Below are positions 1 through 64,000 of a DNA stretch of 64,000 nucleotides, one piece after another. The notes below the pieces were generated by a model that saw only the letters and a list, made by a program, of their open reading frames with translations, had not been told where the DNA came from and searched no databases. The position numbers and the translations under genes were made by a program. Source of the stretch: Candidatus Woesearchaeota archaeon (GTDB lineage: Archaea; Nanobdellota; Nanobdellia; SCGC-AAA011-G17; VGLX01); the NCBI GenBank assembly GCA_964428965.1, contig CAYSAF010000001.1:11242-75241 (forward strand), written 5' to 3'. Each line of letters opens with the position of its first letter. The first letter of the stretch is position 1.

Positions 1-1
1 G

Positions 2-1027
2 GTGGATGAAAAGGCAATAGAGGGAGACAACGAGCTTGAGGTAAGAATAAACATGGGAGGGGGCTATGCAAAAGAATACACCATACAGAAACTCAAGATA
101 AAGGTACAGATAGTAGAACCACTACTATCAATAACGGTATCATCAACACCTGAAAAAATACCGCAAGGAGGAATCTCAAATGTGAGCATAGAAGTACAAA
201 ACCAAGACAATTCCTTGCTTAAAGACATAAACATCAAACTGGTGTTACCATCATCATTCATACCGGTAGGTTCAACATCAGAAAAAAAGATACAAAAACT
301 GGATGCAGGAGAAACAAGCAAAATTGATTACAACGTAATGGCACTTGCAGACACAGAAGCAAAGGCATACCAGATAGAACTGGACGTATCATACTCAGAC
401 GAGACAGGAACTAGATACAGTAAGAATGAAACCATAGGACTGATGGTAGGGGCAGAACCTTCTTTCACACTAAACTTAGAAAAAGCAGACACTTTCCAAG
501 CAGGAAAAACAGGCAAGATAACTATAAGCATATCAAACATAGGGCCATCACAACTGAAATTCCTAACACTAGAAGTACTGCAAAGCGAAGACTACACAAT
601 ACTGTCAAACACGAAATCCTATCTTGGCAACTTAGACCCTGACGACTTTGAAACATCAGAGTTCAACATATATGCTGGGAAGAAAGGAGACATACCCATA
701 AAACTCAGAATAAACTACAAAGACAGCTACAACAACGAAAAAACAGAATACGGGAACGTAAACCTGAAAGTTTACTCATCACTGGAACTGAGGAAATATG
801 GCTTGTCGACACAAGGCAACACCTTCGTAACGTTCATAATTTATACCATAATAGCAATCTTTGCTTACCTTACGTTCAAAGAATGGAGAAAAGAAAGAGA
901 TCTGGGAAAAGCAATGAAGAATGCACTTAAGAGGATGATAGTAGCGGTAATAAGATTCATAAAAGCGCTGAGATGGAGCAATCTCAAGAGGATACCTAGG
1001 AAGATAAAGCTATTCATGCAACAATGA
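2..1027 (+). CDS. 5'-truncated surface protein, S-layer/CARDB-like repeat domain with a C-terminal TM anchor. It lies upstream of two FtsX-type permeases.
   Basis: The ORF runs off the window start. It is beta-rich, Ser/Thr/Asn-rich and repetitive. The C-terminal hydrophobic helix is TFVTFIIYTIIAIFAYLTF, followed by a basic tail. Its position is typical of COG1361-like proteins next to MacB/FtsX permeases. Confidence 0.4.
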   Translation: MDEKAIEGDNELEVRINMGGGYAKEYTIQKLKIKVQIVEPLLSITVSSTPEKIPQGGISNVSIEVQNQDNSLLKDINIKLVLPSSFIPVGSTSEKKIQKLDAGETSKIDYNVMALADTEAKAYQIELDVSYSDETGTRYSKNETIGLMVGAEPSFTLNLEKADTFQAGKTGKITISISNIGPSQLKFLTLEVLQSEDYTILSNTKSYLGNLDPDDFETSEFNIYAGKKGDIPIKLRINYKDSYNNEKTEYGNVNLKVYSSLELRKYGLSTQGNTFVTFIIYTIIAIFAYLTFKEWRKERDLGKAMKNALKRMIVAVIRFIKALRWSNLKRIPRKIKLFMQQ

Positions 1028-2211
1028 TAGTCGACTACCTCAGGTTCGCTATTGACAGCATAGGTCACAGAAAACTGAGGTCATGGCTAACCATAATAGG
1101 GATAGTGATAGGTGTTGGAGCGATAATAGCGCTGATAACTATTTCTAATGGGTTACAAAATGCGATAGAGGAACAGTTCGCACAAATTGGCTCGAATAGG
1201 ATATATATAGCACCGAAAGGATTCACAGGGCCTGGGTCATCAGCAGAAGGGCTAACAAAGAAAGACGTAGAAACAGTTGAAAGCATCACAGAGGTAGAAT
1301 GGGTAAACCCCTACATATTCTCCTCAGAAGAAGTTGAATTCTCAAGGGAAAGGCAATTCATACAACAGATAGTAGCATTCCCAGCAAAAGACGTAGACAA
1401 AAAATACGCGGATACAGGAATAACTGTAGCAGAAGGAAGGGTGTTTGCCAACGGAGAAAAAGGCGTAGCAATGGTTGGTTACCTATTCGCAAAAGACAGA
1501 TTCGAAAAAGAAGTAAGCATAAACAGCAAAATAACCATACGAGAAGAAAAATTCAAGGTGGTAGGAATACTAAACGAGATAGGAAACTCACAAGACGACA
1601 ACATGGTCGTGCTAACAGAAGAAGATGGACGAAGGATATTCGAAAAACCAGACCAGGTGGACATGATAGAAATCAAAATAATAGGCGGGGTGGACGTGAA
1701 TTTCGTCGGTGAAAAAATAAAAACAGCGCTAAAAAGAGCAAGAGATGACGAGAGCTTTGAGGTTATGACCCCCCAGCAGATATTAGAACAGATAGGGAGC
1801 CTGCTCGGGATAGTACAACTAATACTCGGTGCTATTGCAGCGATAAGTTTAGTGGTAGGAGCTGTAGGAATAAGCAATTCCATGTACACAAACGTCCTTG
1901 AAAGAACAAGAGAGATAGGGATAATGAAATCGATAGGAGCAAAAAACATAGACGTAATGCTAGTATTCCTCGTGGAAGCAGCAATAATAGGGCTCATAGG
2001 AGGGATGATGGGGGCAATGTTGGGAAGCTTGATAGCCCTAGCAACAGAAGCAGTTGCAAAGGCGCAAGGATTTGGACTGTTAAAAATAATAATAGACTAC
2101 AAAATAATTATATTCGGTATTATGTTTGCAACAGTAATCGGAATGTTGGCAGGGGTATTCCCGGCAAGACAGGCAGCAAAACTAAAACCAGCAGAAAGCC
2201 TAAGGTACTGA
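1024..2211 (+). CDS. ABC transporter permease, FtsX/MacB family
   Basis: 395 aa. N-terminal TM, then a large extracytoplasmic domain, then three C-terminal TM helices with an FtsX-like motif (MKSIGAKNIDVMLVFLVEAAIIGLIGG). There is a 4-nt overlap with the upstream ORF. Confidence 0.75.
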   Translation: MIVDYLRFAIDSIGHRKLRSWLTIIGIVIGVGAIIALITISNGLQNAIEEQFAQIGSNRIYIAPKGFTGPGSSAEGLTKKDVETVESITEVEWVNPYIFSSEEVEFSRERQFIQQIVAFPAKDVDKKYADTGITVAEGRVFANGEKGVAMVGYLFAKDRFEKEVSINSKITIREEKFKVVGILNEIGNSQDDNMVVLTEEDGRRIFEKPDQVDMIEIKIIGGVDVNFVGEKIKTALKRARDDESFEVMTPQQILEQIGSLLGIVQLILGAIAAISLVVGAVGISNSMYTNVLERTREIGIMKSIGAKNIDVMLVFLVEAAIIGLIGGMMGAMLGSLIALATEAVAKAQGFGLLKIIIDYKIIIFGIMFATVIGMLAGVFPARQAAKLKPAESLRY

Positions 2212-2212
2212 A

Positions 2213-3400
2213 ATGATACAAGAATACTTTAAGCTAAGTTTGAGTCACATGAGAACAAGAAGGCTCAGAGCATACCTAACTATGCTCGGAATAGTGATAG
2301 GAATAGCAGCGATAGTAGCGCTAATAACCATATCACAAGGACTGGAAAACGCTGTTTTGCAACAATTCGAAAAAAGGGGAAAAAGCGACATAAGAATATT
2401 ACCAAAAGGACTGACTGGGGCGCCAGCAGCATCAACCATAATAACAACAAAAGACAAAGAAACAGTAGAAAACATAATGGGGGTTGACTACGTTTTTGAG
2501 ATGATAATAACCACAGCAACTGTGGAATACGGCAACGAAAAAAGATTCAGCTCTATAATAAACTACCCTTCTGACCTGCTTGGAAGAGTGTTAGAAGACC
2601 AAGACCTAAAACTGGAAGAGGGAAGAGTATTCAAAAGCGGAGAAAAAGACAGCGTAATAATAGGGAATAAATTAGCCAAGGATTTTTTTGACAAAGAAAT
2701 AAAACTGAGGAACAACATAGTAATAAACGGAAAAAAATTCAGGGTGGTGGGCATACTTGAAAGCCTTGGAGAGTCAACATTCGACAACGCAATAATCATC
2801 CCCCTCGAAACAGGAAGGGAACTATTCAACAAACCAAAAGAACTGAGCGCAATACTAATACACTTCCAAGACGGAGTAGACATAGAAAAAGCAGCAGAAG
2901 ACATAAGAACAAAACTAAAAAGAGCAAGGAACAACGAAAACTTTGACGTATTCACACCGCAAGAACTGCTCAGACAAATAAACACCATACTAGGGGTAAT
3001 ACAGATTGTTCTAGGGGGAATAGCGGGAATAAGCCTAGTTGTCGGCGGCGTTGGAATAATGAATGCGATGTACACAAGCGTAATGGAGAGAACAAGAGAG
3101 ATAGGGGTGATGAAAGCAGTTGGAGCAAAAAACTCTGACATACTAACCATGTTCTTAATAGAATCTGGGCTTATGGGCTTATTCGGAGGACTAATAGGTG
3201 CGATACTGGGAACCGTAGTGGGCTTTGCATTCGGAAAAATAGCGTCACAACTAGGGTTTGGTTTACTGCTGATAAAAATAGAGTGGCAACTGCTAATATT
3301 TGCATTACTATTTGCTTTCTTCGTGGGAGTAATATCTGGGACGCTGCCGGCATTCAGGGCAGCAAGATTGAAACCAGTAGACTCTTTAAGATATGAATAA
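2213..3400 (+). CDS. ABC transporter permease, FtsX/MacB family (tandem paralog)
   Basis: 395 aa, colinear with the previous ORF. Matching segments include RLRAYLTMLGIVIGIAAIVALITIS and MKAVGAKNSDILTMFLIESG. The start is 2 nt after the previous stop. Confidence 0.75.
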   Translation: MIQEYFKLSLSHMRTRRLRAYLTMLGIVIGIAAIVALITISQGLENAVLQQFEKRGKSDIRILPKGLTGAPAASTIITTKDKETVENIMGVDYVFEMIITTATVEYGNEKRFSSIINYPSDLLGRVLEDQDLKLEEGRVFKSGEKDSVIIGNKLAKDFFDKEIKLRNNIVINGKKFRVVGILESLGESTFDNAIIIPLETGRELFNKPKELSAILIHFQDGVDIEKAAEDIRTKLKRARNNENFDVFTPQELLRQINTILGVIQIVLGGIAGISLVVGGVGIMNAMYTSVMERTREIGVMKAVGAKNSDILTMFLIESGLMGLFGGLIGAILGTVVGFAFGKIASQLGFGLLLIKIEWQLLIFALLFAFFVGVISGTLPAFRAARLKPVDSLRYE

Positions 3401-3415
3401 GAAAGTTTTATATAT
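3401..3415 (+). promoter_or_regulatory. Archaeal BRE/TATA-like promoter for ppsA
   Basis: gaaag + ttttatatat lies about 35-45 nt upstream of the ppsA ATG at 3448, in an AT-rich intergenic region. Confidence 0.4.
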
Positions 3416-3447
3416 TTACCAATGAACTTTCAATAAAACAAAAAGGT

Positions 3448-5790
3448 GTGATGATGGAAGACATAGCCTGGTTCAAAGAGCTTTCTAAAAACGACATACC
3501 TCTCGTTGGTGGAAAAGGAGCAAATCTTGGAGAGATGTACAATGCAGGACTGCCAATACCGCCAGGCTTCGTTGTAACAGCAGAAGTATTCAGGAAATTC
3601 ATTACAAGCACAAAAATAGACAAACAAATATTTGACATCCTGGACACAACAAACGTGGATGATAACGACCAGTTAGACAATTCTGCAATGAAAGTACAAA
3701 GACTAATACTAAATGCAGAGATGCAAGAAGATCTGAAAGCAGAGATAAAAGAGGCTTACGAAAACCTGAACGTGAGCGAGGAAGTGGTAAGAGCTGGTGG
3801 GCAACCACTAGACATAATAAAAAGTGGAAGGGAACAGGCATTTGTAGCAGTAAGAAGCTCGGCCACCGCAGAAGATTTGCCAAATCTGTCATTCGCGGGA
3901 CAACAGGCAACCTACCTCAACATAAGGGGGTTAAGCAACCTCATAAAAGCCGTACAGAAGTGCTGGGCATCGCTATACACACCAAGGGCTATATACTACA
4001 GGGTGAAGAACAACTTCCCACACGAAAAAGTCCTCATAGCAGTAATAGTGCAAAGAATGGTAAAATCAGAAAAATCAGGAGTTATCTTTTCTATAAACCC
4101 TGCAACTAACAACGAAGACGAGATAATCATAGAGGCAGGATGGGGGTTGGGTGAAGCAGTCGTGTCAGGAGCGATAAGCCCGGACCAATACACAGTAGAC
4201 AAAAAAACACTAGAACTCAAATACAAAATAATAAGAGAACAAACATGGGCGTACGACCTTGATGAGAATTTAGGTTACACCGTAAAGAAAAACGTTCCAG
4301 AATACAAGAAGAAAAAACAAAAATTGAGTGAAAGCGAGATAAAGAAACTAGCAGAACTGGCAGTAAAAATAGAAACCCACTATGGAACTCCTCAAGACAT
4401 GGAATATGCAATAGATAGAAACATGATATACATGGTGCAGTCAAGACCTGTAACGACACTAAAAAAGCCACATAAAGAAGAGATAGAAGAGACAGAGGCA
4501 GAGGTAGTGCTAACTGGGTTGGGGGTAAGCCCCGGAGTAGGAATCGGCCCTGTAAAGATAATAAAGGGAATGGAAGAACTTGGGAGGATAACGAAAGGCG
4601 ATGTTTTGGTTGCGAGAATGACGAATCCAGATTACGTCACTGCCATGGAAAGAGCGGTGGCAATAGTCACAGATGCTGGGGGATCAACTTGTCATGCTTC
4701 AATCGTTAGCAGAGAGATGGGAATCCCCTGTGTAGTCGGAACAGAAAAAGCAACACAAATTCTCAAAGAAGACGAGCTAATCTCTGTAGACGGAACTCAT
4801 GGAAAGGTATACAAAGGAAGAATAAAAATACAAGAAAAAAGGGAAGCACAAACAGAGATCGAACAAAAAACAGAGGAACCACAGCTAGAAACCATAACAG
4901 AAATAAAAGTAATAATGGACCTGCCAGAATTTGCTGAAAAAGCAGCAGCAACAGGAGCAGACGGTGTAGGACTCCTGAGGAACAACTTAATGCTAGCAAA
5001 ACACGGCGAACACCCAAGTAAGATGATAAAAACAGGAAAAAAAGAACAGCTCATACAAATCATAGTTGAAGATGTAAGCAAAATAGCAGAGGCATTCAAA
5101 GGCAAACCTGTCTGGTACAGAACATTCGATGCGCCTACGGACGAGTACAGAGGTCTGAAAGGGGGAGAGGAGGAACCCCTGGAACAAAATCCGATGATGG
5201 GGTGGAGGAGCATCCGGAGGGAACTAGATGAGGTTGAGCTACTAAGAGCAGAGTTCGAGGCAATAAAAAGGGTTCACGACAAGGGACTGACAAACGTAGG
5301 AATAATGATTCCGTTAGTTACCAGCGTAGAAGAAATAAAGAAAACAAAAGAGATACTAAAAGAATTTGACTTGGAGCCGCAGGAAAACATAGACTTCGGG
5401 ATAATGGTAGAAACACCAGCATCTGTCCAGATAATAAAAGAGATATGCGAGGAAGGGATAGACTTCATAAGCTTCGGAACAAACGATTTAACACAGTTCA
5501 CACTGGCAGTTGACAGGGATAATGCAAAAGTGGCAAAGATGTACAACGAGAAGCATCCCGCTGTTTTAAGACAGATAAAACACGTAATAGACACATGCAA
5601 AGAATACAACGTCGAGACAAGCATATGCGGCCAGGCAGGATCTGACCCTGAGATGGCAGAGATACTCGTAAAGATGGGAATAGACAGCATAACAGCAAAC
5701 GTAGATGCCGTACACAAAATAAAAAACATAGTGGCAAAGATAGAAAAAAAGCTACTTCTTAGCGCTGCAAGAAAAGAGTTCAAAATTTAG
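3448..5790 (+). CDS. ppsA: Phosphoenolpyruvate synthase (pyruvate, water dikinase)
   Basis: 780 aa. N-terminal ATP-grasp motif (LVGGKGANLGEMYNAGLPIPPGF). Central PEP-utilizing mobile domain with the catalytic His (GGSTCHASIVSREMGIPCVVG). C-terminal PEP-utilizing TIM barrel. Confidence 0.9.
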   Translation: MMMEDIAWFKELSKNDIPLVGGKGANLGEMYNAGLPIPPGFVVTAEVFRKFITSTKIDKQIFDILDTTNVDDNDQLDNSAMKVQRLILNAEMQEDLKAEIKEAYENLNVSEEVVRAGGQPLDIIKSGREQAFVAVRSSATAEDLPNLSFAGQQATYLNIRGLSNLIKAVQKCWASLYTPRAIYYRVKNNFPHEKVLIAVIVQRMVKSEKSGVIFSINPATNNEDEIIIEAGWGLGEAVVSGAISPDQYTVDKKTLELKYKIIREQTWAYDLDENLGYTVKKNVPEYKKKKQKLSESEIKKLAELAVKIETHYGTPQDMEYAIDRNMIYMVQSRPVTTLKKPHKEEIEETEAEVVLTGLGVSPGVGIGPVKIIKGMEELGRITKGDVLVARMTNPDYVTAMERAVAIVTDAGGSTCHASIVSREMGIPCVVGTEKATQILKEDELISVDGTHGKVYKGRIKIQEKREAQTEIEQKTEEPQLETITEIKVIMDLPEFAEKAAATGADGVGLLRNNLMLAKHGEHPSKMIKTGKKEQLIQIIVEDVSKIAEAFKGKPVWYRTFDAPTDEYRGLKGGEEEPLEQNPMMGWRSIRRELDEVELLRAEFEAIKRVHDKGLTNVGIMIPLVTSVEEIKKTKEILKEFDLEPQENIDFGIMVETPASVQIIKEICEEGIDFISFGTNDLTQFTLAVDRDNAKVAKMYNEKHPAVLRQIKHVIDTCKEYNVETSICGQAGSDPEMAEILVKMGIDSITANVDAVHKIKNIVAKIEKKLLLSAARKEFKI

Positions 5791-5928
5791 GCGTTAGAGA
5801 GCCTGTAAAGGCAGAATTCTAAGGGCTGGAAAGCCCAAATTTGAGGTTTCTAGGCCCTGGGAAGGGCAAAAAACAGCGGAAGGTTTATATATTAGTTATT
5901 ACTAATAGATAGTAACAAATTAACGATT

Positions 5929-6111
5929 ATGGGGTGCAAAATGAAAGACGAAAAAAATGTTCAAATAGAATCATACGAATTGCCTAAGTTTAAAAGGAGG
6001 TCTATCATAGAAAAACGACCTGTATATGTTATAGACAACAAAGGCTCTGTAGAATTCATAAGGGGAACACTGGGCGAGAAGATAAACCAGATATATCTAA
6101 GCAGACAATAG
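5929..6111 (+). CDS. Small hypothetical protein
   Basis: 60-aa ORF in an AT-rich intergenic region. No recognisable motif. Confidence 0.2.
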   Translation: MGCKMKDEKNVQIESYELPKFKRRSIIEKRPVYVIDNKGSVEFIRGTLGEKINQIYLSRQ

Positions 6112-6123
6112 GCAAAAGTAAAA

Positions 6124-6351
6124 ATGACACAAAATCAAGGATATGAGAACATAGAATGTTTTGAAACAAAAGTAAAAGATTACAATAATCCTAAAAGTGA
6201 AAAGACTGTAATTATGTACGCATTAGTCGATAAAAGAACCAAAGAGGTTTTTGTAGGTTCCAAAAAGCCTGATATGAAGCTTGAAAGATTCATAAAGGCT
6301 GTTGGCAAAGAACCTGAACCTAAATACATTGATATCACAGAGAGGTTATAA
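6124..6351 (+). CDS. Small hypothetical protein
   Basis: 75-aa ORF, 13 nt after the previous small ORF. Confidence 0.25.
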   Translation: MTQNQGYENIECFETKVKDYNNPKSEKTVIMYALVDKRTKEVFVGSKKPDMKLERFIKAVGKEPEPKYIDITERL

Positions 6352-6418
6352 ACCAAAAGGTTTAAATAGTATAATAACTACTAGCAAGTAACAAAATAAT
6401 AAATAATATTAACCCGTT

Positions 6419-6838
6419 ATGCTTACAAAACAAGGAGGAAAAATGGCAAACGAAAATAAGAAAGAAAAGAAATTAACCATAGAGGATATGCTTAAGGTAC
6501 TTAAGGGTAAAGGAGTAACCCAAGCAGATGCTAAAGATGTACGTGATAAATTACTCAATGTAAATGCGGGTCCTGCCGCTTATGCTGTATCAAGCGCACT
6601 TGCGGAATTGCAGGTAGCCTGGGAAGGCGCTGAGAGTATTGACGATTTATCTGAAGCATTACAAAATTACAATCAAGCAGTTACTCTTAACGTGGGACCT
6701 GTAGCACAACTAGCTAATCCACAATACAAAGGTCTGATAGACAGCTTACCAATAGAAGGTGCTTACGGATTCATGCTAGGAACATCTGGTGCATACATAA
6801 ATGCATTCACAGGTGCCAAACCTCGTAGAAGGAGATAA
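6419..6838 (+). CDS. Hypothetical protein
   Basis: 139 aa. An SD-like aaggagg precedes an internal Met (MANENKK at 6443), so the true start may be 6443. No known motif. Confidence 0.4.
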   Translation: MLTKQGGKMANENKKEKKLTIEDMLKVLKGKGVTQADAKDVRDKLLNVNAGPAAYAVSSALAELQVAWEGAESIDDLSEALQNYNQAVTLNVGPVAQLANPQYKGLIDSLPIEGAYGFMLGTSGAYINAFTGAKPRRRR

Positions 6839-6860
6839 AACTCCTTTTTTTAATTTTTTT

Positions 6861-7700
6861 TTATAATTTCTGAGAATACATTCTCTTTTCTATGAATTTT
6901 CGCATCTCGTTAACAAAATTGATGGTTTTCTTTCTGTACTCGTCATACTCCTTACCGTCAACCTCTCTCACCTGCCTGTGAATGATCTGCTTCATGGTGT
7001 TATAGTTTTCCCTCATAATGTCGGCATAACGACGCTTGAGAAGACCTTTCCTAACCATCTTTTGCTCAAGCATGTCAGCAACGTGGTCGGGAGAGGGTGG
7101 CACCTCACCTAGAGACATCAGAGCAGAGTGAGCAGCGTCAACAGAAGCCCAATACAAATCAACCATAGCAGAAAGTATGTGCTCCTTAGACCTGCTAACA
7201 GAGGCAGGGGCCATCGTGAAATAAGTATAGATTGATTCACGGGTGGGCCTGATCCTACCGTTATCAAGCAAGGCCTGCAAGGGATCAAAAATGCCTGTAT
7301 CGATCAAAGCAAGACCGTAACGCAAAACATTAATAGCAACCGGGTCACCAGCACGAACATACTCCCAGAAAGAACTCAACTTCATGGACTGAACATGAAG
7401 TCTTTCACCGTCCTTCATATCAACCAATACCTTCTCAACGACGATGCGATAAGTCTGAACCAGGTCACGGGTAAAATTAATGCTGACGTCATCTATAATT
7501 ATGAGGACATCTATGTCTGCTTCCTTAGCCATTTTAGGTGCCTTAGTAGCAGAACCGAACAACACCAAACACTTGATGAAAGGACCAAACTCCTTATAGA
7601 CTCGAGAAGCAAAATCACGGGCTATGTCAAAATGGTCTTTAGGATAGTGAATATCAACATTCCTCTTTCTCTTCTCAATCCTGAACTCCATTATTATCAA
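6861..7700 (-). CDS. Nucleotidyltransferase-domain protein (Pol-beta superfamily) with a C-terminal helical, HEPN-like region
   Basis: 279 aa. NTase signature LVLFGSATKAPKMAKEADIDVLIIID (GS...D.D). The helical C-terminal half contains SVDAAHSAL. Confidence 0.5.
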   Translation of the reverse strand: MIIMEFRIEKRKRNVDIHYPKDHFDIARDFASRVYKEFGPFIKCLVLFGSATKAPKMAKEADIDVLIIIDDVSINFTRDLVQTYRIVVEKVLVDMKDGERLHVQSMKLSSFWEYVRAGDPVAINVLRYGLALIDTGIFDPLQALLDNGRIRPTRESIYTYFTMAPASVSRSKEHILSAMVDLYWASVDAAHSALMSLGEVPPSPDHVADMLEQKMVRKGLLKRRYADIMRENYNTMKQIIHRQVREVDGKEYDEYRKKTINFVNEMRKFIEKRMYSQKL

Positions 7701-7709
7701 CCCCTTTTT

Positions 7710-9557
7710 TCATTCTAAACCAACCCCAGACCAGAAAGGTGTACCCTTCTCAATACCCCTGTACTCCTCACTCGGAGCATACTTACCGACGATGTAACCT
7801 GGAGACCTGGTCCTGCCGAAATAAGAATCCTCAATATCAGTCCACTTAAAACTCCTGTAGATAGGAGAAGTAGCAAGAGCACCCCAGGCGCCGGTCATAG
7901 CAGTGTAAAACTGATCCTGAGCCTGAGCGCCGGGCTCAGCAATCATAGGAGTAGTGAGGTCAGCCTTCCTCAACTTCTTAATGAAACCCTTAAGAGGAGC
8001 GCTACCCTCACCCGGCATCAGGTGCTCGTCATAATAACCGAAATTATCAGATATGTGAACGTGACCAATTATACCCTTCTTGGCTAAAGAATCCACCTCA
8101 TCCAAAAGCCAATCATTAAACCTCTCCTCGTAATGCTCTCTAGTCTCCCCTGCTTCCCTTTTAAAATATTTCTTCCAAGTATAAGCATGACCGATATCAA
8201 AGGTAGCCTTGATGTGATCCTCAGCAATCTTCTTAGCCTCGGATTCAGACATATTTCTGTCCTTAACCAAGCGGTTAGTCATCTCTTTCCTCGCATCTGT
8301 TATTACTTCCTTTAATTCTTGCGGATGGCTACCGTAACCCGTCTCTGGGAACAAGTTCTCGGGAGCGATAAAAAGAGGCTTCTTCAACTTCATATCCTCC
8401 TCGGTATCATAAGCATATATGGCTGCCCTTGCCAAGTTTTTTGCTGAGGCTATTTTTCCGTATTCTTCTATAGGTTGTATCTCGTCTCTTTGCTTCTCTA
8501 TCATCTTCCTTTGTTGGGCGTAAGATGCTGCAGACTCTTCAAGCTGCTTTATATGCGATTCTTGCAGCTGTAACGTCTTTCCTAGATAGCGAAACGGGTC
8601 CTCCAGGAACTCTAGGTATTTTTCGCTTTTTTGAGGGGGCGCACCTCCTACTTCTTTAAGTAGCTGTATTGCTTGGAATTTCGCTAAAGGCTCGTTTGTT
8701 TTTTTAAGGTCCTGGATCATCTTGCTGGAATCCCTCATATAATCATAATCGCCTTTTTCTTTTTCGTAGCCGTATTTCCATCTCATCTCTTCCGCGCTTA
8801 TCCTGCTGAGTTGTTCTGCTAAGATCTTTTGCTTGTAGAACTCCAATGCTGCTTTCTGAGTGTCTTTTATCCCCTCTTCTTTTTGGAATTGTTCCAGGTT
8901 CATCATCGTTATCTTGAATTCGTGTTTCTCTTCATCATACACCGGTTCACCTTTTTGAGGGCCTTCTTTGTACTTGTCAAGTATGGGCAGCTCTGAGTCC
9001 TTTGTGAGGCCTGTCTCAATCCTGCCTGTTCGCTTGTTGACAAGCCAGATTGGCGTTTTTTTGGCTTCCTCCTCGTACATCTCAAACTCCTTGTACTTCT
9101 CAGAAACCTCCCTCGGAAATTCAGCGCCGTGAATAACAACAGGACCGCCACCAGCGACGTCAGCAGCAAAGTCAACTGTACGCTCAATCTCGTGAATAAC
9201 ATTCTCAGAAGCTTGAGGGGTGAAAGCGTTCTCCTTAGGGTCCAAACCTGAAATGCCTTGAACGCCGATAGAAGCGTGAGTGCTTACAACAACCTCGTTA
9301 ATCTTAGAAAGCTGCCTCATAGCTTCCCTCTTATCCTTACCAAACATCTCAGGGTTGGTTTGACCGCCGCCAAGGTTGCCCTTGCCAGTACCAGTAAAAC
9401 CGAGCTCAACAGCAGAGGCACCAGCACGGATGTTAGCCTGCAAGCCGTCTAGAACGTCACCAGCTCCGTGAGAGATACCTATGTCCTTAGCGCTAACCTC
9501 AAGACGTTCCGCAGTTTCCTTATCCAGAGCGTGCCAGTAATCGGATACGAATGCCAT
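7710..9557 (-). CDS. Xylose-isomerase-like (AP endonuclease family 2) TIM-barrel protein with a large central coiled-coil insertion
   Basis: 615 aa. C-terminal IIGHVHISDNFGYYDEHLMPGEGSAPLKGFIKKL matches the sugar-phosphate isomerase/epimerase TIM-barrel metal-binding pattern. The N-terminal section (GGPVVIHGAEF) fits the same fold. About 250 aa of K/E-rich helical sequence sit between the two halves. Confidence 0.45.
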   Translation of the reverse strand: MAFVSDYWHALDKETAERLEVSAKDIGISHGAGDVLDGLQANIRAGASAVELGFTGTGKGNLGGGQTNPEMFGKDKREAMRQLSKINEVVVSTHASIGVQGISGLDPKENAFTPQASENVIHEIERTVDFAADVAGGGPVVIHGAEFPREVSEKYKEFEMYEEEAKKTPIWLVNKRTGRIETGLTKDSELPILDKYKEGPQKGEPVYDEEKHEFKITMMNLEQFQKEEGIKDTQKAALEFYKQKILAEQLSRISAEEMRWKYGYEKEKGDYDYMRDSSKMIQDLKKTNEPLAKFQAIQLLKEVGGAPPQKSEKYLEFLEDPFRYLGKTLQLQESHIKQLEESAASYAQQRKMIEKQRDEIQPIEEYGKIASAKNLARAAIYAYDTEEDMKLKKPLFIAPENLFPETGYGSHPQELKEVITDARKEMTNRLVKDRNMSESEAKKIAEDHIKATFDIGHAYTWKKYFKREAGETREHYEERFNDWLLDEVDSLAKKGIIGHVHISDNFGYYDEHLMPGEGSAPLKGFIKKLRKADLTTPMIAEPGAQAQDQFYTAMTGAWGALATSPIYRSFKWTDIEDSYFGRTRSPGYIVGKYAPSEEYRGIEKGTPFWSGVGLE

Positions 9558-9595
9558 GTTAAAAAATATATTTCAGAGTTTTATTAATCTTTCCA

Positions 9596-11038
9596 TTACC
9601 AACTCAACATGCCGTGAGTCTTCTTGTAAACATCATACAAGGTGTAAACATTATCGCTAACAACCTTAGCTGCCTCAGCTTCCTGCTCCCTTTCATAGTA
9701 AGACAACCTCTTCTTATTACCCGTGCCCCACTTCAGGCCACCAAACAAATCACCGAAGCCCTTAACAATTGAGGTGAAAGGCATCAGTATGTCCTTGGCA
9801 TAAATCTTATTCTTTTCCTCCTTCTTCATCCCAACGTCTTCAGGCTTAACCTCACCAGACTCAACTAGGTACTTCTTCAACTCATCACCGAGAGCATCCA
9901 GGGAAGAGTCAACAGACCTCAAAACCTCCAAATCTTCCAAGTCCTTAGCCTTCTTATGATCATTAATCTCTTTAGGGGTTAAGACATAACCCTGAATAGT
10001 AATCTCAATCCTGCCTGCGTGAACGGCAGCGCGCTGGAACTCCTTCTGAAAAGCCATCTCAGGAAGAGTAACAAACTTGAACTTGACAATGATGCATGGA
10101 ATCTTCTCGGTAAACACACGCTCAACCATACCCCTATTAGTCAACATCTCATAGGTGTTTTTCTTAGCAAACAACTCAAGCTCGATAAGATTTGTCTCAA
10201 AAGCAGTCACAAGCTCAGCAGCACTGCTCTGGGAAAGCTCAAGCTTCTGAATGTTCTTCAAAAAAGGCTTAACCCACTTGGCGTACATCCTAATAGTCTG
10301 GTAATGCTGATTCAAGGCCTTAAGCCTGAAGTTCTTACCCCACTTCAACTCCTTATACGTTTTTTCCTTCCAAACATAATATTCGACTAACTTACTCTTC
10401 AAGATACTCCTAACCCGAGCGTTAATGCCCTCATTCTTCAAAGCGTTAACCTCCTTATCAACACCAGCACTTCCACTCTTAGGATTGATCTTAAAGAATA
10501 GGTCAGGGATTATAACAAAACCAAGCTTACGAGCCAAACCAAAAATAGAAGTAGGGCTTTCTGAGCCGCCCTCAACGAGGTTAGTCCAGATATTCTTCAG
10601 AGTTATCTCAGAAGAATCATCACCCCTGTAGCTTCTCTCGTAATACTCCAAACGCTCATCCATAATCCTAAGCTCCCTAACCATCTGAAAAACGCTACGG
10701 GTCATGTTGCCAATAGTAGCCAGGTGCTGAGAGATACGCTCCTGCTGCTTCTGCTTACGCTCCTCAGCAACGCCGAAGAAGGTAGACATCTCAGTGGCAG
10801 AAAAAACATCAGAAGTCTTCTCAACCTCATAGCTTAGCGTGTTAGGGTGCTGCAAAAAATTCAGAACCCAGAAATAAGAAGGCTCTGCAGAAGCACCCAT
10901 CTGCTCGATGATGAGCTTCTGAGTCCTAACAGGCTTAACGTCAACACCCAAAACCTTAGGCTTCGGAGGAGCCTGCTCCCCGGGACCGAAAAGACTCTCA
11001 GTAGCGCTCTTGAAAAACCTAACCTTAGCCATAAACAC
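9596..11038 (-). CDS. Hypothetical protein (480 aa), no recognisable domain
   Basis: Long ORF with ordinary codon usage and no shadow-ORF competition. Transcribed divergently from the paralog triplet. Confidence 0.5.
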   Translation of the reverse strand: MFMAKVRFFKSATESLFGPGEQAPPKPKVLGVDVKPVRTQKLIIEQMGASAEPSYFWVLNFLQHPNTLSYEVEKTSDVFSATEMSTFFGVAEERKQKQQERISQHLATIGNMTRSVFQMVRELRIMDERLEYYERSYRGDDSSEITLKNIWTNLVEGGSESPTSIFGLARKLGFVIIPDLFFKINPKSGSAGVDKEVNALKNEGINARVRSILKSKLVEYYVWKEKTYKELKWGKNFRLKALNQHYQTIRMYAKWVKPFLKNIQKLELSQSSAAELVTAFETNLIELELFAKKNTYEMLTNRGMVERVFTEKIPCIIVKFKFVTLPEMAFQKEFQRAAVHAGRIEITIQGYVLTPKEINDHKKAKDLEDLEVLRSVDSSLDALGDELKKYLVESGEVKPEDVGMKKEEKNKIYAKDILMPFTSIVKGFGDLFGGLKWGTGNKKRLSYYEREQEAEAAKVVSDNVYTLYDVYKKTHGMLSW

Positions 11039-11137
11039 CTCTTTTACTCCAGATTGAATATATTGGTAATTTATAAATTTTATTAATCCGCAGGAGCATA
11101 GAAAAACTTATTAACCATAATAAGAATTTATAAGAAT

Positions 11138-11638
11138 ATGTTTCCGGGGAAAAAAACGAGTCTCAAGATATTCTCAAACAGGGTTATACAAGACGGACCC
11201 TTCGACCTGAACATGATATACAAAAACCTAAAAAGCTGGTTCCAAGACCACAACTATGTTTACACAGAAGCAGAGAACACAACAAACTTCAAACCCAAAG
11301 GAGCGGAAATAAAACTAAAAATGAAGGGAGAAAGACTTGTAACAGACTACTACAAATTCACAATAAACATAAACTTCCTAATACTAGAAACAGAAAAAGT
11401 AAAAATAAAAGACAAGGTGCTCGACTACGGAAAGCTGGAAGCGAGAGAAGAGGTCTTTATGGAACTTGATTATAGAAAAAAGTTTGAAAAGAGCAGACTC
11501 GCAAAATTCATAAAGTTCCTGTACAACAACTACATAATAAAAAAAGAGATAGAAACCGAATATGCAGGCAAGGCATACAGTGAAGGAATGAGCGCATTCA
11601 AGACTTTGAAGGAAACGGTAGGACTATACACAGAATAA
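11138..11638 (+). CDS. Uncharacterised ~19 kDa protein, paralog 1 of 3
   Basis: 166 aa. Shares a colinear pattern with the next two ORFs: FDL..IYK.L..WF..H.Y; DYYKF.I; E.DY...EK...KFI...Y. Confidence 0.5.
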   Translation: MFPGKKTSLKIFSNRVIQDGPFDLNMIYKNLKSWFQDHNYVYTEAENTTNFKPKGAEIKLKMKGERLVTDYYKFTININFLILETEKVKIKDKVLDYGKLEAREEVFMELDYRKKFEKSRLAKFIKFLYNNYIIKKEIETEYAGKAYSEGMSAFKTLKETVGLYTE

Positions 11639-11652
11639 AAAAGAGGGGATAA

Positions 11653-12159
11653 ATGGCTGATGTAATAGAAAAGATATGGGTAACACCCCCCATGCCCGGA
11701 GGGATGAAAGTAAGACACGTAGGTTACCTAGACCTGGGAACGTTCTACACTTGGCTGGAGAGATGGTTTGAATTTGAGGAATTTTTTGTACCGGACCTTG
11801 AAAGATTCTACGAAGAAAAAACAGAACCAGCAGGGAAAAAAATGGACATAAGGTGGGTGGGAAAAAAGAAGAAAAACCCCTACTACACCTATGTGATTGA
11901 GATAGTATTCCTACTCATAAACGTGAACAAAGTAGAGGTGCAGATGGGAGAAAAAAAGATAAAAATAGAAAAAGGAGACTTCGAATTCAGGTTGGGAGCT
12001 TATCTGGAAAAGGGAATGAAAGGGGCCGGAGTGCTCAGAAACCTCTACGAAAAAGTGATAGCCAAAAAGAAAGTAGACATATACACAAGGGAATGCTACG
12101 ACAAGGTATACAAGCTCCAAGAGGATATGAAAGCATACTTCAACCAATACGTACAATAA
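11653..12159 (+). CDS. Uncharacterised ~19 kDa protein, paralog 2 of 3
   Basis: 168 aa. Same conserved pattern (LDLGTFYTWLERWFEFEEF...YTYVIEI...). Starts 15 nt after paralog 1. Confidence 0.5.
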   Translation: MADVIEKIWVTPPMPGGMKVRHVGYLDLGTFYTWLERWFEFEEFFVPDLERFYEEKTEPAGKKMDIRWVGKKKKNPYYTYVIEIVFLLINVNKVEVQMGEKKIKIEKGDFEFRLGAYLEKGMKGAGVLRNLYEKVIAKKKVDIYTRECYDKVYKLQEDMKAYFNQYVQ

Positions 12160-12196
12160 AAAGGTTTAAATAAAAACAAAACAAATAAAAAATAAA

Positions 12197-12697
12197 ATGT
12201 CAGAAATAGACTATGTGCATACACCATCAAAGCCGTTAAAGGTTGCGCAAGAAGCAACCTTCGACATGCAGCAACTCTACAAGCTGGGAAGAGCTTGGTT
12301 TGACAAACACGGCTATGACTTCTATGAAAAGGAGTACATATCGTCGCAGAAAGAAGAGGCGAAAAACGCATCCATAAAATGGGAAGCAGACAAAAAAGTG
12401 GACGATTACATAAAATTCCACATAGAAGCAAGGGTCAAATTCAAAAACCTGAGAGAGGTGCAAGGCAAAAAAAGGATGATGAACACAGGAGAGGTGAGCT
12501 TCAGCATAGAGGCATACATAGAAATGGACTACGAAGCGAGGTGGGAAAAGGGATTCATGAGCAAATTCATAAGGGGAGTTTATGACACTTTCGTAATAAG
12601 GGGCAAGATAGAAAAAGACAAACAGAGGCTTGACAGGGAAGCAAAAGAATTCTTCCACGAAATAAGAACGTTCCTCAAATGCAACCCCTGCAAATGA
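12197..12697 (+). CDS. Uncharacterised ~19 kDa protein, paralog 3 of 3
   Basis: 166 aa. FDMQQLYKLGRAWFDKHGYDFYEKE...DYIKFHIEA...EMDYEARWEKGFMSKFIRGVYDTFVI is colinear with paralogs 1 and 2. Confidence 0.5.
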   Translation: MSEIDYVHTPSKPLKVAQEATFDMQQLYKLGRAWFDKHGYDFYEKEYISSQKEEAKNASIKWEADKKVDDYIKFHIEARVKFKNLREVQGKKRMMNTGEVSFSIEAYIEMDYEARWEKGFMSKFIRGVYDTFVIRGKIEKDKQRLDREAKEFFHEIRTFLKCNPCK

Positions 12698-12756
12698 TTA
12701 TTCTCGAGTAGTGGCAAAACGAAAGGTATTTAAAACTGAATTTCTAAAAAAAAGGC

Positions 12757-14127
12757 ATGAATTACAGGGGTATACTAACATATGGGATAGCGGGGCTGAT
12801 ATTCTTAGGAAGCTATACAATGCCTATTATAGCGAGAGCTCAAACAGCCACCAGCTCCGTAAAACAAGAATTCTTTGACACGATAGTTGATTATGCAAGA
12901 AAGCAGGGACTAAATCTTAATAAAATAGAAGAAAAAAACATAGAAATAAAAAGCGAAGTCAAGAGAAAAGATAAAGAAGGAAACTATGAAAAAGTGATGG
13001 GGCTTTTTGACAGACAAACAAGAAAGATACAGATAGAAAGATCAAGCCTCGAAAACATAGCAACGATAGGCATACACGAGATTACACACGATAAACTGTA
13101 TGATGTTGAAGAATCTGAATTGTGGTTTAAAAAAATACACTACAAAGTACAAAAACAAGACGACATATACATAGCGACAGTGAAAGAAGAGCAAGCGAGT
13201 TGGACAATCCCAAAAGAACTACAAAAACTAACTATAAAAGATGAAGGAATGAATAATGAAACCGTAATATACGACGCCAAAGGAAACATGCTAGTAAAAC
13301 TTCAGATGAATAGAATAGAAAGTAAAGATGACTTGACAGTGAGGGAGAAAGGAGCAAACTACGAAATAAACGGCTTACAAGGGGAATGGCACTACGAAAA
13401 ATATGACAATAAGGAATATGAGAATATAAGACTTAGTTACAAACCTTCTGAGGAGATAATGGAATTCAACAATGAAGTAATAGCTAGGATATACGAGCAA
13501 GTATTCGGTGGTTACTACCATGGAAAAAACGTATACAAAATAACTACAGAAAAAGACAAAAGTATACTAGGAAAATCCCTTGCTTACCTAACCTCAACTT
13601 ACAGCCTAACACCTGAACAACAAAAAATATCAGAAAATTCCGAGGGGGCATACATCAGGCTAAACGAACACGGACTATTGAACCTCTTAGAAAAAATACT
13701 CCCAATAGGAGGAAAAACATTCAAAGAGGCTATGGAAGACGTCCAAGATGAACGATTCTCAAAGAGTTTGGCACTTGCATCTGTAATACTAACAGAACAG
13801 GACTTTATAACATTGCTCGATATGTACAACACAAAAGGCAAAGAAGGTGTAATACAACTGCTAAGCGAACAAATCCGAGAGCTTAAAAAAACAAAAAAGG
13901 TAGGAGCTCTTAATGAATATGAAATAATAAAAGAATACCTAAAAAGATTCAACTTGAACGATGAAGAAGCAGAATACGTCATGAGATACACAAAACATGC
14001 AAACTTTACAGACATGATAAAAAGTAAAGAAAAAATAAAGCACATAGAAAGGATAAAACAACAAAACCTAGAAAAATTGATGGAACCATTCAGACCACAA
14101 GAAAAAGAAATAACAAAAGGTTTATAA
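12757..14127 (+). CDS. Secreted protein with an HExxH motif (putative zinc metallopeptidase-like)
   Basis: 456 aa. N-terminal signal/TM segment (GILTYGIAGLIFLGSYTMPIIARAQTA). Contains IGIHEITHDKL (HExxH). Confidence 0.45.
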   Translation: MNYRGILTYGIAGLIFLGSYTMPIIARAQTATSSVKQEFFDTIVDYARKQGLNLNKIEEKNIEIKSEVKRKDKEGNYEKVMGLFDRQTRKIQIERSSLENIATIGIHEITHDKLYDVEESELWFKKIHYKVQKQDDIYIATVKEEQASWTIPKELQKLTIKDEGMNNETVIYDAKGNMLVKLQMNRIESKDDLTVREKGANYEINGLQGEWHYEKYDNKEYENIRLSYKPSEEIMEFNNEVIARIYEQVFGGYYHGKNVYKITTEKDKSILGKSLAYLTSTYSLTPEQQKISENSEGAYIRLNEHGLLNLLEKILPIGGKTFKEAMEDVQDERFSKSLALASVILTEQDFITLLDMYNTKGKEGVIQLLSEQIRELKKTKKVGALNEYEIIKEYLKRFNLNDEEAEYVMRYTKHANFTDMIKSKEKIKHIERIKQQNLEKLMEPFRPQEKEITKGL

Positions 14128-14150
14128 TAAATGACAACAAAAAAAATTAG

Positions 14151-14573
14151 ATGAGACAAAAAAAATTGATTGCAGCTGCAGCGATAACAATAATCATGGA
14201 CCAAATAACAAAGATAGTTCTAACAAACAAAAAATACCCAGTACTTGGGTTTGATATAATAAGCTACACAGAAAACACAGGGGCAGCTTTCAGCATACTA
14301 CCCGGGCAGAGGTTGCTGTTAATAGCAGTAGCCTCAGCAGCACTGATAGTACTCCTCTATTATGCAACTAAGATAAGAGAAAAAGAGAAAAAACTACAAA
14401 TCCCAACAGGGATGCTAATAGGGGGCATAGCAGGAAACCTAATCGATAGGATACTACTAGGCTATGTTAGGGACTTCATAAACCTAGAGATATGGCCTAC
14501 GTTCAACATAGCAGACACAGCCATGTTCATAGCAATAATACTCCTGATAATACATCTCTTTAAGAAAAAATAA
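14151..14573 (+). CDS. lspA: Lipoprotein signal peptidase (signal peptidase II)
   Basis: 140 aa with 4 TM helices. Carries the SPase II boxes: YTENTGAAFSILPG (NxGAAF), IGGIAGNLIDRILLGYVRDFI (GNLxDR...VxDF), WPTFNIADTAMFIAII (FNxAD). Confidence 0.8.
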   Translation: MRQKKLIAAAAITIIMDQITKIVLTNKKYPVLGFDIISYTENTGAAFSILPGQRLLLIAVASAALIVLLYYATKIREKEKKLQIPTGMLIGGIAGNLIDRILLGYVRDFINLEIWPTFNIADTAMFIAIILLIIHLFKKK

Positions 14574-14574
14574 G

Positions 14575-14727
14575 ATGGACAAAAAAATACTAAAAATTTA
14601 TAAAAGGCTGTTGAAAAAGTTCGGCAAGCAGGGATGGTGGCCGGTAACAGACGAGAAAAACGCTCAATTCGAAATAGAGATAGGAGCGATACTGACACAA
14701 TATATTAGTTTTACTTATTATTTTTAG
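14575..14727 (+). pseudogene. N-terminal fragment (first ~42 aa) of an endonuclease-III-related HhH-GPD gene (COG2231-like), interrupted by the integrated element
   Basis: MDKKILKIYKRLLKKFGKQGWWPVTDEKNAQFEIEIGAILTQ matches the N-terminus of the family. Compare the intact copy at 14724..15476 (LFEMYGSQGWWP...IGAVLAQN). The frame then runs into unrelated YISFTYYF* and stops. The missing NTSWKN...C-terminus lies at 28076..28618. Confidence 0.7.
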
Positions 14728-15476
14728 GATTCTAATATTTTGGCTTTCCTAATGTCAACCCTTCCTTTCTTACCTCCTGCTTTCACATATTTTTTATATA
14801 AAGGACAATTATGATATTCCCCTTTCTTTGCATAATACCTCTTGGCATGCTCTACTATAAGGGCATGATATTCCTGATAGGTTGTAAGGTCAGACTTTAA
14901 GTTGCCCTCAAACAAGGCTTTTATCTCATCATACTTTGCATCTTCCTTAATAAAGCCCAGATTTGCAAATATCCTCTTTGTGTAGGCATCCACAACAAAA
15001 GTAGGGGTCTTAAAGGCATATAACAGCATAGAATCCGCAGTTTCGGGTCCAATACCCCATATATTCAATAATTCTTCCCTTTTGGGTATATAGGTAAGGG
15101 TTAGGAAAAACCTTGTAAACTCCTTTAATTTCCTTGCCTTCTGGTTGAAGTATCCAGCTGGCTTTATGGCTTCTTTAAGCTTATTGTTGTCTAATCCCAT
15201 GAGGGCTTCTGGGTTGAGGGCTTTTAATCCCTTAAGGTTGTTTAATGCCTTTTCTGCGTTCACCCATCCTACGTTTTGAGCGAGCACAGCACCAATGCAG
15301 ACCTCATAGATTTGGTTTGTTGTCTTAGGAAATTCATAATTTCCAGGATGATAACCACCATAATTCTTACTACCTTTCCTATAAGTCACTTCCCCCAAGT
15401 CCAGCAGAGGCCACCAACCCTGTGAACCATACATTTCAAATAAATCATCGTATACATCTTTAATGGTTTTAATCAT
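14724..15476 (-). CDS. Endonuclease-III-related HhH-GPD protein (COG2231-like), intact element-borne copy
   Basis: 250 aa. GSQGWWP, IGAVLAQNVGWVNAEKALNNLK, AGYFNQKARKLKEF, LLNIWGIGPETADSMLLYAF, VVDAYTKRIF and EYHALIVEHAK are colinear with the split host gene, with roughly 50% identity. Confidence 0.7.
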   Translation of the reverse strand: MIKTIKDVYDDLFEMYGSQGWWPLLDLGEVTYRKGSKNYGGYHPGNYEFPKTTNQIYEVCIGAVLAQNVGWVNAEKALNNLKGLKALNPEALMGLDNNKLKEAIKPAGYFNQKARKLKEFTRFFLTLTYIPKREELLNIWGIGPETADSMLLYAFKTPTFVVDAYTKRIFANLGFIKEDAKYDEIKALFEGNLKSDLTTYQEYHALIVEHAKRYYAKKGEYHNCPLYKKYVKAGGKKGRVDIRKAKILES

Positions 15477-16402
15477 ATTATTACCCCTCTAAATTTATTG
15501 AATCGTTTATAGCATTTAAAAATGTTAAATAAGTTTGGAAGACTTTCTTTTGATATTTCTTGATAAGTCCTTCCGGTAATTCCTTGAATAAACTTATCAC
15601 TTACATCAAAACCTATGTCCCATAATTCACCATTTTTTACCTCTTCAATAAACTCTTTGATGATGGTATTTAATGTAAAGGATTTGTCATTTGACATAAC
15701 TCTCCAGAAAAAATAAGTGTTTAAAATTCTTTTAATATCCCTTACTTCGTCCTCTGAAAATAGCCATCTTCCTTTCAATAAGGCATCATTCTCTTTTTTG
15801 AAAGAATTTAACTTTGAACTTAACTCTTTATATTTTTGTATAGATAAGTGCATCCCTTTAATTTTCTCTTCTATGTCTTTTATCTCTGCTAAATTATGTG
15901 GTTTATCAATAAAATCTTCTTTTAACATATCATATGTTTTCTTTGGCTTACTCTGTTCTTTAGCTTTTTCTAGTATTAACTTATAGGCTTTGATTCTTTT
16001 TTCAATAAGCTTAATTCTTTGACTAAAAAAAGAACACATTAAATCTATTTTTTGGTTGATTTCCTTTACTTGTTCCTTAAAGATTAATTCAATCCTTTCA
16101 TATAGTTTATCATAATTAAGGTCAAATTTATATCCTTCACCAGACCTCCTATTAATTTTGTCCTTGTTGCTTACCAGGACTATTCTCTCCTTTTCTAAGA
16201 GATTCCTATATTTATTGTATGTTCCTTGTGAGATAAACCCTTGTTGTTCATCTTTAAGTTCTATTAAGGATGGTTTTTTATTACTATTCTTAACAATTAA
16301 TTCAGTAGTATCACATCCTACCCCAATTGTGGCAACAATCATTGCTACACTTGGAAGTTCCCAAAGGGATTTATTTTTAATTATACTATTTTTGCTATTC
16401 AT
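15473..16402 (-). CDS. Hypothetical protein (element). Coiled-coil rich.
   Basis: 309 aa. 4-nt overlap with the downstream endoIII-like gene suggests an operon. K/E-rich helical middle region. Confidence 0.45.
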   Translation of the reverse strand: MNSKNSIIKNKSLWELPSVAMIVATIGVGCDTTELIVKNSNKKPSLIELKDEQQGFISQGTYNKYRNLLEKERIVLVSNKDKINRRSGEGYKFDLNYDKLYERIELIFKEQVKEINQKIDLMCSFFSQRIKLIEKRIKAYKLILEKAKEQSKPKKTYDMLKEDFIDKPHNLAEIKDIEEKIKGMHLSIQKYKELSSKLNSFKKENDALLKGRWLFSEDEVRDIKRILNTYFFWRVMSNDKSFTLNTIIKEFIEEVKNGELWDIGFDVSDKFIQGITGRTYQEISKESLPNLFNIFKCYKRFNKFRGVII

Positions 16403-16472
16403 ATAATTAAATAATTATATATCCTATATATACTTTTTGGTTTTATGTCTCATTAACCGATTTCTAAGATAG

Positions 16473-16497
16473 TTTAGTTATATGTTTTTTAACTAAA
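16473..16497. promoter_or_regulatory. Inverted repeat (TTTAGTTA-n9-TAACTAAA) in the divergent promoter region, candidate RHH operator
   Basis: Perfect 8-bp arms. Lies about 35 nt upstream of the RHH ORF, between divergent gene sets. Confidence 0.3.
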
Positions 16498-16528
16498 ATA
16501 TTATTAATACCCTAATAATTATATTATT

Positions 16529-16681
16529 ATGGAAAAATTATTCACAATGAAGATGGACGATGAGCTTTACACTAAGCTTCGGAAGATTGCCTTTAAAAGA
16601 AATGTTTCAATGGGGTTATTCATAAGGAACGCCCTAAACCAAGAAATTAGGAGATTAAATCAAAATGAGCAAAATGTTTGA
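16529..16681 (+). CDS. Ribbon-helix-helix (CopG/Arc/MetJ-like) DNA-binding protein
   Basis: 50 aa (below the ORF-track cutoff). MEKLFTMKMDDELYTKLRKIAFKRNVSMGLFIRNALNQEIRRL is a classic beta-strand + two-helix RHH pattern. Confidence 0.5.
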   Translation: MEKLFTMKMDDELYTKLRKIAFKRNVSMGLFIRNALNQEIRRLNQNEQNV

Positions 16682-16875
16682 TTTGTTAAATCCATTGACA
16701 AAATATCTTGTCAATCGAGCAATGCAGGATAACCTAATTGCAAATGCAGAAGAATTATCAAAAGTGTCAAAAATGTTTAAGGATAATAAAAGGGAGGATG
16801 GTTTAGCTGTTACAAGCTCTCAGAGTTAAGCTGTTAGGAAGTTTCTAAAATTATAGGCCGTTAGGAGGTAGGCAG

Positions 16876-17067
16876 ATGGAGGATTGCTTTAAATTTGAGG
16901 ATTTTATTTGTTACCTGAATGATGATAATTCTAAGGTAACCGCATATGTAGATATTATTTACACGAATTCTTCGGTAATTAAATTTGTCACTAAAGAAGG
17001 CAATTTGATTACATTACCTTGGCATAGAGTTCTTAAAGTAAAGCAGAGGGGTGGTAATGATGAGTGA
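16876..17067 (+). CDS. Small hypothetical protein (element)
   Basis: 63 aa. Overlaps the primase-helicase start by 17 nt. Confidence 0.3.
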   Translation: MEDCFKFEDFICYLNDDNSKVTAYVDIIYTNSSVIKFVTKEGNLITLPWHRVLKVKQRGGNDE

Positions 17068-18313
17068 GTTGACACCCTTTGATGTAGCAAAACAAATAAT
17101 GGAAGAGAATATTTTTCTAACATTAGAAAAAACTGAAGAGATTTACATTTATAAAAATGGGGTTTATTGCAAACAAGGTGATACTTCGATTAAAAAAAGA
17201 GTGCAGGAAATATGGGGGGATAAAGCAACTACACATAAAGTAAATGAGGTAATTAATCATATCAAAAGAATGACCCTAAGAGATGTTGAGGATGACGCTG
17301 TACCCATTAGTTTGATTTGTGTGGAGAATGGTATCTTGAATATATATACGCGTGAATTAAAACCACATAGCCCAGATGTTATATTTTTCAATAAACTGCC
17401 TATAAAGTATAATCCTGATGCTAAATATACAAAGTTCAAATGTTTTATAGAAGACTTGGTATCAAAAAATGATGCTGAAACATTACAGGAGTTTATAGGA
17501 TATTGTTTACGAAGAGACACAGCTTACCAGAAAGCGTTAATGTTGTATGGTAAGGGGAACAATGGTAAATCCACACTCACTAAGATTTTGGAAGGGTTTT
17601 TGGGAAAACACAATTATACATCAATACCCCTTCAGCAATTAGAAGAAGATAAATTTATAGTAGCAAATCTACATGAAAAAATGGTTAATATATCCGCAGA
17701 TTTGCCAAATAGGATATTATATGAGACTTCAATAACAAAGGCACTAATTACAGGTGATAGTATTACTGCCCAACGTAAATTTGGTCATCCATTTAGTTTC
17801 GTCCCATATACCAAACTTATTTTTAGTTGTAATAGACTTCCAGAGACTAAAGATTTGAGTAGCGGTTGGTTTAGAAGATGGATTATTATAAGTTTTCATA
17901 ATACTTTCAGAGAAAATGCTCAATCAAATAAAGAATTAGAATTTATGAATGAGGAAGATATGTCAAGCGTATTGAATTGGGCATTAGATGGCTTAGACCG
18001 TTTAAGACAAACTGATGGTTTTCTAATAAGTGAGCGTGAAACAAGAGAAATATGGATGAAACATAGTGATAATGTGTCTGCGTTTATTCAGGATAATATA
18101 GTGAAGGATGTAAATTCACACCTAATAAAAGAGGAACTTTATGATAAGTATACCTCTTTTTGTGAAAAACAAGGAAGTGTTCCTTTAGAGAGTAATGCCT
18201 TCCATAGGAAATTGAAAGAGAAGATGGATGTTATTGATTATCAACCATCTGTAGATGGTAAGCAAGTACATGCATGGAAAGGTATTAATTTTAAAGATAC
18301 TCCACCATGGTAG
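17051..18313 (+). CDS. D5/P4-type primase C-terminal SF3 helicase-domain replication protein
   Basis: 420 aa. Walker A LMLYGKGNNGKST. Walker B/motif C region KMVNISADLP...LITGDSITAQRKFGHPFSFVPYTKLIFSCNRLP, and WFRRWIIISF. This is typical of phage/plasmid primase P4-family (COG3378-like) proteins. Confidence 0.7.
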   Translation: MVMMSELTPFDVAKQIMEENIFLTLEKTEEIYIYKNGVYCKQGDTSIKKRVQEIWGDKATTHKVNEVINHIKRMTLRDVEDDAVPISLICVENGILNIYTRELKPHSPDVIFFNKLPIKYNPDAKYTKFKCFIEDLVSKNDAETLQEFIGYCLRRDTAYQKALMLYGKGNNGKSTLTKILEGFLGKHNYTSIPLQQLEEDKFIVANLHEKMVNISADLPNRILYETSITKALITGDSITAQRKFGHPFSFVPYTKLIFSCNRLPETKDLSSGWFRRWIIISFHNTFRENAQSNKELEFMNEEDMSSVLNWALDGLDRLRQTDGFLISERETREIWMKHSDNVSAFIQDNIVKDVNSHLIKEELYDKYTSFCEKQGSVPLESNAFHRKLKEKMDVIDYQPSVDGKQVHAWKGINFKDTPPW

Positions 18314-18319
18314 CTCAAA

Positions 18320-18346
18320 TAATTAGGAATTAGGATAATTAGGATT
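18320..18346. repeat. Three tandem copies of (A)ATTAGGA immediately downstream of the replication gene, candidate iterons
   Basis: aattaggaattaggataattagga within an AT-rich intergenic spacer. Confidence 0.3.
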
Positions 18347-18388
18347 TTATTATATTTAAGTTAAATAAAATATATTATAAATTAAATT

Positions 18389-18988
18389 ATGGAAAAACCC
18401 AATTATCCTCATTGTAGAATGAAAATGGAAACAAACCATGACGCAAACCAAGAAAAAACATGCAAGAAATCTCTTGAATATAAAAAAAATGTAGGGAGGT
18501 TCTCAAGGTTGACCCAGGAAGAGTTAAGCCGAATAGCAAGAAAAGGTGGTCAAGCAAGGTCAGAACGAAAGAGGCTGTCATCTCAATTAAATCCCATAAA
18601 ATCGGGCAACGCAACATCGGTATTCAATATTGCAAAGTGTGATGACTGCTTAATTAAGGTTGATTGTGATTTCTATAGGCAAGGCTCAGCCTGCCAAGTT
18701 GAGATTAATATCAGAAGGAACATAATCAGGCAATTCAAGGCATTCCAGGGCGATAATCCAAAAGACATGCTTATAGAGATTATGAGGGTTTATAAAAAGC
18801 TTGAGCAGATGGTAGAAGAAGACAAATCTTTCTATAAATATACACAATTATTCCATATGCTTCTGCATCTTTATAGGATGAAGTTTTGTGAGGGGCATTT
18901 TGATAAAAAGATTCTGGAAGATGGGCTTAATATTTCTTTAGAGGTCAAGCGGATTATGAAAGAGCTACGGGGGAGTGCCAAAAAATAA
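18389..18988 (+). CDS. Hypothetical protein (element)
   Basis: 199 aa. Basic N-terminal region (ARKGGQARSERKR). No clear domain. Confidence 0.4.
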   Translation: MEKPNYPHCRMKMETNHDANQEKTCKKSLEYKKNVGRFSRLTQEELSRIARKGGQARSERKRLSSQLNPIKSGNATSVFNIAKCDDCLIKVDCDFYRQGSACQVEINIRRNIIRQFKAFQGDNPKDMLIEIMRVYKKLEQMVEEDKSFYKYTQLFHMLLHLYRMKFCEGHFDKKILEDGLNISLEVKRIMKELRGSAKK

Positions 18989-19050
18989 TGAACCGTAGGT
19001 AAATAATCCTGCTATATGGGTGCTTCAAAAAAAATGTAATTTAAGACACC

Positions 19051-19332
19051 TTAATCCTTTTTAATTTCTGACAATATTTTGTTTGCCTGCTGTAAGACTT
19101 TCTTGCCTTCTGAAGTTAATTTATAAAACTTATAGTTCCTGTCGTCTGGATTGACACATTTGATTAACTTTTTTCTCAGCAACTCATTCAAAACCCTGCT
19201 TACATGGGACCTGTACATTCCAGTTTGCTTTTCAATCTGGGCAGAGATTTTCTGACCTTCCTGTAAAACCCGAAGTATACCTAAACGATTTTTTGCTCTT
19301 AATACATAGGAGACTACATTCTGTTTACCCAT
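19051..19332 (-). CDS. Winged-helix transcriptional regulator (ArsR/MarR-like)
   Basis: 93 aa. RLGILRVLQEGQKISAQIEKQTGMYRSHVSRVLNELLRKKLI matches a recognition-helix + wing pattern. Confidence 0.6.
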   Translation of the reverse strand: MGKQNVVSYVLRAKNRLGILRVLQEGQKISAQIEKQTGMYRSHVSRVLNELLRKKLIKCVNPDDRNYKFYKLTSEGKKVLQQANKILSEIKKD

Positions 19333-19422
19333 GAGTTACCATACACATACCATAATTAAAACAAAGTATTACCAAATGAGTTACCAAAAATATTAAATAC
19401 GACAACATATTATATAGATATA

Positions 19423-19833
19423 ATGGAGAAGAAAAAGGCGGTTTGGATAGGAGTATTAGGATTCTTAACCTTTGTATTCCTTCTGATAGTTATATTTGGA
19501 GATAGTCCGGAAGAAGCGGCAGAAAAACAAAGACTTCTCACAGAGCAAGCACAAAGAGAAGATGCTATAAGAGCTGAACAAAAAGCCAACCAATGCCCAA
19601 AGCAAGGCATATTACAATCTGATTGGGATTATTGTGTTGAGTTGTGTGTGTTAGGAAAGAGTGATGCTTTGATTAACGAAGAACAATGTGAAAAAATCTG
19701 TGATACAACTGAGTATTACCAAGGTAGTGAGGGTTTGCAGAAAAGAATTATGAATTATAAATGTAAAAAGTGTGGAGAATGCACAGAGGAACAATTAAAA
19801 GAAATGAATGTAAGTAATGAGGTAGAAGAATGA
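19423..19833 (+). CDS. Cys-rich membrane-anchored or secreted protein (element)
   Basis: 136 aa. N-terminal TM (VWIGVLGFLTFVFLLIVIF). 10 Cys in the C-terminal half. Confidence 0.4.
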   Translation: MEKKKAVWIGVLGFLTFVFLLIVIFGDSPEEAAEKQRLLTEQAQREDAIRAEQKANQCPKQGILQSDWDYCVELCVLGKSDALINEEQCEKICDTTEYYQGSEGLQKRIMNYKCKKCGECTEEQLKEMNVSNEVEE

Positions 19834-20432
19834 ATATACGATTTATCATAGGGATAATTATAATTCTAATCCTAATTGACATAGTAACCGCTATGGTTTG
19901 TAAAACTGATTATGAAGATAAAGATTATCTCAAATGTCTTGAATGGAGAAAAGAAAGGATTAAAGAATGTGAAGATGACCCAGACTGTGCAGGTATTTGT
20001 GACGAGTTAGAAGATGGAAATTATAGTTCATGCCTAGTAATATCTGAATGTAATCCGCCCCAAAAATGTCAAAGTGAGTTTGGAGAAGGAGAGCCTCCGG
20101 TTGAACAACAACCTATATGTAGTACATGCCCTCCGGCTTGTAAGCTAAAAGACCCAAATGATACCTGTGGCGAATGCATATGTCCAGAAAATCATGGTTT
20201 TTGCACCCATGAAGTAGGAGTGAGGAAAATTATCAATAACACATCTATCTATTGCATTGATGGATTATGGCTACAACAAAAAGAAGATAACCAAACCTGC
20301 CAGAATAGCTTTGAATGTATTAGCAATTTTTGCAGTAAAGACTTTTGCTATGATATTTCTAAACAAGTTGAAGAAAATAAATCTCTATTGAACAGCATTC
20401 TTGATTGGATAAAAAAATTCTTTAGGATATGA
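19830..20432 (+). CDS. Cys-rich secreted protein (element)
   Basis: 200 aa. N-terminal hydrophobic segment, about 30 Cys. 4-nt overlap with the previous ORF. Confidence 0.45.
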   Translation: MNIRFIIGIIIILILIDIVTAMVCKTDYEDKDYLKCLEWRKERIKECEDDPDCAGICDELEDGNYSSCLVISECNPPQKCQSEFGEGEPPVEQQPICSTCPPACKLKDPNDTCGECICPENHGFCTHEVGVRKIINNTSIYCIDGLWLQQKEDNQTCQNSFECISNFCSKDFCYDISKQVEENKSLLNSILDWIKKFFRI

Positions 20433-20567
20433 TATCTAAATACCAAATTAAATCATCCCGATTTTTCGGAATCATTTCCCATTTAAAACCGGTAATTCTT
20501 ATTAAAAGGGTAATATAATTTCATTGAATTACTATAACATTTATACCCAGAGGGGAGCCAATCAGGG

Positions 20568-21161
20568 GTGGACATGAAAAAGTTTAAATATCTCTATAAC
20601 TACTTAAAAATGATGAAATACACGCTAATTATGGGATTGGTTTTGACTGTTGTTTTAGTTAGTGGATGTGGTAATACCACAGGCGAGACAACAAAAGAGA
20701 TAACTAAATACGTATGCCCTGATGGCAGGACAGTTCTTGACAGTTCGTCATGCTTAAAATTAGACTGTTCAACCTGCCCTGTGAAGATGGAAACAAAAAC
20801 AGTTAAAGAACCTATTTATGTCTGCCCTGATTTGACCGAAGTTAAAGATAAGAAAGACTGTATTAATGCTGATTCAGAAGGATGGTATGATGTGATTACT
20901 TTGCATGGAAGTGGACAAACTACCACACAAAAATTCCATATAACAGGTAATGAATGGAGATATTCAGTTAAATGTGACCTTTCAACTGCAGGTTACAATA
21001 TTGTTATTTACGATAAAAACTCAAAGCATATAACAATGAACTTGATGGTCCCTTGCAACGACCAATTTGAGGAATATTCTTATGTTTATCAAGGTGATAA
21101 TGATTTTTATTTTGACATTTATGCAACAAATTGGGAAGTAAAAGTAAAGGCTAAAAAATAG
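20568..21161 (+). CDS. Putative lipoprotein (lipobox LVSGC), Cys-rich
   Basis: 197 aa. MMKYTLIMGLVLTVVLVSGCGNTT is a signal peptide with an L-V-S-G-C lipobox. The mature part has repeated CPDG/CPDL motifs. Confidence 0.45.
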   Translation: MDMKKFKYLYNYLKMMKYTLIMGLVLTVVLVSGCGNTTGETTKEITKYVCPDGRTVLDSSSCLKLDCSTCPVKMETKTVKEPIYVCPDLTEVKDKKDCINADSEGWYDVITLHGSGQTTTQKFHITGNEWRYSVKCDLSTAGYNIVIYDKNSKHITMNLMVPCNDQFEEYSYVYQGDNDFYFDIYATNWEVKVKAKK

Positions 21162-21355
21162 AAAGCTAAGGATTTCTCCTTAGCATCATGTTCTATCAGA
21201 GCGTCAGCTCCTTAAATTTAAAAAGAGTGATAAAGAAATAGACTTTTTTAACAAACACTACTTATTTAACAAAGCTGTTTTAAAAACGACAAGTTAAAAA
21301 ACATAAAGTAACCTCTTTTTATGGAAGATGGGGGAAGTAGGTTATAGGAGGGTAT

Positions 21356-21988
21356 ATGGTCTATGCAATTAGAATTCATATTATGAATTATACATATAGT
21401 TATTATGGTGGTTTTGTGGCAGGAATATTAATAGCCTTTGCTCTTGGACAGAATCCTATCAAACATAATTTAGTTAACTTATTATTCTTTATGATTTTTA
21501 CATATCTTTTTGGTTTGGTTTGTGTATCGTTTATTTATTGGTGTTTAAAGCCTTATGAACACAATGAAACTGTACCTTTGAGTAAAAAAAGGAAGACTTA
21601 TAAGTTAAGAGGGATTATGGTATACATAAAGGGGTTGTATCTTATGAACGAATTTGATAAAAGATTATTCACTGCTTTGAAGTTTTTTGCAGATAATACT
21701 AACGTTACGATACTAAATATAAGACAAGAAAATATGGACTGGTATAGAAGACAAGTTCCAACAGATATGGAAGAATATCTCAGTAGAATGGATTATATTT
21801 CACTAAACAGAATGAGGTATATCCCTCCAGCGGGAACTGGTCAAGGTCAACGTATAATAACTTATGCAGGGCTTACTGAGTTAAGAAAGTTGGAAGAAAT
21901 AAGATATAGAGACAGAGTGGTTATTATAGCTTTAATAGCATTATTACTGTCTCTGTATACTTTTGCAAAAACACAGGGGTGGATTTAA
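21356..21988 (+). CDS. Membrane protein (element), 3-4 TM
   Basis: 210 aa with hydrophobic helices at the N- and C-termini. Confidence 0.4.
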   Translation: MVYAIRIHIMNYTYSYYGGFVAGILIAFALGQNPIKHNLVNLLFFMIFTYLFGLVCVSFIYWCLKPYEHNETVPLSKKRKTYKLRGIMVYIKGLYLMNEFDKRLFTALKFFADNTNVTILNIRQENMDWYRRQVPTDMEEYLSRMDYISLNRMRYIPPAGTGQGQRIITYAGLTELRKLEEIRYRDRVVIIALIALLLSLYTFAKTQGWI

Positions 21989-22282
21989 ATGGGTATAAGA
22001 GAAGATGCTGGAAAGATATTATTGTTTGTATATAAAAAGTATATAAATGAAGAATATTATTTAAATACTGAAAGTATAATAAAAGGGACTAAATTACCAG
22101 CTAAAAGAATAAATAGTGCTATCACCTATCTAAAAGATATTGGTGCTATCCAAATTACATTATTCTTTGGGAAGACAGATGGTGTTTATAATTTCGAGAT
22201 TGATGGTTTAACGCCTAGAGGGATTGATATTGTAGAGAACAAAAAGAAGTTTAAGAGTATTTTTGGAATACGAGAAGGGTAA
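21989..22282 (+). CDS. Hypothetical protein (element)
   Basis: 97 aa. Its start abuts the previous stop. Confidence 0.35.
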   Translation: MGIREDAGKILLFVYKKYINEEYYLNTESIIKGTKLPAKRINSAITYLKDIGAIQITLFFGKTDGVYNFEIDGLTPRGIDIVENKKKFKSIFGIREG

Positions 22283-22428
22283 GGGGGTTTAAAAATACAA
22301 AAACCATGTCTATTGTATACTGTTTGTATTTGGTAATTCATACATCTAATCAAAACTCACTAAGCTTCCCCTGTCCTTTAGCCTTCTTATGATTCCGCCA
22401 AGTCATCTAAGACTTACGGAGAGATAAA

Positions 22429-22923
22429 ATGCCGCCAAGATGGATACATGATGCTATGGATATAATTTGGTGTGCTAGAAGTTATTGGGAAATACACAAA
22501 GAAAAAGATGCACCCTCACAGATTTTGGGTTATAAACATAGGAAGGTAAAACATGAATATTACCAAAAGTTTAAGGATGTTGAAGAATTTATTGAAAATT
22601 TATCAAATCTAGATATAAAGACTGAAGAAGAAGGGGTAAAAGTTACACATGATTTATTAGATAAAATGTGGGACAGCTCATCTAAAGAGGAAAGAGAGTG
22701 GCTTGCTGGCTTTTTCCTTTTTATTATTTTAAATCCAGATGTTCTTTGGGAATGGGCAGGAGTTAATCCAAAAAAAGGCATATCTAAATTTTATGACCCA
22801 AAAGAAAAGAAGATAAAAATTGAACATAATACTCAGCTTAAAAAAGATTATCTGCAATTAAGGGCTTATGTAGAAAATAAAACAGTTGAAGAGTTATTAT
22901 ATATGCCCCCTAAAAACTTATAA
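22429..22923 (+). CDS. Hypothetical protein (element)
   Basis: 164 aa. No motif recognised. Confidence 0.4.
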   Translation: MPPRWIHDAMDIIWCARSYWEIHKEKDAPSQILGYKHRKVKHEYYQKFKDVEEFIENLSNLDIKTEEEGVKVTHDLLDKMWDSSSKEEREWLAGFFLFIILNPDVLWEWAGVNPKKGISKFYDPKEKKIKIEHNTQLKKDYLQLRAYVENKTVEELLYMPPKNL

Positions 22924-22950
22924 ATTTATTTGCATTCTAATGCTATCCTT

Positions 22951-24333
22951 TTAACTGTAACTACCTTGCAAAACTAGATTATTATTAGCATCTCTTAAAT
23001 AAAATGTATCGCCATCATTATTCCAGACAGCCGAAGTGCTTCCCCAATATAATTTTTCTGCTGTATTAGTGCCAGAACCAGTATAAAGGGTTACACTAGT
23101 TTGTGGATAAAGGTTAAATGTTGGGAATGTATAAACATGATTTGCTAAGTCACTTATAGTCCAAGAAATCATATCTACAGGAAAACTACATGTGTTCTTT
23201 AAAGTAACATACTCGTCGTTTAAGTTATAATTATCGTTTCCATAAGCATCATAATGAAAATTTGAGATAACAAAACAATCAGAATAATCTTCTTTAGCTC
23301 TTTTCCATAAACAACCAGTAGCATCTTGTTTTGCTTCTGCCTCTGCTTGCTTCATTTGAGTTTCATATTTCACATTTGGACTAATAATCCAAACAGTGGC
23401 TAAACCCTCCCTAACTAATGCTAGATTAACAAATGTATCACCAACATAAATATACCTTAACAATCTATCATATCTATCTTTATCCTCAACATCTTTTTCA
23501 AGAGTTACCTCTTTATTTAACACCAACTGCCCTAAACTATCTTTTGCTTCTTGATAACATGGTTGTCCACTTTCAGCTGAGTTTATTTCAAGTAATCTAA
23601 CTTTTTCTCCCGTGTTCAATTCAATTGTATCACCATCTATAACTCTTGTAACAATATAACCTGAACAATCTGGGCAATCTTTACACTCATTTGTTGCACA
23701 AATATTGTCATCTTTACAGCCACATCCAACCCCTGCACTCCCACCACTATTAGATGCATTTTCTGGTTCTGGATTGCATTTTCCTTCTGAACAGCCATAT
23801 GGACACTTGTAGTATTCTGAATCCAATTTAGAATTTTTACAGTAATACTCAATTAGATAATTTTCATATCCTACATTAGTATCGCACTCATCATATACTT
23901 TGCCTTTAACACTATAATATATGTATCCTTTAGTATGATAATCCTTTCCGTTATCTGTATCTTCACAAGGTTTACATTTTGCGTTTTCACATCCATAAGA
24001 ACATAACTCATTAAAAACCCAGCTAAAGCTACAATTTGAATGTTGATATTTCCTTTGAATATTATTTCCATCACATCTATACTCATCTAAGTATCCTACT
24101 TCACAAGTTTTCTTTTCTTCTTGTCCTATTTGTATTTGTTCCTTTTGTCTTTGAATTTCTGCTTGTTTAGATTTATCTTGATTAGCAATAGTATCGTTAT
24201 CAACTAAACTTCTAGAAGCAAGAGAGTTATTATTCTGCTTTACTACATGACCAGTTGGTCTTAAGCTAATACTGATAAATAAAATAGTTAAGATTACTAG
24301 ACAAGTAATCAAATATTTTATATTCCTTTTCAT
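22951..24333 (-). CDS. Secreted nuclease: Cys-rich N-terminal region + staphylococcal-nuclease-like (SNase) domain + C-terminal lamin-tail domain
   Basis: 460 aa. Signal/TM LITCLVILTILFISISL. SNase-like core GYIVTRVIDGDTIELNTGEKVRLLEINSAE...DRYDRLLRYIYV. The C-terminus NDEYVTLKNTCSFPVDMISWTISDLANHVYTFPTFNLYPQTSVTLYTGSGTNT...VWNNDGDTFYLRDANNNLV matches the LTD pattern. Confidence 0.6.
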   Translation of the reverse strand: MKRNIKYLITCLVILTILFISISLRPTGHVVKQNNNSLASRSLVDNDTIANQDKSKQAEIQRQKEQIQIGQEEKKTCEVGYLDEYRCDGNNIQRKYQHSNCSFSWVFNELCSYGCENAKCKPCEDTDNGKDYHTKGYIYYSVKGKVYDECDTNVGYENYLIEYYCKNSKLDSEYYKCPYGCSEGKCNPEPENASNSGGSAGVGCGCKDDNICATNECKDCPDCSGYIVTRVIDGDTIELNTGEKVRLLEINSAESGQPCYQEAKDSLGQLVLNKEVTLEKDVEDKDRYDRLLRYIYVGDTFVNLALVREGLATVWIISPNVKYETQMKQAEAEAKQDATGCLWKRAKEDYSDCFVISNFHYDAYGNDNYNLNDEYVTLKNTCSFPVDMISWTISDLANHVYTFPTFNLYPQTSVTLYTGSGTNTAEKLYWGSTSAVWNNDGDTFYLRDANNNLVLQGSYS

Positions 24334-24422
24334 CTTTCCTTTAGTTAATTATGTTACAATATAACACAGCCCCTGCTTTTTAAAGATTATGGCTTAAATA
24401 AGCAAAATTAATTAATACTTCT

Positions 24423-25211
24423 TTATTCTAATTTAATTGGACTACTCTGAATTAGTTTTATATCAACTGTTGGTTCACCAAAGCCACTAAGAATAAAGTT
24501 TGTAGCCTCTGTATCTGATGGGATTTCAAAGGCTAATTCTCCTGTTATATGTTCTCTTGGTAGAATTGATGAGTAAAAGCTAATTCTATCAAATTCGTAT
24601 TTATTTTTCTCACCTTCACTAACTTCTTTATAACCACAACCATATAAATCAGCTTCTTCATAAATATACCCTTTATCAACTTTCAACTCTTCTTTGTAGT
24701 AATCTAAATTGTCTTGTTTTATTCCATTATTTGTGATTGTTAAGGTTAAGATAACAAATTTATAATTTGATTTTGGTTGACATATATAACAGTTAGTAAT
24801 TTCTGTATATTCACTATAATAACAATCTCTTATAATCTTACTATCATCTTTAACAGAAGTAACTACCAAAGAGAAATTTCCAATATTTACGGCTTGATTT
24901 ATTGTGCCGTTGATAATTTCTGGATTTTCTATCTCCTGTGTGATTTTCTCTAAGCTTTTAGTTGTAGTAATAAACACAAATAAAACAGATAAAATAATTA
25001 CTGCAATAACAATTAATATAATTCCGAGTATTTTTGGTGTTGTTCCTTTCTGGCAGATTAGAAAAATTGCAATAGCAAGACCTAAAATTTCTACTAATAA
25101 AGTAGCTACTGAAATTCCCAGCAGAGTTAAAAATAGCCCAACTACAAATAAGACTACAACAATCCAAGTCTTCAGTCCTTTTCTTTCTCCTTTGATTTTG
25201 TTCCTACTCAT
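24423..25211 (-). CDS. Membrane protein with 3 N-terminal TM helices and an extracellular beta-rich domain
   Basis: 262 aa. KTWIVVVLFVVGLFLTLLGISVATLLVEILGLAIAIFLI...ILGIILIVIAVIILSVLFVFI. Confidence 0.45.
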   Translation of the reverse strand: MSRNKIKGERKGLKTWIVVVLFVVGLFLTLLGISVATLLVEILGLAIAIFLICQKGTTPKILGIILIVIAVIILSVLFVFITTTKSLEKITQEIENPEIINGTINQAVNIGNFSLVVTSVKDDSKIIRDCYYSEYTEITNCYICQPKSNYKFVILTLTITNNGIKQDNLDYYKEELKVDKGYIYEEADLYGCGYKEVSEGEKNKYEFDRISFYSSILPREHITGELAFEIPSDTEATNFILSGFGEPTVDIKLIQSSPIKLE

Positions 25212-25421
25212 GATTAATTAGTGAGGGGGTGTTCCTTTATAAATGTCTTGTGCCATGTTGTTTCTTTAACCCTATTGCTTATAATTAGATTTGTTAGCAA
25301 AAGTCAAAATACTTATACGTACCCTCTTGGGATAAGCCCACCCCGTGCCTTAAAATATGTGAACAGACGTTTAAAATAGGGTTATGGTACTGTCTCAAAA
25401 AAAGGGTTGCTTTTTTGCCTA

Positions 25422-25895
25422 TCACTCCTTACTTTTATCGTTTGTTTCCTCCTCATAGGTGTCCTCCCTATCATCCACTTCCGAATTATCATCCAAACCG
25501 ACTTCTTTGTTAAACTGTTTTCTCAAATTATCGACTTTTCTGAGATTAAGTTCCTCAATAGCCTTGAATTTGTCAGGATGATAATGTCGCCTGTTATTAT
25601 CTGATTCTATTCCTTCTTCAAAGTGTGATACTTCATGAACTATTGTGTACCATGCATGACCCGTAAGTTCATCTTTGGAATATAATTTTTCATCAAATGT
25701 TATGGATGATTTAGGATTTTTTTTCCATCTTGCGTAATCTTTCATACTGAATGGTGCCAGTCCTTCATCCCTGAATATTCCTCTACGAGTATGATGTGTG
25801 TCTCTGAAGAAAACATACACATCTACATCATACAATCTTCGCATTACTTTCTTGGTATACTTAACCATTATCTTTTGTTTATCCATATTCTTCAC
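25422..25895 (-). CDS. Putative HExxH metallopeptidase-like protein
   Basis: 157 aa. GHAWYTIVHEVSHFEEG contains HEVSH. Confidence 0.35.
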   Translation of the reverse strand: MKNMDKQKIMVKYTKKVMRRLYDVDVYVFFRDTHHTRRGIFRDEGLAPFSMKDYARWKKNPKSSITFDEKLYSKDELTGHAWYTIVHEVSHFEEGIESDNNRRHYHPDKFKAIEELNLRKVDNLRKQFNKEVGLDDNSEVDDREDTYEEETNDKSKE

Positions 25896-26216
25896 CTATT
25901 GGGGGATGGGGGCCCTAAATGGCACACACCCGTTTTCAATGTTCGAGCTATTGTACTGTTTCAAAAAAAAAGGAAAAAAGTAACTGGTTTATTGAAATCA
26001 ATCAATTAATGCAGTTACTTAGTTAGTGGATATTTTTTCCTCCAGGGAGGGCGGAAATCCACTTCTACCTTTCCATACTTTTTTTCATATTCCTCACATT
26101 CTTTAACAAATTCGTCCCACTTACTCCAATCTTCTATTGTGGGGTATGGTGGTTTTTTCTCATTATTTGTTCTATCCATTTTATTACCTCCTGTTTTTAT
26201 TTTACAAAATGTATAA

Positions 26217-28013
26217 TCAATCCGGGGCTGACAAATCCATAAGTTCTTTTAGCTTCGCTATGAGATGGGGGTCTGATTTTAACACTTGGTACATTGCTTC
26301 CTTTATATCCCCACTATAGGGGGCTGTACTAATGTTCTTGTTGAATAGCTCCCTTTGTAGCTCATCTTCTTTCTGCTTAATCTTTGTTAATGATACTGCT
26401 GTCTTTAGCGTTAGTGGATAGCCACATTTAAGGCAGAATTTTGCTTCTGAAGGGTTTCCATAATTACATAGCGTGTTTGGGCATATACCAATCTCCAACA
26501 AACAATCTTTTTCTTCCTTTTCTTTTGGCTTTAACCCATAGTTTTCTAAAATCTTGTTGGCTACATCCTTCTCGTCTAAGTGCACGTAGACCGAAGCCAT
26601 ATTTGATTCTTCACCCCACCCAGCATGGATTTTAAGCTCTGATTCTGATAGAATCCTTGCCATTCTTGTAAGGTTTGTATGCCTGAACAGGTGCGCATGT
26701 ATGTGCCTTGTTACTCCTGCCTTCCTTGCGGCCCTTTGTAGAATCTTGTTAATGCCTACCGGTGTAAGCCTCTGACCATACCTGCTTTCTTTTGTTGAGA
26801 CAAAAAGAGGGGCTTCTGGGTCTTCCTTAATAGGATGGTTTAGTAGCCATAGCCTCAGATGAGGCACTGAATAGAAAAGCTGGTTTGTCCTTTCGCCGGT
26901 CTTGCCTCTTAGGACAATAGTTGCTATGGAATGGCTGTATTCAGCCCCTTCAAGCGAAATCTCGTTTATCCTGAGGTCTTTAATATTGGTATTTATGATT
27001 TCCCCTACCCTTGCAGAGCAGTCAGCTATAAGCCCAATTAAAGCCTTATCCCTTGTCTCACCACAGCAGTCTATCATTGCCTTAATCTCCTTGTCAGAGA
27101 GAATCTGCTTTCTAAGCTTATCGTGGCTTTTCTTTCTTTTTTGGTATAGCCATGACACAACAGGTGGGTATGTTCTTGGCTGTTCTTCCCCAAAGAATCC
27201 ATATACAAACCTGTAGAAGTCAAGCAGGTGTGCCTTATATGAGATATTTATCTTGACCTTTTCATCTGCTTCTCTCTTTGAGCTGATAGACCTTGCTACC
27301 TCACTTAAGAAGCCTTGGATATCCTCCATTTTGGCTTCTTTGAATGTTTTGTTTATCTCTTTCAAGTACAGCCCGAGCCTCTTAAGGAAATAGAGTTTGC
27401 TTACAAATCCTGTGTAAGATTCAACCTTACCGCTAGCAATCTTATAGTCTAGGTAGTCATTAAGCGTTTTAAGGTTATCCCTATCCAGAATCAGATGAGG
27501 GTATTTAGACCTTAGCTCCTCTTTGGATAGACTCCTATCTGCTTTCCTGTTAGTTGTTATAATCTCATTATTAAGTAATGCCATAACCCTTTGTTTACAA
27601 AGGAATTCCCTTGATTTCTCAGGCTTTTTTATCACCTTAGGCTTAGGATATGCCAATTCGGAATTAACGCTTAAATCCGTGTATTTCATTATCCAGCGGT
27701 AGAATAAGTTAACCCTATACCTATAGCCCATTACCGATGACTTCTTTACCTTCAAGACCCGGTTGTTTGTAATTGTTTCATTGCTTTCCCTCTTAAAGTT
27801 GAGGTAGTGTTCTAAATCCTCAGGGGCGGCATCCTCATATGGATTCTTTATAAACAGCCCGAATTCCCTTATGGTATATGCCATGCCCAAGATTTGGGCA
27901 TCTGTCTTAAAGACCTTCAGGTGCTTTATCCACATTGCTATTACCTCTTCTTGATGCTCGGTTAGCCTTTCATCCCTGAGCAACAAGCCCAATTTTTGGC
28001 TGTCTGTTCTCAT
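26217..28013 (-). CDS. Tyrosine recombinase (site-specific integrase) with a zinc ribbon in its C-terminal region
   Basis: 598 aa. Catalytic-domain residues in order: ADCSARVGEI (R), LRGKTGERT (K), HAHLFRHTNLTRMA (HxxR), HAGWGE (W), ASVYVHLDEKD (Y). A CPNTLCNYGNPSEAKFCLKCGYPL ribbon follows the Tyr region. The gene is intact and adjacent to the right junction. Confidence 0.8.
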   Translation of the reverse strand: MRTDSQKLGLLLRDERLTEHQEEVIAMWIKHLKVFKTDAQILGMAYTIREFGLFIKNPYEDAAPEDLEHYLNFKRESNETITNNRVLKVKKSSVMGYRYRVNLFYRWIMKYTDLSVNSELAYPKPKVIKKPEKSREFLCKQRVMALLNNEIITTNRKADRSLSKEELRSKYPHLILDRDNLKTLNDYLDYKIASGKVESYTGFVSKLYFLKRLGLYLKEINKTFKEAKMEDIQGFLSEVARSISSKREADEKVKINISYKAHLLDFYRFVYGFFGEEQPRTYPPVVSWLYQKRKKSHDKLRKQILSDKEIKAMIDCCGETRDKALIGLIADCSARVGEIINTNIKDLRINEISLEGAEYSHSIATIVLRGKTGERTNQLFYSVPHLRLWLLNHPIKEDPEAPLFVSTKESRYGQRLTPVGINKILQRAARKAGVTRHIHAHLFRHTNLTRMARILSESELKIHAGWGEESNMASVYVHLDEKDVANKILENYGLKPKEKEEKDCLLEIGICPNTLCNYGNPSEAKFCLKCGYPLTLKTAVSLTKIKQKEDELQRELFNKNISTAPYSGDIKEAMYQVLKSDPHLIAKLKELMDLSAPD

Positions 28014-28075
28014 TTTCCTCCTTTTAGGAAGGGATTGGCATTATTTTAAGCCTGACTGCCTAACCATATAAGTAA

Positions 28076-28618
28076 TATATTGGAATCTTAAAAATAATAA
28101 TAAAAACTCAAATATTAACACAAAACACCTCATGGAAGAACGTGGAAAAAGCAATAAAAAACCTGAGAGAAAAAAACATTCTAACAAAACAAGCAATACT
28201 AACTACAGATACAAAAAAAATAGCACAACTCATAAGAAGTTCAGGATACCACAACCAAAAAGCGAGAAAGCTGAAAGAATTGGCCAAGTTCGATGGAGAA
28301 ATAAACAGGGAGAACCTACTAAGCATCTGGGGGATTGGAAAAGAAACAGCAGACTCCATACTCCTATACGCTTATGACAAACCACACTTCGTAATAGACA
28401 ACTACACCAAAAGAATATTTAACAGGATAGGTTATAAGGAAAAATCATACAAAGACCTGCAAAACCTTTTTGTGAGCAATTTGCCAAAAGACATAGGGGT
28501 ATACAAGGAGTATCACGCATTAATCGTGGAATTGGCTAAGAACAACTGTAAGAAGAAGCCAGAATGTGAAGGATGCGCCTTGAAAAGCATGTGCAGATTC
28601 AGAGACGATGTATCATAA
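28076..28618 (+). pseudogene. C-terminal fragment (~180 aa) of the endonuclease-III-related HhH-GPD gene split by the element
   Basis: The in-frame translation upstream of the annotated GTG reads ...ILTQNTSWKNVEKAIKNL, continuing exactly where the N-fragment stops. It contains GYHNQKARKLKEL, LSIWGIGKETADSILLYAY, VIDNYTKRIF and EYHALIVELAK, colinear with the intact family member. No proper start codon or RBS. Confidence 0.7.
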
Positions 28619-29083
28619 CAACTGTACATTTGCAGAAGCCCTTATCCTCCTGCTCTTAGGCACAAAATTCAGAAGTTTACCTTTAATATTTTTTCCAGAA
28701 CCAAAAAAATCTTTGTCAAACCTAACCAGGGTAACTGCAACATCAGCATCCCTCAAGTTTAAGTCATTACCTCTCACCCATTCGTTAACTTCACTTTTTG
28801 ATAAGTTAACAACATTTTTTTTAGCAAGAGGGCCTATAAGTTGAGAGCCCTCAATGCTCAATCTCACCTTACCGTGCTCTAACCTACCAAAATACAAGCC
28901 AAGTGAGTTTATCCTTAAATTATCTGTATCCAGATCAGCAAGTTTTCCGTCAATAAGGTACAACTTGTCATCCTTACCCAGGAGGAATATGCGATCAAGC
29001 TTTACCTCCTTTATAGAATACTGCTCTCTAAGCAGATTAATTATTTTCTTAACTTCTCTTTTATTGAGGACTTTTATTTTCAT
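28613..29083 (-). CDS. PUA-domain RNA-binding protein (NIP7-like)
   Basis: 156 aa. KIKVLNKREVKKIINLL...RIFLLGKDDKLYLI...GKVRLSIEGSQLIG...ADVAVTLVRFDKDFFGSGK resembles archaeal NIP7/UPF0113 proteins. Confidence 0.4.
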   Translation of the reverse strand: MKIKVLNKREVKKIINLLREQYSIKEVKLDRIFLLGKDDKLYLIDGKLADLDTDNLRINSLGLYFGRLEHGKVRLSIEGSQLIGPLAKKNVVNLSKSEVNEWVRGNDLNLRDADVAVTLVRFDKDFFGSGKNIKGKLLNFVPKSRRIRASANVQLL

Positions 29084-29228
29084 CGTTGATTCATTTTTTA
29101 AAATCTTTTACCTTTAATACCTTTACGCTACCTAAAAAAAGATTTCACTACCTACCAGCTAAGAGTCTATAAGTCTTTTTTGAAAAATAAACAAATATTT
29201 AAATAACAAAAACCAGATTTAGAAGAAT

Positions 29229-30863
29229 ATGGAAGAGTTAATATTCAAGTATGCTTTACAAAACGCGATAAAATTCAATGGAAAAGCAAATGTAGGGGCT
29301 GTAGTAGGCAAGATATTTGCAGAAAAACCAGACAGCAAAGGACCCGAGGTTGCAAGAAAGGTAGCAGAAATAGTAAAAAAAGTCAACTCGATGAGCCTGG
29401 AAGAGCAGAAGAAAAAACTAGAAGAAATCGCACCTGAGCTATTGGAGGAGAAGAAACAAAAAAAAGAAAAAGACCTGTTCGAATTTCTTGAGGTAAAGGG
29501 AAAGGTGGTAACGGCTTTCCCACCAGAACCGAGCAAGTACCCCCACATAGGGCATGCAAAATCATTGTTTTTGAATTATGAACTGACAAAGAAACACAAG
29601 GGAAAATTCATTCTACGCTTTGAAGACACAAACCCCAAGCTGGTAAAAATGGAGTTATACAAAGCGCATCTCGATGCTTATAAATGGCTTGCAGTAAAAC
29701 CAAACCTGATAGACTGTTCATCAAAACACATGAAGGAATTCTACAGACATGCAGAAAAACTAATCAAAGAAAGCAAGGCATACATGTGCAGTTGCGACAG
29801 CGAAAAGATAAGAAAGATGCGCTTCAAGGGAATAAGCTGCGAATGCAGAAACAAAAGCACAGAACAAAACATGGAAGAATGGAAAAATATGCCTAAGAAA
29901 AAAGAAGGAGAGACAAACCTAAGACTGAAAATAGACATGCAGCATGAAAACACAACCATGAGAGACCCGACAATAATGAGAATAATAAAAGAAAAACACG
30001 CAATGCACGGCAAGAAATACAGCGTATGGCCAACCTACGACTTCCAAACCTCGATAATGGACAGCGTAGAAGGAGTAACTTACAGACTTAGGAGTAAGGA
30101 ATTCGAGATGAGGAATGAGCTACAAAGATGGATACAGAAAAACCTAGGCTTCAAAGAGACAGAGATTTACGAATACGCAAGATTCAACATGGAAGGGGTT
30201 CCAAGTTCAGGAAGGATAATAAGGGAGATGATAGAAAAAAAAGAACTCACAGGATGGGACGACCCAAGCCTGACAACAATAGCAGCGCTAAAGAGACGTG
30301 GCTTTTTACCTGAAGCGATAAAAGAATTCGTGCTGTCAACAGGGATAACAAAAACAGAAGCAACACACACCTGGGAAGACCTTGAAGTATTCAATAGAAG
30401 GCTATTAGACAGAAAAGCAAACAGATACTTCTTCATAGAAAACCCAAAGCAGATAGAAATCAAAGATGCACCGAAAATGGATACAAAAATAGAATTACAC
30501 CCAGATGACAAGAAAAGAGGTTTCAGAAAGTTCAAAACAGGAAAAAAGTTTTATGTACAAGACAAAATAGAAAAGGGAAGAGTGTACAGACTTATGCACC
30601 TATTCAACTTCAAGGATGGAAAATTCCTCTCAAAAGAACATAACCCTTCATTGAATGCAACAATAATACACTGGCTGCCAGCAGAAAAGGGATTGGTAAA
30701 CGTGGAAATACTGATGCCAAACAGGGAAATAAAAAAGGGACTCGGAGAAAAAGAACTGAAAAAATTAAAAACAGGAGAAGTAGTACAATTCGAGAGGTTT
30801 GCTTTCTGCAGGCTTGACAAAAAAGAAGAAGGCAAAATGATTTTTTGGTTCACACACAAATAA
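29229..30863 (+). CDS. gltX: Glutamyl-tRNA synthetase, archaeal/eukaryotic type
   Basis: 544 aa. Class I HIGH motif (VTAFPPEPSKYPHIGHAKSLFLNYELTKKHKGKFILRFEDTNP). Length and architecture fit archaeal GluRS. Confidence 0.85.
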   Translation: MEELIFKYALQNAIKFNGKANVGAVVGKIFAEKPDSKGPEVARKVAEIVKKVNSMSLEEQKKKLEEIAPELLEEKKQKKEKDLFEFLEVKGKVVTAFPPEPSKYPHIGHAKSLFLNYELTKKHKGKFILRFEDTNPKLVKMELYKAHLDAYKWLAVKPNLIDCSSKHMKEFYRHAEKLIKESKAYMCSCDSEKIRKMRFKGISCECRNKSTEQNMEEWKNMPKKKEGETNLRLKIDMQHENTTMRDPTIMRIIKEKHAMHGKKYSVWPTYDFQTSIMDSVEGVTYRLRSKEFEMRNELQRWIQKNLGFKETEIYEYARFNMEGVPSSGRIIREMIEKKELTGWDDPSLTTIAALKRRGFLPEAIKEFVLSTGITKTEATHTWEDLEVFNRRLLDRKANRYFFIENPKQIEIKDAPKMDTKIELHPDDKKRGFRKFKTGKKFYVQDKIEKGRVYRLMHLFNFKDGKFLSKEHNPSLNATIIHWLPAEKGLVNVEILMPNREIKKGLGEKELKKLKTGEVVQFERFAFCRLDKKEEGKMIFWFTHK

Positions 30864-30938
30864 TCAAACAAAAGCTTTAAAAAGCCCATTTTTCTCAATA
30901 TCCCATACAAAACCAATGATTACCAAGGAGGTTTTAAA

Positions 30939-31280
30939 ATGGAAGTTTCAAAGGAGATTGTCGAAAAAGCCCTCGAGCTTGTCGAAATAGCAAAGACAAG
31001 CGGAAAACTCAAGAAGGGCGTCAACGAGGTCACAAAAGCAGTAGAAAGGGGAACTGCAAAGATAGTTTTAGTCGCAAAAGACGTTAACCCACCAGAAATA
31101 GTAATGCACCTAGGACCTTTATGCAAAGAGAAAGGCATAAAGCTTATTTCTGTACAGAAAAGAGAAGAACTGGGAACAGCAGCAGGACTACCCGTGCCGA
31201 CAGTAGCTGTAGCAGTTATAGATGAGGGCGAAGGAAAAAAGATACTAAGAGACATAATGGAAAAAGTAAAAGATGAGTGA
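30939..31280 (+). CDS. rpl7ae: Ribosomal protein L7Ae
   Basis: 113 aa. [45 protein letters not shown]...[13 protein letters not shown]. Confidence 0.9.
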
Positions 31281-31587
31281 AGACCAAAAACCACAACAGC
31301 CAGAAGAACAGAAACAAAAACTGCAGAAAAGAGACAGACCTAAATCAGAAGCAGCAAAACAAGAAAAAGCATTATTCTCAGAGGCAGTACCAGCAGTGGT
31401 AGAGGAGATAGTAGGGAGGACAGGAATGAGAGGAGAGATAACACAGGTAAGGTGCAAGATAATGGCTGGAAGGGACTCAGGAAAGATAATAACAAGAAAC
31501 GTCAAAGGACCTGTAAGGGAGAAAGACATACTCATGCTTAGAGAGACAGAAATAGAAGCCAGAAAAATGATGCCGGGAAGGAAGTAA
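31273..31587 (+). CDS. rps28e: Ribosomal protein S28e, with an unusual ~35-aa charged N-terminal extension
   Basis: The core [57 protein letters not shown] is canonical S28e. The only in-frame ATG lies upstream at 31273, overlapping L7Ae by 8 nt. Confidence 0.8.
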
Positions 31588-31589
31588 AG

Positions 31590-31769
31590 ATGCCGAACTG
31601 CACATTCTGCGGGGGGAGAATAGAAAAAGGAACAGGAAAGATGTTCGTATTCAAAACTGGCAAAGTGGCTTATTACTGCTCAACCAAATGCGAAAAAAAC
31701 ATGCTCAAACTCAAAAGAAAAGCAAGAGAGCTAAAATGGACGAAACACTACGCAAAAGGCGGCCAATAA
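31590..31769 (+). CDS. rpl24e: Ribosomal protein L24e
   Basis: 59 aa (below the ORF-track cutoff). MPNCTFCGGRIEKGTGKMFVFKTGKVAYYCSTKCEKNMLKLKRKARELKWTKHYAKGGQ has the C4 zinc-finger pattern of L24e. Completes the classic L7Ae-S28e-L24e operon. Confidence 0.8.
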   Translation: MPNCTFCGGRIEKGTGKMFVFKTGKVAYYCSTKCEKNMLKLKRKARELKWTKHYAKGGQ

Positions 31770-31857
31770 AGAAAAAACTTATAAACAAGTTCTAACAACA
31801 CAACATAGCCTTTACGGAGGAATTTCTAAAAAAGAGAGTGGGTAATGGGAGGAGAAG

Positions 31858-32610
31858 ATGGAAATATGCGAAGAATTTTCCTTAGCATGCAAATCTGAAG
31901 AAATAGGAGATGAAGAAATAAGAGAAATAAGCTTACCAAAACAAGACATAACGCTGGAAAGACTCTGCCTAAAAGCAGTAGACACAGAAGACCTCATATC
32001 AGAAAACTTAGATAAACTAAAAAAAGCACTGCCAGACAAAAAAGAAAAAGAAGAAACAAAACAAAACAAGCTAAGACTACAGCTAGAAGGTTTAGGACTA
32101 GCGCTAACAGCTTACAAACTAAAAGACATAAAAAAAGACTACCTAAATATGAACAGGAGATCTAACGAATTCATAGAAATAAGATATCTATCAAACCTAC
32201 TGAGAGGAATAAACAAAACACTAGCAAGCAGATGGAAAAAACCTAAGGAGATAAGGGACATAATGTACTCTGCGTTCTTAAGATTCTTAGCAGGTGACAA
32301 CACGATAAGCAAAAAAGAAAAAAACAAACTGGACCCAAAAAGAACTATATACAATTCGCTAGTGAAAAAATTCGTAGACTACGAACATGAAAAAGTTATG
32401 GAAAACATAGAAGAAATAGGAAAGGTATTTGAATACGCAAGATCTTACAAAGTCAAACAAAAGATAGAAGAAGAAATAGCAAAATACCCGAAACTTGAAG
32501 AGGACCAGAAAGAAGCTATGAAGATAAGATTCGTAGCTGATAGAATGGTGGATGAGGGAGAACAAATAAGAGATACACTTTCAAGAACTTTAACAGATAA
32601 ATTTAAATAA
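31858..32610 (+). CDS. Hypothetical K/E-rich helical protein
   Basis: 250 aa. Inserted between rpl24e and ndk. Confidence 0.4.
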   Translation: MEICEEFSLACKSEEIGDEEIREISLPKQDITLERLCLKAVDTEDLISENLDKLKKALPDKKEKEETKQNKLRLQLEGLGLALTAYKLKDIKKDYLNMNRRSNEFIEIRYLSNLLRGINKTLASRWKKPKEIRDIMYSAFLRFLAGDNTISKKEKNKLDPKRTIYNSLVKKFVDYEHEKVMENIEEIGKVFEYARSYKVKQKIEEEIAKYPKLEEDQKEAMKIRFVADRMVDEGEQIRDTLSRTLTDKFK

Positions 32611-32630
32611 CCTTCTATTTCTTTTTTTCT

Positions 32631-33125
32631 TTGATGATAGAGAGAACATTCGTGCTGATAAAACCAGACGGCGTAGAACGAGGACTCGTAGGAGAGATTC
32701 TGCACAGATTCGAGAGAAAAGGGCTTAAAGTAGTAGGGATGAAGATGGTGTGGATTGACAAGAAAATGGCCCTAAAACACTACACAGAAGACCTTGCCAA
32801 AAGAAGAGGAGAACACGTAAGAAACTACATGGTTGAACTAATAACCTCAGGACCAGTAATAGCCATGGTAATAGAAGGAGTTGAGGCTATAGAAAACGTA
32901 AGAACACTAACAGGGGACACAGAACCAAAGTCAGCACTCCCAGGAACAATAAGGGGGGATTTCTCACCTATAAGCTATAAGTATTGCGATTCAAAACAGA
33001 TGGGTGTGAAGAATACAATACACGCATCAGCAAATCAAAAAGATGCTGAGAGAGAAATAGAGCTGTGGTTCACAGAAAAAGAGCTGCACAACTATACAAA
33101 CGTACACGAAAAACATGTAAGATGA
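32631..33125 (+). CDS. ndk: Nucleoside diphosphate kinase
   Basis: ERTFVLIKPDGVERGLVGEILHRFERKGLKVVGMKM...YMVELITSGPVIAMVIEG...NTIHASANQKDAEREIELWF, with the active-site His in NTIHAS. Confidence 0.9.
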   Translation: MMIERTFVLIKPDGVERGLVGEILHRFERKGLKVVGMKMVWIDKKMALKHYTEDLAKRRGEHVRNYMVELITSGPVIAMVIEGVEAIENVRTLTGDTEPKSALPGTIRGDFSPISYKYCDSKQMGVKNTIHASANQKDAEREIELWFTEKELHNYTNVHEKHVR

Positions 33126-34009
33126 AGTGGCTAAAGAATTTTTACGAAAAACAAGAAAAAAAACTCGTAATAATACCAATTCTAATGATAATAGCAGCCT
33201 TAATAATAGTAGGCAACCAATACGCTACAACAGGGGACATATTCAAAAAAGACGTAACTCTGAGCGGCGGTGTAACAGCAACAGTATACACAGAGATAGA
33301 CACTAACACAGTAGAAAAAACAATAAAAGAGAACACCAGCAAAGAAGCTTTGGTAAGAAAACTTGCCGAGTTTGGGTCAGAAAAACAAAAAGGCGTTGTC
33401 ATAGAATCAGCAGACATAACAAGAGAAGAACTGGAATCGATACTTAAAGATCAACTCAAAATAAACCTAACAACAGAAAACTACTCAGTAGAACAGACAG
33501 GGGCAACACTTGGACAGTCGTTCTACAAACAGATGATGATAGCGCTACTAATAGGCTTCTTGATGATGTCCATAGTTGTAATAATAATATTTAGAACAGT
33601 GGTACCTTCAGCTGCAGTGATACTATCGGCATTCGCAGACATGCTTTGCACAGTGGCAGTAGTTGACCTAGTCGGGATAAGAGTATCAACAGCAGGAATA
33701 GCCGGAGTACTCCTGCTAATAGGTTACTCTGTAGACACAGACATATTACTGACAACAAGGGTGTATAAGAGAAAAGAGGGCACTATAATGAACAGGGTAT
33801 TCAGCTCAGCGGCAACAGGACTAACTATGACTGCGGCAGGACTGGCCTCACTATCGATAGGATACTTCGTAACCACGTCATTCGTAATAAAAGAGATGTT
33901 CTTCGTCCTAATAATAGGACTGATAATAGACGTATTGATGACTTACTTACTAAACGCAAGGATAATACTCTGGTACGTAGAAAAGAAAGAGGGTAAAACA
34001 AATGCCTAA
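33122..34009 (+). CDS. secF: Protein-export membrane protein SecF
   Basis: 295 aa counted from MKWLKNFYEK. This is an internal start of the track ORF 33065..34009, chosen because it gives a 4-nt overlap with the ndk stop. N-terminal TM, extracytoplasmic domain, then a 5-TM bundle with IGYSVDTDILLTTRVYKRKEG, characteristic of the SecD/SecF family. Confidence 0.65.
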   Translation: MKWLKNFYEKQEKKLVIIPILMIIAALIIVGNQYATTGDIFKKDVTLSGGVTATVYTEIDTNTVEKTIKENTSKEALVRKLAEFGSEKQKGVVIESADITREELESILKDQLKINLTTENYSVEQTGATLGQSFYKQMMIALLIGFLMMSIVVIIIFRTVVPSAAVILSAFADMLCTVAVVDLVGIRVSTAGIAGVLLLIGYSVDTDILLTTRVYKRKEGTIMNRVFSSAATGLTMTAAGLASLSIGYFVTTSFVIKEMFFVLIIGLIIDVLMTYLLNARIILWYVEKKEGKTNA

Positions 34010-35744
34010 AAAGTATCTGACTGTAAGGGTATGGATCCTGATAGCTTCGCTGATAATAACGATACTTGCTATAAGCTACAACCCCTGGGCGAAAGGTGTT
34101 GAAATAAAAACAGTCGAATCAAACAGTGTAGTAACAGAACAAGGAATAACAACCGGACAGAAAATATTAGCAGTCAACGGAGTAGAAATAAACACGATAC
34201 AAGATTATCAAGACGCAGTAGAAAAATACAAAACCCAACAAAAAACAGTGAAAATAGGAACCGAGAGAGGAGAGTTCAGCTACAACGTAACAAACTCGAT
34301 AGGCTTCGAATATGAGAACCTAACGATAATATCAGCAGAACTCTACACCAACCTAGAGAACGGCATGCAGATAACTTCCATAAACAACGCTAAGATTGAT
34401 AACTCGACACAAATAAAAGAGGAAATAGACAAGATACTGCCAACGCAAAAAATATCGCTGACAACAAACAAAGGTGAATACATCTACCTGACAGCAGGAC
34501 AACCAGAAATAACACTGGGGGATGCAAGAAAAAGCAACCTCAAACTAGGACTTGAACTTTCAGGGGGAACAAGGGTACTGCTAGAACCAAAATCAGACCA
34601 GCAGATAACAGACAACGACGTGTCAGACATAATAAAAGTCATGGACAACAGGCTGAACGTTTACGGCCTAGCAGACCTGAAGATAAAACCCGCAAACGAC
34701 TTGTCAGGAAAGAAATACATACTGGTGGAGGTCGGAGGGGCAAGCGGTGAGGAGGTTAGGGAACTGATAGGACAACAAGGAAAATTCGAAGCAAAGATAG
34801 GCAACCAAACCGTATTCAGCGGAGGAAAAAAAGACATACCATTTGTATGCAGGGACGATGGCAGCTGCAGCGGAGTAAGAGAATGCAACCCAGCAAACAA
34901 CCAATTCATATGTACATTTGAGTTTGTCGTACACTTAAGTCCAGATGCAGCCAAGAGACACGCGGAAATAACAAAAGACATGGAAGTTATGACAAGCGAA
35001 GACGGCAGGGAAATACTCAACTCAACAATAGACTTCTACCTGGATGATAAGAAAGTAGACAGCCTACAAATAGGTGCAGATTTGAAAGGTAAGGAAACAA
35101 CAGCAATAGCGATATCAGGACCTGGCTTCGGACAAACAAGAGCAGCAGCGATGCAACAGGCAATAAAAAAAATGGACAGGCTGCAAACAATAATAATAAC
35201 CGGATCACTACCTTACGAAATACAAATAGTAAAACTCGACACAATATCACCTGTACTAGGAAGGGAATTCGTAAACAACTCACTATTAGTGGGCATATTA
35301 GGAATCACAGCTGTGGCCCTGGTAATATCCATAAGGTACAGGCAGGTTAAGGTAATAATACCGATAATGATCGTAGCGACAAGCGAGATATTCATAACAC
35401 TGGGGGTAGCGGCAATACTCCAATGGAACCTGGACCTTGCATCAATAGCAGGAATAATAGCAGCCGTTGCAACAGGGGTAGACGACCAAATCGTCATAAC
35501 AGACGAACTCATAAAAGGAGAAAAAGACAGATTCATCAGCTGGAAAGAAAGAATAAAAAGGGCGTTCTTCATAATAATATCAGCATACACCGTAACTGTA
35601 GCAGCGATGATACCGCTTTGGAATGCGGGAGCAGGGCTGATAAGAGGGTTTGCAGTAACAACGATAATAGGACTAACAGTTGGGGTTTTCATAACAAGGC
35701 CGGCATTCGCATCCATGATGGAGAGCTTGCTGTCAACAGACTAA
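34002..35744 (+). CDS. secD: Protein-export membrane protein SecD
   Basis: 580 aa. N-terminal TM, large extracytoplasmic domain, C-terminal TM bundle with ATGVDDQIVITDELIKGEK. 8-nt overlap with secF. Confidence 0.65.
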   Translation: MPKKYLTVRVWILIASLIITILAISYNPWAKGVEIKTVESNSVVTEQGITTGQKILAVNGVEINTIQDYQDAVEKYKTQQKTVKIGTERGEFSYNVTNSIGFEYENLTIISAELYTNLENGMQITSINNAKIDNSTQIKEEIDKILPTQKISLTTNKGEYIYLTAGQPEITLGDARKSNLKLGLELSGGTRVLLEPKSDQQITDNDVSDIIKVMDNRLNVYGLADLKIKPANDLSGKKYILVEVGGASGEEVRELIGQQGKFEAKIGNQTVFSGGKKDIPFVCRDDGSCSGVRECNPANNQFICTFEFVVHLSPDAAKRHAEITKDMEVMTSEDGREILNSTIDFYLDDKKVDSLQIGADLKGKETTAIAISGPGFGQTRAAAMQQAIKKMDRLQTIIITGSLPYEIQIVKLDTISPVLGREFVNNSLLVGILGITAVALVISIRYRQVKVIIPIMIVATSEIFITLGVAAILQWNLDLASIAGIIAAVATGVDDQIVITDELIKGEKDRFISWKERIKRAFFIIISAYTVTVAAMIPLWNAGAGLIRGFAVTTIIGLTVGVFITRPAFASMMESLLSTD

Positions 35745-35972
35745 AGCCAAAAGTTTTTTATAGTAGAAAAAACAAAAAATCAGCATAGAGAGGTGGTCAA
35801 ATTGGAGATATCCAACACTTTGGCATTCAAAATTGAGTTAGTTCTATACATAATTCTTGGAGGACTAGTGGGACTAGTCTACGGACTGAGAAGAGTGATA
35901 CTCATGGAAAGAAGAATCATAGAGCTAGAAAAAAGAATAACTAAAATAATAGCAAAAAGGAGATGAAAAGAG

Positions 35973-36548
35973 GTGAGCCGCAAAATGAAAAAAAGAGGGG
36001 CCCTTGAACTTTCAGTAAACACGATAGTGGTAATAGTCATAGGGGTGGCACTACTCTCACTAGGACTTATTTTTATAAAAAACCTTTTTACGGGTATAGG
36101 TGGGATATCTGATGAAATATTTAATACTGCGGAGATAACAATAGGACAATTACACCAACAAGATGTTAAGTTAACAGTACCATCACAAGTGAATGTCAAG
36201 CAAGGTCAAAAAAAAGCAGCAAATATTTTTGTAGGCAATGATGGGTATACATGTGGAACTGGAACACAAACCTTTACGCTGGAAATGATTCCTGTTAGTG
36301 GGCTATCTATCATAAATGGTAGTCCCCCAATGGTAAAAGCTAAGATAATATCACCTACTTCAGTGACTTTGACAGCTGGACAAAAAGCAGGATTTGTTGT
36401 AGAAGTGGTTGCAATTAATAACGCACCACTCGGTGGGACTTTAGATGACCCTGCATACTCTGTAAGTGTTAAATGTAGCAATGGCCAGATTTATGAACCT
36501 TCAGCGATGATGATAAATGTGGTCAAAGGAGGAGGTCTATTCGGCTAA
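35973..36548 (+). CDS. Archaeal type IV pilin-like protein (class III signal peptide)
   Basis: 191 aa. MSRKMKKRGALELSVNTIVVIVIGVALLSLGLIFI is a basic stretch + G/A cleavage-type motif + hydrophobic helix. The C-terminus is beta-rich. Confidence 0.5.
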   Translation: MSRKMKKRGALELSVNTIVVIVIGVALLSLGLIFIKNLFTGIGGISDEIFNTAEITIGQLHQQDVKLTVPSQVNVKQGQKKAANIFVGNDGYTCGTGTQTFTLEMIPVSGLSIINGSPPMVKAKIISPTSVTLTAGQKAGFVVEVVAINNAPLGGTLDDPAYSVSVKCSNGQIYEPSAMMINVVKGGGLFG

Positions 36549-36585
36549 AACTTTTCTTTTTTTAAATTTAATTTTATAAGAATTC

Positions 36586-37056
36586 TTAATCCTCAGGTTT
36601 TTCCTCTTCCTCGCCTTCCCTTCTAATAACCTTAACAGAGTCAAGCTTAACAGTAATGGGAATGGGAATAGCAGATTCAAGCAACTCAACAACAACCTCA
36701 TCCTTTTGGGTGTCAATCCTTGAAACCTTTGCCTTTTCCCTCTTGAAAGGGCCAGAAATAATCTCAACAATGTCATTCTTCTGAATGTTAACTTCTCTCT
36801 TCACTTGCTCAAGCATGTGCTCTATTTCAGGATACTGCACTTCTTTTGGTAATAAACCACGAGCATAGGGAATGCCCTGGAAAGCTTCCTCAGCAGTCTG
36901 CCTGTCCTTGGCTTCCATAAAGATGTAGCCGCGAAGACCGTGAGGCCTGATCAGACAATAAACATCTAAGCCTTTCTTCTTAGCGTTCTCATAAACAAAA
37001 TCCAGCACTTGCTCTTCACGGTTTGCAGTCGTCCTCAAAGCAAAGATAGGGTTCAT
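36586..37056 (-). CDS. spt5: Transcription elongation factor Spt5 (NusG homolog)
   Basis: 156 aa with NGN + KOW domains (IFALRTTANREEQV...GYIFMEA... ; KNDIVEIISGPFKREKAKVSRID). Confidence 0.85.
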   Translation of the reverse strand: MNPIFALRTTANREEQVLDFVYENAKKKGLDVYCLIRPHGLRGYIFMEAKDRQTAEEAFQGIPYARGLLPKEVQYPEIEHMLEQVKREVNIQKNDIVEIISGPFKREKAKVSRIDTQKDEVVVELLESAIPIPITVKLDSVKVIRREGEEEEKPED

Positions 37057-37238
37057 TTTCTCAACAGGTCACCAATTATGAAAATTATAAAACCGATAAA
37101 ACCGATTATAATTATACCTATGCCTGACACTTTAACAATTACCTTAAACTCCTCCTTACCGGGTTTTTTGGTAACGAGAAGAACTCTCTTACATTCAGAT
37201 ATGAAATCCTTAAACTTCATCAAATAATTCTTTATCAT
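37053..37238 (-). CDS. secE: Protein translocase subunit SecE (Sec61gamma)
   Basis: 61 aa. ...VLLVTKKPGKEEFKVIVKVSGIGIIIIGFIGFIIFIIG is a single C-terminal TM helix. Sits immediately upstream of spt5, as in most archaea. Confidence 0.7.
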   Translation of the reverse strand: MIKNYLMKFKDFISECKRVLLVTKKPGKEEFKVIVKVSGIGIIIIGFIGFIIFIIGDLLRK

Positions 37239-37286
37239 CTTAAAACCAGATAAGAAAAAATTACGAATTAAGCTTTTTAAAGGTTT

Positions 37287-38456
37287 CTATTCAACAAACT
37301 CAATGCCTAGCTGGTCCTCGATCTCAGTCTTCGATCCTTCAAGTATCCTCTTCCTTGGACCAAAAATCTGCGGAGAATTAACACCTGTAACGATAAGCAT
37401 GGTCTTAAGGGTCTTACCAAGGTCTTCTGAAATCATAGCACCCCAAATTATATTAGCATCCTCATCAAGCTTCTCAGAAACACTCTCAACCACCTTCTTG
37501 GCCTCGTCAAGAGTCATGTCAGGACCGCCGGAAACGTTAATCAAGGCACCGTTAGCACCTGTAATATCAACGTCAAGCAAAGGGTTGTTAAGAGCTTTCT
37601 CAACAGACTCCAGAGCCCTGCTTTCGGTATCGCTCTCACCTATGCCTATCATAGCAACACCACCCTTACCCATAACAGCTTTGATGTCAGCAAAGTCCAG
37701 GTTAACCAAACCGGTCTTAGTAACCAAGTCAGCAATGCCCTTAACGGCATTAGTTAAAATTTCATCAGCAACCTTGAAAGCGGTCTGCAAGGGAAGGTCT
37801 GGAGCCAACTCCAAAAGCTTATCGTTTGGAATCACAATAAGAGTATCAACAATGCCCTCCAACTTCTCCAAACCGAGGATAGCATTCTCATACCTTCTCT
37901 GGCCCTCAACCTGGAATGGAAGGGTGACAACAGCAACTGTCAAGGCACCTGTTTTCTTAGAGATGTCAGCAATAATGGGAGCAGAACCAGTACCTGTACC
38001 ACCACCAAGACCACAGGTGATAAAAACCATGTCAGCACCGAGCAACTTCTGTTTAATCTCATGCTCAGACTCTTTTGCTGCCTCCTCACCAACCTGGGGA
38101 ATAGAACCAGCACCAAGACCGTGAGTAACATCTCTGCCAAGAAGAACCTTAACATCAGCATTGGTGTAAAGCAGGTCCTGAGCGTCGGTATTCATGGCAA
38201 TCATCTCAGCACCGCCAATACCCACCTCTGACATACGGTTGATTGTGTTGTTACCAGCACCACCAGTACCGACAACCTTAATCTTTGCCTTCTGCTTATT
38301 CAACAACTCTTCTAATTCTTCATCAATGGTGTTAAACTTCCTCTGACCGTGAAGCTTGGTAAACTTAGAATCATCCGGCGGGTCAACAACAAAGTCATTC
38401 GAAAAAGAATCCATCATTTCACTCCCTTTATTACCACTTTTTCCATCAGGAAACAC
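37287..38456 (-). CDS. ftsZ: Cell division GTPase FtsZ
   Basis: 389 aa with the tubulin signature [15 protein letters not shown] and T7 loop region. Forms the typical ftsZ-secE-spt5 cluster. Confidence 0.9.
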
Positions 38457-38501
38457 TTAATAAGGAAGTCCTATAAAAGCTTATCTATAATCCAAAAGTT
38501 A

Positions 38502-39215
38502 TTATTTTTTAGCAGCATCAGAAGGCTTCTTTTCAGGCTTAAGCTTCTCTTTCTCAGTTTCTGACTTCTTAGCTTCAGGAGCCAAAAAATCAAAAGACTT
38601 AATGTTGGGGAACAGCTTCTTCAGGTGCTCAAAAAGCGGCTTGGAAAGAACTTCAGGAAGATGCATAGGGACCTTAGCAACCCCTTCTTCTATCTTTATG
38701 TCAATGTCCTTTGCGTTGAAATGCAACTCAAAGAAGGACTTAAGCTTCTCAACGTCATCATCGAGCTTCCTAAGAATACCAACCTCATAAACCAAATCGT
38801 GGCCCGAATACGGGTGATTAAAATCAACGAGTATTCTTCCACCACTAACGCTGCGAATAGTCCCGAAAGAGTTATTAACCGTTACCTGCAAGCCGGGTAC
38901 AGGATTGATTTTTTGTTGCAGGAAAAGCTTAGCAGGAACAAGCCTAATAAGCTTGGAATTCTTCTTACCAAAACCCAGGTCAGCGGACACTTCGATGGTG
39001 TAGTTCTTACCTACCTCTTTACCAACTAAGGCATCATCAAGGCCTTTAACAACATCTCCGTTGCCGACGCAAACAACAACAGGCTTGAAAATAAGCTTCG
39101 GATTAAAGTTATTCTCCTTAGCAACCTTCTCATCAGTCAGGTCAAAAATCTGATTATTATCCTTAAACCTGCCCGTGTAATCAATTTCGATAAAATCATA
39201 CAGCTTAACTTCCAT
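38502..39215 (-). CDS. FKBP-type peptidyl-prolyl cis-trans isomerase (long archaeal type)
   Basis: 237 aa. DFIEIDYTGRFKDNNQIFD...GLDDALVGKEVGKNYTIEV...GTIRSVSGGRILVDFNHPYSGHDLVYEVGI. Confidence 0.75.
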   Translation of the reverse strand: MEVKLYDFIEIDYTGRFKDNNQIFDLTDEKVAKENNFNPKLIFKPVVVCVGNGDVVKGLDDALVGKEVGKNYTIEVSADLGFGKKNSKLIRLVPAKLFLQQKINPVPGLQVTVNNSFGTIRSVSGGRILVDFNHPYSGHDLVYEVGILRKLDDDVEKLKSFFELHFNAKDIDIKIEEGVAKVPMHLPEVLSKPLFEHLKKLFPNIKSFDFLAPEAKKSETEKEKLKPEKKPSDAAKK

Positions 39216-39240
39216 AAAAAGAAAAACTCGAAAGTAAAGT

Positions 39241-39249
39241 ATTTAAAGC
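39241..39249 (+). promoter_or_regulatory. TATA-like box (atttaaagc) about 27 nt upstream of the tRNA
   Basis: Distance and sequence fit an archaeal tRNA promoter. Confidence 0.35.
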
Positions 39250-39272
39250 TTTTTGTACAAAAAACTCTTTAT

Positions 39273-39414
39273 GCGGGAGTGCCGGAGTGGCCAAACGGGA
39301 TAGATGATCCAAAGGTCAGTCCAACCTCAAGATATTGAAAAATGAGCCTATCTGGCGATGGTATAAGAAAGCTATTGGCTTAGTGCCTACGCAGGTTCGA
39401 GTCCTGTCTCCCGC
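39273..39414 (+). tRNA. Intron-containing tRNA, class-II-like (probably Leu). Anticodon not resolved.
   Basis: 142 nt. The acceptor stem GCGGGAG/CTCCCGC pairs perfectly, with discriminator A. D-arm CCG-GAGTGGCCAAA-CGG. T-arm CAGG-TTCGAGT-CCTG. About 55 nt in excess of a mature tRNA implies one or two introns. Confidence 0.55.
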
Positions 39415-39423
39415 ATATCAAAC

Positions 39424-40143
39424 ATGAAAGTCAAAAAAGTTCTGATAAGGAATAACAAGAAATACTACTGGAAGGAAGGAGACTTACATACTTTGGCAGG
39501 CGTTGTAAAGGAAGAAGATATAAAAAAAGCAGAGAAGAAAGTAAGTTCCCATCAGAAAAAGGAATTCCTTATTTTTGACGCAAACTTTGTTGATGAAGTT
39601 AAAAAAATAAAAAGAGGGCCTGCAACGATGACAAAAAAAGACATTGGCTACATAATTGCAAACACAGGAATAGACAAAGAGTCCTTAGTAGTTGACGCAG
39701 GAGCAGGCTGTGGTGTGTCAGCGATGTTCATAGCAAAGGTAGCAAAAAAAGTAATCAGCTATGAAATAAATGAAGAGTTCTACAAAACTGCTCAAAAAAA
39801 TTTTGAAGAGCTTGAAATAAAAAACATAGAAATAAAAAAGCAGGATATTTATGAAGGAATTGATGAAAAAGAAATTGACTTAATCTTCCTTGACTTAGCA
39901 GAACCTTGGCATGTGATAAGGCATGCAGAAAAAGCACTCAAATCAGGAAAGTTTTTAGTAGCATACCTACCAACAACAACACAGGTAGAAGAGCTAATAA
40001 AAGCAGCAGAAGGGAGCAGCTTTATACAAGAAAAAACCATAGAGCTGATAGAAAGAGAGTGGCATGTAGAAGGAAAGAAGGTAAGGCCAAAAAGTAAGAT
40101 GATAGGCCACACAGGATTCCTGGTATTCCTCAGAAAAATTTAA
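39424..40143 (+). CDS. trmI: tRNA (adenine57/58-N1)-methyltransferase TrmI
   Basis: 239 aa. SAM-binding VVDAGAGCGVSAMFIA. DLIFLDLAEPWHV is characteristic of the GCD14/TrmI family. Confidence 0.7.
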   Translation: MKVKKVLIRNNKKYYWKEGDLHTLAGVVKEEDIKKAEKKVSSHQKKEFLIFDANFVDEVKKIKRGPATMTKKDIGYIIANTGIDKESLVVDAGAGCGVSAMFIAKVAKKVISYEINEEFYKTAQKNFEELEIKNIEIKKQDIYEGIDEKEIDLIFLDLAEPWHVIRHAEKALKSGKFLVAYLPTTTQVEELIKAAEGSSFIQEKTIELIEREWHVEGKKVRPKSKMIGHTGFLVFLRKI

Positions 40144-40175
40144 ATAGTGATATAAAACATATATTGTAAAAACTT

Positions 40176-42002
40176 ATGGATAAAATAGAAAAACTGGTGC
40201 CTGATACTTCTGTCATAATCGAAGGACTAATTTCTGAAAAGGTACAGAATAAAGAACTTCAATTCGACGAGGTAATAATACACGAGGCAGTTCTAGCAGA
40301 GTTAGAGCACCAGGCAAACTTAGGTCGAGCGGTAGGCTACCTAGGTCTGGATGAACTGGAAAAGATATGGACGCTGTCAGCAGAAAGAAACTTCTCAATA
40401 AAATACGCTGGCAGAAGGCCGAGGATGGTGGAGATAAAGTATGCGTCAATGGGCGAGATAGACTCCATGATAAGGGACCTTGCGTGGGAGATGGACGCAA
40501 CACTGCTAAGTGCTGACAAGATCCAGGCAAGGATAGCAAAAGCAAAGGGAATGAAGGTAATCTACATAGAACCAAAAGAAAAAGAGTTCAAGAAACTAAA
40601 GCTGGACAAATTCTTCGACAAAACAACCATGTCCGTACACTTAAGGGAAAACGTAAAGCCAAAAGCAAAGAAGGGAACCCCTGGAAAATGGGTTTTCGAA
40701 ATCATAAGAAAAGAAATCATGGAGCAGGACGAGATAAAGGATATATCAAAAGAGATAATCGAGGGCGCAAAGCTGAGAAAAGACAGCTTCATAGAGATAC
40801 AGAGAGAAGGAAGCACGATAGTACAGCTTGGACAATACAGGATTGTAATAACAAGACCGCCGTTCTCTGACGGATGGGAAATAACAGCAGTAAGACCGAT
40901 AAAAAAATTATCCCTTGAAGATTACAAACTAAGTGAAAAACTCAAAAAAAGAATAGCAGAGCAGGCAGAAGGGGTACTAATAGCAGGAGCACCAGGACAG
41001 GGAAAAAGCACGTGCGCAGCTGCACTAGCAGAATACTATGCTGGACAAGACAAGGTAGTAAAAACATTAGAAGCACCTAGAGACATGATACTGCCAGATG
41101 AGATAACACAATACGCAATAAGCCATGGAGATGCCCAAGAAATACACGACATACTACTACTATCAAGACCAGACTACACAATATTCGACGAGATGAGAAA
41201 CACAACCGACTTCAAGCTGTTTGCAGACCTAAGGCTGAGCGGGATAGGATTATTGGGCGTGATACACGCAACAAACCCTGTAGATGCAATACAAAGATTC
41301 GTGGGAAGAATAGAACTAGGTGTAATACCCCATGTGATAGACACAGTCATATTCATAAAAAACGGAGCAATAGACAAGGTACTAAGCGTAGGAATGACGG
41401 TAAAAGTGCCTGCCGGAATGACAGAGGCAGACCTGGCAAGACCAGTAGTAGAGGTAAGAGACTTCGAAACAAACACACTGGAATTCGAGATATACAGCTA
41501 CGGAGAAGAGACTGTAGTTGTGCCTGTAAAGGAAGGAGGCAAAAAAAGCTCTATACATGAACTTGCGGCAAAGCAAATCGAAAAGGCAATAAGGAACTTA
41601 AGCGACGATGTTGAGGCAGAGGTAGTGTCAGACAACAAGGCAATAATATATGTTCCTGAAAGGGACATAGGAAGAATAATAGGAAAGCAGGGAAAAACAA
41701 TAGAGGAGATAGAACAAAAACTAGGCATTAATATAGAGGTCAGGGAGAAACAAGAAAGGGTGGGGGTAGAAGGGAAGGAGGTAGAATACCATTTAAACGA
41801 GAACAGCGCATACCTAATGTTTTACATTAATGAGACAAACACAAACATAGACTTTTTTGTCAATGACCAGTTCTTATTCACAGCAACCTCAAGCAAAAAG
41901 GGCGAGGTAAAAGTACACAAAAAAAGCAAACTCGGCAGGACATTAACAGAAGCGATAAAACAGAGAAGGAAAGTAATGCTCAAAACCTCAGAGTCCAGGT
42001 AA
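40176..42002 (+). CDS. PIN-domain / PilT-like ATPase / KH-domain protein (conserved archaeal COG1855-type)
   Basis: 608 aa. N-terminal PIN (LVPDTSVIIEG). Walker A GVLIAGAPGQGKST. C-terminal KH (IGRIIGKQGKTIEEIEQKLG). Confidence 0.7.
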   Translation: MDKIEKLVPDTSVIIEGLISEKVQNKELQFDEVIIHEAVLAELEHQANLGRAVGYLGLDELEKIWTLSAERNFSIKYAGRRPRMVEIKYASMGEIDSMIRDLAWEMDATLLSADKIQARIAKAKGMKVIYIEPKEKEFKKLKLDKFFDKTTMSVHLRENVKPKAKKGTPGKWVFEIIRKEIMEQDEIKDISKEIIEGAKLRKDSFIEIQREGSTIVQLGQYRIVITRPPFSDGWEITAVRPIKKLSLEDYKLSEKLKKRIAEQAEGVLIAGAPGQGKSTCAAALAEYYAGQDKVVKTLEAPRDMILPDEITQYAISHGDAQEIHDILLLSRPDYTIFDEMRNTTDFKLFADLRLSGIGLLGVIHATNPVDAIQRFVGRIELGVIPHVIDTVIFIKNGAIDKVLSVGMTVKVPAGMTEADLARPVVEVRDFETNTLEFEIYSYGEETVVVPVKEGGKKSSIHELAAKQIEKAIRNLSDDVEAEVVSDNKAIIYVPERDIGRIIGKQGKTIEEIEQKLGINIEVREKQERVGVEGKEVEYHLNENSAYLMFYINETNTNIDFFVNDQFLFTATSSKKGEVKVHKKSKLGRTLTEAIKQRRKVMLKTSESR

Positions 42003-42081
42003 GAATTTTCTATATTTTTAAAAACAATATAGTAAAGAATAACAAACCTTAAAAGCTGGAGAAAATATAAAACCAAACTAT

Positions 42082-42207
42082 ATGAAAATCACCTCTAGAT
42101 GCTCTGAGTGTGGAGGCCAGCTAGCTTCGAACGATGAAGAGGTATACTGCATCAAATGCGGCCTTGTTATGGAAGAAGAAAGCATGGTCGAAGAAATAGC
42201 CCAATGA
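42082..42207 (+). CDS. Small TFIIB-type zinc-ribbon protein
   Basis: 41 aa. SRCSECGGQLASNDEEVYCIKCGLVMEE closely resembles the N-terminal Zn ribbon of TFB/TFIIB (C-x2-C-x15-C-x2-C). Confidence 0.35.
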   Translation: MKITSRCSECGGQLASNDEEVYCIKCGLVMEEESMVEEIAQ

Positions 42208-42283
42208 GACTGGTGATAACATTAACTCAATAACAAAAAACAAATAAAGGGGGTTACGGTTTTCTACTAGGAGGTTCTGTTTT

Positions 42284-42514
42284 ATGACACCCATAAAAGA
42301 GCTGCTAGACAAGATAAAGTGGGATTCTAAACAAAAAAAAGAAGAATACAAAATAGGCTACTGGGACAGGATAAAAGGAAAAGAGACAAGGATAAATTAT
42401 GAGCAGATAAAGAGTTACGATAATCAATTCTTCGAAGTAGGGGAGAGTGAAATACCGCTACACAGAATAAAGAGGGTCTACAAGAAAGGAAAACTCATAT
42501 GGGAGAGAAAATAA
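42284..42514 (+). CDS. Small conserved archaeal protein, UPF0248-like
   Basis: 76 aa. IKELLDKIKWD...YKIGYWDRIKGKETRINYEQI resembles the archaeal UPF0248 family. SD-like ggaggt upstream. Confidence 0.35.
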   Translation: MTPIKELLDKIKWDSKQKKEEYKIGYWDRIKGKETRINYEQIKSYDNQFFEVGESEIPLHRIKRVYKKGKLIWERK

Positions 42515-42521
42515 TCACTTT

Positions 42522-43016
42522 TTACCCAACATACTCATTAAAATACCGATCAACAATTTTAGCTTCAGGGGTTTTTCCATTTTTCTCCCTTGCCTTAAGG
42601 TTCTCTATTACAACATCGTAATTCTCCCGATAAATCTTCTTCAAATCAGCCAAGGGCAGATCTTTCATTGGTTGCCTTGTTATGTAAACACTCAAGTTAG
42701 GACCCCTCTCAAAGTAGGTTATGAAATGCTCCAACACACGGAACCTTTCAGGCAAATCTTCCATAAGCAGGAAAGCAGGAACAGGATCGTGAGCCATTAT
42801 GTCATCTAAGTTATCACGACACTGACAGCTCATACCAAAAATTTTATGGTTGGTATAAAGAGCATCAATAACACTCATGGTAATCTCAGTCTTGCCAGCG
42901 TCGGGATAGCCGTGAACAGAAACTAATACAGGCCTAAACAAATCTTTAATCTCTAGAATGGTTTTAACTAGGTAATCCTTTCCTTCATCAAAACTCATTT
43001 CCTTAGGCTCTTTCAT
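42522..43016 (-). CDS. P-loop NTPase/kinase-like protein
   Basis: 164 aa with a Walker A-like motif (VHGYPDAGKTEIT). Confidence 0.4.
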   Translation of the reverse strand: MKEPKEMSFDEGKDYLVKTILEIKDLFRPVLVSVHGYPDAGKTEITMSVIDALYTNHKIFGMSCQCRDNLDDIMAHDPVPAFLLMEDLPERFRVLEHFITYFERGPNLSVYITRQPMKDLPLADLKKIYRENYDVVIENLKAREKNGKTPEAKIVDRYFNEYVG

Positions 43017-43085
43017 GCTTATGTTAAGAGAAAAATATATTTATAAACCTTTCTGTATGTCACTACTTTTAGGAAGTTACAATAG

Positions 43086-43171
43086 TGGGCCTGCCCGGAT
43101 TCGAACCGGGGACCTCCACCGTGTGAGGGTGGCGTTTGCTAGTTTCCTCATAGCCACTAGACTACAAGCCC
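43086..43171 (-). tRNA. tRNA-Val (anticodon CAC) with an atypically long D-arm region, possibly a non-canonical intron
   Basis: Reverse complement: GGGCTTG-TA-[30 nt D region]-CCACC-CTCACAC-GGTGG-AGGTC-CCCGG-TTCGAAT-CCGGG-CAGGCCC-A. The acceptor stem (one G-U pair), anticodon and T arms are canonical. The D region is about 13 nt longer than standard. Confidence 0.6.
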
Positions 43172-43295
43172 AGGTAAGTATAGAAATCAAACAGCAGTTT
43201 TTAAGTATTGTGTTTTAAAAAATAAAAAGAGCTTGTAAAACCTTTTTACATACCAAAATATTTAAATAAACGAATATTTTAGCTTATAATAAAAA

Positions 43296-45050
43296 ATGAG
43301 GTGGAAGGATATGAAACCAAAAGTGCTATTTCTTATTAGTATTGTTTTTCTCTTCATGCTAGGCTACTATTTTGTGTATGGCGGAACGACAGGAGACAGC
43401 TGCAACTACATGACAAATGGAGACTCACAATGCGACACAGCAAATAACATATACTGCGTAAGCTACAAATGTGAAAAGGTTTCAGATACAACAACATACT
43501 GTAATGATGAGGATAGCGCAAATCCATCAGTCAAAGCTTCCCTTACCTTCCGTTATCGAGACTATGACGGAAGGTTCAACGGAGGAAGTGTAGGAGAAGA
43601 CTGTGTTGAGGGGAGCCTCATAGTTACTTCATGCCAAGCAAATGCGCCAAACGGTTGTTACGTGAGGGAAGCAATTTGCGATTCTGGAAGCTTCGGCGGT
43701 TACACCTTCAAGAATGTTAGATGCGATTATGGATGCTCTAACGGCGTATGCTTACAAGCTAGCGCACCGCAAACATCATGCACAGACAATTTAAAAAACC
43801 AAGACGAAACAGATGTTGACTGCGGAGGTTCATGCCCCAAATGCCAGAAGGGAAAAGCGTGCATAACCTCAAGTGACTGCTCAACTACAATCTGTAAAAA
43901 CAACGTCTGCTCAGAATCCACAGGAACTACACCACAACAAACAACACAGCCAGAACCAACATGCAATGACGGGATCAAAAACAGGGATGAGGAAGACGTA
44001 GATTGCGGAGGAGCGTACTGCAGAATATGCAGAACCATGCCACCGACTGACAGCTACACCAACTGTGTATTCCACTGTAACAAGTATTATGCCTCAGACT
44101 ATGAGTATTACGAACAGTGCATGGCCAAATGCGAAGAAATAAAACCAGCGATACAAGACCAAACCCAAACAGAAACGCAACAACCACCTGAACAACAAGC
44201 CGCAGAGACAAGCACAACACAATGTGTGCTACAACTAAGACAACAAACAATAGTTAGTGGTGAAGAGTTTGGTGGGAGAGTTCGTTACACGCCTAATGCT
44301 GTGTGCGATATTTTAGGTCGTGTTGACTCGGATGACCCCTGGGAGAGTATAATGGTAGTTAGAATCGAGGATTCTGGATACTTTAATTTTAACTCTGCAT
44401 ACATCTCTACTGTAGGTACTTGGACACTGCAAGCTGTTTGCGGTGAGTGTAAATCAAACATACTTTACTTGGAGGTAACCCCTATCGAAGACGTTGAAGA
44501 GGGATCGTTTTTCAGAAGAATATCAAACTTCTTTACAGGAATCTTCGGTAAAAAGGATGTGGTAGAAACAGAGATAGATGATAGGGGATGGACTGGTGAT
44601 ACATCCAATTCTGATTACGAAGAAGTAGGAATGGTTGAAACACCGCCACCAGGTATGTTAAGGCCTAATAACCTATCGGTAGAAATACCATGCGCAGATT
44701 GTGCGGACTGGAACAGGTACTACTGCAGAGATGAAATCAAGAAGTTTTTCGGATCCTGTATTAATACTTTTGAAAATGGGATGGATGCACACAATTGCAA
44801 ACAGTCATGCGAGGAAGTAGGGAAAATCTGTGTAACAGCTTTTAACACATACACAGATGACAAAATAGAGTTTAGTAGTATGCGACAAGGAGGCGCCCGT
44901 CTATATAGCCCCATACCATACTATACACGAGGGTCCACAGTAAGTTGTGATAGTCCTGCTACATATGATACCAGGTATGAGTATGAACCACGTTTAGGTA
45001 GGGATGAACACTACAACTATAACTCACGTATATGCACTTGCTGCGGATAA
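43296..45050 (+). CDS. Cys-rich secreted or surface protein with repeated DVDCGG modules
   Basis: 584 aa. N-terminal TM/signal (VLFLISIVFLFMLGYYFVYG). About 60 Cys. Repeats: CTDNLKNQDETDVDCGGSCPKC and CNDGIKNRDEEDVDCGGAYCRIC. Flanked by two tRNA genes. Confidence 0.5.
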   Translation: MRWKDMKPKVLFLISIVFLFMLGYYFVYGGTTGDSCNYMTNGDSQCDTANNIYCVSYKCEKVSDTTTYCNDEDSANPSVKASLTFRYRDYDGRFNGGSVGEDCVEGSLIVTSCQANAPNGCYVREAICDSGSFGGYTFKNVRCDYGCSNGVCLQASAPQTSCTDNLKNQDETDVDCGGSCPKCQKGKACITSSDCSTTICKNNVCSESTGTTPQQTTQPEPTCNDGIKNRDEEDVDCGGAYCRICRTMPPTDSYTNCVFHCNKYYASDYEYYEQCMAKCEEIKPAIQDQTQTETQQPPEQQAAETSTTQCVLQLRQQTIVSGEEFGGRVRYTPNAVCDILGRVDSDDPWESIMVVRIEDSGYFNFNSAYISTVGTWTLQAVCGECKSNILYLEVTPIEDVEEGSFFRRISNFFTGIFGKKDVVETEIDDRGWTGDTSNSDYEEVGMVETPPPGMLRPNNLSVEIPCADCADWNRYYCRDEIKKFFGSCINTFENGMDAHNCKQSCEEVGKICVTAFNTYTDDKIEFSSMRQGGARLYSPIPYYTRGSTVSCDSPATYDTRYEYEPRLGRDEHYNYNSRICTCCG

Positions 45051-45092
45051 ACACTTTTTCTTTTTTCCTGATATTTACTTGAATAAGAAATC

Positions 45093-45165
45093 TGCGGCAG
45101 GCGGGACTCGAACCCGCAACAACCACCTTGGGAGGGTGGTATCCTAGCCATTAGATCACTACCGC
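45093..45165 (-). tRNA. tRNA-Gly (anticodon CCC)
   Basis: Reverse complement: GCGGTAG-TG-ATC...GAT-A-CCACC-CTCCCAA-GGTGG-TTGTT-GCGGG-TTCGAGT-CCCGC-CTGCCGC-A. 73 nt, canonical cloverleaf, no intron. Confidence 0.8.
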
Positions 45166-45207
45166 TCAAATGAATAAAATTGAGAGGAGAATAATAAAAC
45201 TTTCCCC

Positions 45208-45840
45208 TCACTCAGGAACCAAACCAGCCTTCTTAAACCTAACAGAAAACTTATGAGCAAGCCTTAAAGGCTCTGGAAGCTTAAAACCCGGCTTAAGTAA
45301 AGACTTCACAATCTCAGCACCAGTCTCAACAGATATCCTGTGACCCGGGCTTACAAAAACAGGATTGCTGCCCTGCTTGGTGTAAAGAACAACAGCACGA
45401 ACTTCGTTATCAAAGTAAACCTTGCCCTGATGAACCTCCCCGCAAAGCAACTTCTTAGCAACACCGACAGCGGGAATGTTAAGAGAGACGCCAACATAAG
45501 AAGCCAAGCCAGACTTAGAAGGGTGCAAGATACCGTTACCGTCAACCATAATCAAGTCAGGCCGGTTATCAAACTTAGCAAAGGTATCAAAAATAGGAGG
45601 ACCCTCACGAAACATAAGCATAGTAGGGATGTAAGGAAACTGCTCCTTTGAAACTGAATACTTCTGCTCAACAATGTTGAAATCCTTATCTATTATGACC
45701 CCAGCACAAAACAAATCATTCCCAGTAGCGGCTATGTCAAAACCTGCAACCAACTTCAAAGAATCAAGCTTAAAGTCGTCCCTAACAACAACCTTACTTG
45801 AAACCTTTTCCTGCAACTCACGAAGCTCCTTAGCCTTCAT
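45208..45840 (-). CDS. nfi: Endonuclease V (deoxyinosine 3' endonuclease)
   Basis: 210 aa. VAGFDIA...FCAGVII...FPYIPTMLMFREGPPIFDTFAKFDNRPDLIMVDGNGILHPSKSGLASYVGVSLNIPAVGVAKK matches EndoV motifs, including the catalytic D and the PYIPG-like loop. Confidence 0.8.
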   Translation of the reverse strand: MKAKELRELQEKVSSKVVVRDDFKLDSLKLVAGFDIAATGNDLFCAGVIIDKDFNIVEQKYSVSKEQFPYIPTMLMFREGPPIFDTFAKFDNRPDLIMVDGNGILHPSKSGLASYVGVSLNIPAVGVAKKLLCGEVHQGKVYFDNEVRAVVLYTKQGSNPVFVSPGHRISVETGAEIVKSLLKPGFKLPEPLRLAHKFSVRFKKAGLVPE

Positions 45841-46121
45841 TTTAAGTAGGTATCACACAAACCTTTAACCTTATTAAGATAATTCAACTTCTGAACCAAG
45901 TCACGCCTAAGCCTATTCATAGTAGGAGAAGTCTTATTCTTGGCAAGCCACACCCTACCGGAATCGACCTCACCAAGTATATAGTTGTTAAGTTGCTCAG
46001 TAGTCCTTATGGTGTTATCCCTTATTATCGACAGGAGCATACCAAAAGCCAACTTGTTCTTTTCCTTAACATCCTGAGGAATTCTCTTTAAAACAAAACT
46101 GCTATATTCCATAAAAACCAC
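45837..46121 (-). CDS. Hypothetical protein
   Basis: 94 aa. 4-nt overlap with nfi suggests co-transcription. Confidence 0.4.
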   Translation of the reverse strand: MVFMEYSSFVLKRIPQDVKEKNKLAFGMLLSIIRDNTIRTTEQLNNYILGEVDSGRVWLAKNKTSPTMNRLRRDLVQKLNYLNKVKGLCDTYLK

Positions 46122-46124
46122 CCC

Positions 46125-46271
46125 CTACCTCTTAAAAACCTTGCCGCGCTTACAAGAAACACACATGCCAGAGACTTTGTCATAGCAAGAGTCACAAACC
46201 AAAGAACCACACTTAACGCAGGTGTATTTTGCAATCCTCTGATTACAAACCATACAAGCAGCGGCTTTCAT
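46125..46271 (-). CDS. Small double zinc-ribbon protein
   Basis: 48 aa (below the ORF-track cutoff). MKAAACMVCNQRIAKYTCVKCGSLVCDSCYDKVSGMCVSCKRGKVFKR has 4 CxxC pairs. Confidence 0.3.
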   Translation of the reverse strand: MKAAACMVCNQRIAKYTCVKCGSLVCDSCYDKVSGMCVSCKRGKVFKR

Positions 46272-46305
46272 CCCAAAGTACATAGCACGAATAAATATTT
46301 AAAAC

Positions 46306-48021
46306 TTACTTTAAACCCAAAAGCTTACCCAACTGAGATAGGTCAAGGGTGTTAAGCACATCAGACTTCTCACACCAGCCCCGCCTAGCAAGAGAGACAC
46401 CCCCATTCATGAAGGCAAAATGATTAAGGTTATGAGAATCAGTGCCGATAGCAAGCTTAACACCGGCATCAACAGAGGCCTTAATAAGGTTGGGGGGAAG
46501 GTCCATACGGTTGGGAACACAATTTATCTCAAAAACCTTACCATTCTTCTTGGCAGTTGCAAGGACTTTATCAAAATCAAACTCGTAAGGCTCACGCTTG
46601 TTTATCAAGCGACCTATGGGGTGACCAAGCACATCAACATAAGGGTTGTCGAGAGCAGCAACCAACCTCTCAGTCATCTTCTCCATCGACATCTTGAAAT
46701 TGCTGTGAACAGAAGCAGTAACTATGTCAAACCTTTTCAGAATATCATCATCGTAGTCGAGAGAACCGTCAGCCAGAATATCAACTTCTGTTCCGCAAAA
46801 AACCTTGATACCCCTAACCTTTGCATTGACCTTCTTAATATCATTGATTTTCTTCATAATGTCTTCATCCTTGATGCCATGAGCGATACGCGTTGACTTC
46901 GAATGATCTGAAACGTTGATGTAGGAATAGCCAAATTTCTTGGCATGATTTGCGAGATCAATAACTGAATCAGAACCGTCGCTGTAATTGCTGTGAACAT
47001 GAAGATCACCCTTAATGTCGCTTAACCTTACCAACTTAGGAAGCTTGCGGTGCATTGCAGCTTCAATCTCACCCATGTTCTCCCTCAATTCAGGCTCTAT
47101 ATAATCCATGCCAAGCTTCCTGTAAATCTCCTCCTCAGTCCTGCCTACAACCATCCTGCCAGTCTTCTTCAAGAAAAGACCGTACTCAGAGAGCTTGAAA
47201 CCCTTCTTTATCGAGATAACACGCATGGCAATGTTATTATCCTTAGAGCCAGTAAAATACATCAGGGCAGAGCCAAAACTCTCAGGCTCAACAACACGGA
47301 CATCAACCTGGATACCCTCCTTGATTATGATAGTAGACTTTGTAGGGCCCTTTGCAAGAACACGCTTAACATCAGGCATATTAGTGAAGAAATCCATAAC
47401 CTTAACCGGGTTCTTTGATATAACAAGAATGTCAATGTCACGAACAGTCTCCTTCTGCCTCCTCAAAGAACCAGCAGCAATTGCGTTCTCAACCTCTTTC
47501 AAGGATTTTAATCTTGTAACAATCCTTTCAGCAATAGGCTTGATGAAAAAGAGAAGAGTCCTGGCCTCACCAGTCTTGTATAACTCCAAACCCTTCAGGA
47601 TATTCTCCTCTGTCTTCTCCTTAAACAGAGGCAGTTTGCTTATCTTATGCTTCTTAGCAGCACTCTCCAAATCCTTAATCGACTTAATACCAAGCTTCTT
47701 GTATAAGGTTTTCACTTTCTTAGGACCAAGACCCTGAATCTGCATAAGCTTTGTTATGCCTTTAGGGACTGTCTTCTTCAATTCCTCATACTTTTTTATC
47801 TTACCAGTCTTGAGATATTCCGCTATCTTCTTAGCGAGGGCATCTCCCACACCAGGGATGTCCTTTAATTTACCACTCTTGTATATATCCTCCAATTCCT
47901 CAGAAAGAGACTCGAGAGAACGAGCAGCCTTACGATAGGCTGCAGGCTTCCAATTCACACCCTGCATCTCCAGAATGTCAGCTATCTCATAGAAGATTTT
48001 TGCAATCTCGAGGTTCTTCAT
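46306..48021 (-). CDS. DNA polymerase X family protein with a C-terminal PHP phosphoesterase domain
   Basis: 571 aa. N-terminal HhH region (IAKIFYEIADILE). Pol-beta-like palm (GSLRRQKETVRDIDILV). C-terminal PHP motifs (DLHVHSNYSDGS...ASVHSNF...). Confidence 0.8.
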   Translation of the reverse strand: MKNLEIAKIFYEIADILEMQGVNWKPAAYRKAARSLESLSEELEDIYKSGKLKDIPGVGDALAKKIAEYLKTGKIKKYEELKKTVPKGITKLMQIQGLGPKKVKTLYKKLGIKSIKDLESAAKKHKISKLPLFKEKTEENILKGLELYKTGEARTLLFFIKPIAERIVTRLKSLKEVENAIAAGSLRRQKETVRDIDILVISKNPVKVMDFFTNMPDVKRVLAKGPTKSTIIIKEGIQVDVRVVEPESFGSALMYFTGSKDNNIAMRVISIKKGFKLSEYGLFLKKTGRMVVGRTEEEIYRKLGMDYIEPELRENMGEIEAAMHRKLPKLVRLSDIKGDLHVHSNYSDGSDSVIDLANHAKKFGYSYINVSDHSKSTRIAHGIKDEDIMKKINDIKKVNAKVRGIKVFCGTEVDILADGSLDYDDDILKRFDIVTASVHSNFKMSMEKMTERLVAALDNPYVDVLGHPIGRLINKREPYEFDFDKVLATAKKNGKVFEINCVPNRMDLPPNLIKASVDAGVKLAIGTDSHNLNHFAFMNGGVSLARRGWCEKSDVLNTLDLSQLGKLLGLK

Positions 48022-48094
48022 GCTGTATTACAGGAGAAGGTATTATAAAAAAGTTTCCAAAAAAGATTTAAACAAGCCCTAGTTAATAATTAAA

Positions 48095-49114
48095 ATGCAA
48101 GAAAAAGAAGCGATGCACTACAGGAAGGTAAAAGAGGGTATAGTACAGTGCCAACTGTGCCCCTGGTACTGTGTTATTAAAGAAAAGGAAAGAGGAAAAT
48201 GTGGAGTTAGGGAAAACAGAGAGGGAAAACTATACAGCCTGGTCTATGCAAGACCATGTGCAGTCAACGTAGACCCAATAGAAAAAAAGCCCTTATACCA
48301 CTTCCTGCCAGGAAGCATGTCATACTCCGTAGGGACTGTTGGATGCAACCTGTTCTGCCATCAATGTCAGAATTATACGACATCAAAAGCAAAACCAGAA
48401 GATGTCTTAAGTATGAAAATGGAACCAAACCAAGTTGTTGATAATGCAATAAAATCAAAATGCCAAAGTATTTCTTACACGTATAATGAGCCTACGATTC
48501 AATATGAGAATGTTTACGACACAGCAAAAATAGCAAAGAAGGAGAAAATAAAAAATGTGATGGTAACAAATGGATACATAAATGAGAAACCATTAAAAGA
48601 GCTGTACAAATACATTGATGCAGCTAATGTTGATTTGAAAGGATTCAGCGAAAAATTCTACAAGGAAGTGTGCGGAGTAAGACTAGAGCCTGTACTTAAC
48701 TCATTGAAGTTAATAAAGAAGATGAATTTGTGGCTAGAGATAACCAACTTGGTGATTCCAGGATACAATGACAACATGAAAATTATAAAAGAGATGTGTA
48801 AGTGGATAAAAAAGAATCTCAGTACAAATGTACCGCTGCACTTCTCAAGGTTCTACCCGTGCTACGAGATGATAGACACACCGATAACACCTATTGAAAC
48901 GTTAAAAAAAGCGTATGAAACAGCAAGGAATGAGGGAATAAAGTTTGTTTACATCGGCAATGTGGGAGCTGAAGGCGGATACTCTGATACGTTCTGCCCG
49001 AAATGTGGTGAGAGACTAATAAAAAGAGGCTCCTACTTCGGAGTTGAGTACAACAAAATAAGAAACGGGAAATGCTTCAACTGCAAAGAAAAAATACCAG
49101 GAGTGTGGAAGTAA
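48095..49114 (+). CDS. Radical SAM enzyme, AmmeMemoRadiSam/PflA-like
   Basis: 339 aa. N-terminal Cys cluster CQLCPWYCVIKEKERGKC. Radical-SAM CxxxCxxC (GCNLFCHQCQN). C-terminal Cys-rich tail. Confidence 0.7.
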   Translation: MQEKEAMHYRKVKEGIVQCQLCPWYCVIKEKERGKCGVRENREGKLYSLVYARPCAVNVDPIEKKPLYHFLPGSMSYSVGTVGCNLFCHQCQNYTTSKAKPEDVLSMKMEPNQVVDNAIKSKCQSISYTYNEPTIQYENVYDTAKIAKKEKIKNVMVTNGYINEKPLKELYKYIDAANVDLKGFSEKFYKEVCGVRLEPVLNSLKLIKKMNLWLEITNLVIPGYNDNMKIIKEMCKWIKKNLSTNVPLHFSRFYPCYEMIDTPITPIETLKKAYETARNEGIKFVYIGNVGAEGGYSDTFCPKCGERLIKRGSYFGVEYNKIRNGKCFNCKEKIPGVWK

Positions 49115-49888
49115 CTAATAACAAAAATCCAGATCATCCCTTAAACTTTTTATCCTCTCCTTAAAATCAGAATAGTAAGTGCCTTTAAAAACAGCTTCAG
49201 AAAACTTATCCAGCAAATCAGGATACTCCTTCATTAAAACATTCCTGATCCTAGGCCAATTGCCACCCTTGATGTTAAGCCTGTCAACCATTACATAGTC
49301 AACAAAACCAATTTTTTCCATAAGAACCTCAAGATCCTTATCGGTTATGTAAGGCAGGACAGGACCCAAAAAAACATAAGTGCCAATACCTGCCTTGTGG
49401 AACTTGCTTAAAGCATGAATCCTGTCCTCTACCGGAGAAGAGTTAGGCTCAAAATTCTTCCAGTCATTCAAACTTGTTATTGTCATTCCAACTTCTATCT
49501 CCTCAAACTCTTTGATTATATCAATATCTCTTGTTACAAGGGAGGATTTTGTTAGTATCGAGGGCTTAAAATCCTTTGGAAGGACATCCAAGATAGCCCT
49601 AGTAAGCTCATACTTACCTTCAACAGTTTGATAAGGATCTGTAACAGAGCTTAAGAAAATAGAACCATGCCTCCTTCTCTTCAATTCCTTCCTCAATACA
49701 GTAACCGCATTCGACTTAACATCAACAAAGCCACCCCACGCTTCCTTATGCTTTGTGTATTTAAGCATGAAACGAGCGTAGCAGTAAACACAGCTGTTGG
49801 AACAGCCAACATAGGGATTAATACAAAAATCAAAACCCAAACCTGTCCTGTTCAACAAAGATTTGCAGCTTATTTCTTTTACTATCAT
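49115..49888 (-). CDS. Radical SAM protein, SplB-like (spore-photoproduct-lyase / DNA repair photolyase family)
   Basis: 257 aa. CINPYVGCSNSCVYCYARF is a CxxxCxxC motif in the SplB-type context. Confidence 0.55.
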   Translation of the reverse strand: MIVKEISCKSLLNRTGLGFDFCINPYVGCSNSCVYCYARFMLKYTKHKEAWGGFVDVKSNAVTVLRKELKRRRHGSIFLSSVTDPYQTVEGKYELTRAILDVLPKDFKPSILTKSSLVTRDIDIIKEFEEIEVGMTITSLNDWKNFEPNSSPVEDRIHALSKFHKAGIGTYVFLGPVLPYITDKDLEVLMEKIGFVDYVMVDRLNIKGGNWPRIRNVLMKEYPDLLDKFSEAVFKGTYYSDFKERIKSLRDDLDFCY

Positions 49889-50946
49889 CTTATAAAATCC
49901 TTCAACCTTCTAATTGCATTAAGCCTGTCCTTATCCCCCATCTTAGCATTTTTAACAGCATCCTTTAAAAATTCTGTGTTGGAGTCCATAACTTTTCTTT
50001 TTACATTAAAAGGGACTCCGTCTTTCCCACCATGAGCAAACGAAAATTTGCTGGGGTCACACCAGCTTGACTTCGTTCCATAAACCAATTCCGAAATCAA
50101 TGCAAGAGCCCTTACAGAAGAAGGACCGACACCGTGTATTGCAATTAACTCTTCATAGTTTTTTGGCTGAAACTCGTAAGCCTTTTTTAAATAAGTCAAT
50201 GATTTTCTCGAGAGATTCAAGTTGTAATGGTTGCTGGTCATGTTTAAGACACGATTGAAGTCTCTTTCCAGATGCTCAGGATTATCCTTAACAAGGTCTA
50301 CTGAAATGCTCCTAGTTTCTGAGCTTTTCTTAGATGTTAAATCAAGAACCTCACTCTCTTTCTTATCACAGCATATAGCACTGTGAGGCTCTTCTATGAA
50401 GTTTTCAAAACCAGAAAGCCAGTGATAGCGCCTAGCATACCCAATCTTAGGATTCATGCCTTGCTGCACAACAGCATAACAACCGTTTTCAGAAAATACG
50501 AAGAAATGGGCATAGAGGTTATAATTGTCCTGTACCAGCGCACTATCCACCTTAGCTGACATCCTTGAAGCGTAAACAAGAGACTCAGACTTTTGGGAAG
50601 ATAAAGAAAGCTTTTCAGAATTAAACTCAATCTCAGAGGGAGTTTTTCTTGAGACTTTACCTTTGCCACCGCAAACCTTAATTCCCAACTCGTTACGGGT
50701 TAAGGCAACCTTCAAAGCGCCAAGAGTTGTTGTGGTTAATCCACTAGAATGCCAATCAAAGGCTAAAACACAACCCAATGCTTGGAAGAAGAAAGGATCT
50801 GAAATCCTCCTTATGAATTCAGCTTGACCATGTTCGTGCACTATGGTTTCAGCTATGGCACCACCTAAACCAGTCATCCTAGAAAAGAGCCACTTCGGAC
50901 ATGAACCAAAGTGAAGCGGTAAGCTGGCTGTACCTGTTTGGCGCAC
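49885..50946 (-). CDS. Conserved hypothetical protein (DUF763-like?)
   Basis: 353 aa. 4-nt overlap with the radical SAM gene. Family assignment from memory only. Confidence 0.4.
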   Translation of the reverse strand: MRQTGTASLPLHFGSCPKWLFSRMTGLGGAIAETIVHEHGQAEFIRRISDPFFFQALGCVLAFDWHSSGLTTTTLGALKVALTRNELGIKVCGGKGKVSRKTPSEIEFNSEKLSLSSQKSESLVYASRMSAKVDSALVQDNYNLYAHFFVFSENGCYAVVQQGMNPKIGYARRYHWLSGFENFIEEPHSAICCDKKESEVLDLTSKKSSETRSISVDLVKDNPEHLERDFNRVLNMTSNHYNLNLSRKSLTYLKKAYEFQPKNYEELIAIHGVGPSSVRALALISELVYGTKSSWCDPSKFSFAHGGKDGVPFNVKRKVMDSNTEFLKDAVKNAKMGDKDRLNAIRRLKDFIR

Positions 50947-51082
50947 ACCTTATTTATACAATCCAAATTTATAAACTCTCCTTGCACAAATGACGGGATG
51001 GCCACTGGTGTAATATATATTTTAGAGTATATAATACGGAACAAAAAATAATATTAATATTGTATGACCAATATATACTTGG

Positions 51083-51132
51083 AAAAAAAAGTTGCCTAGA
51101 TAATGGAACTAGGAACTCTAGACAACTTTTTT
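51083..51132. terminator. Hairpin flanked by oligo-T on both strands (bidirectional terminator). Ends the minus-strand cluster.
   Basis: AAAAAAAA-AGTTGCCTAGA-(loop)-TCTAGACAACT-TTTTTT. 11-bp stem with one mismatch. On the minus strand it is followed by T8, directly downstream of ORF 51182..51748. Confidence 0.45.
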
Positions 51133-51181
51133 AAAAGTGGTGAATATCAAAACTGCTAAGCTCAAGGAGCAAAAAAACAAA

Positions 51182-51748
51182 CTACCAGGAGTAAAGTTGT
51201 AACGAGACGCTACCTGAATATATCTCGTTACGGAAAGAACCCCCTACCATTTTACCCGTTGCCCTTATGGAGTCCTTCTTTTCGTTATAAGTCCCCTTTA
51301 CATCAATTGTTGCATCCCCAAGGATTGACCACACACCCTCGGGCATGTAATACCTATATGCCTCGCACTGGAGGATCGCATGGAACGTTTCCGTGGAGAT
51401 TTTAGTGGGGTTATACGAATAGACCGTTGCATAAATCCCCCACCAATACGGGTCCCAATTACTACACTCAATAAGGAACCCAGCTGGCTCAATCGTATCA
51501 GGGGTAGTGTAGTCCCCGTATAGATAGACTTCCATATACGGAGCATCACTACCGTACAACTCAAAATAGACAAACCCTTTGCCAGACATGGAAATCATCT
51601 GGGACTTAGCTTTTAACCCTGTTGTTGTTTCTACTTCTGATTCCAACTTGACCCTGACTCTCACGTCAGAGTCCCCATACCAGTCAGCGTTAGCATCTAC
51701 AGATGTTAACATCAGCACCATAGCCAATAAAGTTATTAGTTTCTTCAT
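51182..51748 (-). CDS. Secreted protein (signal peptide), cluster member
   Basis: 188 aa. MKKLITLLAMVLMLTSVDANA signal. Beta-rich and aromatic-rich. Confidence 0.5.
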   Translation of the reverse strand: MKKLITLLAMVLMLTSVDANADWYGDSDVRVRVKLESEVETTTGLKAKSQMISMSGKGFVYFELYGSDAPYMEVYLYGDYTTPDTIEPAGFLIECSNWDPYWWGIYATVYSYNPTKISTETFHAILQCEAYRYYMPEGVWSILGDATIDVKGTYNEKKDSIRATGKMVGGSFRNEIYSGSVSLQLYSW

Positions 51749-51979
51749 TTTTGAACCTCCTTCTTTTTAAGGTTTAAGATTTTAAGGTTTAAGAAAAATC
51801 TAAATCGCCTCAAGCCACCCAGTCCCCTCTCACCTCCTTTTATTAAAAATTCTTAAAAAATCATAGTTGGATTTAGAGAGACCTCCAGCACTCAGGTGGA
51901 GGAGGGGGTGTATGGGTACACCGTTTTCCACACCTGAATTTAGTGTGAAGGTCTCTGGTTTGTGATTATGATGATGAAC

Positions 51980-52564
51980 CTATCGATGATTTTGTTCTGA
52001 ACCTTTAAATTTGTAACTTACCAGCTGATCAACAATGTCGTAGTTTGTCTTGATGATTTTTACAAAATTTTTTACTTTTGGGGAATACCAACATTCTTCT
52101 TGAAACTCTTCCTGCTTTGTTGGTAGTGAATACTTTCTTAGTATCCTGAATGTATCAAAATCTCCTGCTGGTGTGCTAGCCCTTTCCTTCCCCTTTTTTA
52201 ATAATGGCCGCCAGTTGATTGTTAATGGCAAATATGTAGGTTCCTCTACAGTTCCATCAGGTTTTTCTATGCCTAAGTAGGTTAGTTCTGTTGTGAAATG
52301 TATGAAGCACTTGCTGAAGTCTTCATACATCTTTCCCTCTGCATCATAGAACTTGAGTTCTAACCTGTAGCTTCTTCTGCCTTGGAACTGTGATTTGCTA
52401 ACTACACTTACTGTATATGTGTATGAGAAATTTCCCTTGGTTGTTCTTTCATAGGTCCAACTGTCTCCTTCTTGCCAGAGAGGTTGTTTCTCTAACATTT
52501 GCGAGTTGGCAATTTCTATCGTGAAAGCTAGTATCATTATTGTGAAGAACAACGTTCTTTTCAT
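51980..52564 (-). CDS. Secreted protein, paralog of 52918..53550
   Basis: 194 aa. Signal MKRTLFFTIMILAFTIEIANS. Shared motifs with 52918..53550: W.EGD.WTY; AG.F.TFRI; WYSPKVKNFVK. Confidence 0.5.
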   Translation of the reverse strand: MKRTLFFTIMILAFTIEIANSQMLEKQPLWQEGDSWTYERTTKGNFSYTYTVSVVSKSQFQGRRSYRLELKFYDAEGKMYEDFSKCFIHFTTELTYLGIEKPDGTVEEPTYLPLTINWRPLLKKGKERASTPAGDFDTFRILRKYSLPTKQEEFQEECWYSPKVKNFVKIIKTNYDIVDQLVSYKFKGSEQNHR

Positions 52565-52590
52565 CTTTTCACCCCCTCATTTTTAGAAGT

Positions 52591-52908
52591 TTAGATTTTG
52601 AAAACTTTACTGACAATTTCTTGCGCTTCTAACTCCCTGATTTTCTTCTGTACAAGACCAGCGTACAAGAAGAACCTAGCACCGAGAGAAAAAAGCATGT
52701 AGCCAAGTATAGCAATAATTACAGAACCGGTAATAAAAACTGACAAAGCACTAATGCCAAACTCTCTTGTTAATGGCGTGGCCTTCCAAACCAACATCAT
52801 TATCGAAATAGATGATGTTATCAAAAGAAGCAAACCCACGAGTATTGTCACCACAGCAACAGTCCACCTAGTTAAGAACAGCCCATTCATCGCATCCTCC
52901 TTTCTCAT
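52591..52908 (-). CDS. Small membrane protein (3 TM)
   Basis: 105 aa, hydrophobic helices throughout. Confidence 0.45.
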   Translation of the reverse strand: MRKEDAMNGLFLTRWTVAVVTILVGLLLLITSSISIMMLVWKATPLTREFGISALSVFITGSVIIAILGYMLFSLGARFFLYAGLVQKKIRELEAQEIVSKVFKI

Positions 52909-52917
52909 TAATTTGAT

Positions 52918-53550
52918 TTACTTCAATTCAAAAGAGATAAGTTGTGTATCTAGAATTTTTATATTATCCCAGAAAGCTGTTTTTTCAACTTCCCTTTTAA
53001 CCCAATTTTTTGCCTCTGGCGCATACCAGTAACGAATCCAGCCCTCAGCCCTCCTACGGGACATAACACGTTGTTTTTCGTAAATCCTATAAGTCTTGAA
53101 GGTTCCTGCCTTCGTTGTAATCTCCTCAACACCCTCTACCCTGAACTCGTGAAGCCAATCCATAAAATCTGGTCCCACACTTATGCCGCTCCTTCTATCT
53201 GACCATTTCTTCCCAACAAATAGGGGGAAATCAAGCAGCTTTCTACCTCTGTACGTGGTATTTACTTGCTTACCCTCCTCAATCAAATACTTGGCGTTCA
53301 TGGTTTTCTTATCATAGGCGTACAAATTACGTCCTAACTTTACGACATACAAATCCCCTTTAACTTCTACAATTTCGGTGGTCGAAGTGCCGCCATTTAC
53401 ATCTTGGTAGGTCCACTTTTCCCCAACATTCCAGATTGGTGCTTCGCATTTTTCTTGGCTCCATGCAGGCAAAGTCAAGAGCTTAGAGATTAAACCGATT
53501 AAAATACAAGCCGAGAGTAGAATTAAACCGATTACAATAATTTTTTTCAT
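52918..53550 (-). CDS. Secreted protein, paralog of 51980..52564
   Basis: 210 aa. Signal/TM MKKIIVIGLILLSACILIGLI. W.VGEKWTY; AGTFKTYRI; WYAPEAKNWVK. Confidence 0.5.
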   Translation of the reverse strand: MKKIIVIGLILLSACILIGLISKLLTLPAWSQEKCEAPIWNVGEKWTYQDVNGGTSTTEIVEVKGDLYVVKLGRNLYAYDKKTMNAKYLIEEGKQVNTTYRGRKLLDFPLFVGKKWSDRRSGISVGPDFMDWLHEFRVEGVEEITTKAGTFKTYRIYEKQRVMSRRRAEGWIRYWYAPEAKNWVKREVEKTAFWDNIKILDTQLISFELK

Positions 53551-53821
53551 AAACTGTTTTCCTCCTTTTTAATAAATTTTTAATGTTAAAACAGCCTCCA
53601 CACCCGCCTCATTTTATTAACCGAACATGCGTTCGAATTGCACAAAACACAAAGTTGGAAAGATAACAGTTGGAAAAAGGACAAAAATAAGTATATTAAA
53701 AATTATTTTTTCATGGAACTCCTCCTTTTTGTGTTATACAATGTAGGAGGGAAGGCTGCATTTGAAAGCTCTTGGCCAGTTACTATCCCACCAGAGCGTA
53801 TGCACTTCCCTCCCGCTTCAT

Positions 53822-54148
53822 TTATCCTCTCTTGTTTCTTGGGGCAACTGCAACAGTCATATCTGCAGGCAATTGAACTATGGTGCCTGGAGGTTCACCA
53901 TTTGGGCCTTTTCCTTTTAATATGCGAACAGACATCACATTTACTCTCCCAGATCCAGATGCAAGAGGTACTGAAGAAACCTTTCCAGAGGTGATTTCTA
54001 TAGTTCCTTTGAGCCATCCCAATACCCTCTTCAGTGGAGCATCTTTCAAAGGTTTACTAGGACAAATAATAACATCCTTATCAAATTTAGAATTTCTAAA
54101 TTTTGGCATATTACCCTCCTCGATAATATTAAATGTAAAATTGTTCAA
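53822..54148 (-). CDS. Hypothetical protein (uncertain; competing + strand ORF 53638..53994)
   Basis: 108 aa. Orientation matches the cluster. Confidence 0.25.
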   Translation of the reverse strand: MNNFTFNIIEEGNMPKFRNSKFDKDVIICPSKPLKDAPLKRVLGWLKGTIEITSGKVSSVPLASGSGRVNVMSVRILKGKGPNGEPPGTIVQLPADMTVAVAPRNKRG

Positions 54149-54334
54149 CTCAGGTCCTAGTTCCCTCTCAATTGGCCTCTACTAAGGCCCTAATTTAAGT
54201 ATCATCATACCACCCCCTTTCTTTGCAAATATTGTAGTCAAAAGCAGAATCCTGCACAACCTTTAAAGTACGATCCTCTCTTCTAATGGCTAGAGCATCA
54301 AGGGTGCTTTAAGTTAATTAGCACTTCTTTATTC

Positions 54335-55114
54335 TTAAAAAATTCCAGCAATCTGGCGGCCAGCGGTTTCAATGAGACGTTGAGTGGCCTCGTTAACATT
54401 AAGGTTAACCTGAGCCGCTCTAGCAGCCACGGCAGCGTTATATATTTTAACGCCTTCCTTTGAACTCGAGACCTGACGGTGTGTTGTTTTAGAAGTGGGA
54501 GAATCTGGCTTAGTTCCCATACCGCCCATTGTCTTTCTCTCTGTAACAATCTCGGACTCGCGGACCTTCTGGCCTGTTATATCCTCTTCCGCAGATAATC
54601 TTTCGGTAATCTGGAAATCAATAACAATTATCTCGGTTCTAACTCGGGTAAGCAGATCAGCAGCCAGACCAACACCAGCTCCAATTGCACCGCCAACAGC
54701 AGCCCCACCAGCTCGATGGTGAGGTCCGCCTAATCCTAATCCCGCCAGTGCTCCTAATCCAGCCCCAGTTAAGGTATCCTGAAAATTCATCCCCTGTTTC
54801 CATTCTCCCAGATACCGAATATTTGTCTGCAAGATATAGGTGGCCTGCGAAGGTTTTTGAACAATCTGATAGCCCTTTGCCTGAATCCCAGGAAGGACTA
54901 TAGATTCAAAAGTCCCTGTAACATTTTGATTACTGCTTGTGTTCCGGATTTGAACATAGATTGTTTTTGCTGCCTCGGTTGGGGTAAGGAAAATTGATTC
55001 GCTCATGGCAACGTCTGTTTGCATCTTCCCATAATCAATCATCCGTATTGCTGCAGCACATCCAAATAGTATAACTACCGGCACAATCAACAAATACTTA
55101 ATCAATCTTTTCAT
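54335..55114 (-). CDS. Lipoprotein with a glycine-zipper (Rick_17kDa/YMGG-like) segment
   Basis: 259 aa. MKRLIKYLLIVPVVILFGCAAA carries a lipobox (LFGC). GAGLGALAGLGLGGP...GAAVGGAIGAGVGLAADLL is a Gly-zipper 2TM motif. Confidence 0.5.
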   Translation of the reverse strand: MKRLIKYLLIVPVVILFGCAAAIRMIDYGKMQTDVAMSESIFLTPTEAAKTIYVQIRNTSSNQNVTGTFESIVLPGIQAKGYQIVQKPSQATYILQTNIRYLGEWKQGMNFQDTLTGAGLGALAGLGLGGPHHRAGGAAVGGAIGAGVGLAADLLTRVRTEIIVIDFQITERLSAEEDITGQKVRESEIVTERKTMGGMGTKPDSPTSKTTHRQVSSSKEGVKIYNAAVAARAAQVNLNVNEATQRLIETAGRQIAGIF

Positions 55115-55254
55115 AAGTTTACCTCCTTTTTTTTTGTTAGATTAACGTATTTCTATGGAAATACCTTGAAAAAACAGCTTTTTCACCTATTCATAAACTT
55201 TTAATACAGGATGCTCTAACTTTTTAATTTTTGAAATGATAAATCTACTTTTAT

Positions 55255-55557
55255 TCAGTCACGGAATATCTTCGCCCTCTTCTTCTCTGAAGGGGGGTAT
55301 ACATCCAGACAACACATTACAATCAAGATAATTAAAAAGAAAATCCCGATTATACCACTACTAACTATCGTTGAATACCCCAAGTAAGCAATACCAAGCC
55401 GCGTTAGACGTACAAGATCCCACCAGGACATCCAGGCTGTGAACTCCCTCTGACCATTTAGGAAATCCTTAGCAAAAGGCAACAAAGTAAAGAACAGAGC
55501 GCTACAAGCGAGAGCAAATAACGCCACTTTTAACATGCTTTTTTCTTTTTTATCCAT
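55255..55557 (-). CDS. Small membrane protein (2-3 TM)
   Basis: 100 aa. LKVALFALACSALFFTLL...GIIGIFFLIILIVMCCL. Confidence 0.4.
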   Translation of the reverse strand: MDKKEKSMLKVALFALACSALFFTLLPFAKDFLNGQREFTAWMSWWDLVRLTRLGIAYLGYSTIVSSGIIGIFFLIILIVMCCLDVYPPSEKKRAKIFRD

Positions 55558-55751
55558 TTTTCCCCCTCCTTTCTAGAATTTTATTCCTTTTCTGTCATAA
55601 TTTGTATAAATCCAAGGATTGCAGGAAATGCCTTAAAAACTCTAATCACCACCAATCAATAAGATTTTTATCGTCGACAAACCAAGCATAGTATAAAAGC
55701 CCTAATACGATCATTATAATAATAACTTTTCCAGCCATCTTTTTCCCTCCT

Positions 55752-55952
55752 TTAATCTGTAATTTTTTTGTAGATAAAATAAAGTAATGATGCTACCAAG
55801 ATGAACGGCGCCACAAAAATGGATTTTAATTTGAAATGCTTATACATCTCGGGAATCAGTTCTAGGAAAACTTCCAAAAATATCTTCACTGATGACCCCA
55901 TCTCTGAAAGCTTGCCACAAAAACCCTTGAGCTTCATCGACCATCTCCCCAA
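55752..55952 (-). CDS. Small membrane protein (1 TM)
   Basis: 66 aa with a C-terminal TM (IFVAPFILVASLLYFIY). Confidence 0.3.
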   Translation of the reverse strand: MGRWSMKLKGFCGKLSEMGSSVKIFLEVFLELIPEMYKHFKLKSIFVAPFILVASLLYFIYKKITD

Positions 55953-56158
55953 TTCTTTATAACATGAATTTTCTCTGTCACGAATACCAGAGAGCCAAGA
56001 AGTAATGAAGTTGCCTCAACTAAAGATACACCAAGTTTGTTGGTAACCCCACGGAAGAATTTGTTCAAGTAGTAGTTCTCAAAGATGTTTGAAGGAAACG
56101 CGGTAGCCTTCGATGAGAGATTAAACAAAAAGGTTAAAACTTTTAACATGATTTTCAT
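55934..56158 (-). CDS. Small hypothetical protein
   Basis: 74 aa. 19-nt overlap with the downstream ORF. Confidence 0.3.
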   Translation of the reverse strand: MKIMLKVLTFLFNLSSKATAFPSNIFENYYLNKFFRGVTNKLGVSLVEATSLLLGSLVFVTEKIHVIKNWGDGR

Positions 56159-56173
56159 AGAGCCCTCCTCTTA

Positions 56174-56548
56174 TTAAATTTTTATTTTTTTCTCCTCTTT
56201 TTTCTCTTTCAAAAACTCCATGAACTCTTCTAAAATCTTTTTCTTCTCCTTATTTTTTTCTTTGTTTACCTCATTTAACATCTCCCTAATAGGATAGGGG
56301 GCTGTTACATCCGTTATGATATCAATCATAGCAGCCTCTACCCTTGCTTCAACCTGCTCACGTGTGTTGAAGAGAAGGATAAGTCCTTTCTTTTTGAAGG
56401 ACAAGTTAAGGGAATAATCCTCTGTATCTTGATACATATTAAGCATATCAATCTTGAAGAATGTTTCAGAAAATACCCCCCATACTAAACCAATTAGAAA
56501 AAATCCGATAGCAACAGCAGGATAACCAATAAGATGCCTTTTTTTCAT
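56174..56548 (-). CDS. Membrane-anchored protein (N-terminal TM + K/E-rich tail)
   Basis: 124 aa. IGYPAVAIGFFLIGLVWGVF. Confidence 0.4.
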   Translation of the reverse strand: MKKRHLIGYPAVAIGFFLIGLVWGVFSETFFKIDMLNMYQDTEDYSLNLSFKKKGLILLFNTREQVEARVEAAMIDIITDVTAPYPIREMLNEVNKEKNKEKKKILEEFMEFLKEKKEEKKIKI

Positions 56549-56632
56549 GTCTCACCTCCTCCGATTTTAATTCTTTAATTGTCTCAGTAAGGTTCTCTTT
56601 CATTTACTTCTTTCCTTTCTTGTTTTTTTATT

Positions 56633-57067
56633 CTACCAGTTATGGGCATCTTCCTTAGCCAAATCAGAATGGACTTCCCCCCATTTTCTTTCCCACTCAA
56701 TTCTCTTTTCTGCGTTTCCTATAGAGAATGCCACTTTTGCACACCATAATATCGGCATCAATATAGGAAGAACAAATCCACCACAGACTACAAAAAACCA
56801 GTACACCATTGACAATGCCCAGAAGGAGACTGCGATGAGAACAAACAAACCATTGTCAGGAAGTGGAGATAAAGAGTTCCAAAAGATTAATGACAATGGA
56901 AGCAAGGAAAGAAAACCCAACCATAAAGCTACCAAAATGATAAAGACAACAATGCTAAACAGAGCTTTGTATTTATCCTTCATATTCTTCACCTCCTTTG
57001 CTAAAAGAGATTTTGAAAGTTGAAACGTGATTGAATTAGCGCTCCTCGCAATCAACCCTATCAGCAA
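56633..57067 (-). CDS. Polytopic small membrane protein (3-4 TM)
   Basis: 144 aa. The start is probably the internal MKDKYKALFSIVVFIILVALWLGFL.... Confidence 0.4.
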   Translation of the reverse strand: MLIGLIARSANSITFQLSKSLLAKEVKNMKDKYKALFSIVVFIILVALWLGFLSLLPLSLIFWNSLSPLPDNGLFVLIAVSFWALSMVYWFFVVCGGFVLPILMPILWCAKVAFSIGNAEKRIEWERKWGEVHSDLAKEDAHNW

Positions 57068-57150
57068 TGTTGTAGACCTGATAAGGCATACCGCACTTCA
57101 GACAGATGAACACCATCTTAGTTTCCATGTCAACCTCTTGAGAAGAAGTT

Positions 57151-57495
57151 TTAATGAACCTGTATCAGAAGAGAGGGGAAAGCCCCAAGAATCCCTGTTA
57201 TGATTGTTAGGGCTAGAAGAATCTTCTCGCATACCTCCTCCCCTGCAAGAAAAGGAAAACTCAACTTATGCTTAATCTTTTGAAGATAAAAAGGAAGGAC
57301 CATCACAATCCAATAGGCAGCAAAAATAGCCATGAGCTTGAAAACAATTATTGACTGATAGATATCAAGATAAGAATTGTCATCGATAAACCTTATAATT
57401 ATGTTAGCTTCCTTAACAGTGCCGTTACGAATCCCGATGATAGTGAAAACAATATCAACAATTGTGACAAAAACAAAAAACATGAAAATTTTCAT
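57151..57495 (-). CDS. Polytopic small membrane protein (4 TM)
   Basis: 114 aa with four hydrophobic helices. Confidence 0.45.
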   Translation of the reverse strand: MKIFMFFVFVTIVDIVFTIIGIRNGTVKEANIIIRFIDDNSYLDIYQSIIVFKLMAIFAAYWIVMVLPFYLQKIKHKLSFPFLAGEEVCEKILLALTIITGILGAFPSLLIQVH

Positions 57496-57648
57496 TGATC
57501 ATCTCCTTTCTTACTTTTTAGAACTACGGTATTTAAGGCGGAAAACCCCATTTGTAAAGGTCTTTCCTCTCTGAAGATTAATTAAAAAGAATTTCAACAT
57601 ATTCCAAAATATATGAAAGCACAGCCCGAGTGGAAACTATAACAAAAA

Positions 57649-59733
57649 TTATAATTTCTGGCTTATTCCGGGGTTTTCCAGGCATTTAAGAGCAGAGTCT
57701 GTTGGTTTGAGAACCTTTTTCCAACCTTTCTCGTTCTTTAACGCCTCAACTTTCAGTAACCCCATGTCCACAAGTTTTTTCTTAAGTCTATCTCCTTTGC
57801 GAGGTGATAAACCTAGATACTTGTAAATTTGGCTTGTCCCGTATTGTGGGTTTTTGGATACGAAATCCAATAGGTTTTTTTGTGTTTTGTTTAGTGAACA
57901 TGAAACTGAAGTATCTTCATACTTAATTGATGGTATTACCTCTCCTATGACCCCTTTATTAATCTTTTGGTTACGTTGGGTAAGAACAACATGCACAACA
58001 GCCCTGTTAACGTCAGCATACTTGTAGCCAGAGTTAAGCAGGCTCTCCTTAATCAGCTTAAGGTTAAAGCCTTGGTCAAGCTGCTCATTTATGTATTCAA
58101 CCAAAAATTCTTGTATGTGATTCAGCAAAGCTCCTTTTGGAATTATAACGCGCTTGCCAGCCTTCAAAGCCTCTTCCCTCCTCTTGTTGTCCTCATCAAC
58201 AATCCTCTGGGAGTTAGTTACAAGCACTTCTTGCATCTGCTTGTAAGCATCACCTGTGTCAACGCCTGAAATCTTGAACACCTCATCAATACGCTTTAAC
58301 TCCTTAACAACCTTCTCAGGCTTTGAAGCATCCTTGAACCTCTCATACTTCTCCTTAACCGTGATTATCTTCTTCATGCGCTTAGCGACTGAGTCGTCAG
58401 TCACAGCCTCATTCTTCAGATCAACGAAAGGAACATCTATCAGGAATGGATCATAATAACGCTCGGCAAGCTTAACTATAGCCTGACCAACAGGAAGCAT
58501 AGAGAAGTACTTCTTCCTGTCCCTCAGCTGCATAATCCCGGAAACAGTCTCAACATCCTGGTAAAGCATCTGCTGGAATGCTATGTTACAAGCAGAGTTA
58601 CCTGCAACTGTATCACTCAACTTAGAGATGTGCTGGTCCAAACAGATCAGGCCTACACCGTACTCTCTTATCTCCCTGTAAACCATATCGGTAACAGATT
58701 CCTTGATGAAGTGAGGCCTCTCCTTAAGGAAGATGTTGTGAGCCTCGTCAACAAGAATAGCATTCTTAAAGCTCTCAGAAAAGCCCTCCTGGTTACACTT
58801 TTTTGACTTGTAAACGTAAGTAAGCAGGAACTCGCAGAAGAACTTCTTCTCGATATTAGACAAAGAGTTCAACTCGAAAATTACCTTCTTATCAAGCAGT
58901 TCCTCAACGGTGAGACCGAATCTATCCTTATGGTTAACAGCCTCGCCAAAAGGACCGAAAGTGAGAACGTGAGCAATCCTCAAGGCAGATGTCAACCATT
59001 CAGACTCACGACCCCTCCTCTTTAAGTTCTTTGACTTTTCATCAAGCCTGTCCTTAATCTGATACCAGGTCGGGTAGTTTTCAGAGCCTTCATAAACACC
59101 GAAGTCCCTAAAAGCCTCATCAAGGGTTTCAGACAAAAACTTATGGACACCGTAACTAGCGAAGAAGGATTCTGTAACCAAGTCACAAAGTGTGTTAAGC
59201 CACTCGTTAGGTGATACACCTTGAGGAGGCCTGTTAATGTTCAGCCTGAACAGGTTACTAACCCTCTCATTACCAACTGTGAAGAGCAAGACCTCCTTAT
59301 CTATAAGAGTTAAAGGCCTGAAGCTCTTCTTCCAGTCAAAAATTATGAACGGCTTGCCCTTCTCTATGAAGTTGTAGATTATGTGATAAGCAAGAGTTGT
59401 CTTACCTGAACCAGTCATACCAGAAATGCAGACGTGCCTGACCCAATCCTGCTCACGCAAGCAGAAAGGATGAAGCTTCTTGTCAGCATAGCTGACATAA
59501 GACAACGGATATTCGCCATCAACAACAGTCCTATGCGGTGGTTCTAAGAAAATCTTATCAGAAAGCAGGCTTTCACTAAGATAACTGTGATACAAAGCGC
59601 TTAAAGCCTGCTCAATCTCAGCCTTGGCCTCACGGGAATCAGCCATACGATACTTCAAGTAGAGCTGATCAATCCTAGAACCGAAAACAGGCCTAAGCTT
59701 CTTACAAATGTCCTCAACTGTTAAAGGTTCCAT
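57649..59733 (-). CDS. FtsK/HerA/VirB4-superfamily P-loop ATPase with a C-terminal winged-helix domain
   Basis: 694 aa. Walker A ISGMTGSGKTTLAYHI, then FIIFDWKKSF. Walker B ILVDEAHNIF. Sensor region GVGLICLDQHISKL. The C-terminal ~90 aa (LLDFVSKNPQYGTSQIYKYLGLSPRKGDRLKKKLVDMGLL) is wHTH-like. No TM segments. Confidence 0.65.
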   Translation of the reverse strand: MEPLTVEDICKKLRPVFGSRIDQLYLKYRMADSREAKAEIEQALSALYHSYLSESLLSDKIFLEPPHRTVVDGEYPLSYVSYADKKLHPFCLREQDWVRHVCISGMTGSGKTTLAYHIIYNFIEKGKPFIIFDWKKSFRPLTLIDKEVLLFTVGNERVSNLFRLNINRPPQGVSPNEWLNTLCDLVTESFFASYGVHKFLSETLDEAFRDFGVYEGSENYPTWYQIKDRLDEKSKNLKRRGRESEWLTSALRIAHVLTFGPFGEAVNHKDRFGLTVEELLDKKVIFELNSLSNIEKKFFCEFLLTYVYKSKKCNQEGFSESFKNAILVDEAHNIFLKERPHFIKESVTDMVYREIREYGVGLICLDQHISKLSDTVAGNSACNIAFQQMLYQDVETVSGIMQLRDRKKYFSMLPVGQAIVKLAERYYDPFLIDVPFVDLKNEAVTDDSVAKRMKKIITVKEKYERFKDASKPEKVVKELKRIDEVFKISGVDTGDAYKQMQEVLVTNSQRIVDEDNKRREEALKAGKRVIIPKGALLNHIQEFLVEYINEQLDQGFNLKLIKESLLNSGYKYADVNRAVVHVVLTQRNQKINKGVIGEVIPSIKYEDTSVSCSLNKTQKNLLDFVSKNPQYGTSQIYKYLGLSPRKGDRLKKKLVDMGLLKVEALKNEKGWKKVLKPTDSALKCLENPGISQKL

Positions 59734-60217
59734 CGTTCTCCTTTACAAAGATTATATCATCAAAAACAGCAGCCCTAGTTTCCTTATCTTTAAACTCCCT
59801 AACCCTCTCTCTCAACTCTCTCTTAAGCTCAGCAACATCACGCCACTTGTTCACCTTCTCCTGAATCTTAACTTCATCAATCTCAACCTGCTTCTGCCTC
59901 ATCAGAAGCTGCTCCCTAGTGTTTGTGGAATCAGCCAGGGAGGTGACAAAGTTGTTAATATCCATCTTAACCTGATCAACATCACGAAGAATTTCCTTAT
60001 GCAAGACCTCCCTCTGAACCATCAAAGCCTGAATGTCCTCAATGAGCTCCTTTATCGAGAGCACCTTCTCATCCTGAAGGGCTTTGAAAAGCGCATCCTT
60101 CTGAGCGTTAAATTCCTTAAGCTTCTCACTAGGCTTAACTTCAGAAGGCCTGGCCTTCTCATCCTTCACGATTTCCCCCATGAAACCTTTCCTCAAATTC
60201 TTCATTTTTATCATCAC
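59714..60217 (-). CDS. Coiled-coil protein, first gene of the ATPase cluster
   Basis: 167 aa, K/E-rich heptad-like sequence. 20-nt overlap with the ATPase start. Confidence 0.45.
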   Translation of the reverse strand: MMIKMKNLRKGFMGEIVKDEKARPSEVKPSEKLKEFNAQKDALFKALQDEKVLSIKELIEDIQALMVQREVLHKEILRDVDQVKMDINNFVTSLADSTNTREQLLMRQKQVEIDEVKIQEKVNKWRDVAELKRELRERVREFKDKETRAAVFDDIIFVKENDGTFNS

Positions 60218-60596
60218 TTTATAATGGTAAATTATGCTTTTTTATATGATATACCCCCTTTATATACTTTTTGGTTTTCCCAGGGTCTTCCGTGTTCTTT
60301 CCGGGTTTTCCAGTGTTTTAGCAAAGCGCTTAAAGTATAAAAAAATGATTATCTTGCAGCATACAATCCATCAGCCTTAAACATCAAGAGCCAACAACTT
60401 TGACCTGCTCCGAGTTTCTTAAAACAAAGATACAAAGAGGTAAAGCATCAACACAGGTAAGCATTCTTTTACCAGCGGTTTTGCAGATTAACACATTAAC
60501 CAACTCCAGAAGCCGAATCTAGCCTCACCAAAAGAAAAAAAACCAAAACCTTTATAAACAAAAGAATTCGAGAAAAAAAGAAGTCATAATAACTAG

Positions 60597-61898
60597 GTGG
60601 AGGAATCAAATATGGCAAGACAAAAACCACACATAAACATAGTTTTTGTAGGTCACGTAGACCACGGAAAGTCTACAACAGTCGGTAGATTGATCTATGA
60701 TTCAGGCGGAATCGATGAGCAGACCATGAGAAAGCTGACAGAAACAGCAAAACAGGTAGGCAAGCCTGGTTTCGAATTCGCATTCATCATGGACCAGCTC
60801 AAAGAAGAAAGAGAAAGGGGACTGACAATAGACCTGATGCACAGAAAATTCGTAACAGACAAATTCGAGTACACAATAATTGACGCACCGGGACACAAAG
60901 ACTTCGTCAAAAACATGATCACTGGGGCAAGCCAGGCAGACGTAGCCTTCTTGGTAGTTGCTGCTGCAGAAGGAGTGATGGAACAAACCAAGGAACACGC
61001 GTGGCTATGCAGAACGCTTGGAGTGCAACAACTGGGTGTCATCGTAAACAAGATGGACACGATAAACTACGACGAAGCAAAGTTCAAGAAAGTAAAAGAA
61101 GAAGTCTCAAATCTGCTGAAAGGGATAGGCTACAAGCTGGAAGAAGTTCCATTCATACCAGTAGCAGCCCTCAAAGGAGACAACGTAGCAAAGAAATCAG
61201 ACAAGATGCCATGGTACAAGGGACCAACGATAAGAGAGCAACTAGACCTATTCAAAGAACCTGAAAAACCAGTTAACCTACCATTGAGACTACCCATCCA
61301 AGACGTGTTTAACATCACGGGAATAGGAGTAGTTCCAGTAGGAAGGGTAGAAACAGGAGTAATGAAGGTCGGCGACAACGTAATAATAGTGCCAGCAAGA
61401 GAAGGAAGAGGGGTGACTGGAGAGGTAAAGTCAATAGAGATGCACCACGAACAAATCCCAGAAGCGATACCTGGAGACAACGTAGGATTCAACATAAGGG
61501 GTATTGGAAAGAAGGACATAACGAGGGGAGACGTTCTGGGGCATGTAGACAACCCCCCAATAGTTGTTTCAGAATTCACGGCACAAATAGTGATACTAAA
61601 CCACCCAACCGTCGTCACTGCTGGTTACACACCAGTATTCCACGTGCACACAGCACAGGTGGCATGCCAACTAGTTGAGATAGAAAAACAACTAGACCCA
61701 ACAACAGGCACTGTGATAAAAGAACACCCGGACTTCATAAAGACAGGACAGGCAGCCATAGTGAAGATAAAACCAACCAAGCCATTAGTCATTGAAAAGT
61801 ACAAGGACATACCACAGATGGCAAGGTTCGCTGTTAGGGATGCCGGAGCAACAGTCGCTGCAGGAATGTGCATAGACCTGGTCAAAAAACCACTTTAA
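60597..61898 (+). CDS. tuf: Translation elongation factor 1-alpha (aEF-1A)
   Basis: 433 aa. [17 protein letters not shown] and NKMD GTPase motifs. The start may be the internal [11 protein letters not shown] (60612). Confidence 0.9.
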
Positions 61899-61959
61899 CT
61901 TTTTCTTTCCCTTTTTTTAATAACAAATTTTATAAAGCCATCAAAACTTAGACAAGAAC

Positions 61960-62268
61960 ATGCCAAAAGCGAGAATAAAACTAGCGAGCACGGAGATAGA
62001 CAAGCTGAACGAGATATGTGGCTCAATAAAAGAGATAGCAGAAAAGACAAAAGTAAAGATGTCAGGACCCATCCCAATACCGACGCAGAGGCTGAAAATA
62101 ACTACGAGGAGAAGCCCTTGCGGTGACGGAAAGGCAAGCTTCGAGAACTACGAGATGAGAATACACAAAAGACTAATAGACTTGGGCGTAGATGAAAGGG
62201 CTTTGAGGCTGATAATGAGGGTGCCCATACCAGAAGGCGTCTCGATAGAAATAGAGATGAAGGACTGA
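61960..62268 (+). CDS. rps10: Ribosomal protein S10
   Basis: 102 aa. [39 protein letters not shown]...RRSPCGDG...HKRLIDL. Sits in the canonical tuf-rps10 arrangement. Confidence 0.9.
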
Positions 62269-62307
62269 TTCTCAAAACTTATTAAGCAATAATTCCTAAA
62301 ATTAATC

Positions 62308-62457
62308 ATGAAAAAGAAAGCAGAATACGAAAAAGTGACAATAACATGCGCTGCGTGCGGCAAGAAGATGAGGATGGTCAAACACAAGAGTCTGGACTTC
62401 AAGGGGATGCTGTGCCAGAAGTGCAGCATGCAATCAGAAAAATCTGACCATGATTAA
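62308..62457 (+). CDS. Small zinc-ribbon protein
   Basis: 49 aa (below the ORF-track cutoff). MKKKAEYEKVTITCAACGKKMRMVKHKSLDFKGMLCQKCSMQSEK has CxxC...CxxC. Confidence 0.3.
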   Translation: MKKKAEYEKVTITCAACGKKMRMVKHKSLDFKGMLCQKCSMQSEKSDHD

Positions 62458-62458
62458 G

Positions 62459-62467
62459 TTTATAAAA
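62459..62467 (+). promoter_or_regulatory. TATA-like box (tttataaaa) about 29 nt upstream of the tRNA
   Basis: Position and sequence fit an archaeal tRNA promoter. Confidence 0.35.
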
Positions 62468-62491
62468 AGAAAAGAAAACATAATTCTCGAA

Positions 62492-62598
62492 GCCGAGGTC
62501 GCATAACCTGGTATTGCGCCAGATGGTACTTAGTATCAGGCGAACCTGGAAAGCTGGTTTCCGTTTAGGATGTCAGGGTTCAAATCCCTGCCTCGGCG
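62492..62598 (+). tRNA. Intron-containing class II tRNA, probably tRNA-Ser
   Basis: 107 nt. Acceptor GCCGAGG/CCTCGGC with discriminator G. T-arm CAGGG-TTCAAAT-CCCTG. Long variable arm (~15 nt). Candidate anticodon stem GCCAG/CTGGT encloses 31 nt (loop + ~24-nt intron). Anticodon not resolved by eye. Confidence 0.55.
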
Positions 62599-62666
62599 TA
62601 GTTGTTTCTAAATGGTATTAACAAAAGAGAAAAGCTTATAAAATAGTTCCTATTATAGGTACTACT

Positions 62667-63215
62667 ATGCAAAGCAAAGAAGATATTGTGTCAGAATTGT
62701 TCTTTGACAATCCAACCAGAGAATGGCATTTTGAAGAAATAACTAAAGAGGCTGGAATAGCCAGAAGCAAGGCTGATAACTGGCTAAAACAATTTGTTAG
62801 GGAAGGAATTATTAAAAGGATCAAGAATAAGGGAAAGATGCCTTACTACATCAGCAATCACCAGTCATTCCTATACCAAAATAGGAAAAAAGTATTTGCC
62901 CTTAAGAAATTGTACGAAAGTGGCCTATTAAACCATCTAGCTTCTTTAGACAAGGCAAAAACAATCATCCTTTTCGGAAGCTTTGCCCGCTCTGACTGGT
63001 ATAAAAATTCTGACATAGACATATTCATTTACGGGAATCCTGAAGGACTCAAAATAGCAAAATACGAACTAAAACTACATCATGATATCCAACTGTTCAT
63101 TGCCCATAACAAGGAAGAACTAACCAAATTTAATCCAGGCCTGATAAGAAACATTATTAAAGGCAACCTCATTAAAGGTGATCTTGACTTCATAAAGGTG
63201 GAAATGAATGCCTAA
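62667..63215 (+). CDS. Nucleotidyltransferase (minimal NTase, Pol-beta superfamily) with an N-terminal wHTH
   Basis: 182 aa. ILFGSFARSDWYKNSDIDIFIYG is the GS-x9-DxD signature. Confidence 0.6.
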   Translation: MQSKEDIVSELFFDNPTREWHFEEITKEAGIARSKADNWLKQFVREGIIKRIKNKGKMPYYISNHQSFLYQNRKKVFALKKLYESGLLNHLASLDKAKTIILFGSFARSDWYKNSDIDIFIYGNPEGLKIAKYELKLHHDIQLFIAHNKEELTKFNPGLIRNIIKGNLIKGDLDFIKVEMNA

Positions 63216-63684
63216 ATTCCTCACACAAAAAGAAGCATACACAAAATGCAAGAAAGAAGGCTGCTTCATAGCAGTAGAAGACATAGATATTGAAAAGATA
63301 AAATCAACATTAACCATAGCTGAGGGAGATGTTGAAGCAGGCAATACCTTAAAGAAAAATATCCCTAAAGACAGCAACCAATGGAACAGCGTGTACAAAC
63401 TATACTATGATTCCCTGCATGAGCTTGTAGAAGCTTTCTTAAGATTTGACAAAATAAAATCTGACAACCATCAAGGCCTATTTGCTTATCTCTGCGAAAA
63501 ACACCCAGAGCTTGAGTTCAACTGGGATTTCTTCGAAAAAGTTAGGACTAAGAGAAACGGAATAAATTATTATGGGACCCCCGTAAAACATGAAGACTGG
63601 AAAGAAGTCACCCTACAATTCACCCTTTACATCAACAAATTAAAAGAAGAAATCAAAAAGAAACTAGGGATATTTCTGGGATGA
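63208..63684 (+). CDS. Putative HEPN-like partner of the NTase (toxin-antitoxin-like pair)
   Basis: 158 aa. 8-nt overlap with the NTase gene. Helical. The canonical Rx4-6H motif is not clearly present (RTKRNGINYYG). Confidence 0.35.
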   Translation: MPKFLTQKEAYTKCKKEGCFIAVEDIDIEKIKSTLTIAEGDVEAGNTLKKNIPKDSNQWNSVYKLYYDSLHELVEAFLRFDKIKSDNHQGLFAYLCEKHPELEFNWDFFEKVRTKRNGINYYGTPVKHEDWKEVTLQFTLYINKLKEEIKKKLGIFLG

Positions 63685-64000
63685 CCCAAGAACAACTTTA
63701 TAATACCTGCAATGACCTTTTAGGCTACTTGTTAACGAATGGTAGGAATCAAGTACAAAAACAGCGTGAAGAAAAAAGTAAAAAAATAAGTATCGACGTA
63801 TTCCCGGAGCATCACATAATCTACATGGTTGATACCCACTCGAAAACTGGAAGGACCTTTATTTTTCTACCCTTAAGTTTTATTTCATCTTCTTGATTAT
63901 AGGTCAAAATCAGTCCTTCCCTTAAATTAAATTTCTCCATTGTTTCAATTAATCCATTTAGTTCCCTTTCTTTATTGTCCTCATTTAGGATATAACATAC

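Follow-up and report, generated by a model that had tools for sequence, protein, structure and literature searches.

The 14 open reading frames (ORFs) that run in one direction along the minus strand from 60217 to 51182, in the 64,000-nt stretch of DNA analyzed here (the window), are divided into two layers, a conserved pair of genes encoding a coiled-coil protein and an ATPase and a variable island of small genes. We favor, at a probability of about 0.55, the reading that the pair is a conserved, uncharacterised cytoplasmic motor module and that the small genes form a separate, hypervariable envelope island of the 'dark-matter' kind, and a single, fixed membrane machine is probably not what the cluster encodes. 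The original prediction had described a tight minus-strand array that contains an ATPase with recognizable motifs, membrane and signal-peptide proteins, and one paralogue pair, and that ends at a hairpin followed by T8. ORF, hydropathy, and sequence analyses bore out the array, its transmembrane (TM) and signal-peptide assignments, and its end, where a terminator-like inverted repeat with 16-nt arms followed by T8 (51085..51132; all features given here are on the minus strand), located by repeat search and sequence reading, starts approximately 50 nt past the last stop codon. The ORFs listed were as described, except that one probable gene, w10, had been missed. Overall, the observation was partly confirmed, and the interpretation built on it, that of a DNA-transfer machine, was partly supported.

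The module opens with a gene for a 167-aa coiled-coil protein (59714..60217), whose end overlaps the start of the ATPase gene (57649..59733) by 20 nt. The predicted helical hairpin of the coiled-coil protein bears the motif ELQLNEKINCWRDIAxLKKELRE, and R69, E120, D127, L131, and R136 are invariant in the alignment of its homologues. The family comprises 133 clusters at 50% identity, short proteins throughout, and the protein gave no significant match in Pfam, NCBIfam, or PDB sequences. The 694-aa ATPase had been placed in the FtsK-HerA superfamily near VirB4 and HerA as a soluble protein with Walker A and B motifs and a C-terminal wHTH, and this placement held. Its domains are arranged in the order of an N-terminal helical domain, a DptH/VirB4-like P-loop core (aa ~75-440), a variable helical linker, and a MarR-type wHTH (aa ~616-686), and hydropathy analysis found no TM segment. 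Across the 20 ATPase homologues aligned, neither Walker A (GMTGSGKT at aa 105-112, nt 59398-59421) nor Walker B (ILVDEAH at aa 326-332, nt 58738-58758) varies, and overall identity is 45-80% among the homologues listed, with the catalytic motifs invariant. A coiled-coil homologue lies directly upstream of the ATPase in 41 of the 56 loci fetched, all loci with the pair are labelled Woese-, Pace-, or Nanoarchaeota, and EF-1alpha/S10 genes often lie near the module, as in the window and in three relatives (L001, L005, and L062). The module is conserved across many tiny DPANN archaea.

Comparing folds, the ATPase is nearest to DptH and VirB4, followed by HerA and TrwB. FtsK also combines a motor with a winged helix (gamma), but the ATPase of the window lacks the N-terminal membrane domain, its core is nearer to the VirB4/DptH/HerA clade, and its wHTH is MarR-like and not gamma-like. 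The original prediction had named a HerA paired with a NurA-like nuclease as the alternative identity. The ATPase does not belong to such a pair, which is a helicase-nuclease for DNA end-resection: no HAS barrel was modelled at the N-terminus of the ATPase, no NurA, Mre11, or Rad50 was detected by Pfam in the flanking genes and the ten larger window ORFs, and the partner is a coiled-coil protein.

The nearest-fold comparison for the core is with DptH (DndH), from the DndFGH phosphorothioation-dependent restriction system, and with mad8 of MADS. In this context, the wHTH-bearing ATPase could work on DNA at or near the island, either as a DNA-scanning motor for defence or surveillance like those of DptH and MADS, or as a factor in regulation or recombination through which the island becomes a hot spot of replacement. 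The ATPase bears a predicted DNA-binding wHTH, the hot spot of replacement adjoins it, PADLOC reported mad8 at 42 bits together with HerA defence models, and the nearest bacterial relatives of the ATPase, at 34% identity and lacking the wHTH, are encoded beside DNA methylases and a TIR effector. However, these PADLOC scores are weak, and no methylase, nuclease, or effector partner was found, the partner being the coiled-coil protein. DptH is a very large multidomain protein in a defence operon, whereas the present ATPase is 694 aa long with a wHTH and a coiled-coil partner, is widely conserved in one archaeal lineage, and has no adjacent Dnd or methylase genes. Considering that such conservation and synteny, at 45-80% identity across named Woese-, Pace-, and Nanoarchaeota and near EF-1alpha, are rare for defence genes, we regard a role of this kind as doubtful.

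The second layer, the island (51024..57583), spans ~6.5 kb and contains 12 small genes, w03 to w14. When the window was compared by blastn with three relatives (L001, L062, and L061), positions 57584-62599 and 47666-51023 aligned at 66-83% identity, and nothing aligned between them. In relatives whose flanks align and whose ATPases are 75-80% identical, the slot is occupied by wholly different genes; in L061, matching flanks (DUF763, two radical-SAM genes, and PolX) enclose another array, similar in size, in which CsgF and CsgG are encoded. When the 12 small proteins were searched for by BLASTP and phmmer in 56 related loci, only w05, in one locus, and w10, weakly, were matched. Island content is thus swapped wholesale between close relatives. 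Across loci, the most widespread family downstream of the ATPase occurs in at most 7 of 43, polytopic families occur in at most 3 each, Pfam analysis of 230 downstream proteins found no recurring family beyond six matches to N_methyl, and no VirB6/CedA-like or VirB2-like family was found to recur downstream. A conserved neighbourhood of small ORFs, which the original prediction had taken as the opposite of chance juxtaposition, was not found at the sequence level in the related loci, although 'chance juxtaposition' is too strong a term given the enrichment of TM proteins described below.

Archaeal dark-matter islands, as surveyed by Makarova et al. (2014, PMC4158269), are clusters of small, narrowly distributed genes that evolve fast, vary from one close relative to the next, and encode an excess of membrane and secreted proteins. 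HerA-like ATPases (arCOG00280) rank among their commonest annotated genes, and DPANN genomes lay outside that survey. The likeness to the present locus is in the small, variable genes for membrane and secreted proteins beside a HerA-like ATPase. In contrast, the ATPase here is a conserved, syntenic, and lineage-wide marker of the island edge and not a sporadic gene of mobile elements. The whole array might alternatively be an integrated mobile element or provirus, with the ATPase as its packaging or transfer enzyme, since FtsK/HerA-type ATPases are a hallmark of membrane-containing viruses and conjugative elements, the ATPase matched the PHROG 'terminase large subunit' at 49.6 bits, and orphans are numerous among the small membrane ORFs. 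This is very improbable, because the ATPase and coiled-coil genes lie in conserved chromosomal synteny in many genomes, variability is confined to the part downstream of the ATPase, Pfam and PHROG searches found no integrase, capsid, or replication gene in the array, and no att-like flanking direct repeats were found at the island ends. There was only one weak match in IMG/VR, and viral contigs are essentially free of the pair. The window as a whole does contain an integrase, at 26217-28013 inside a separate low-GC element, so that the absence of an integrase claimed in the original prediction is correct for the cluster and not for the window.

Most island genes were assigned to classes by hydropathy. 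The 114-aa w03 (57151..57495) has three TM segments and belongs to the DUF5658 family (Pfam PF18902, 28.9 bits, above the 25.2 cut-off), with no homologue in the 56 related loci. The polytopic w04 (56633..57067), 144 aa long, or 117 aa if an internal ATG is used as the start, has ~4 TM segments in two long hydrophobic blocks and is an orphan with no match in Pfam, NCBIfam, or PHROG. The 124-aa w05 (56174..56548), which consists of an N-terminal TM anchor (one TM segment) and a Lys/Glu-rich tail, alone among the island proteins is clearly homologous to a protein of a relative (44% identity in L001, E=8e-28); relatives of w04 and w05 were not found in JGI metagenome contigs. Two mini-proteins follow, w06 (55934..56158; 74 aa, one TM segment) and w07 (55752..55952; 66 aa, TTG start, TM segment at the C-terminus), the latter of uncertain coding status, and neither has homologues in the 56 related loci. 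The 100-aa w08 (55255..55557) has two TM segments. The probable w10 (53822..54109), a predicted soluble protein of ~95 aa, was called as a 95-aa gene in an independent assembly (L057) and was weakly matched by tblastn in L061 (E=2e-4) and L001 (E=2e-3), with PLKDAPLKK and SGRI motifs common to the alignment. The 105-aa w12 (52591..52908) has two to four TM segments and no homologues in the 56 related loci, and the last gene, w14 (51182..51748), encodes a 188-aa protein with a signal peptide that belongs to no recognizable family in Pfam, NCBIfam, or PHROG.

The remaining three genes encode proteins of bacterial type. The 259-aa lipoprotein w09 (54335..55114), with the lipobox LFG|C and a Gly-zipper helix region, matched Pfam PF05818 (TraT) end to end at 149 bits against a cut-off of 31 (E=2e-43) and matched solved TraT structures (9fs5 at E=1.4e-17). 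Judged by its sequence, w09 is a true TraT-family protein. It shares the lipobox and Gly-rich helix region with TraT of IncF plasmids and its chromosomal homologues, and aligns to the protomers of the solved TraT decamer, but it is encoded in the chromosome of an archaeon that has no outer membrane, with no tra operon. A published survey found TraT in Gram-negative bacterial phyla only (PMC11733297). The AF2 model of w11 (52918..53550), an exported 210-aa beta-barrel protein with a signal-peptide-like N-terminus, reached a pLDDT of 91, and Foldseek matched it to putative lipoproteins of Bacteroidales and to E. coli YmcC (E=7e-6 to 7e-5). The exported 194-aa w13 (51980..52564) likewise has a signal-peptide-like N-terminus and is a paralogue of w11 (BLASTP, 27% identity, E=1e-10), as had been proposed for two of the three signal-peptide proteins. 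Both scored under the cut-off of 27 for Pfam DUF3108_like (23.3 bits for w11 and 20.1 bits for w13), and, based on the model, they are predicted to have a bacterial YmcC/DUF3108-like fold. The claim that only the ATPase is recognizable was therefore mistaken, as w09, w03, and the w11/w13 pair could all be assigned.

Relatives of w09 at 59-84% identity are found in two bacterial chromosomes (L060 and L065) and a phage-like contig (L059), while the nearest relatives of w11 are at most 52% identical and one of them adjoins haem-biosynthesis genes. Based on the TraT relatives and the bacterial lipoprotein fold of w11, part of the island genes were taken from bacteria. Considering that the closest TraT relatives are bacterial or on a phage-like contig and that the source genome is a MAG, the TraT and YmcC-like genes could in principle be non-archaeal, introduced by chimeric assembly or binning contamination. 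This is extremely improbable. Archaeal genes flank the island on both sides in the order seen in relatives, so that two precise chimeric junctions would be needed, and a sister genome has other bacterial envelope genes (CsgF/CsgG) in the slot. Furthermore, two independent ENA assemblies repeat the arrangements w08-TraT (L058, where a gene identical to w08 adjoins the TraT gene) and TraT-w10-w11 at 99.8-100% identity.

The two layers are separated by a spacer of 153 nt (57496..57648), in which sequence reading found a T5 run right after the ATPase stop codon, a GGAG ribosome-binding site, and a TTAAATA box ~35 nt ahead of the ATG of w03. Across loci, the gap between the ATPase and the next gene on the same strand has a median of 183 nt, compared with 64 nt inside the arrays. 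Considering the T5 run and the 153-nt spacer with its TTAAATA box, there is no evident sign that the ATPase and the array are transcribed together, and the island probably has its own promoter and is transcribed apart from the ATPase, the promoter and terminator being called from sequence motifs only.

Although the downstream genes differ, their class recurs. TM proteins make up 60% of those in the 6 kb downstream of the ATPase compared with 25% upstream (43 loci; Fisher p=5e-17), and the downstream share exceeds the upstream share in 20 of the 25 loci where both sides have enough genes (Wilcoxon p=0.001); these p-values overstate independence, as the loci are phylogenetically related, and the upstream control regions, which contain housekeeping genes, may give too low a figure for membrane proteins in the genome at large. 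ORFs on the ATPase strand account for 82% downstream and 52% upstream, and many loci encode, downstream, small proteins with two TM segments and proteins of 180-320 aa with 4-8. Enrichment across many divergent loci goes beyond simple adjacency and hints at a functional link between the ATPase and membrane proteins. In a looser form of the original prediction, the ATPase may be the motor of an apparatus built from the downstream proteins, for DNA transfer like Ced, Ted, or T4SS or for other secretion, possibly with swappable, fast-evolving membrane parts. The co-directional membrane proteins, the recurrent size classes, and the presence in the window of TraT, from a family of surface-exclusion proteins of conjugation, are consistent with this. 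The absence of detectable homology among the small membrane proteins is weak evidence against a machine shared by distant lineages, because the components of Ced and Ted have no sequence similarity to one another (PMC9905601).

We nevertheless consider an apparatus unlikely, since relatives with 75-80% identical ATPases share no membrane proteins, which is hard to square with co-evolving contacts between motor and channel, and polytopic families are each confined to at most three loci. In some loci (L007, L018, and L035), TM genes downstream of the ATPase are few or missing, the spacer of the window resembles a promoter or terminator region, the island proteins bear ordinary Sec or lipoprotein signals, and TraT homologues on chromosomes are often found outside tra operons (PMC11733297). 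The ATPase also differs from VirB4, CedB, CedD, and TedB, as it has no TM segment, lacks a VirB4-type N-terminal domain in the model, carries an additional MarR-type wHTH, and scores far under the NCBIfam cut-offs, at roughly one tenth or less (CedD, 67 vs 600 bits; VirB4, 16 vs 643 bits). Moreover, it has no conserved partner like the VirB6/CedA channel or the VirB2/CedA1 pilin, and the membrane genes beside it give way to others from one close relative to the next. The coherent multi-component Ced/T4SS-like machine of the original prediction is thus unsupported by component conservation across related loci. Variable downstream cassettes, of effector and immunity genes, are also found at the EssC/EccC loci of type VII secretion, where EssC has a membrane anchor and ATPase domains in tandem, and exports substrates that have no Sec signals. 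The present ATPase, in contrast, is soluble with a single ATPase domain, and its neighbours carry Sec or lipoprotein signals.

Taken all together, the reading we favor is that of a conserved motor module beside a separate envelope island. The first layer would be a vertically inherited cytoplasmic module in which the coiled-coil protein is translationally coupled to the P-loop ATPase. By analogy with the proteins nearest to it in structure, the ATPase would most likely form a ring that moves along or pumps nucleic acid at the expense of ATP, with the wHTH tethering or directing it on DNA and the coiled-coil protein serving as an adaptor or regulator. The second layer would begin 153 nt downstream and supply small membrane proteins, the TraT lipoprotein, the two YmcC-like exported barrels, and another secreted protein, all presumably exported by the general Sec and lipoprotein routes and not by the ATPase, given their ordinary signal peptides, lipobox, or TM helices. 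The wholesale replacement of the island and its bacterial genes would fit a fast turnover of surface proteins, which may be selected by host contact, viruses, or incoming DNA.

The array of co-directional ORFs spans 60217 to 51182 on the minus strand in the window ORF list, and its physical layout was essentially right in the original prediction, as the ORF list and hydropathy gave a minus-strand array of membrane, signal-peptide and lipobox proteins with a paralogue pair and a hairpin followed by T8. The array begins with a 167-aa coiled-coil protein (59714-60217), the stop of which overlaps by 20 nt the start of the second gene, encoding a 694-aa ATPase (57649-59733), and no TM segment was predicted in either protein by the hydropathy scan. 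After a spacer of 153 nt (57496-57648) follow twelve small genes, denoted as w03 to w14 downstream from the ATPase. Based on a hydropathy threshold, w03 (114 aa), a DUF5658 protein in Pfam, has 3 TM segments, w04 (144 aa) has two long hydrophobic blocks corresponding to about 4 TM segments, w05 (124 aa), w06 (74 aa) and w07 (66 aa) have one each, and w08 (100 aa) and w12 (105 aa) have 2 or more. The others are w09 (259 aa, 54335-55114), a TraT-family protein with a lipobox (LFG before the cysteine), w10 (about 95 aa, 53822-54109), a small soluble protein, and w11 (210 aa), w13 (194 aa) and w14 (188 aa), which have signal-peptide-like N-termini. With 27% identity (E=1e-10), w11 and w13 form a paralogue pair. 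An inverted repeat with 16-nt arms followed by T8 lies at 51085-51132.

When the ATPase was compared with Pfam, it matched DUF87, the HerA central domain, with 40.5 bits, along with weak P-loop matches. The best NCBIfam match was CedD at 67.4 bits (cut-off 600), and VirB4_CagE and TraC scored 15.8 bits (cut-off 643) and 18.1 bits (cut-off 567), respectively. The proposed relation to VirB4 and HerA holds at the superfamily level, with no full-length family assignment. Walker A and Walker B with the catalytic Glu, and a RecA-like core resembling solved members, place the protein in the FtsK-HerA superfamily, and both Walker motifs and many further positions are invariant in aligned homologues. 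In the AF2 model, built on 20 homologues with a mean pLDDT of 78, three helices (residues 1-60) are followed by one β-hairpin (residues 75-92), and the HAS β-barrel is absent from the N-terminus. While HerA carries an N-terminal HAS β-barrel and is partnered by NurA, often with Mre11/Rad50, the partner upstream of this ATPase is the coiled-coil protein, and no NurA, Mre11 or Rad50 was found in Pfam scans of the flanking genes and ten larger window ORFs. Because no HAS barrel is modelled and the scanned genes include no NurA, the HerA-NurA reading was rejected. VirB4, CedB and CedD have a VirB4 N-terminal domain or TM helices, in contrast with the window ATPase. The ATPase is thus a soluble FtsK-HerA-superfamily member that belongs to the DptH/VirB4/HerA clade and carries a fused wHTH; strictly speaking, it falls outside the HerA-NurA, VirB4 and Ced families. 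The motor probably acts on DNA, judging from its wHTH and from its relatives among the DNA translocases.

A defence function would fit the similarities of the ATPase to DptH and MADS and the position of its bacterial relatives beside methylases and TIR, but this reading is weakened by the strong conservation of the module, and effector partners were not found. The nearest bacterial relatives, with 34% identity and no wHTH, come from Ignavibacteriales and Zixibacteria MAGs (locus L045, 262-4728; locus L046, 7723-11683), where they adjoin N6/N4 DNA methylases and a response-regulator-TIR protein in a context resembling a defence island.

The homology search returned at least 770 relatives of the ATPase, and the 120 listed share 45-80% identity and, where named, belong to Woese-, Pace- or Nanoarchaeota. 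A scan with one genome per species gave 50 loci. With all 14 window proteins as BLASTP queries, a coiled-coil homologue was found directly upstream of the ATPase in 41 fetched loci. In the coiled-coil alignment, a helical hairpin bearing the motif ELQLNEKINCWRDIAxLKKELRE is conserved, and in an exhaustive search the family comprised only 133 clusters at 50% identity, with short proteins throughout; no PDB sequence was matched significantly in a profile search (lowest E=0.11). EF-1α/S10 lie near the module in the window and in three comparison loci (L001, L005 and L062), and IMG/VR contained a single weak match. Based on the pairing, the synteny, the lineage spread and the near-absence from IMG/VR, the coiled-coil protein and ATPase are a chromosomal two-gene module that is inherited vertically and is not a mobile-element gene. 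The ATPase with its dedicated partner appears specific to one large DPANN lineage; a literature search, in which subscription papers were possibly missed, returned no relevant paper on this ATPase family in DPANN.

The genes downstream of the module behave differently. In blastn, 57584-62599 and 47666-51023 of the window align with relatives at 66-83% identity, and 51024-57583, which holds the twelve small genes, gave no nucleotide alignment to them. In the relative represented by locus L061, the ATPase is 77% identical and the downstream flank is as in the window (DUF763, two radical-SAM genes and PolX), while the slot of ~6.4 kb between them contains different small proteins together with CsgF and CsgG. 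When the twelve island proteins were searched against 56-62 related loci using BLASTP (E<1e-3), phmmer (E<5) and tblastn, the only matches were a w05 homologue in L001 (44% identity) and weak ones for w10, so that, at the sequence level, the small ORFs are not conserved as a neighbourhood. w03 and w04 had no homologues among the related loci by BLASTP and phmmer, w04 and an alignment of w05 had no relatives in JGI metagenome contigs, and PHROGs, PADLOC and NCBIfam searches with the island proteins recovered TraT and nothing further. Nine of the twelve genes are family-less, and every one of the twelve except one encodes a TM segment, a signal peptide or a lipobox. The island consists of small, fast-evolving and narrowly distributed genes, is rich in membrane and secreted proteins, and is replaced as a whole stretch in relatives, as in the definition of dark-matter islands (PMC4158269). 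Such islands have been described for other archaea, with HerA-like ATPases among their most frequent annotated neighbours (PMC4158269); the present island is of this kind, its proteins carrying ordinary export signals. The element weakly common to three islands is w10 alone (window 53822-54109; L061 8375-8656; L001 13120-13524), with the motifs PLKDAPLKK, SGRI and GxGPNG, and it matches no known family.

A provirus or ICE is unlikely and was rejected, since no integrase or recombinase, att repeats, replication or capsid genes are present in 51-60 kb, the viral collection IMG/VR gave no more than the one weak match, and synteny is kept. No direct repeats were found flanking the island.

Elsewhere in the window, a low-GC block at 15400-28100 (genes of 0.28-0.37 GC, compared with about 0.40-0.45 elsewhere) resembles a mobile element that has integrated. 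Its genes encode a D5-like primase-helicase (17051-18313), several small membrane proteins (19423-21988), a secreted SNase-LTD nuclease (22951-24333) and a tyrosine integrase (26217-28013). On the other side of the array, the similarity to L001 and L062 stops at 62599, one base past the 3' end (62598) of a 107-nt tRNA at 62492-62598 that was called by Rfam and not by ARAGORN and probably contains an intron. Because similarity ends at this tRNA (the breakpoint in L062 is at ~4127) and a tyrosine integrase and an AEP-type primase lie just past the breakpoint in L001 (4507-5888), the tRNA looks like an integration hot spot. Next to it, a nucleotidyltransferase (62667-63215; wHTH and Pol-β NTase) overlaps by 8 nt a 158-aa partner (63208-63684) with no significant Pfam match, and the pair at 62667-63684 resembles a minimal NTase/HEPN-type toxin-antitoxin pair.

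Among the island proteins, w09 matched PF05818 (TraT) with 149 bits (cut-off 31), covering profile positions 2-214 of 214, and it matched the solved TraT decamer protomers 9fs5 and 9e2v with E about 1e-17. As its score against PRK13731, the NCBIfam plasmid TraT equivalog, was only 82 bits (cut-off 445), w09 is, judged from its profile matches, a member of the TraT family and not the plasmid orthologue. Its N-terminus, MKRLIKYLLIVPVVILFG followed by C, is a lipoprotein signal with the lipobox cysteine. Known TraT is an outer-membrane decamer that acts in surface exclusion and is encoded in the tra operon, whereas no tra genes were found adjacent to w09 in Pfam scans of neighbouring genes and the host is an archaeon; archaea have no outer membrane. 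The relatives of w09, at 59-84% identity, are from bacterial chromosomes, a phage-like contig or named Deltaproteobacteria. They lie in DnaA/DnaN/PBP (L060) and NusG/L11/PolIII-α (L065) contexts on bacterial chromosomes, on a phage-like contig with DNA polymerase A, UDG and QueC/PTPS genes (L059), and, in the case of the closest relative at 84% (L063), among metabolic genes. Such relatives in bacterial chromosomes and a phage-like contig, at 68-84% identity, suggest a recent inter-domain or virus-mediated transfer. The arrangements w08-TraT and TraT-w10-w11 recur in two independent assemblies with 99.8-100% identity, and an assembly artefact is unlikely to be the source of the island genes. 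A previous survey reported TraT in Gram-negative phyla only (PMC11733297), and the archaeal protein widens the family accordingly. Where the window has TraT, L061 has CsgF and the curli secretion channel lipoprotein CsgG (5521-6859), so that two different bacterial ring-forming outer-membrane lipoproteins occupy equivalent positions in archaeal hosts. No relevant paper on TraT or CsgG in DPANN was returned by the literature search, subscription papers possibly being missed.

Against Pfam DUF3108_like (cut-off 27), w11 and w13 reached only 23.3 and 20.1 bits, respectively. The w11 model has a pLDDT of 91 and matches 4fvs, 3fzx and YmcC (2in5) in Foldseek with E=7e-6 to 7e-5, at TM-scores of only 0.38-0.51. 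On this model, w11 is predicted to be a YmcC/DUF3108-like barrel as in bacterial lipoproteins; its nearest relatives are at most 52% identical, and one is in a haem-biosynthesis context. Considering the TraT and YmcC-like cargo with bacterial relatives, the island is a mosaic with bacterial acquisitions.

To compare the surroundings of the ATPase, we counted ORFs of at least 60 aa in 43 non-redundant loci. Within 6 kb downstream, 189/317 carried at least one TM segment, compared with 67/266 upstream (Fisher p=5e-17). The loci in this comparison are phylogenetically related, genes were called crudely as the longest non-overlapping ORFs, TM segments were called with a hydropathy threshold, and housekeeping genes are common in the upstream controls. 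Of the 25 loci that had sufficient genes both upstream and downstream, 20 showed a higher TM share downstream (Wilcoxon p=0.001), and 82% of downstream ORFs were on the ATPase strand versus 52% upstream. When 340-370 downstream ORFs were clustered by BLASTP single-linkage and phmmer, the largest family spanned 7/43 loci and polytopic families at most 3/43, and no VirB6/CedA-like polytopic channel family was conserved with the ATPase. Many downstream ORFs encode small proteins (52-100 aa) with 2 TM segments, which form no detectable family, a helical hairpin alone not being diagnostic. Pfam matches over 230 downstream proteins were scattered singletons (e.g. CsgG, CsgF, TonB_C, LysM and PKD), the sole recurrent family being N_methyl (6 proteins confined to two loci). 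In these two loci, tandem type IV pilin-like genes with the GFTL[IV]E motif lie in the downstream array (L014, 12471-14362; L041, 9563-9952), a bacterial-type signal that is unusual for archaea. Because the motif scan found bacterial-type pilins only there, a type IV pilus was rejected as an account of the arrays in general.

From the ATPase to the following gene on its strand, the median distance is 183 nt, compared with 64 nt inside arrays. In the window, a T5 run lies directly 3' of the ATPase stop, and there is a TTAAATA box ahead of w03. All of this speaks against a fixed machine. Counts of σ70 promoters and intrinsic terminators equalled the shuffle expectation, the scan being uninformative for an archaeon. 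In about 12 of 42 loci (L031, L024, L038, L025, L019, L020, L026, L036, L017, L041, L032 and L016), the coding strand in the 120 nt right after the ATPase stop is A+C-rich, at 68-85% versus 50% background, with CAAACA-like repeats. This stretch could be a G/T-poor leader or RNA element; the window has no such enrichment (41%).

Taken together, the Ced- or T4SS-like machine of the original prediction is not supported, as no conserved channel or pilin family was detected, the membrane genes are swapped and the ATPase lacks a membrane domain. The evidence best supports a conserved cytoplasmic motor module adjoining a separately evolving envelope-gene island. No family recurs and membrane genes are completely replaced beside near-identical motors, which argues against a fixed machine, but a looser functional link between motor and island is kept alive by the class-level enrichment of TM-bearing, co-directional genes downstream of the ATPase, and the Ced and Ted systems show that components can lose all sequence similarity (PMC9905601). 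In its boldest form, to which we give roughly one chance in seven, the coiled-coil protein and wHTH-ATPase would be the conserved cytoplasmic engine of an undescribed envelope system of DPANN (Woese-, Pace- and Nanoarchaeota), with interchangeable membrane and surface cassettes including captured bacterial ring-forming lipoproteins (TraT here, CsgG/CsgF in the sister genome), and would transport DNA or another cargo through the envelope at contact with a host or neighbour.

A life attached to other cells is assumed for DPANN archaea, and to our knowledge the ways in which they make contact with their partners, feed on them and exchange DNA with them are poorly understood. The locus offers two handles, an uncharacterised and strongly conserved motor-like ATPase with a predicted DNA-binding domain and a coiled-coil partner, which is open to biochemistry, and a fixed chromosomal site with rapid envelope-gene turnover and uptake of bacterial surface lipoproteins, its bacterial-type surface cargo comprising TraT and YmcC-like barrels in the window and CsgG/CsgF in a relative. 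The locus also warns that conservation should be checked before a gene array is read as a machine. If motor and island are functionally linked, they would define an archaeal surface system of a new type; otherwise, the site would still be a clear case of a hot spot at which surface genes are replaced in reduced genomes.
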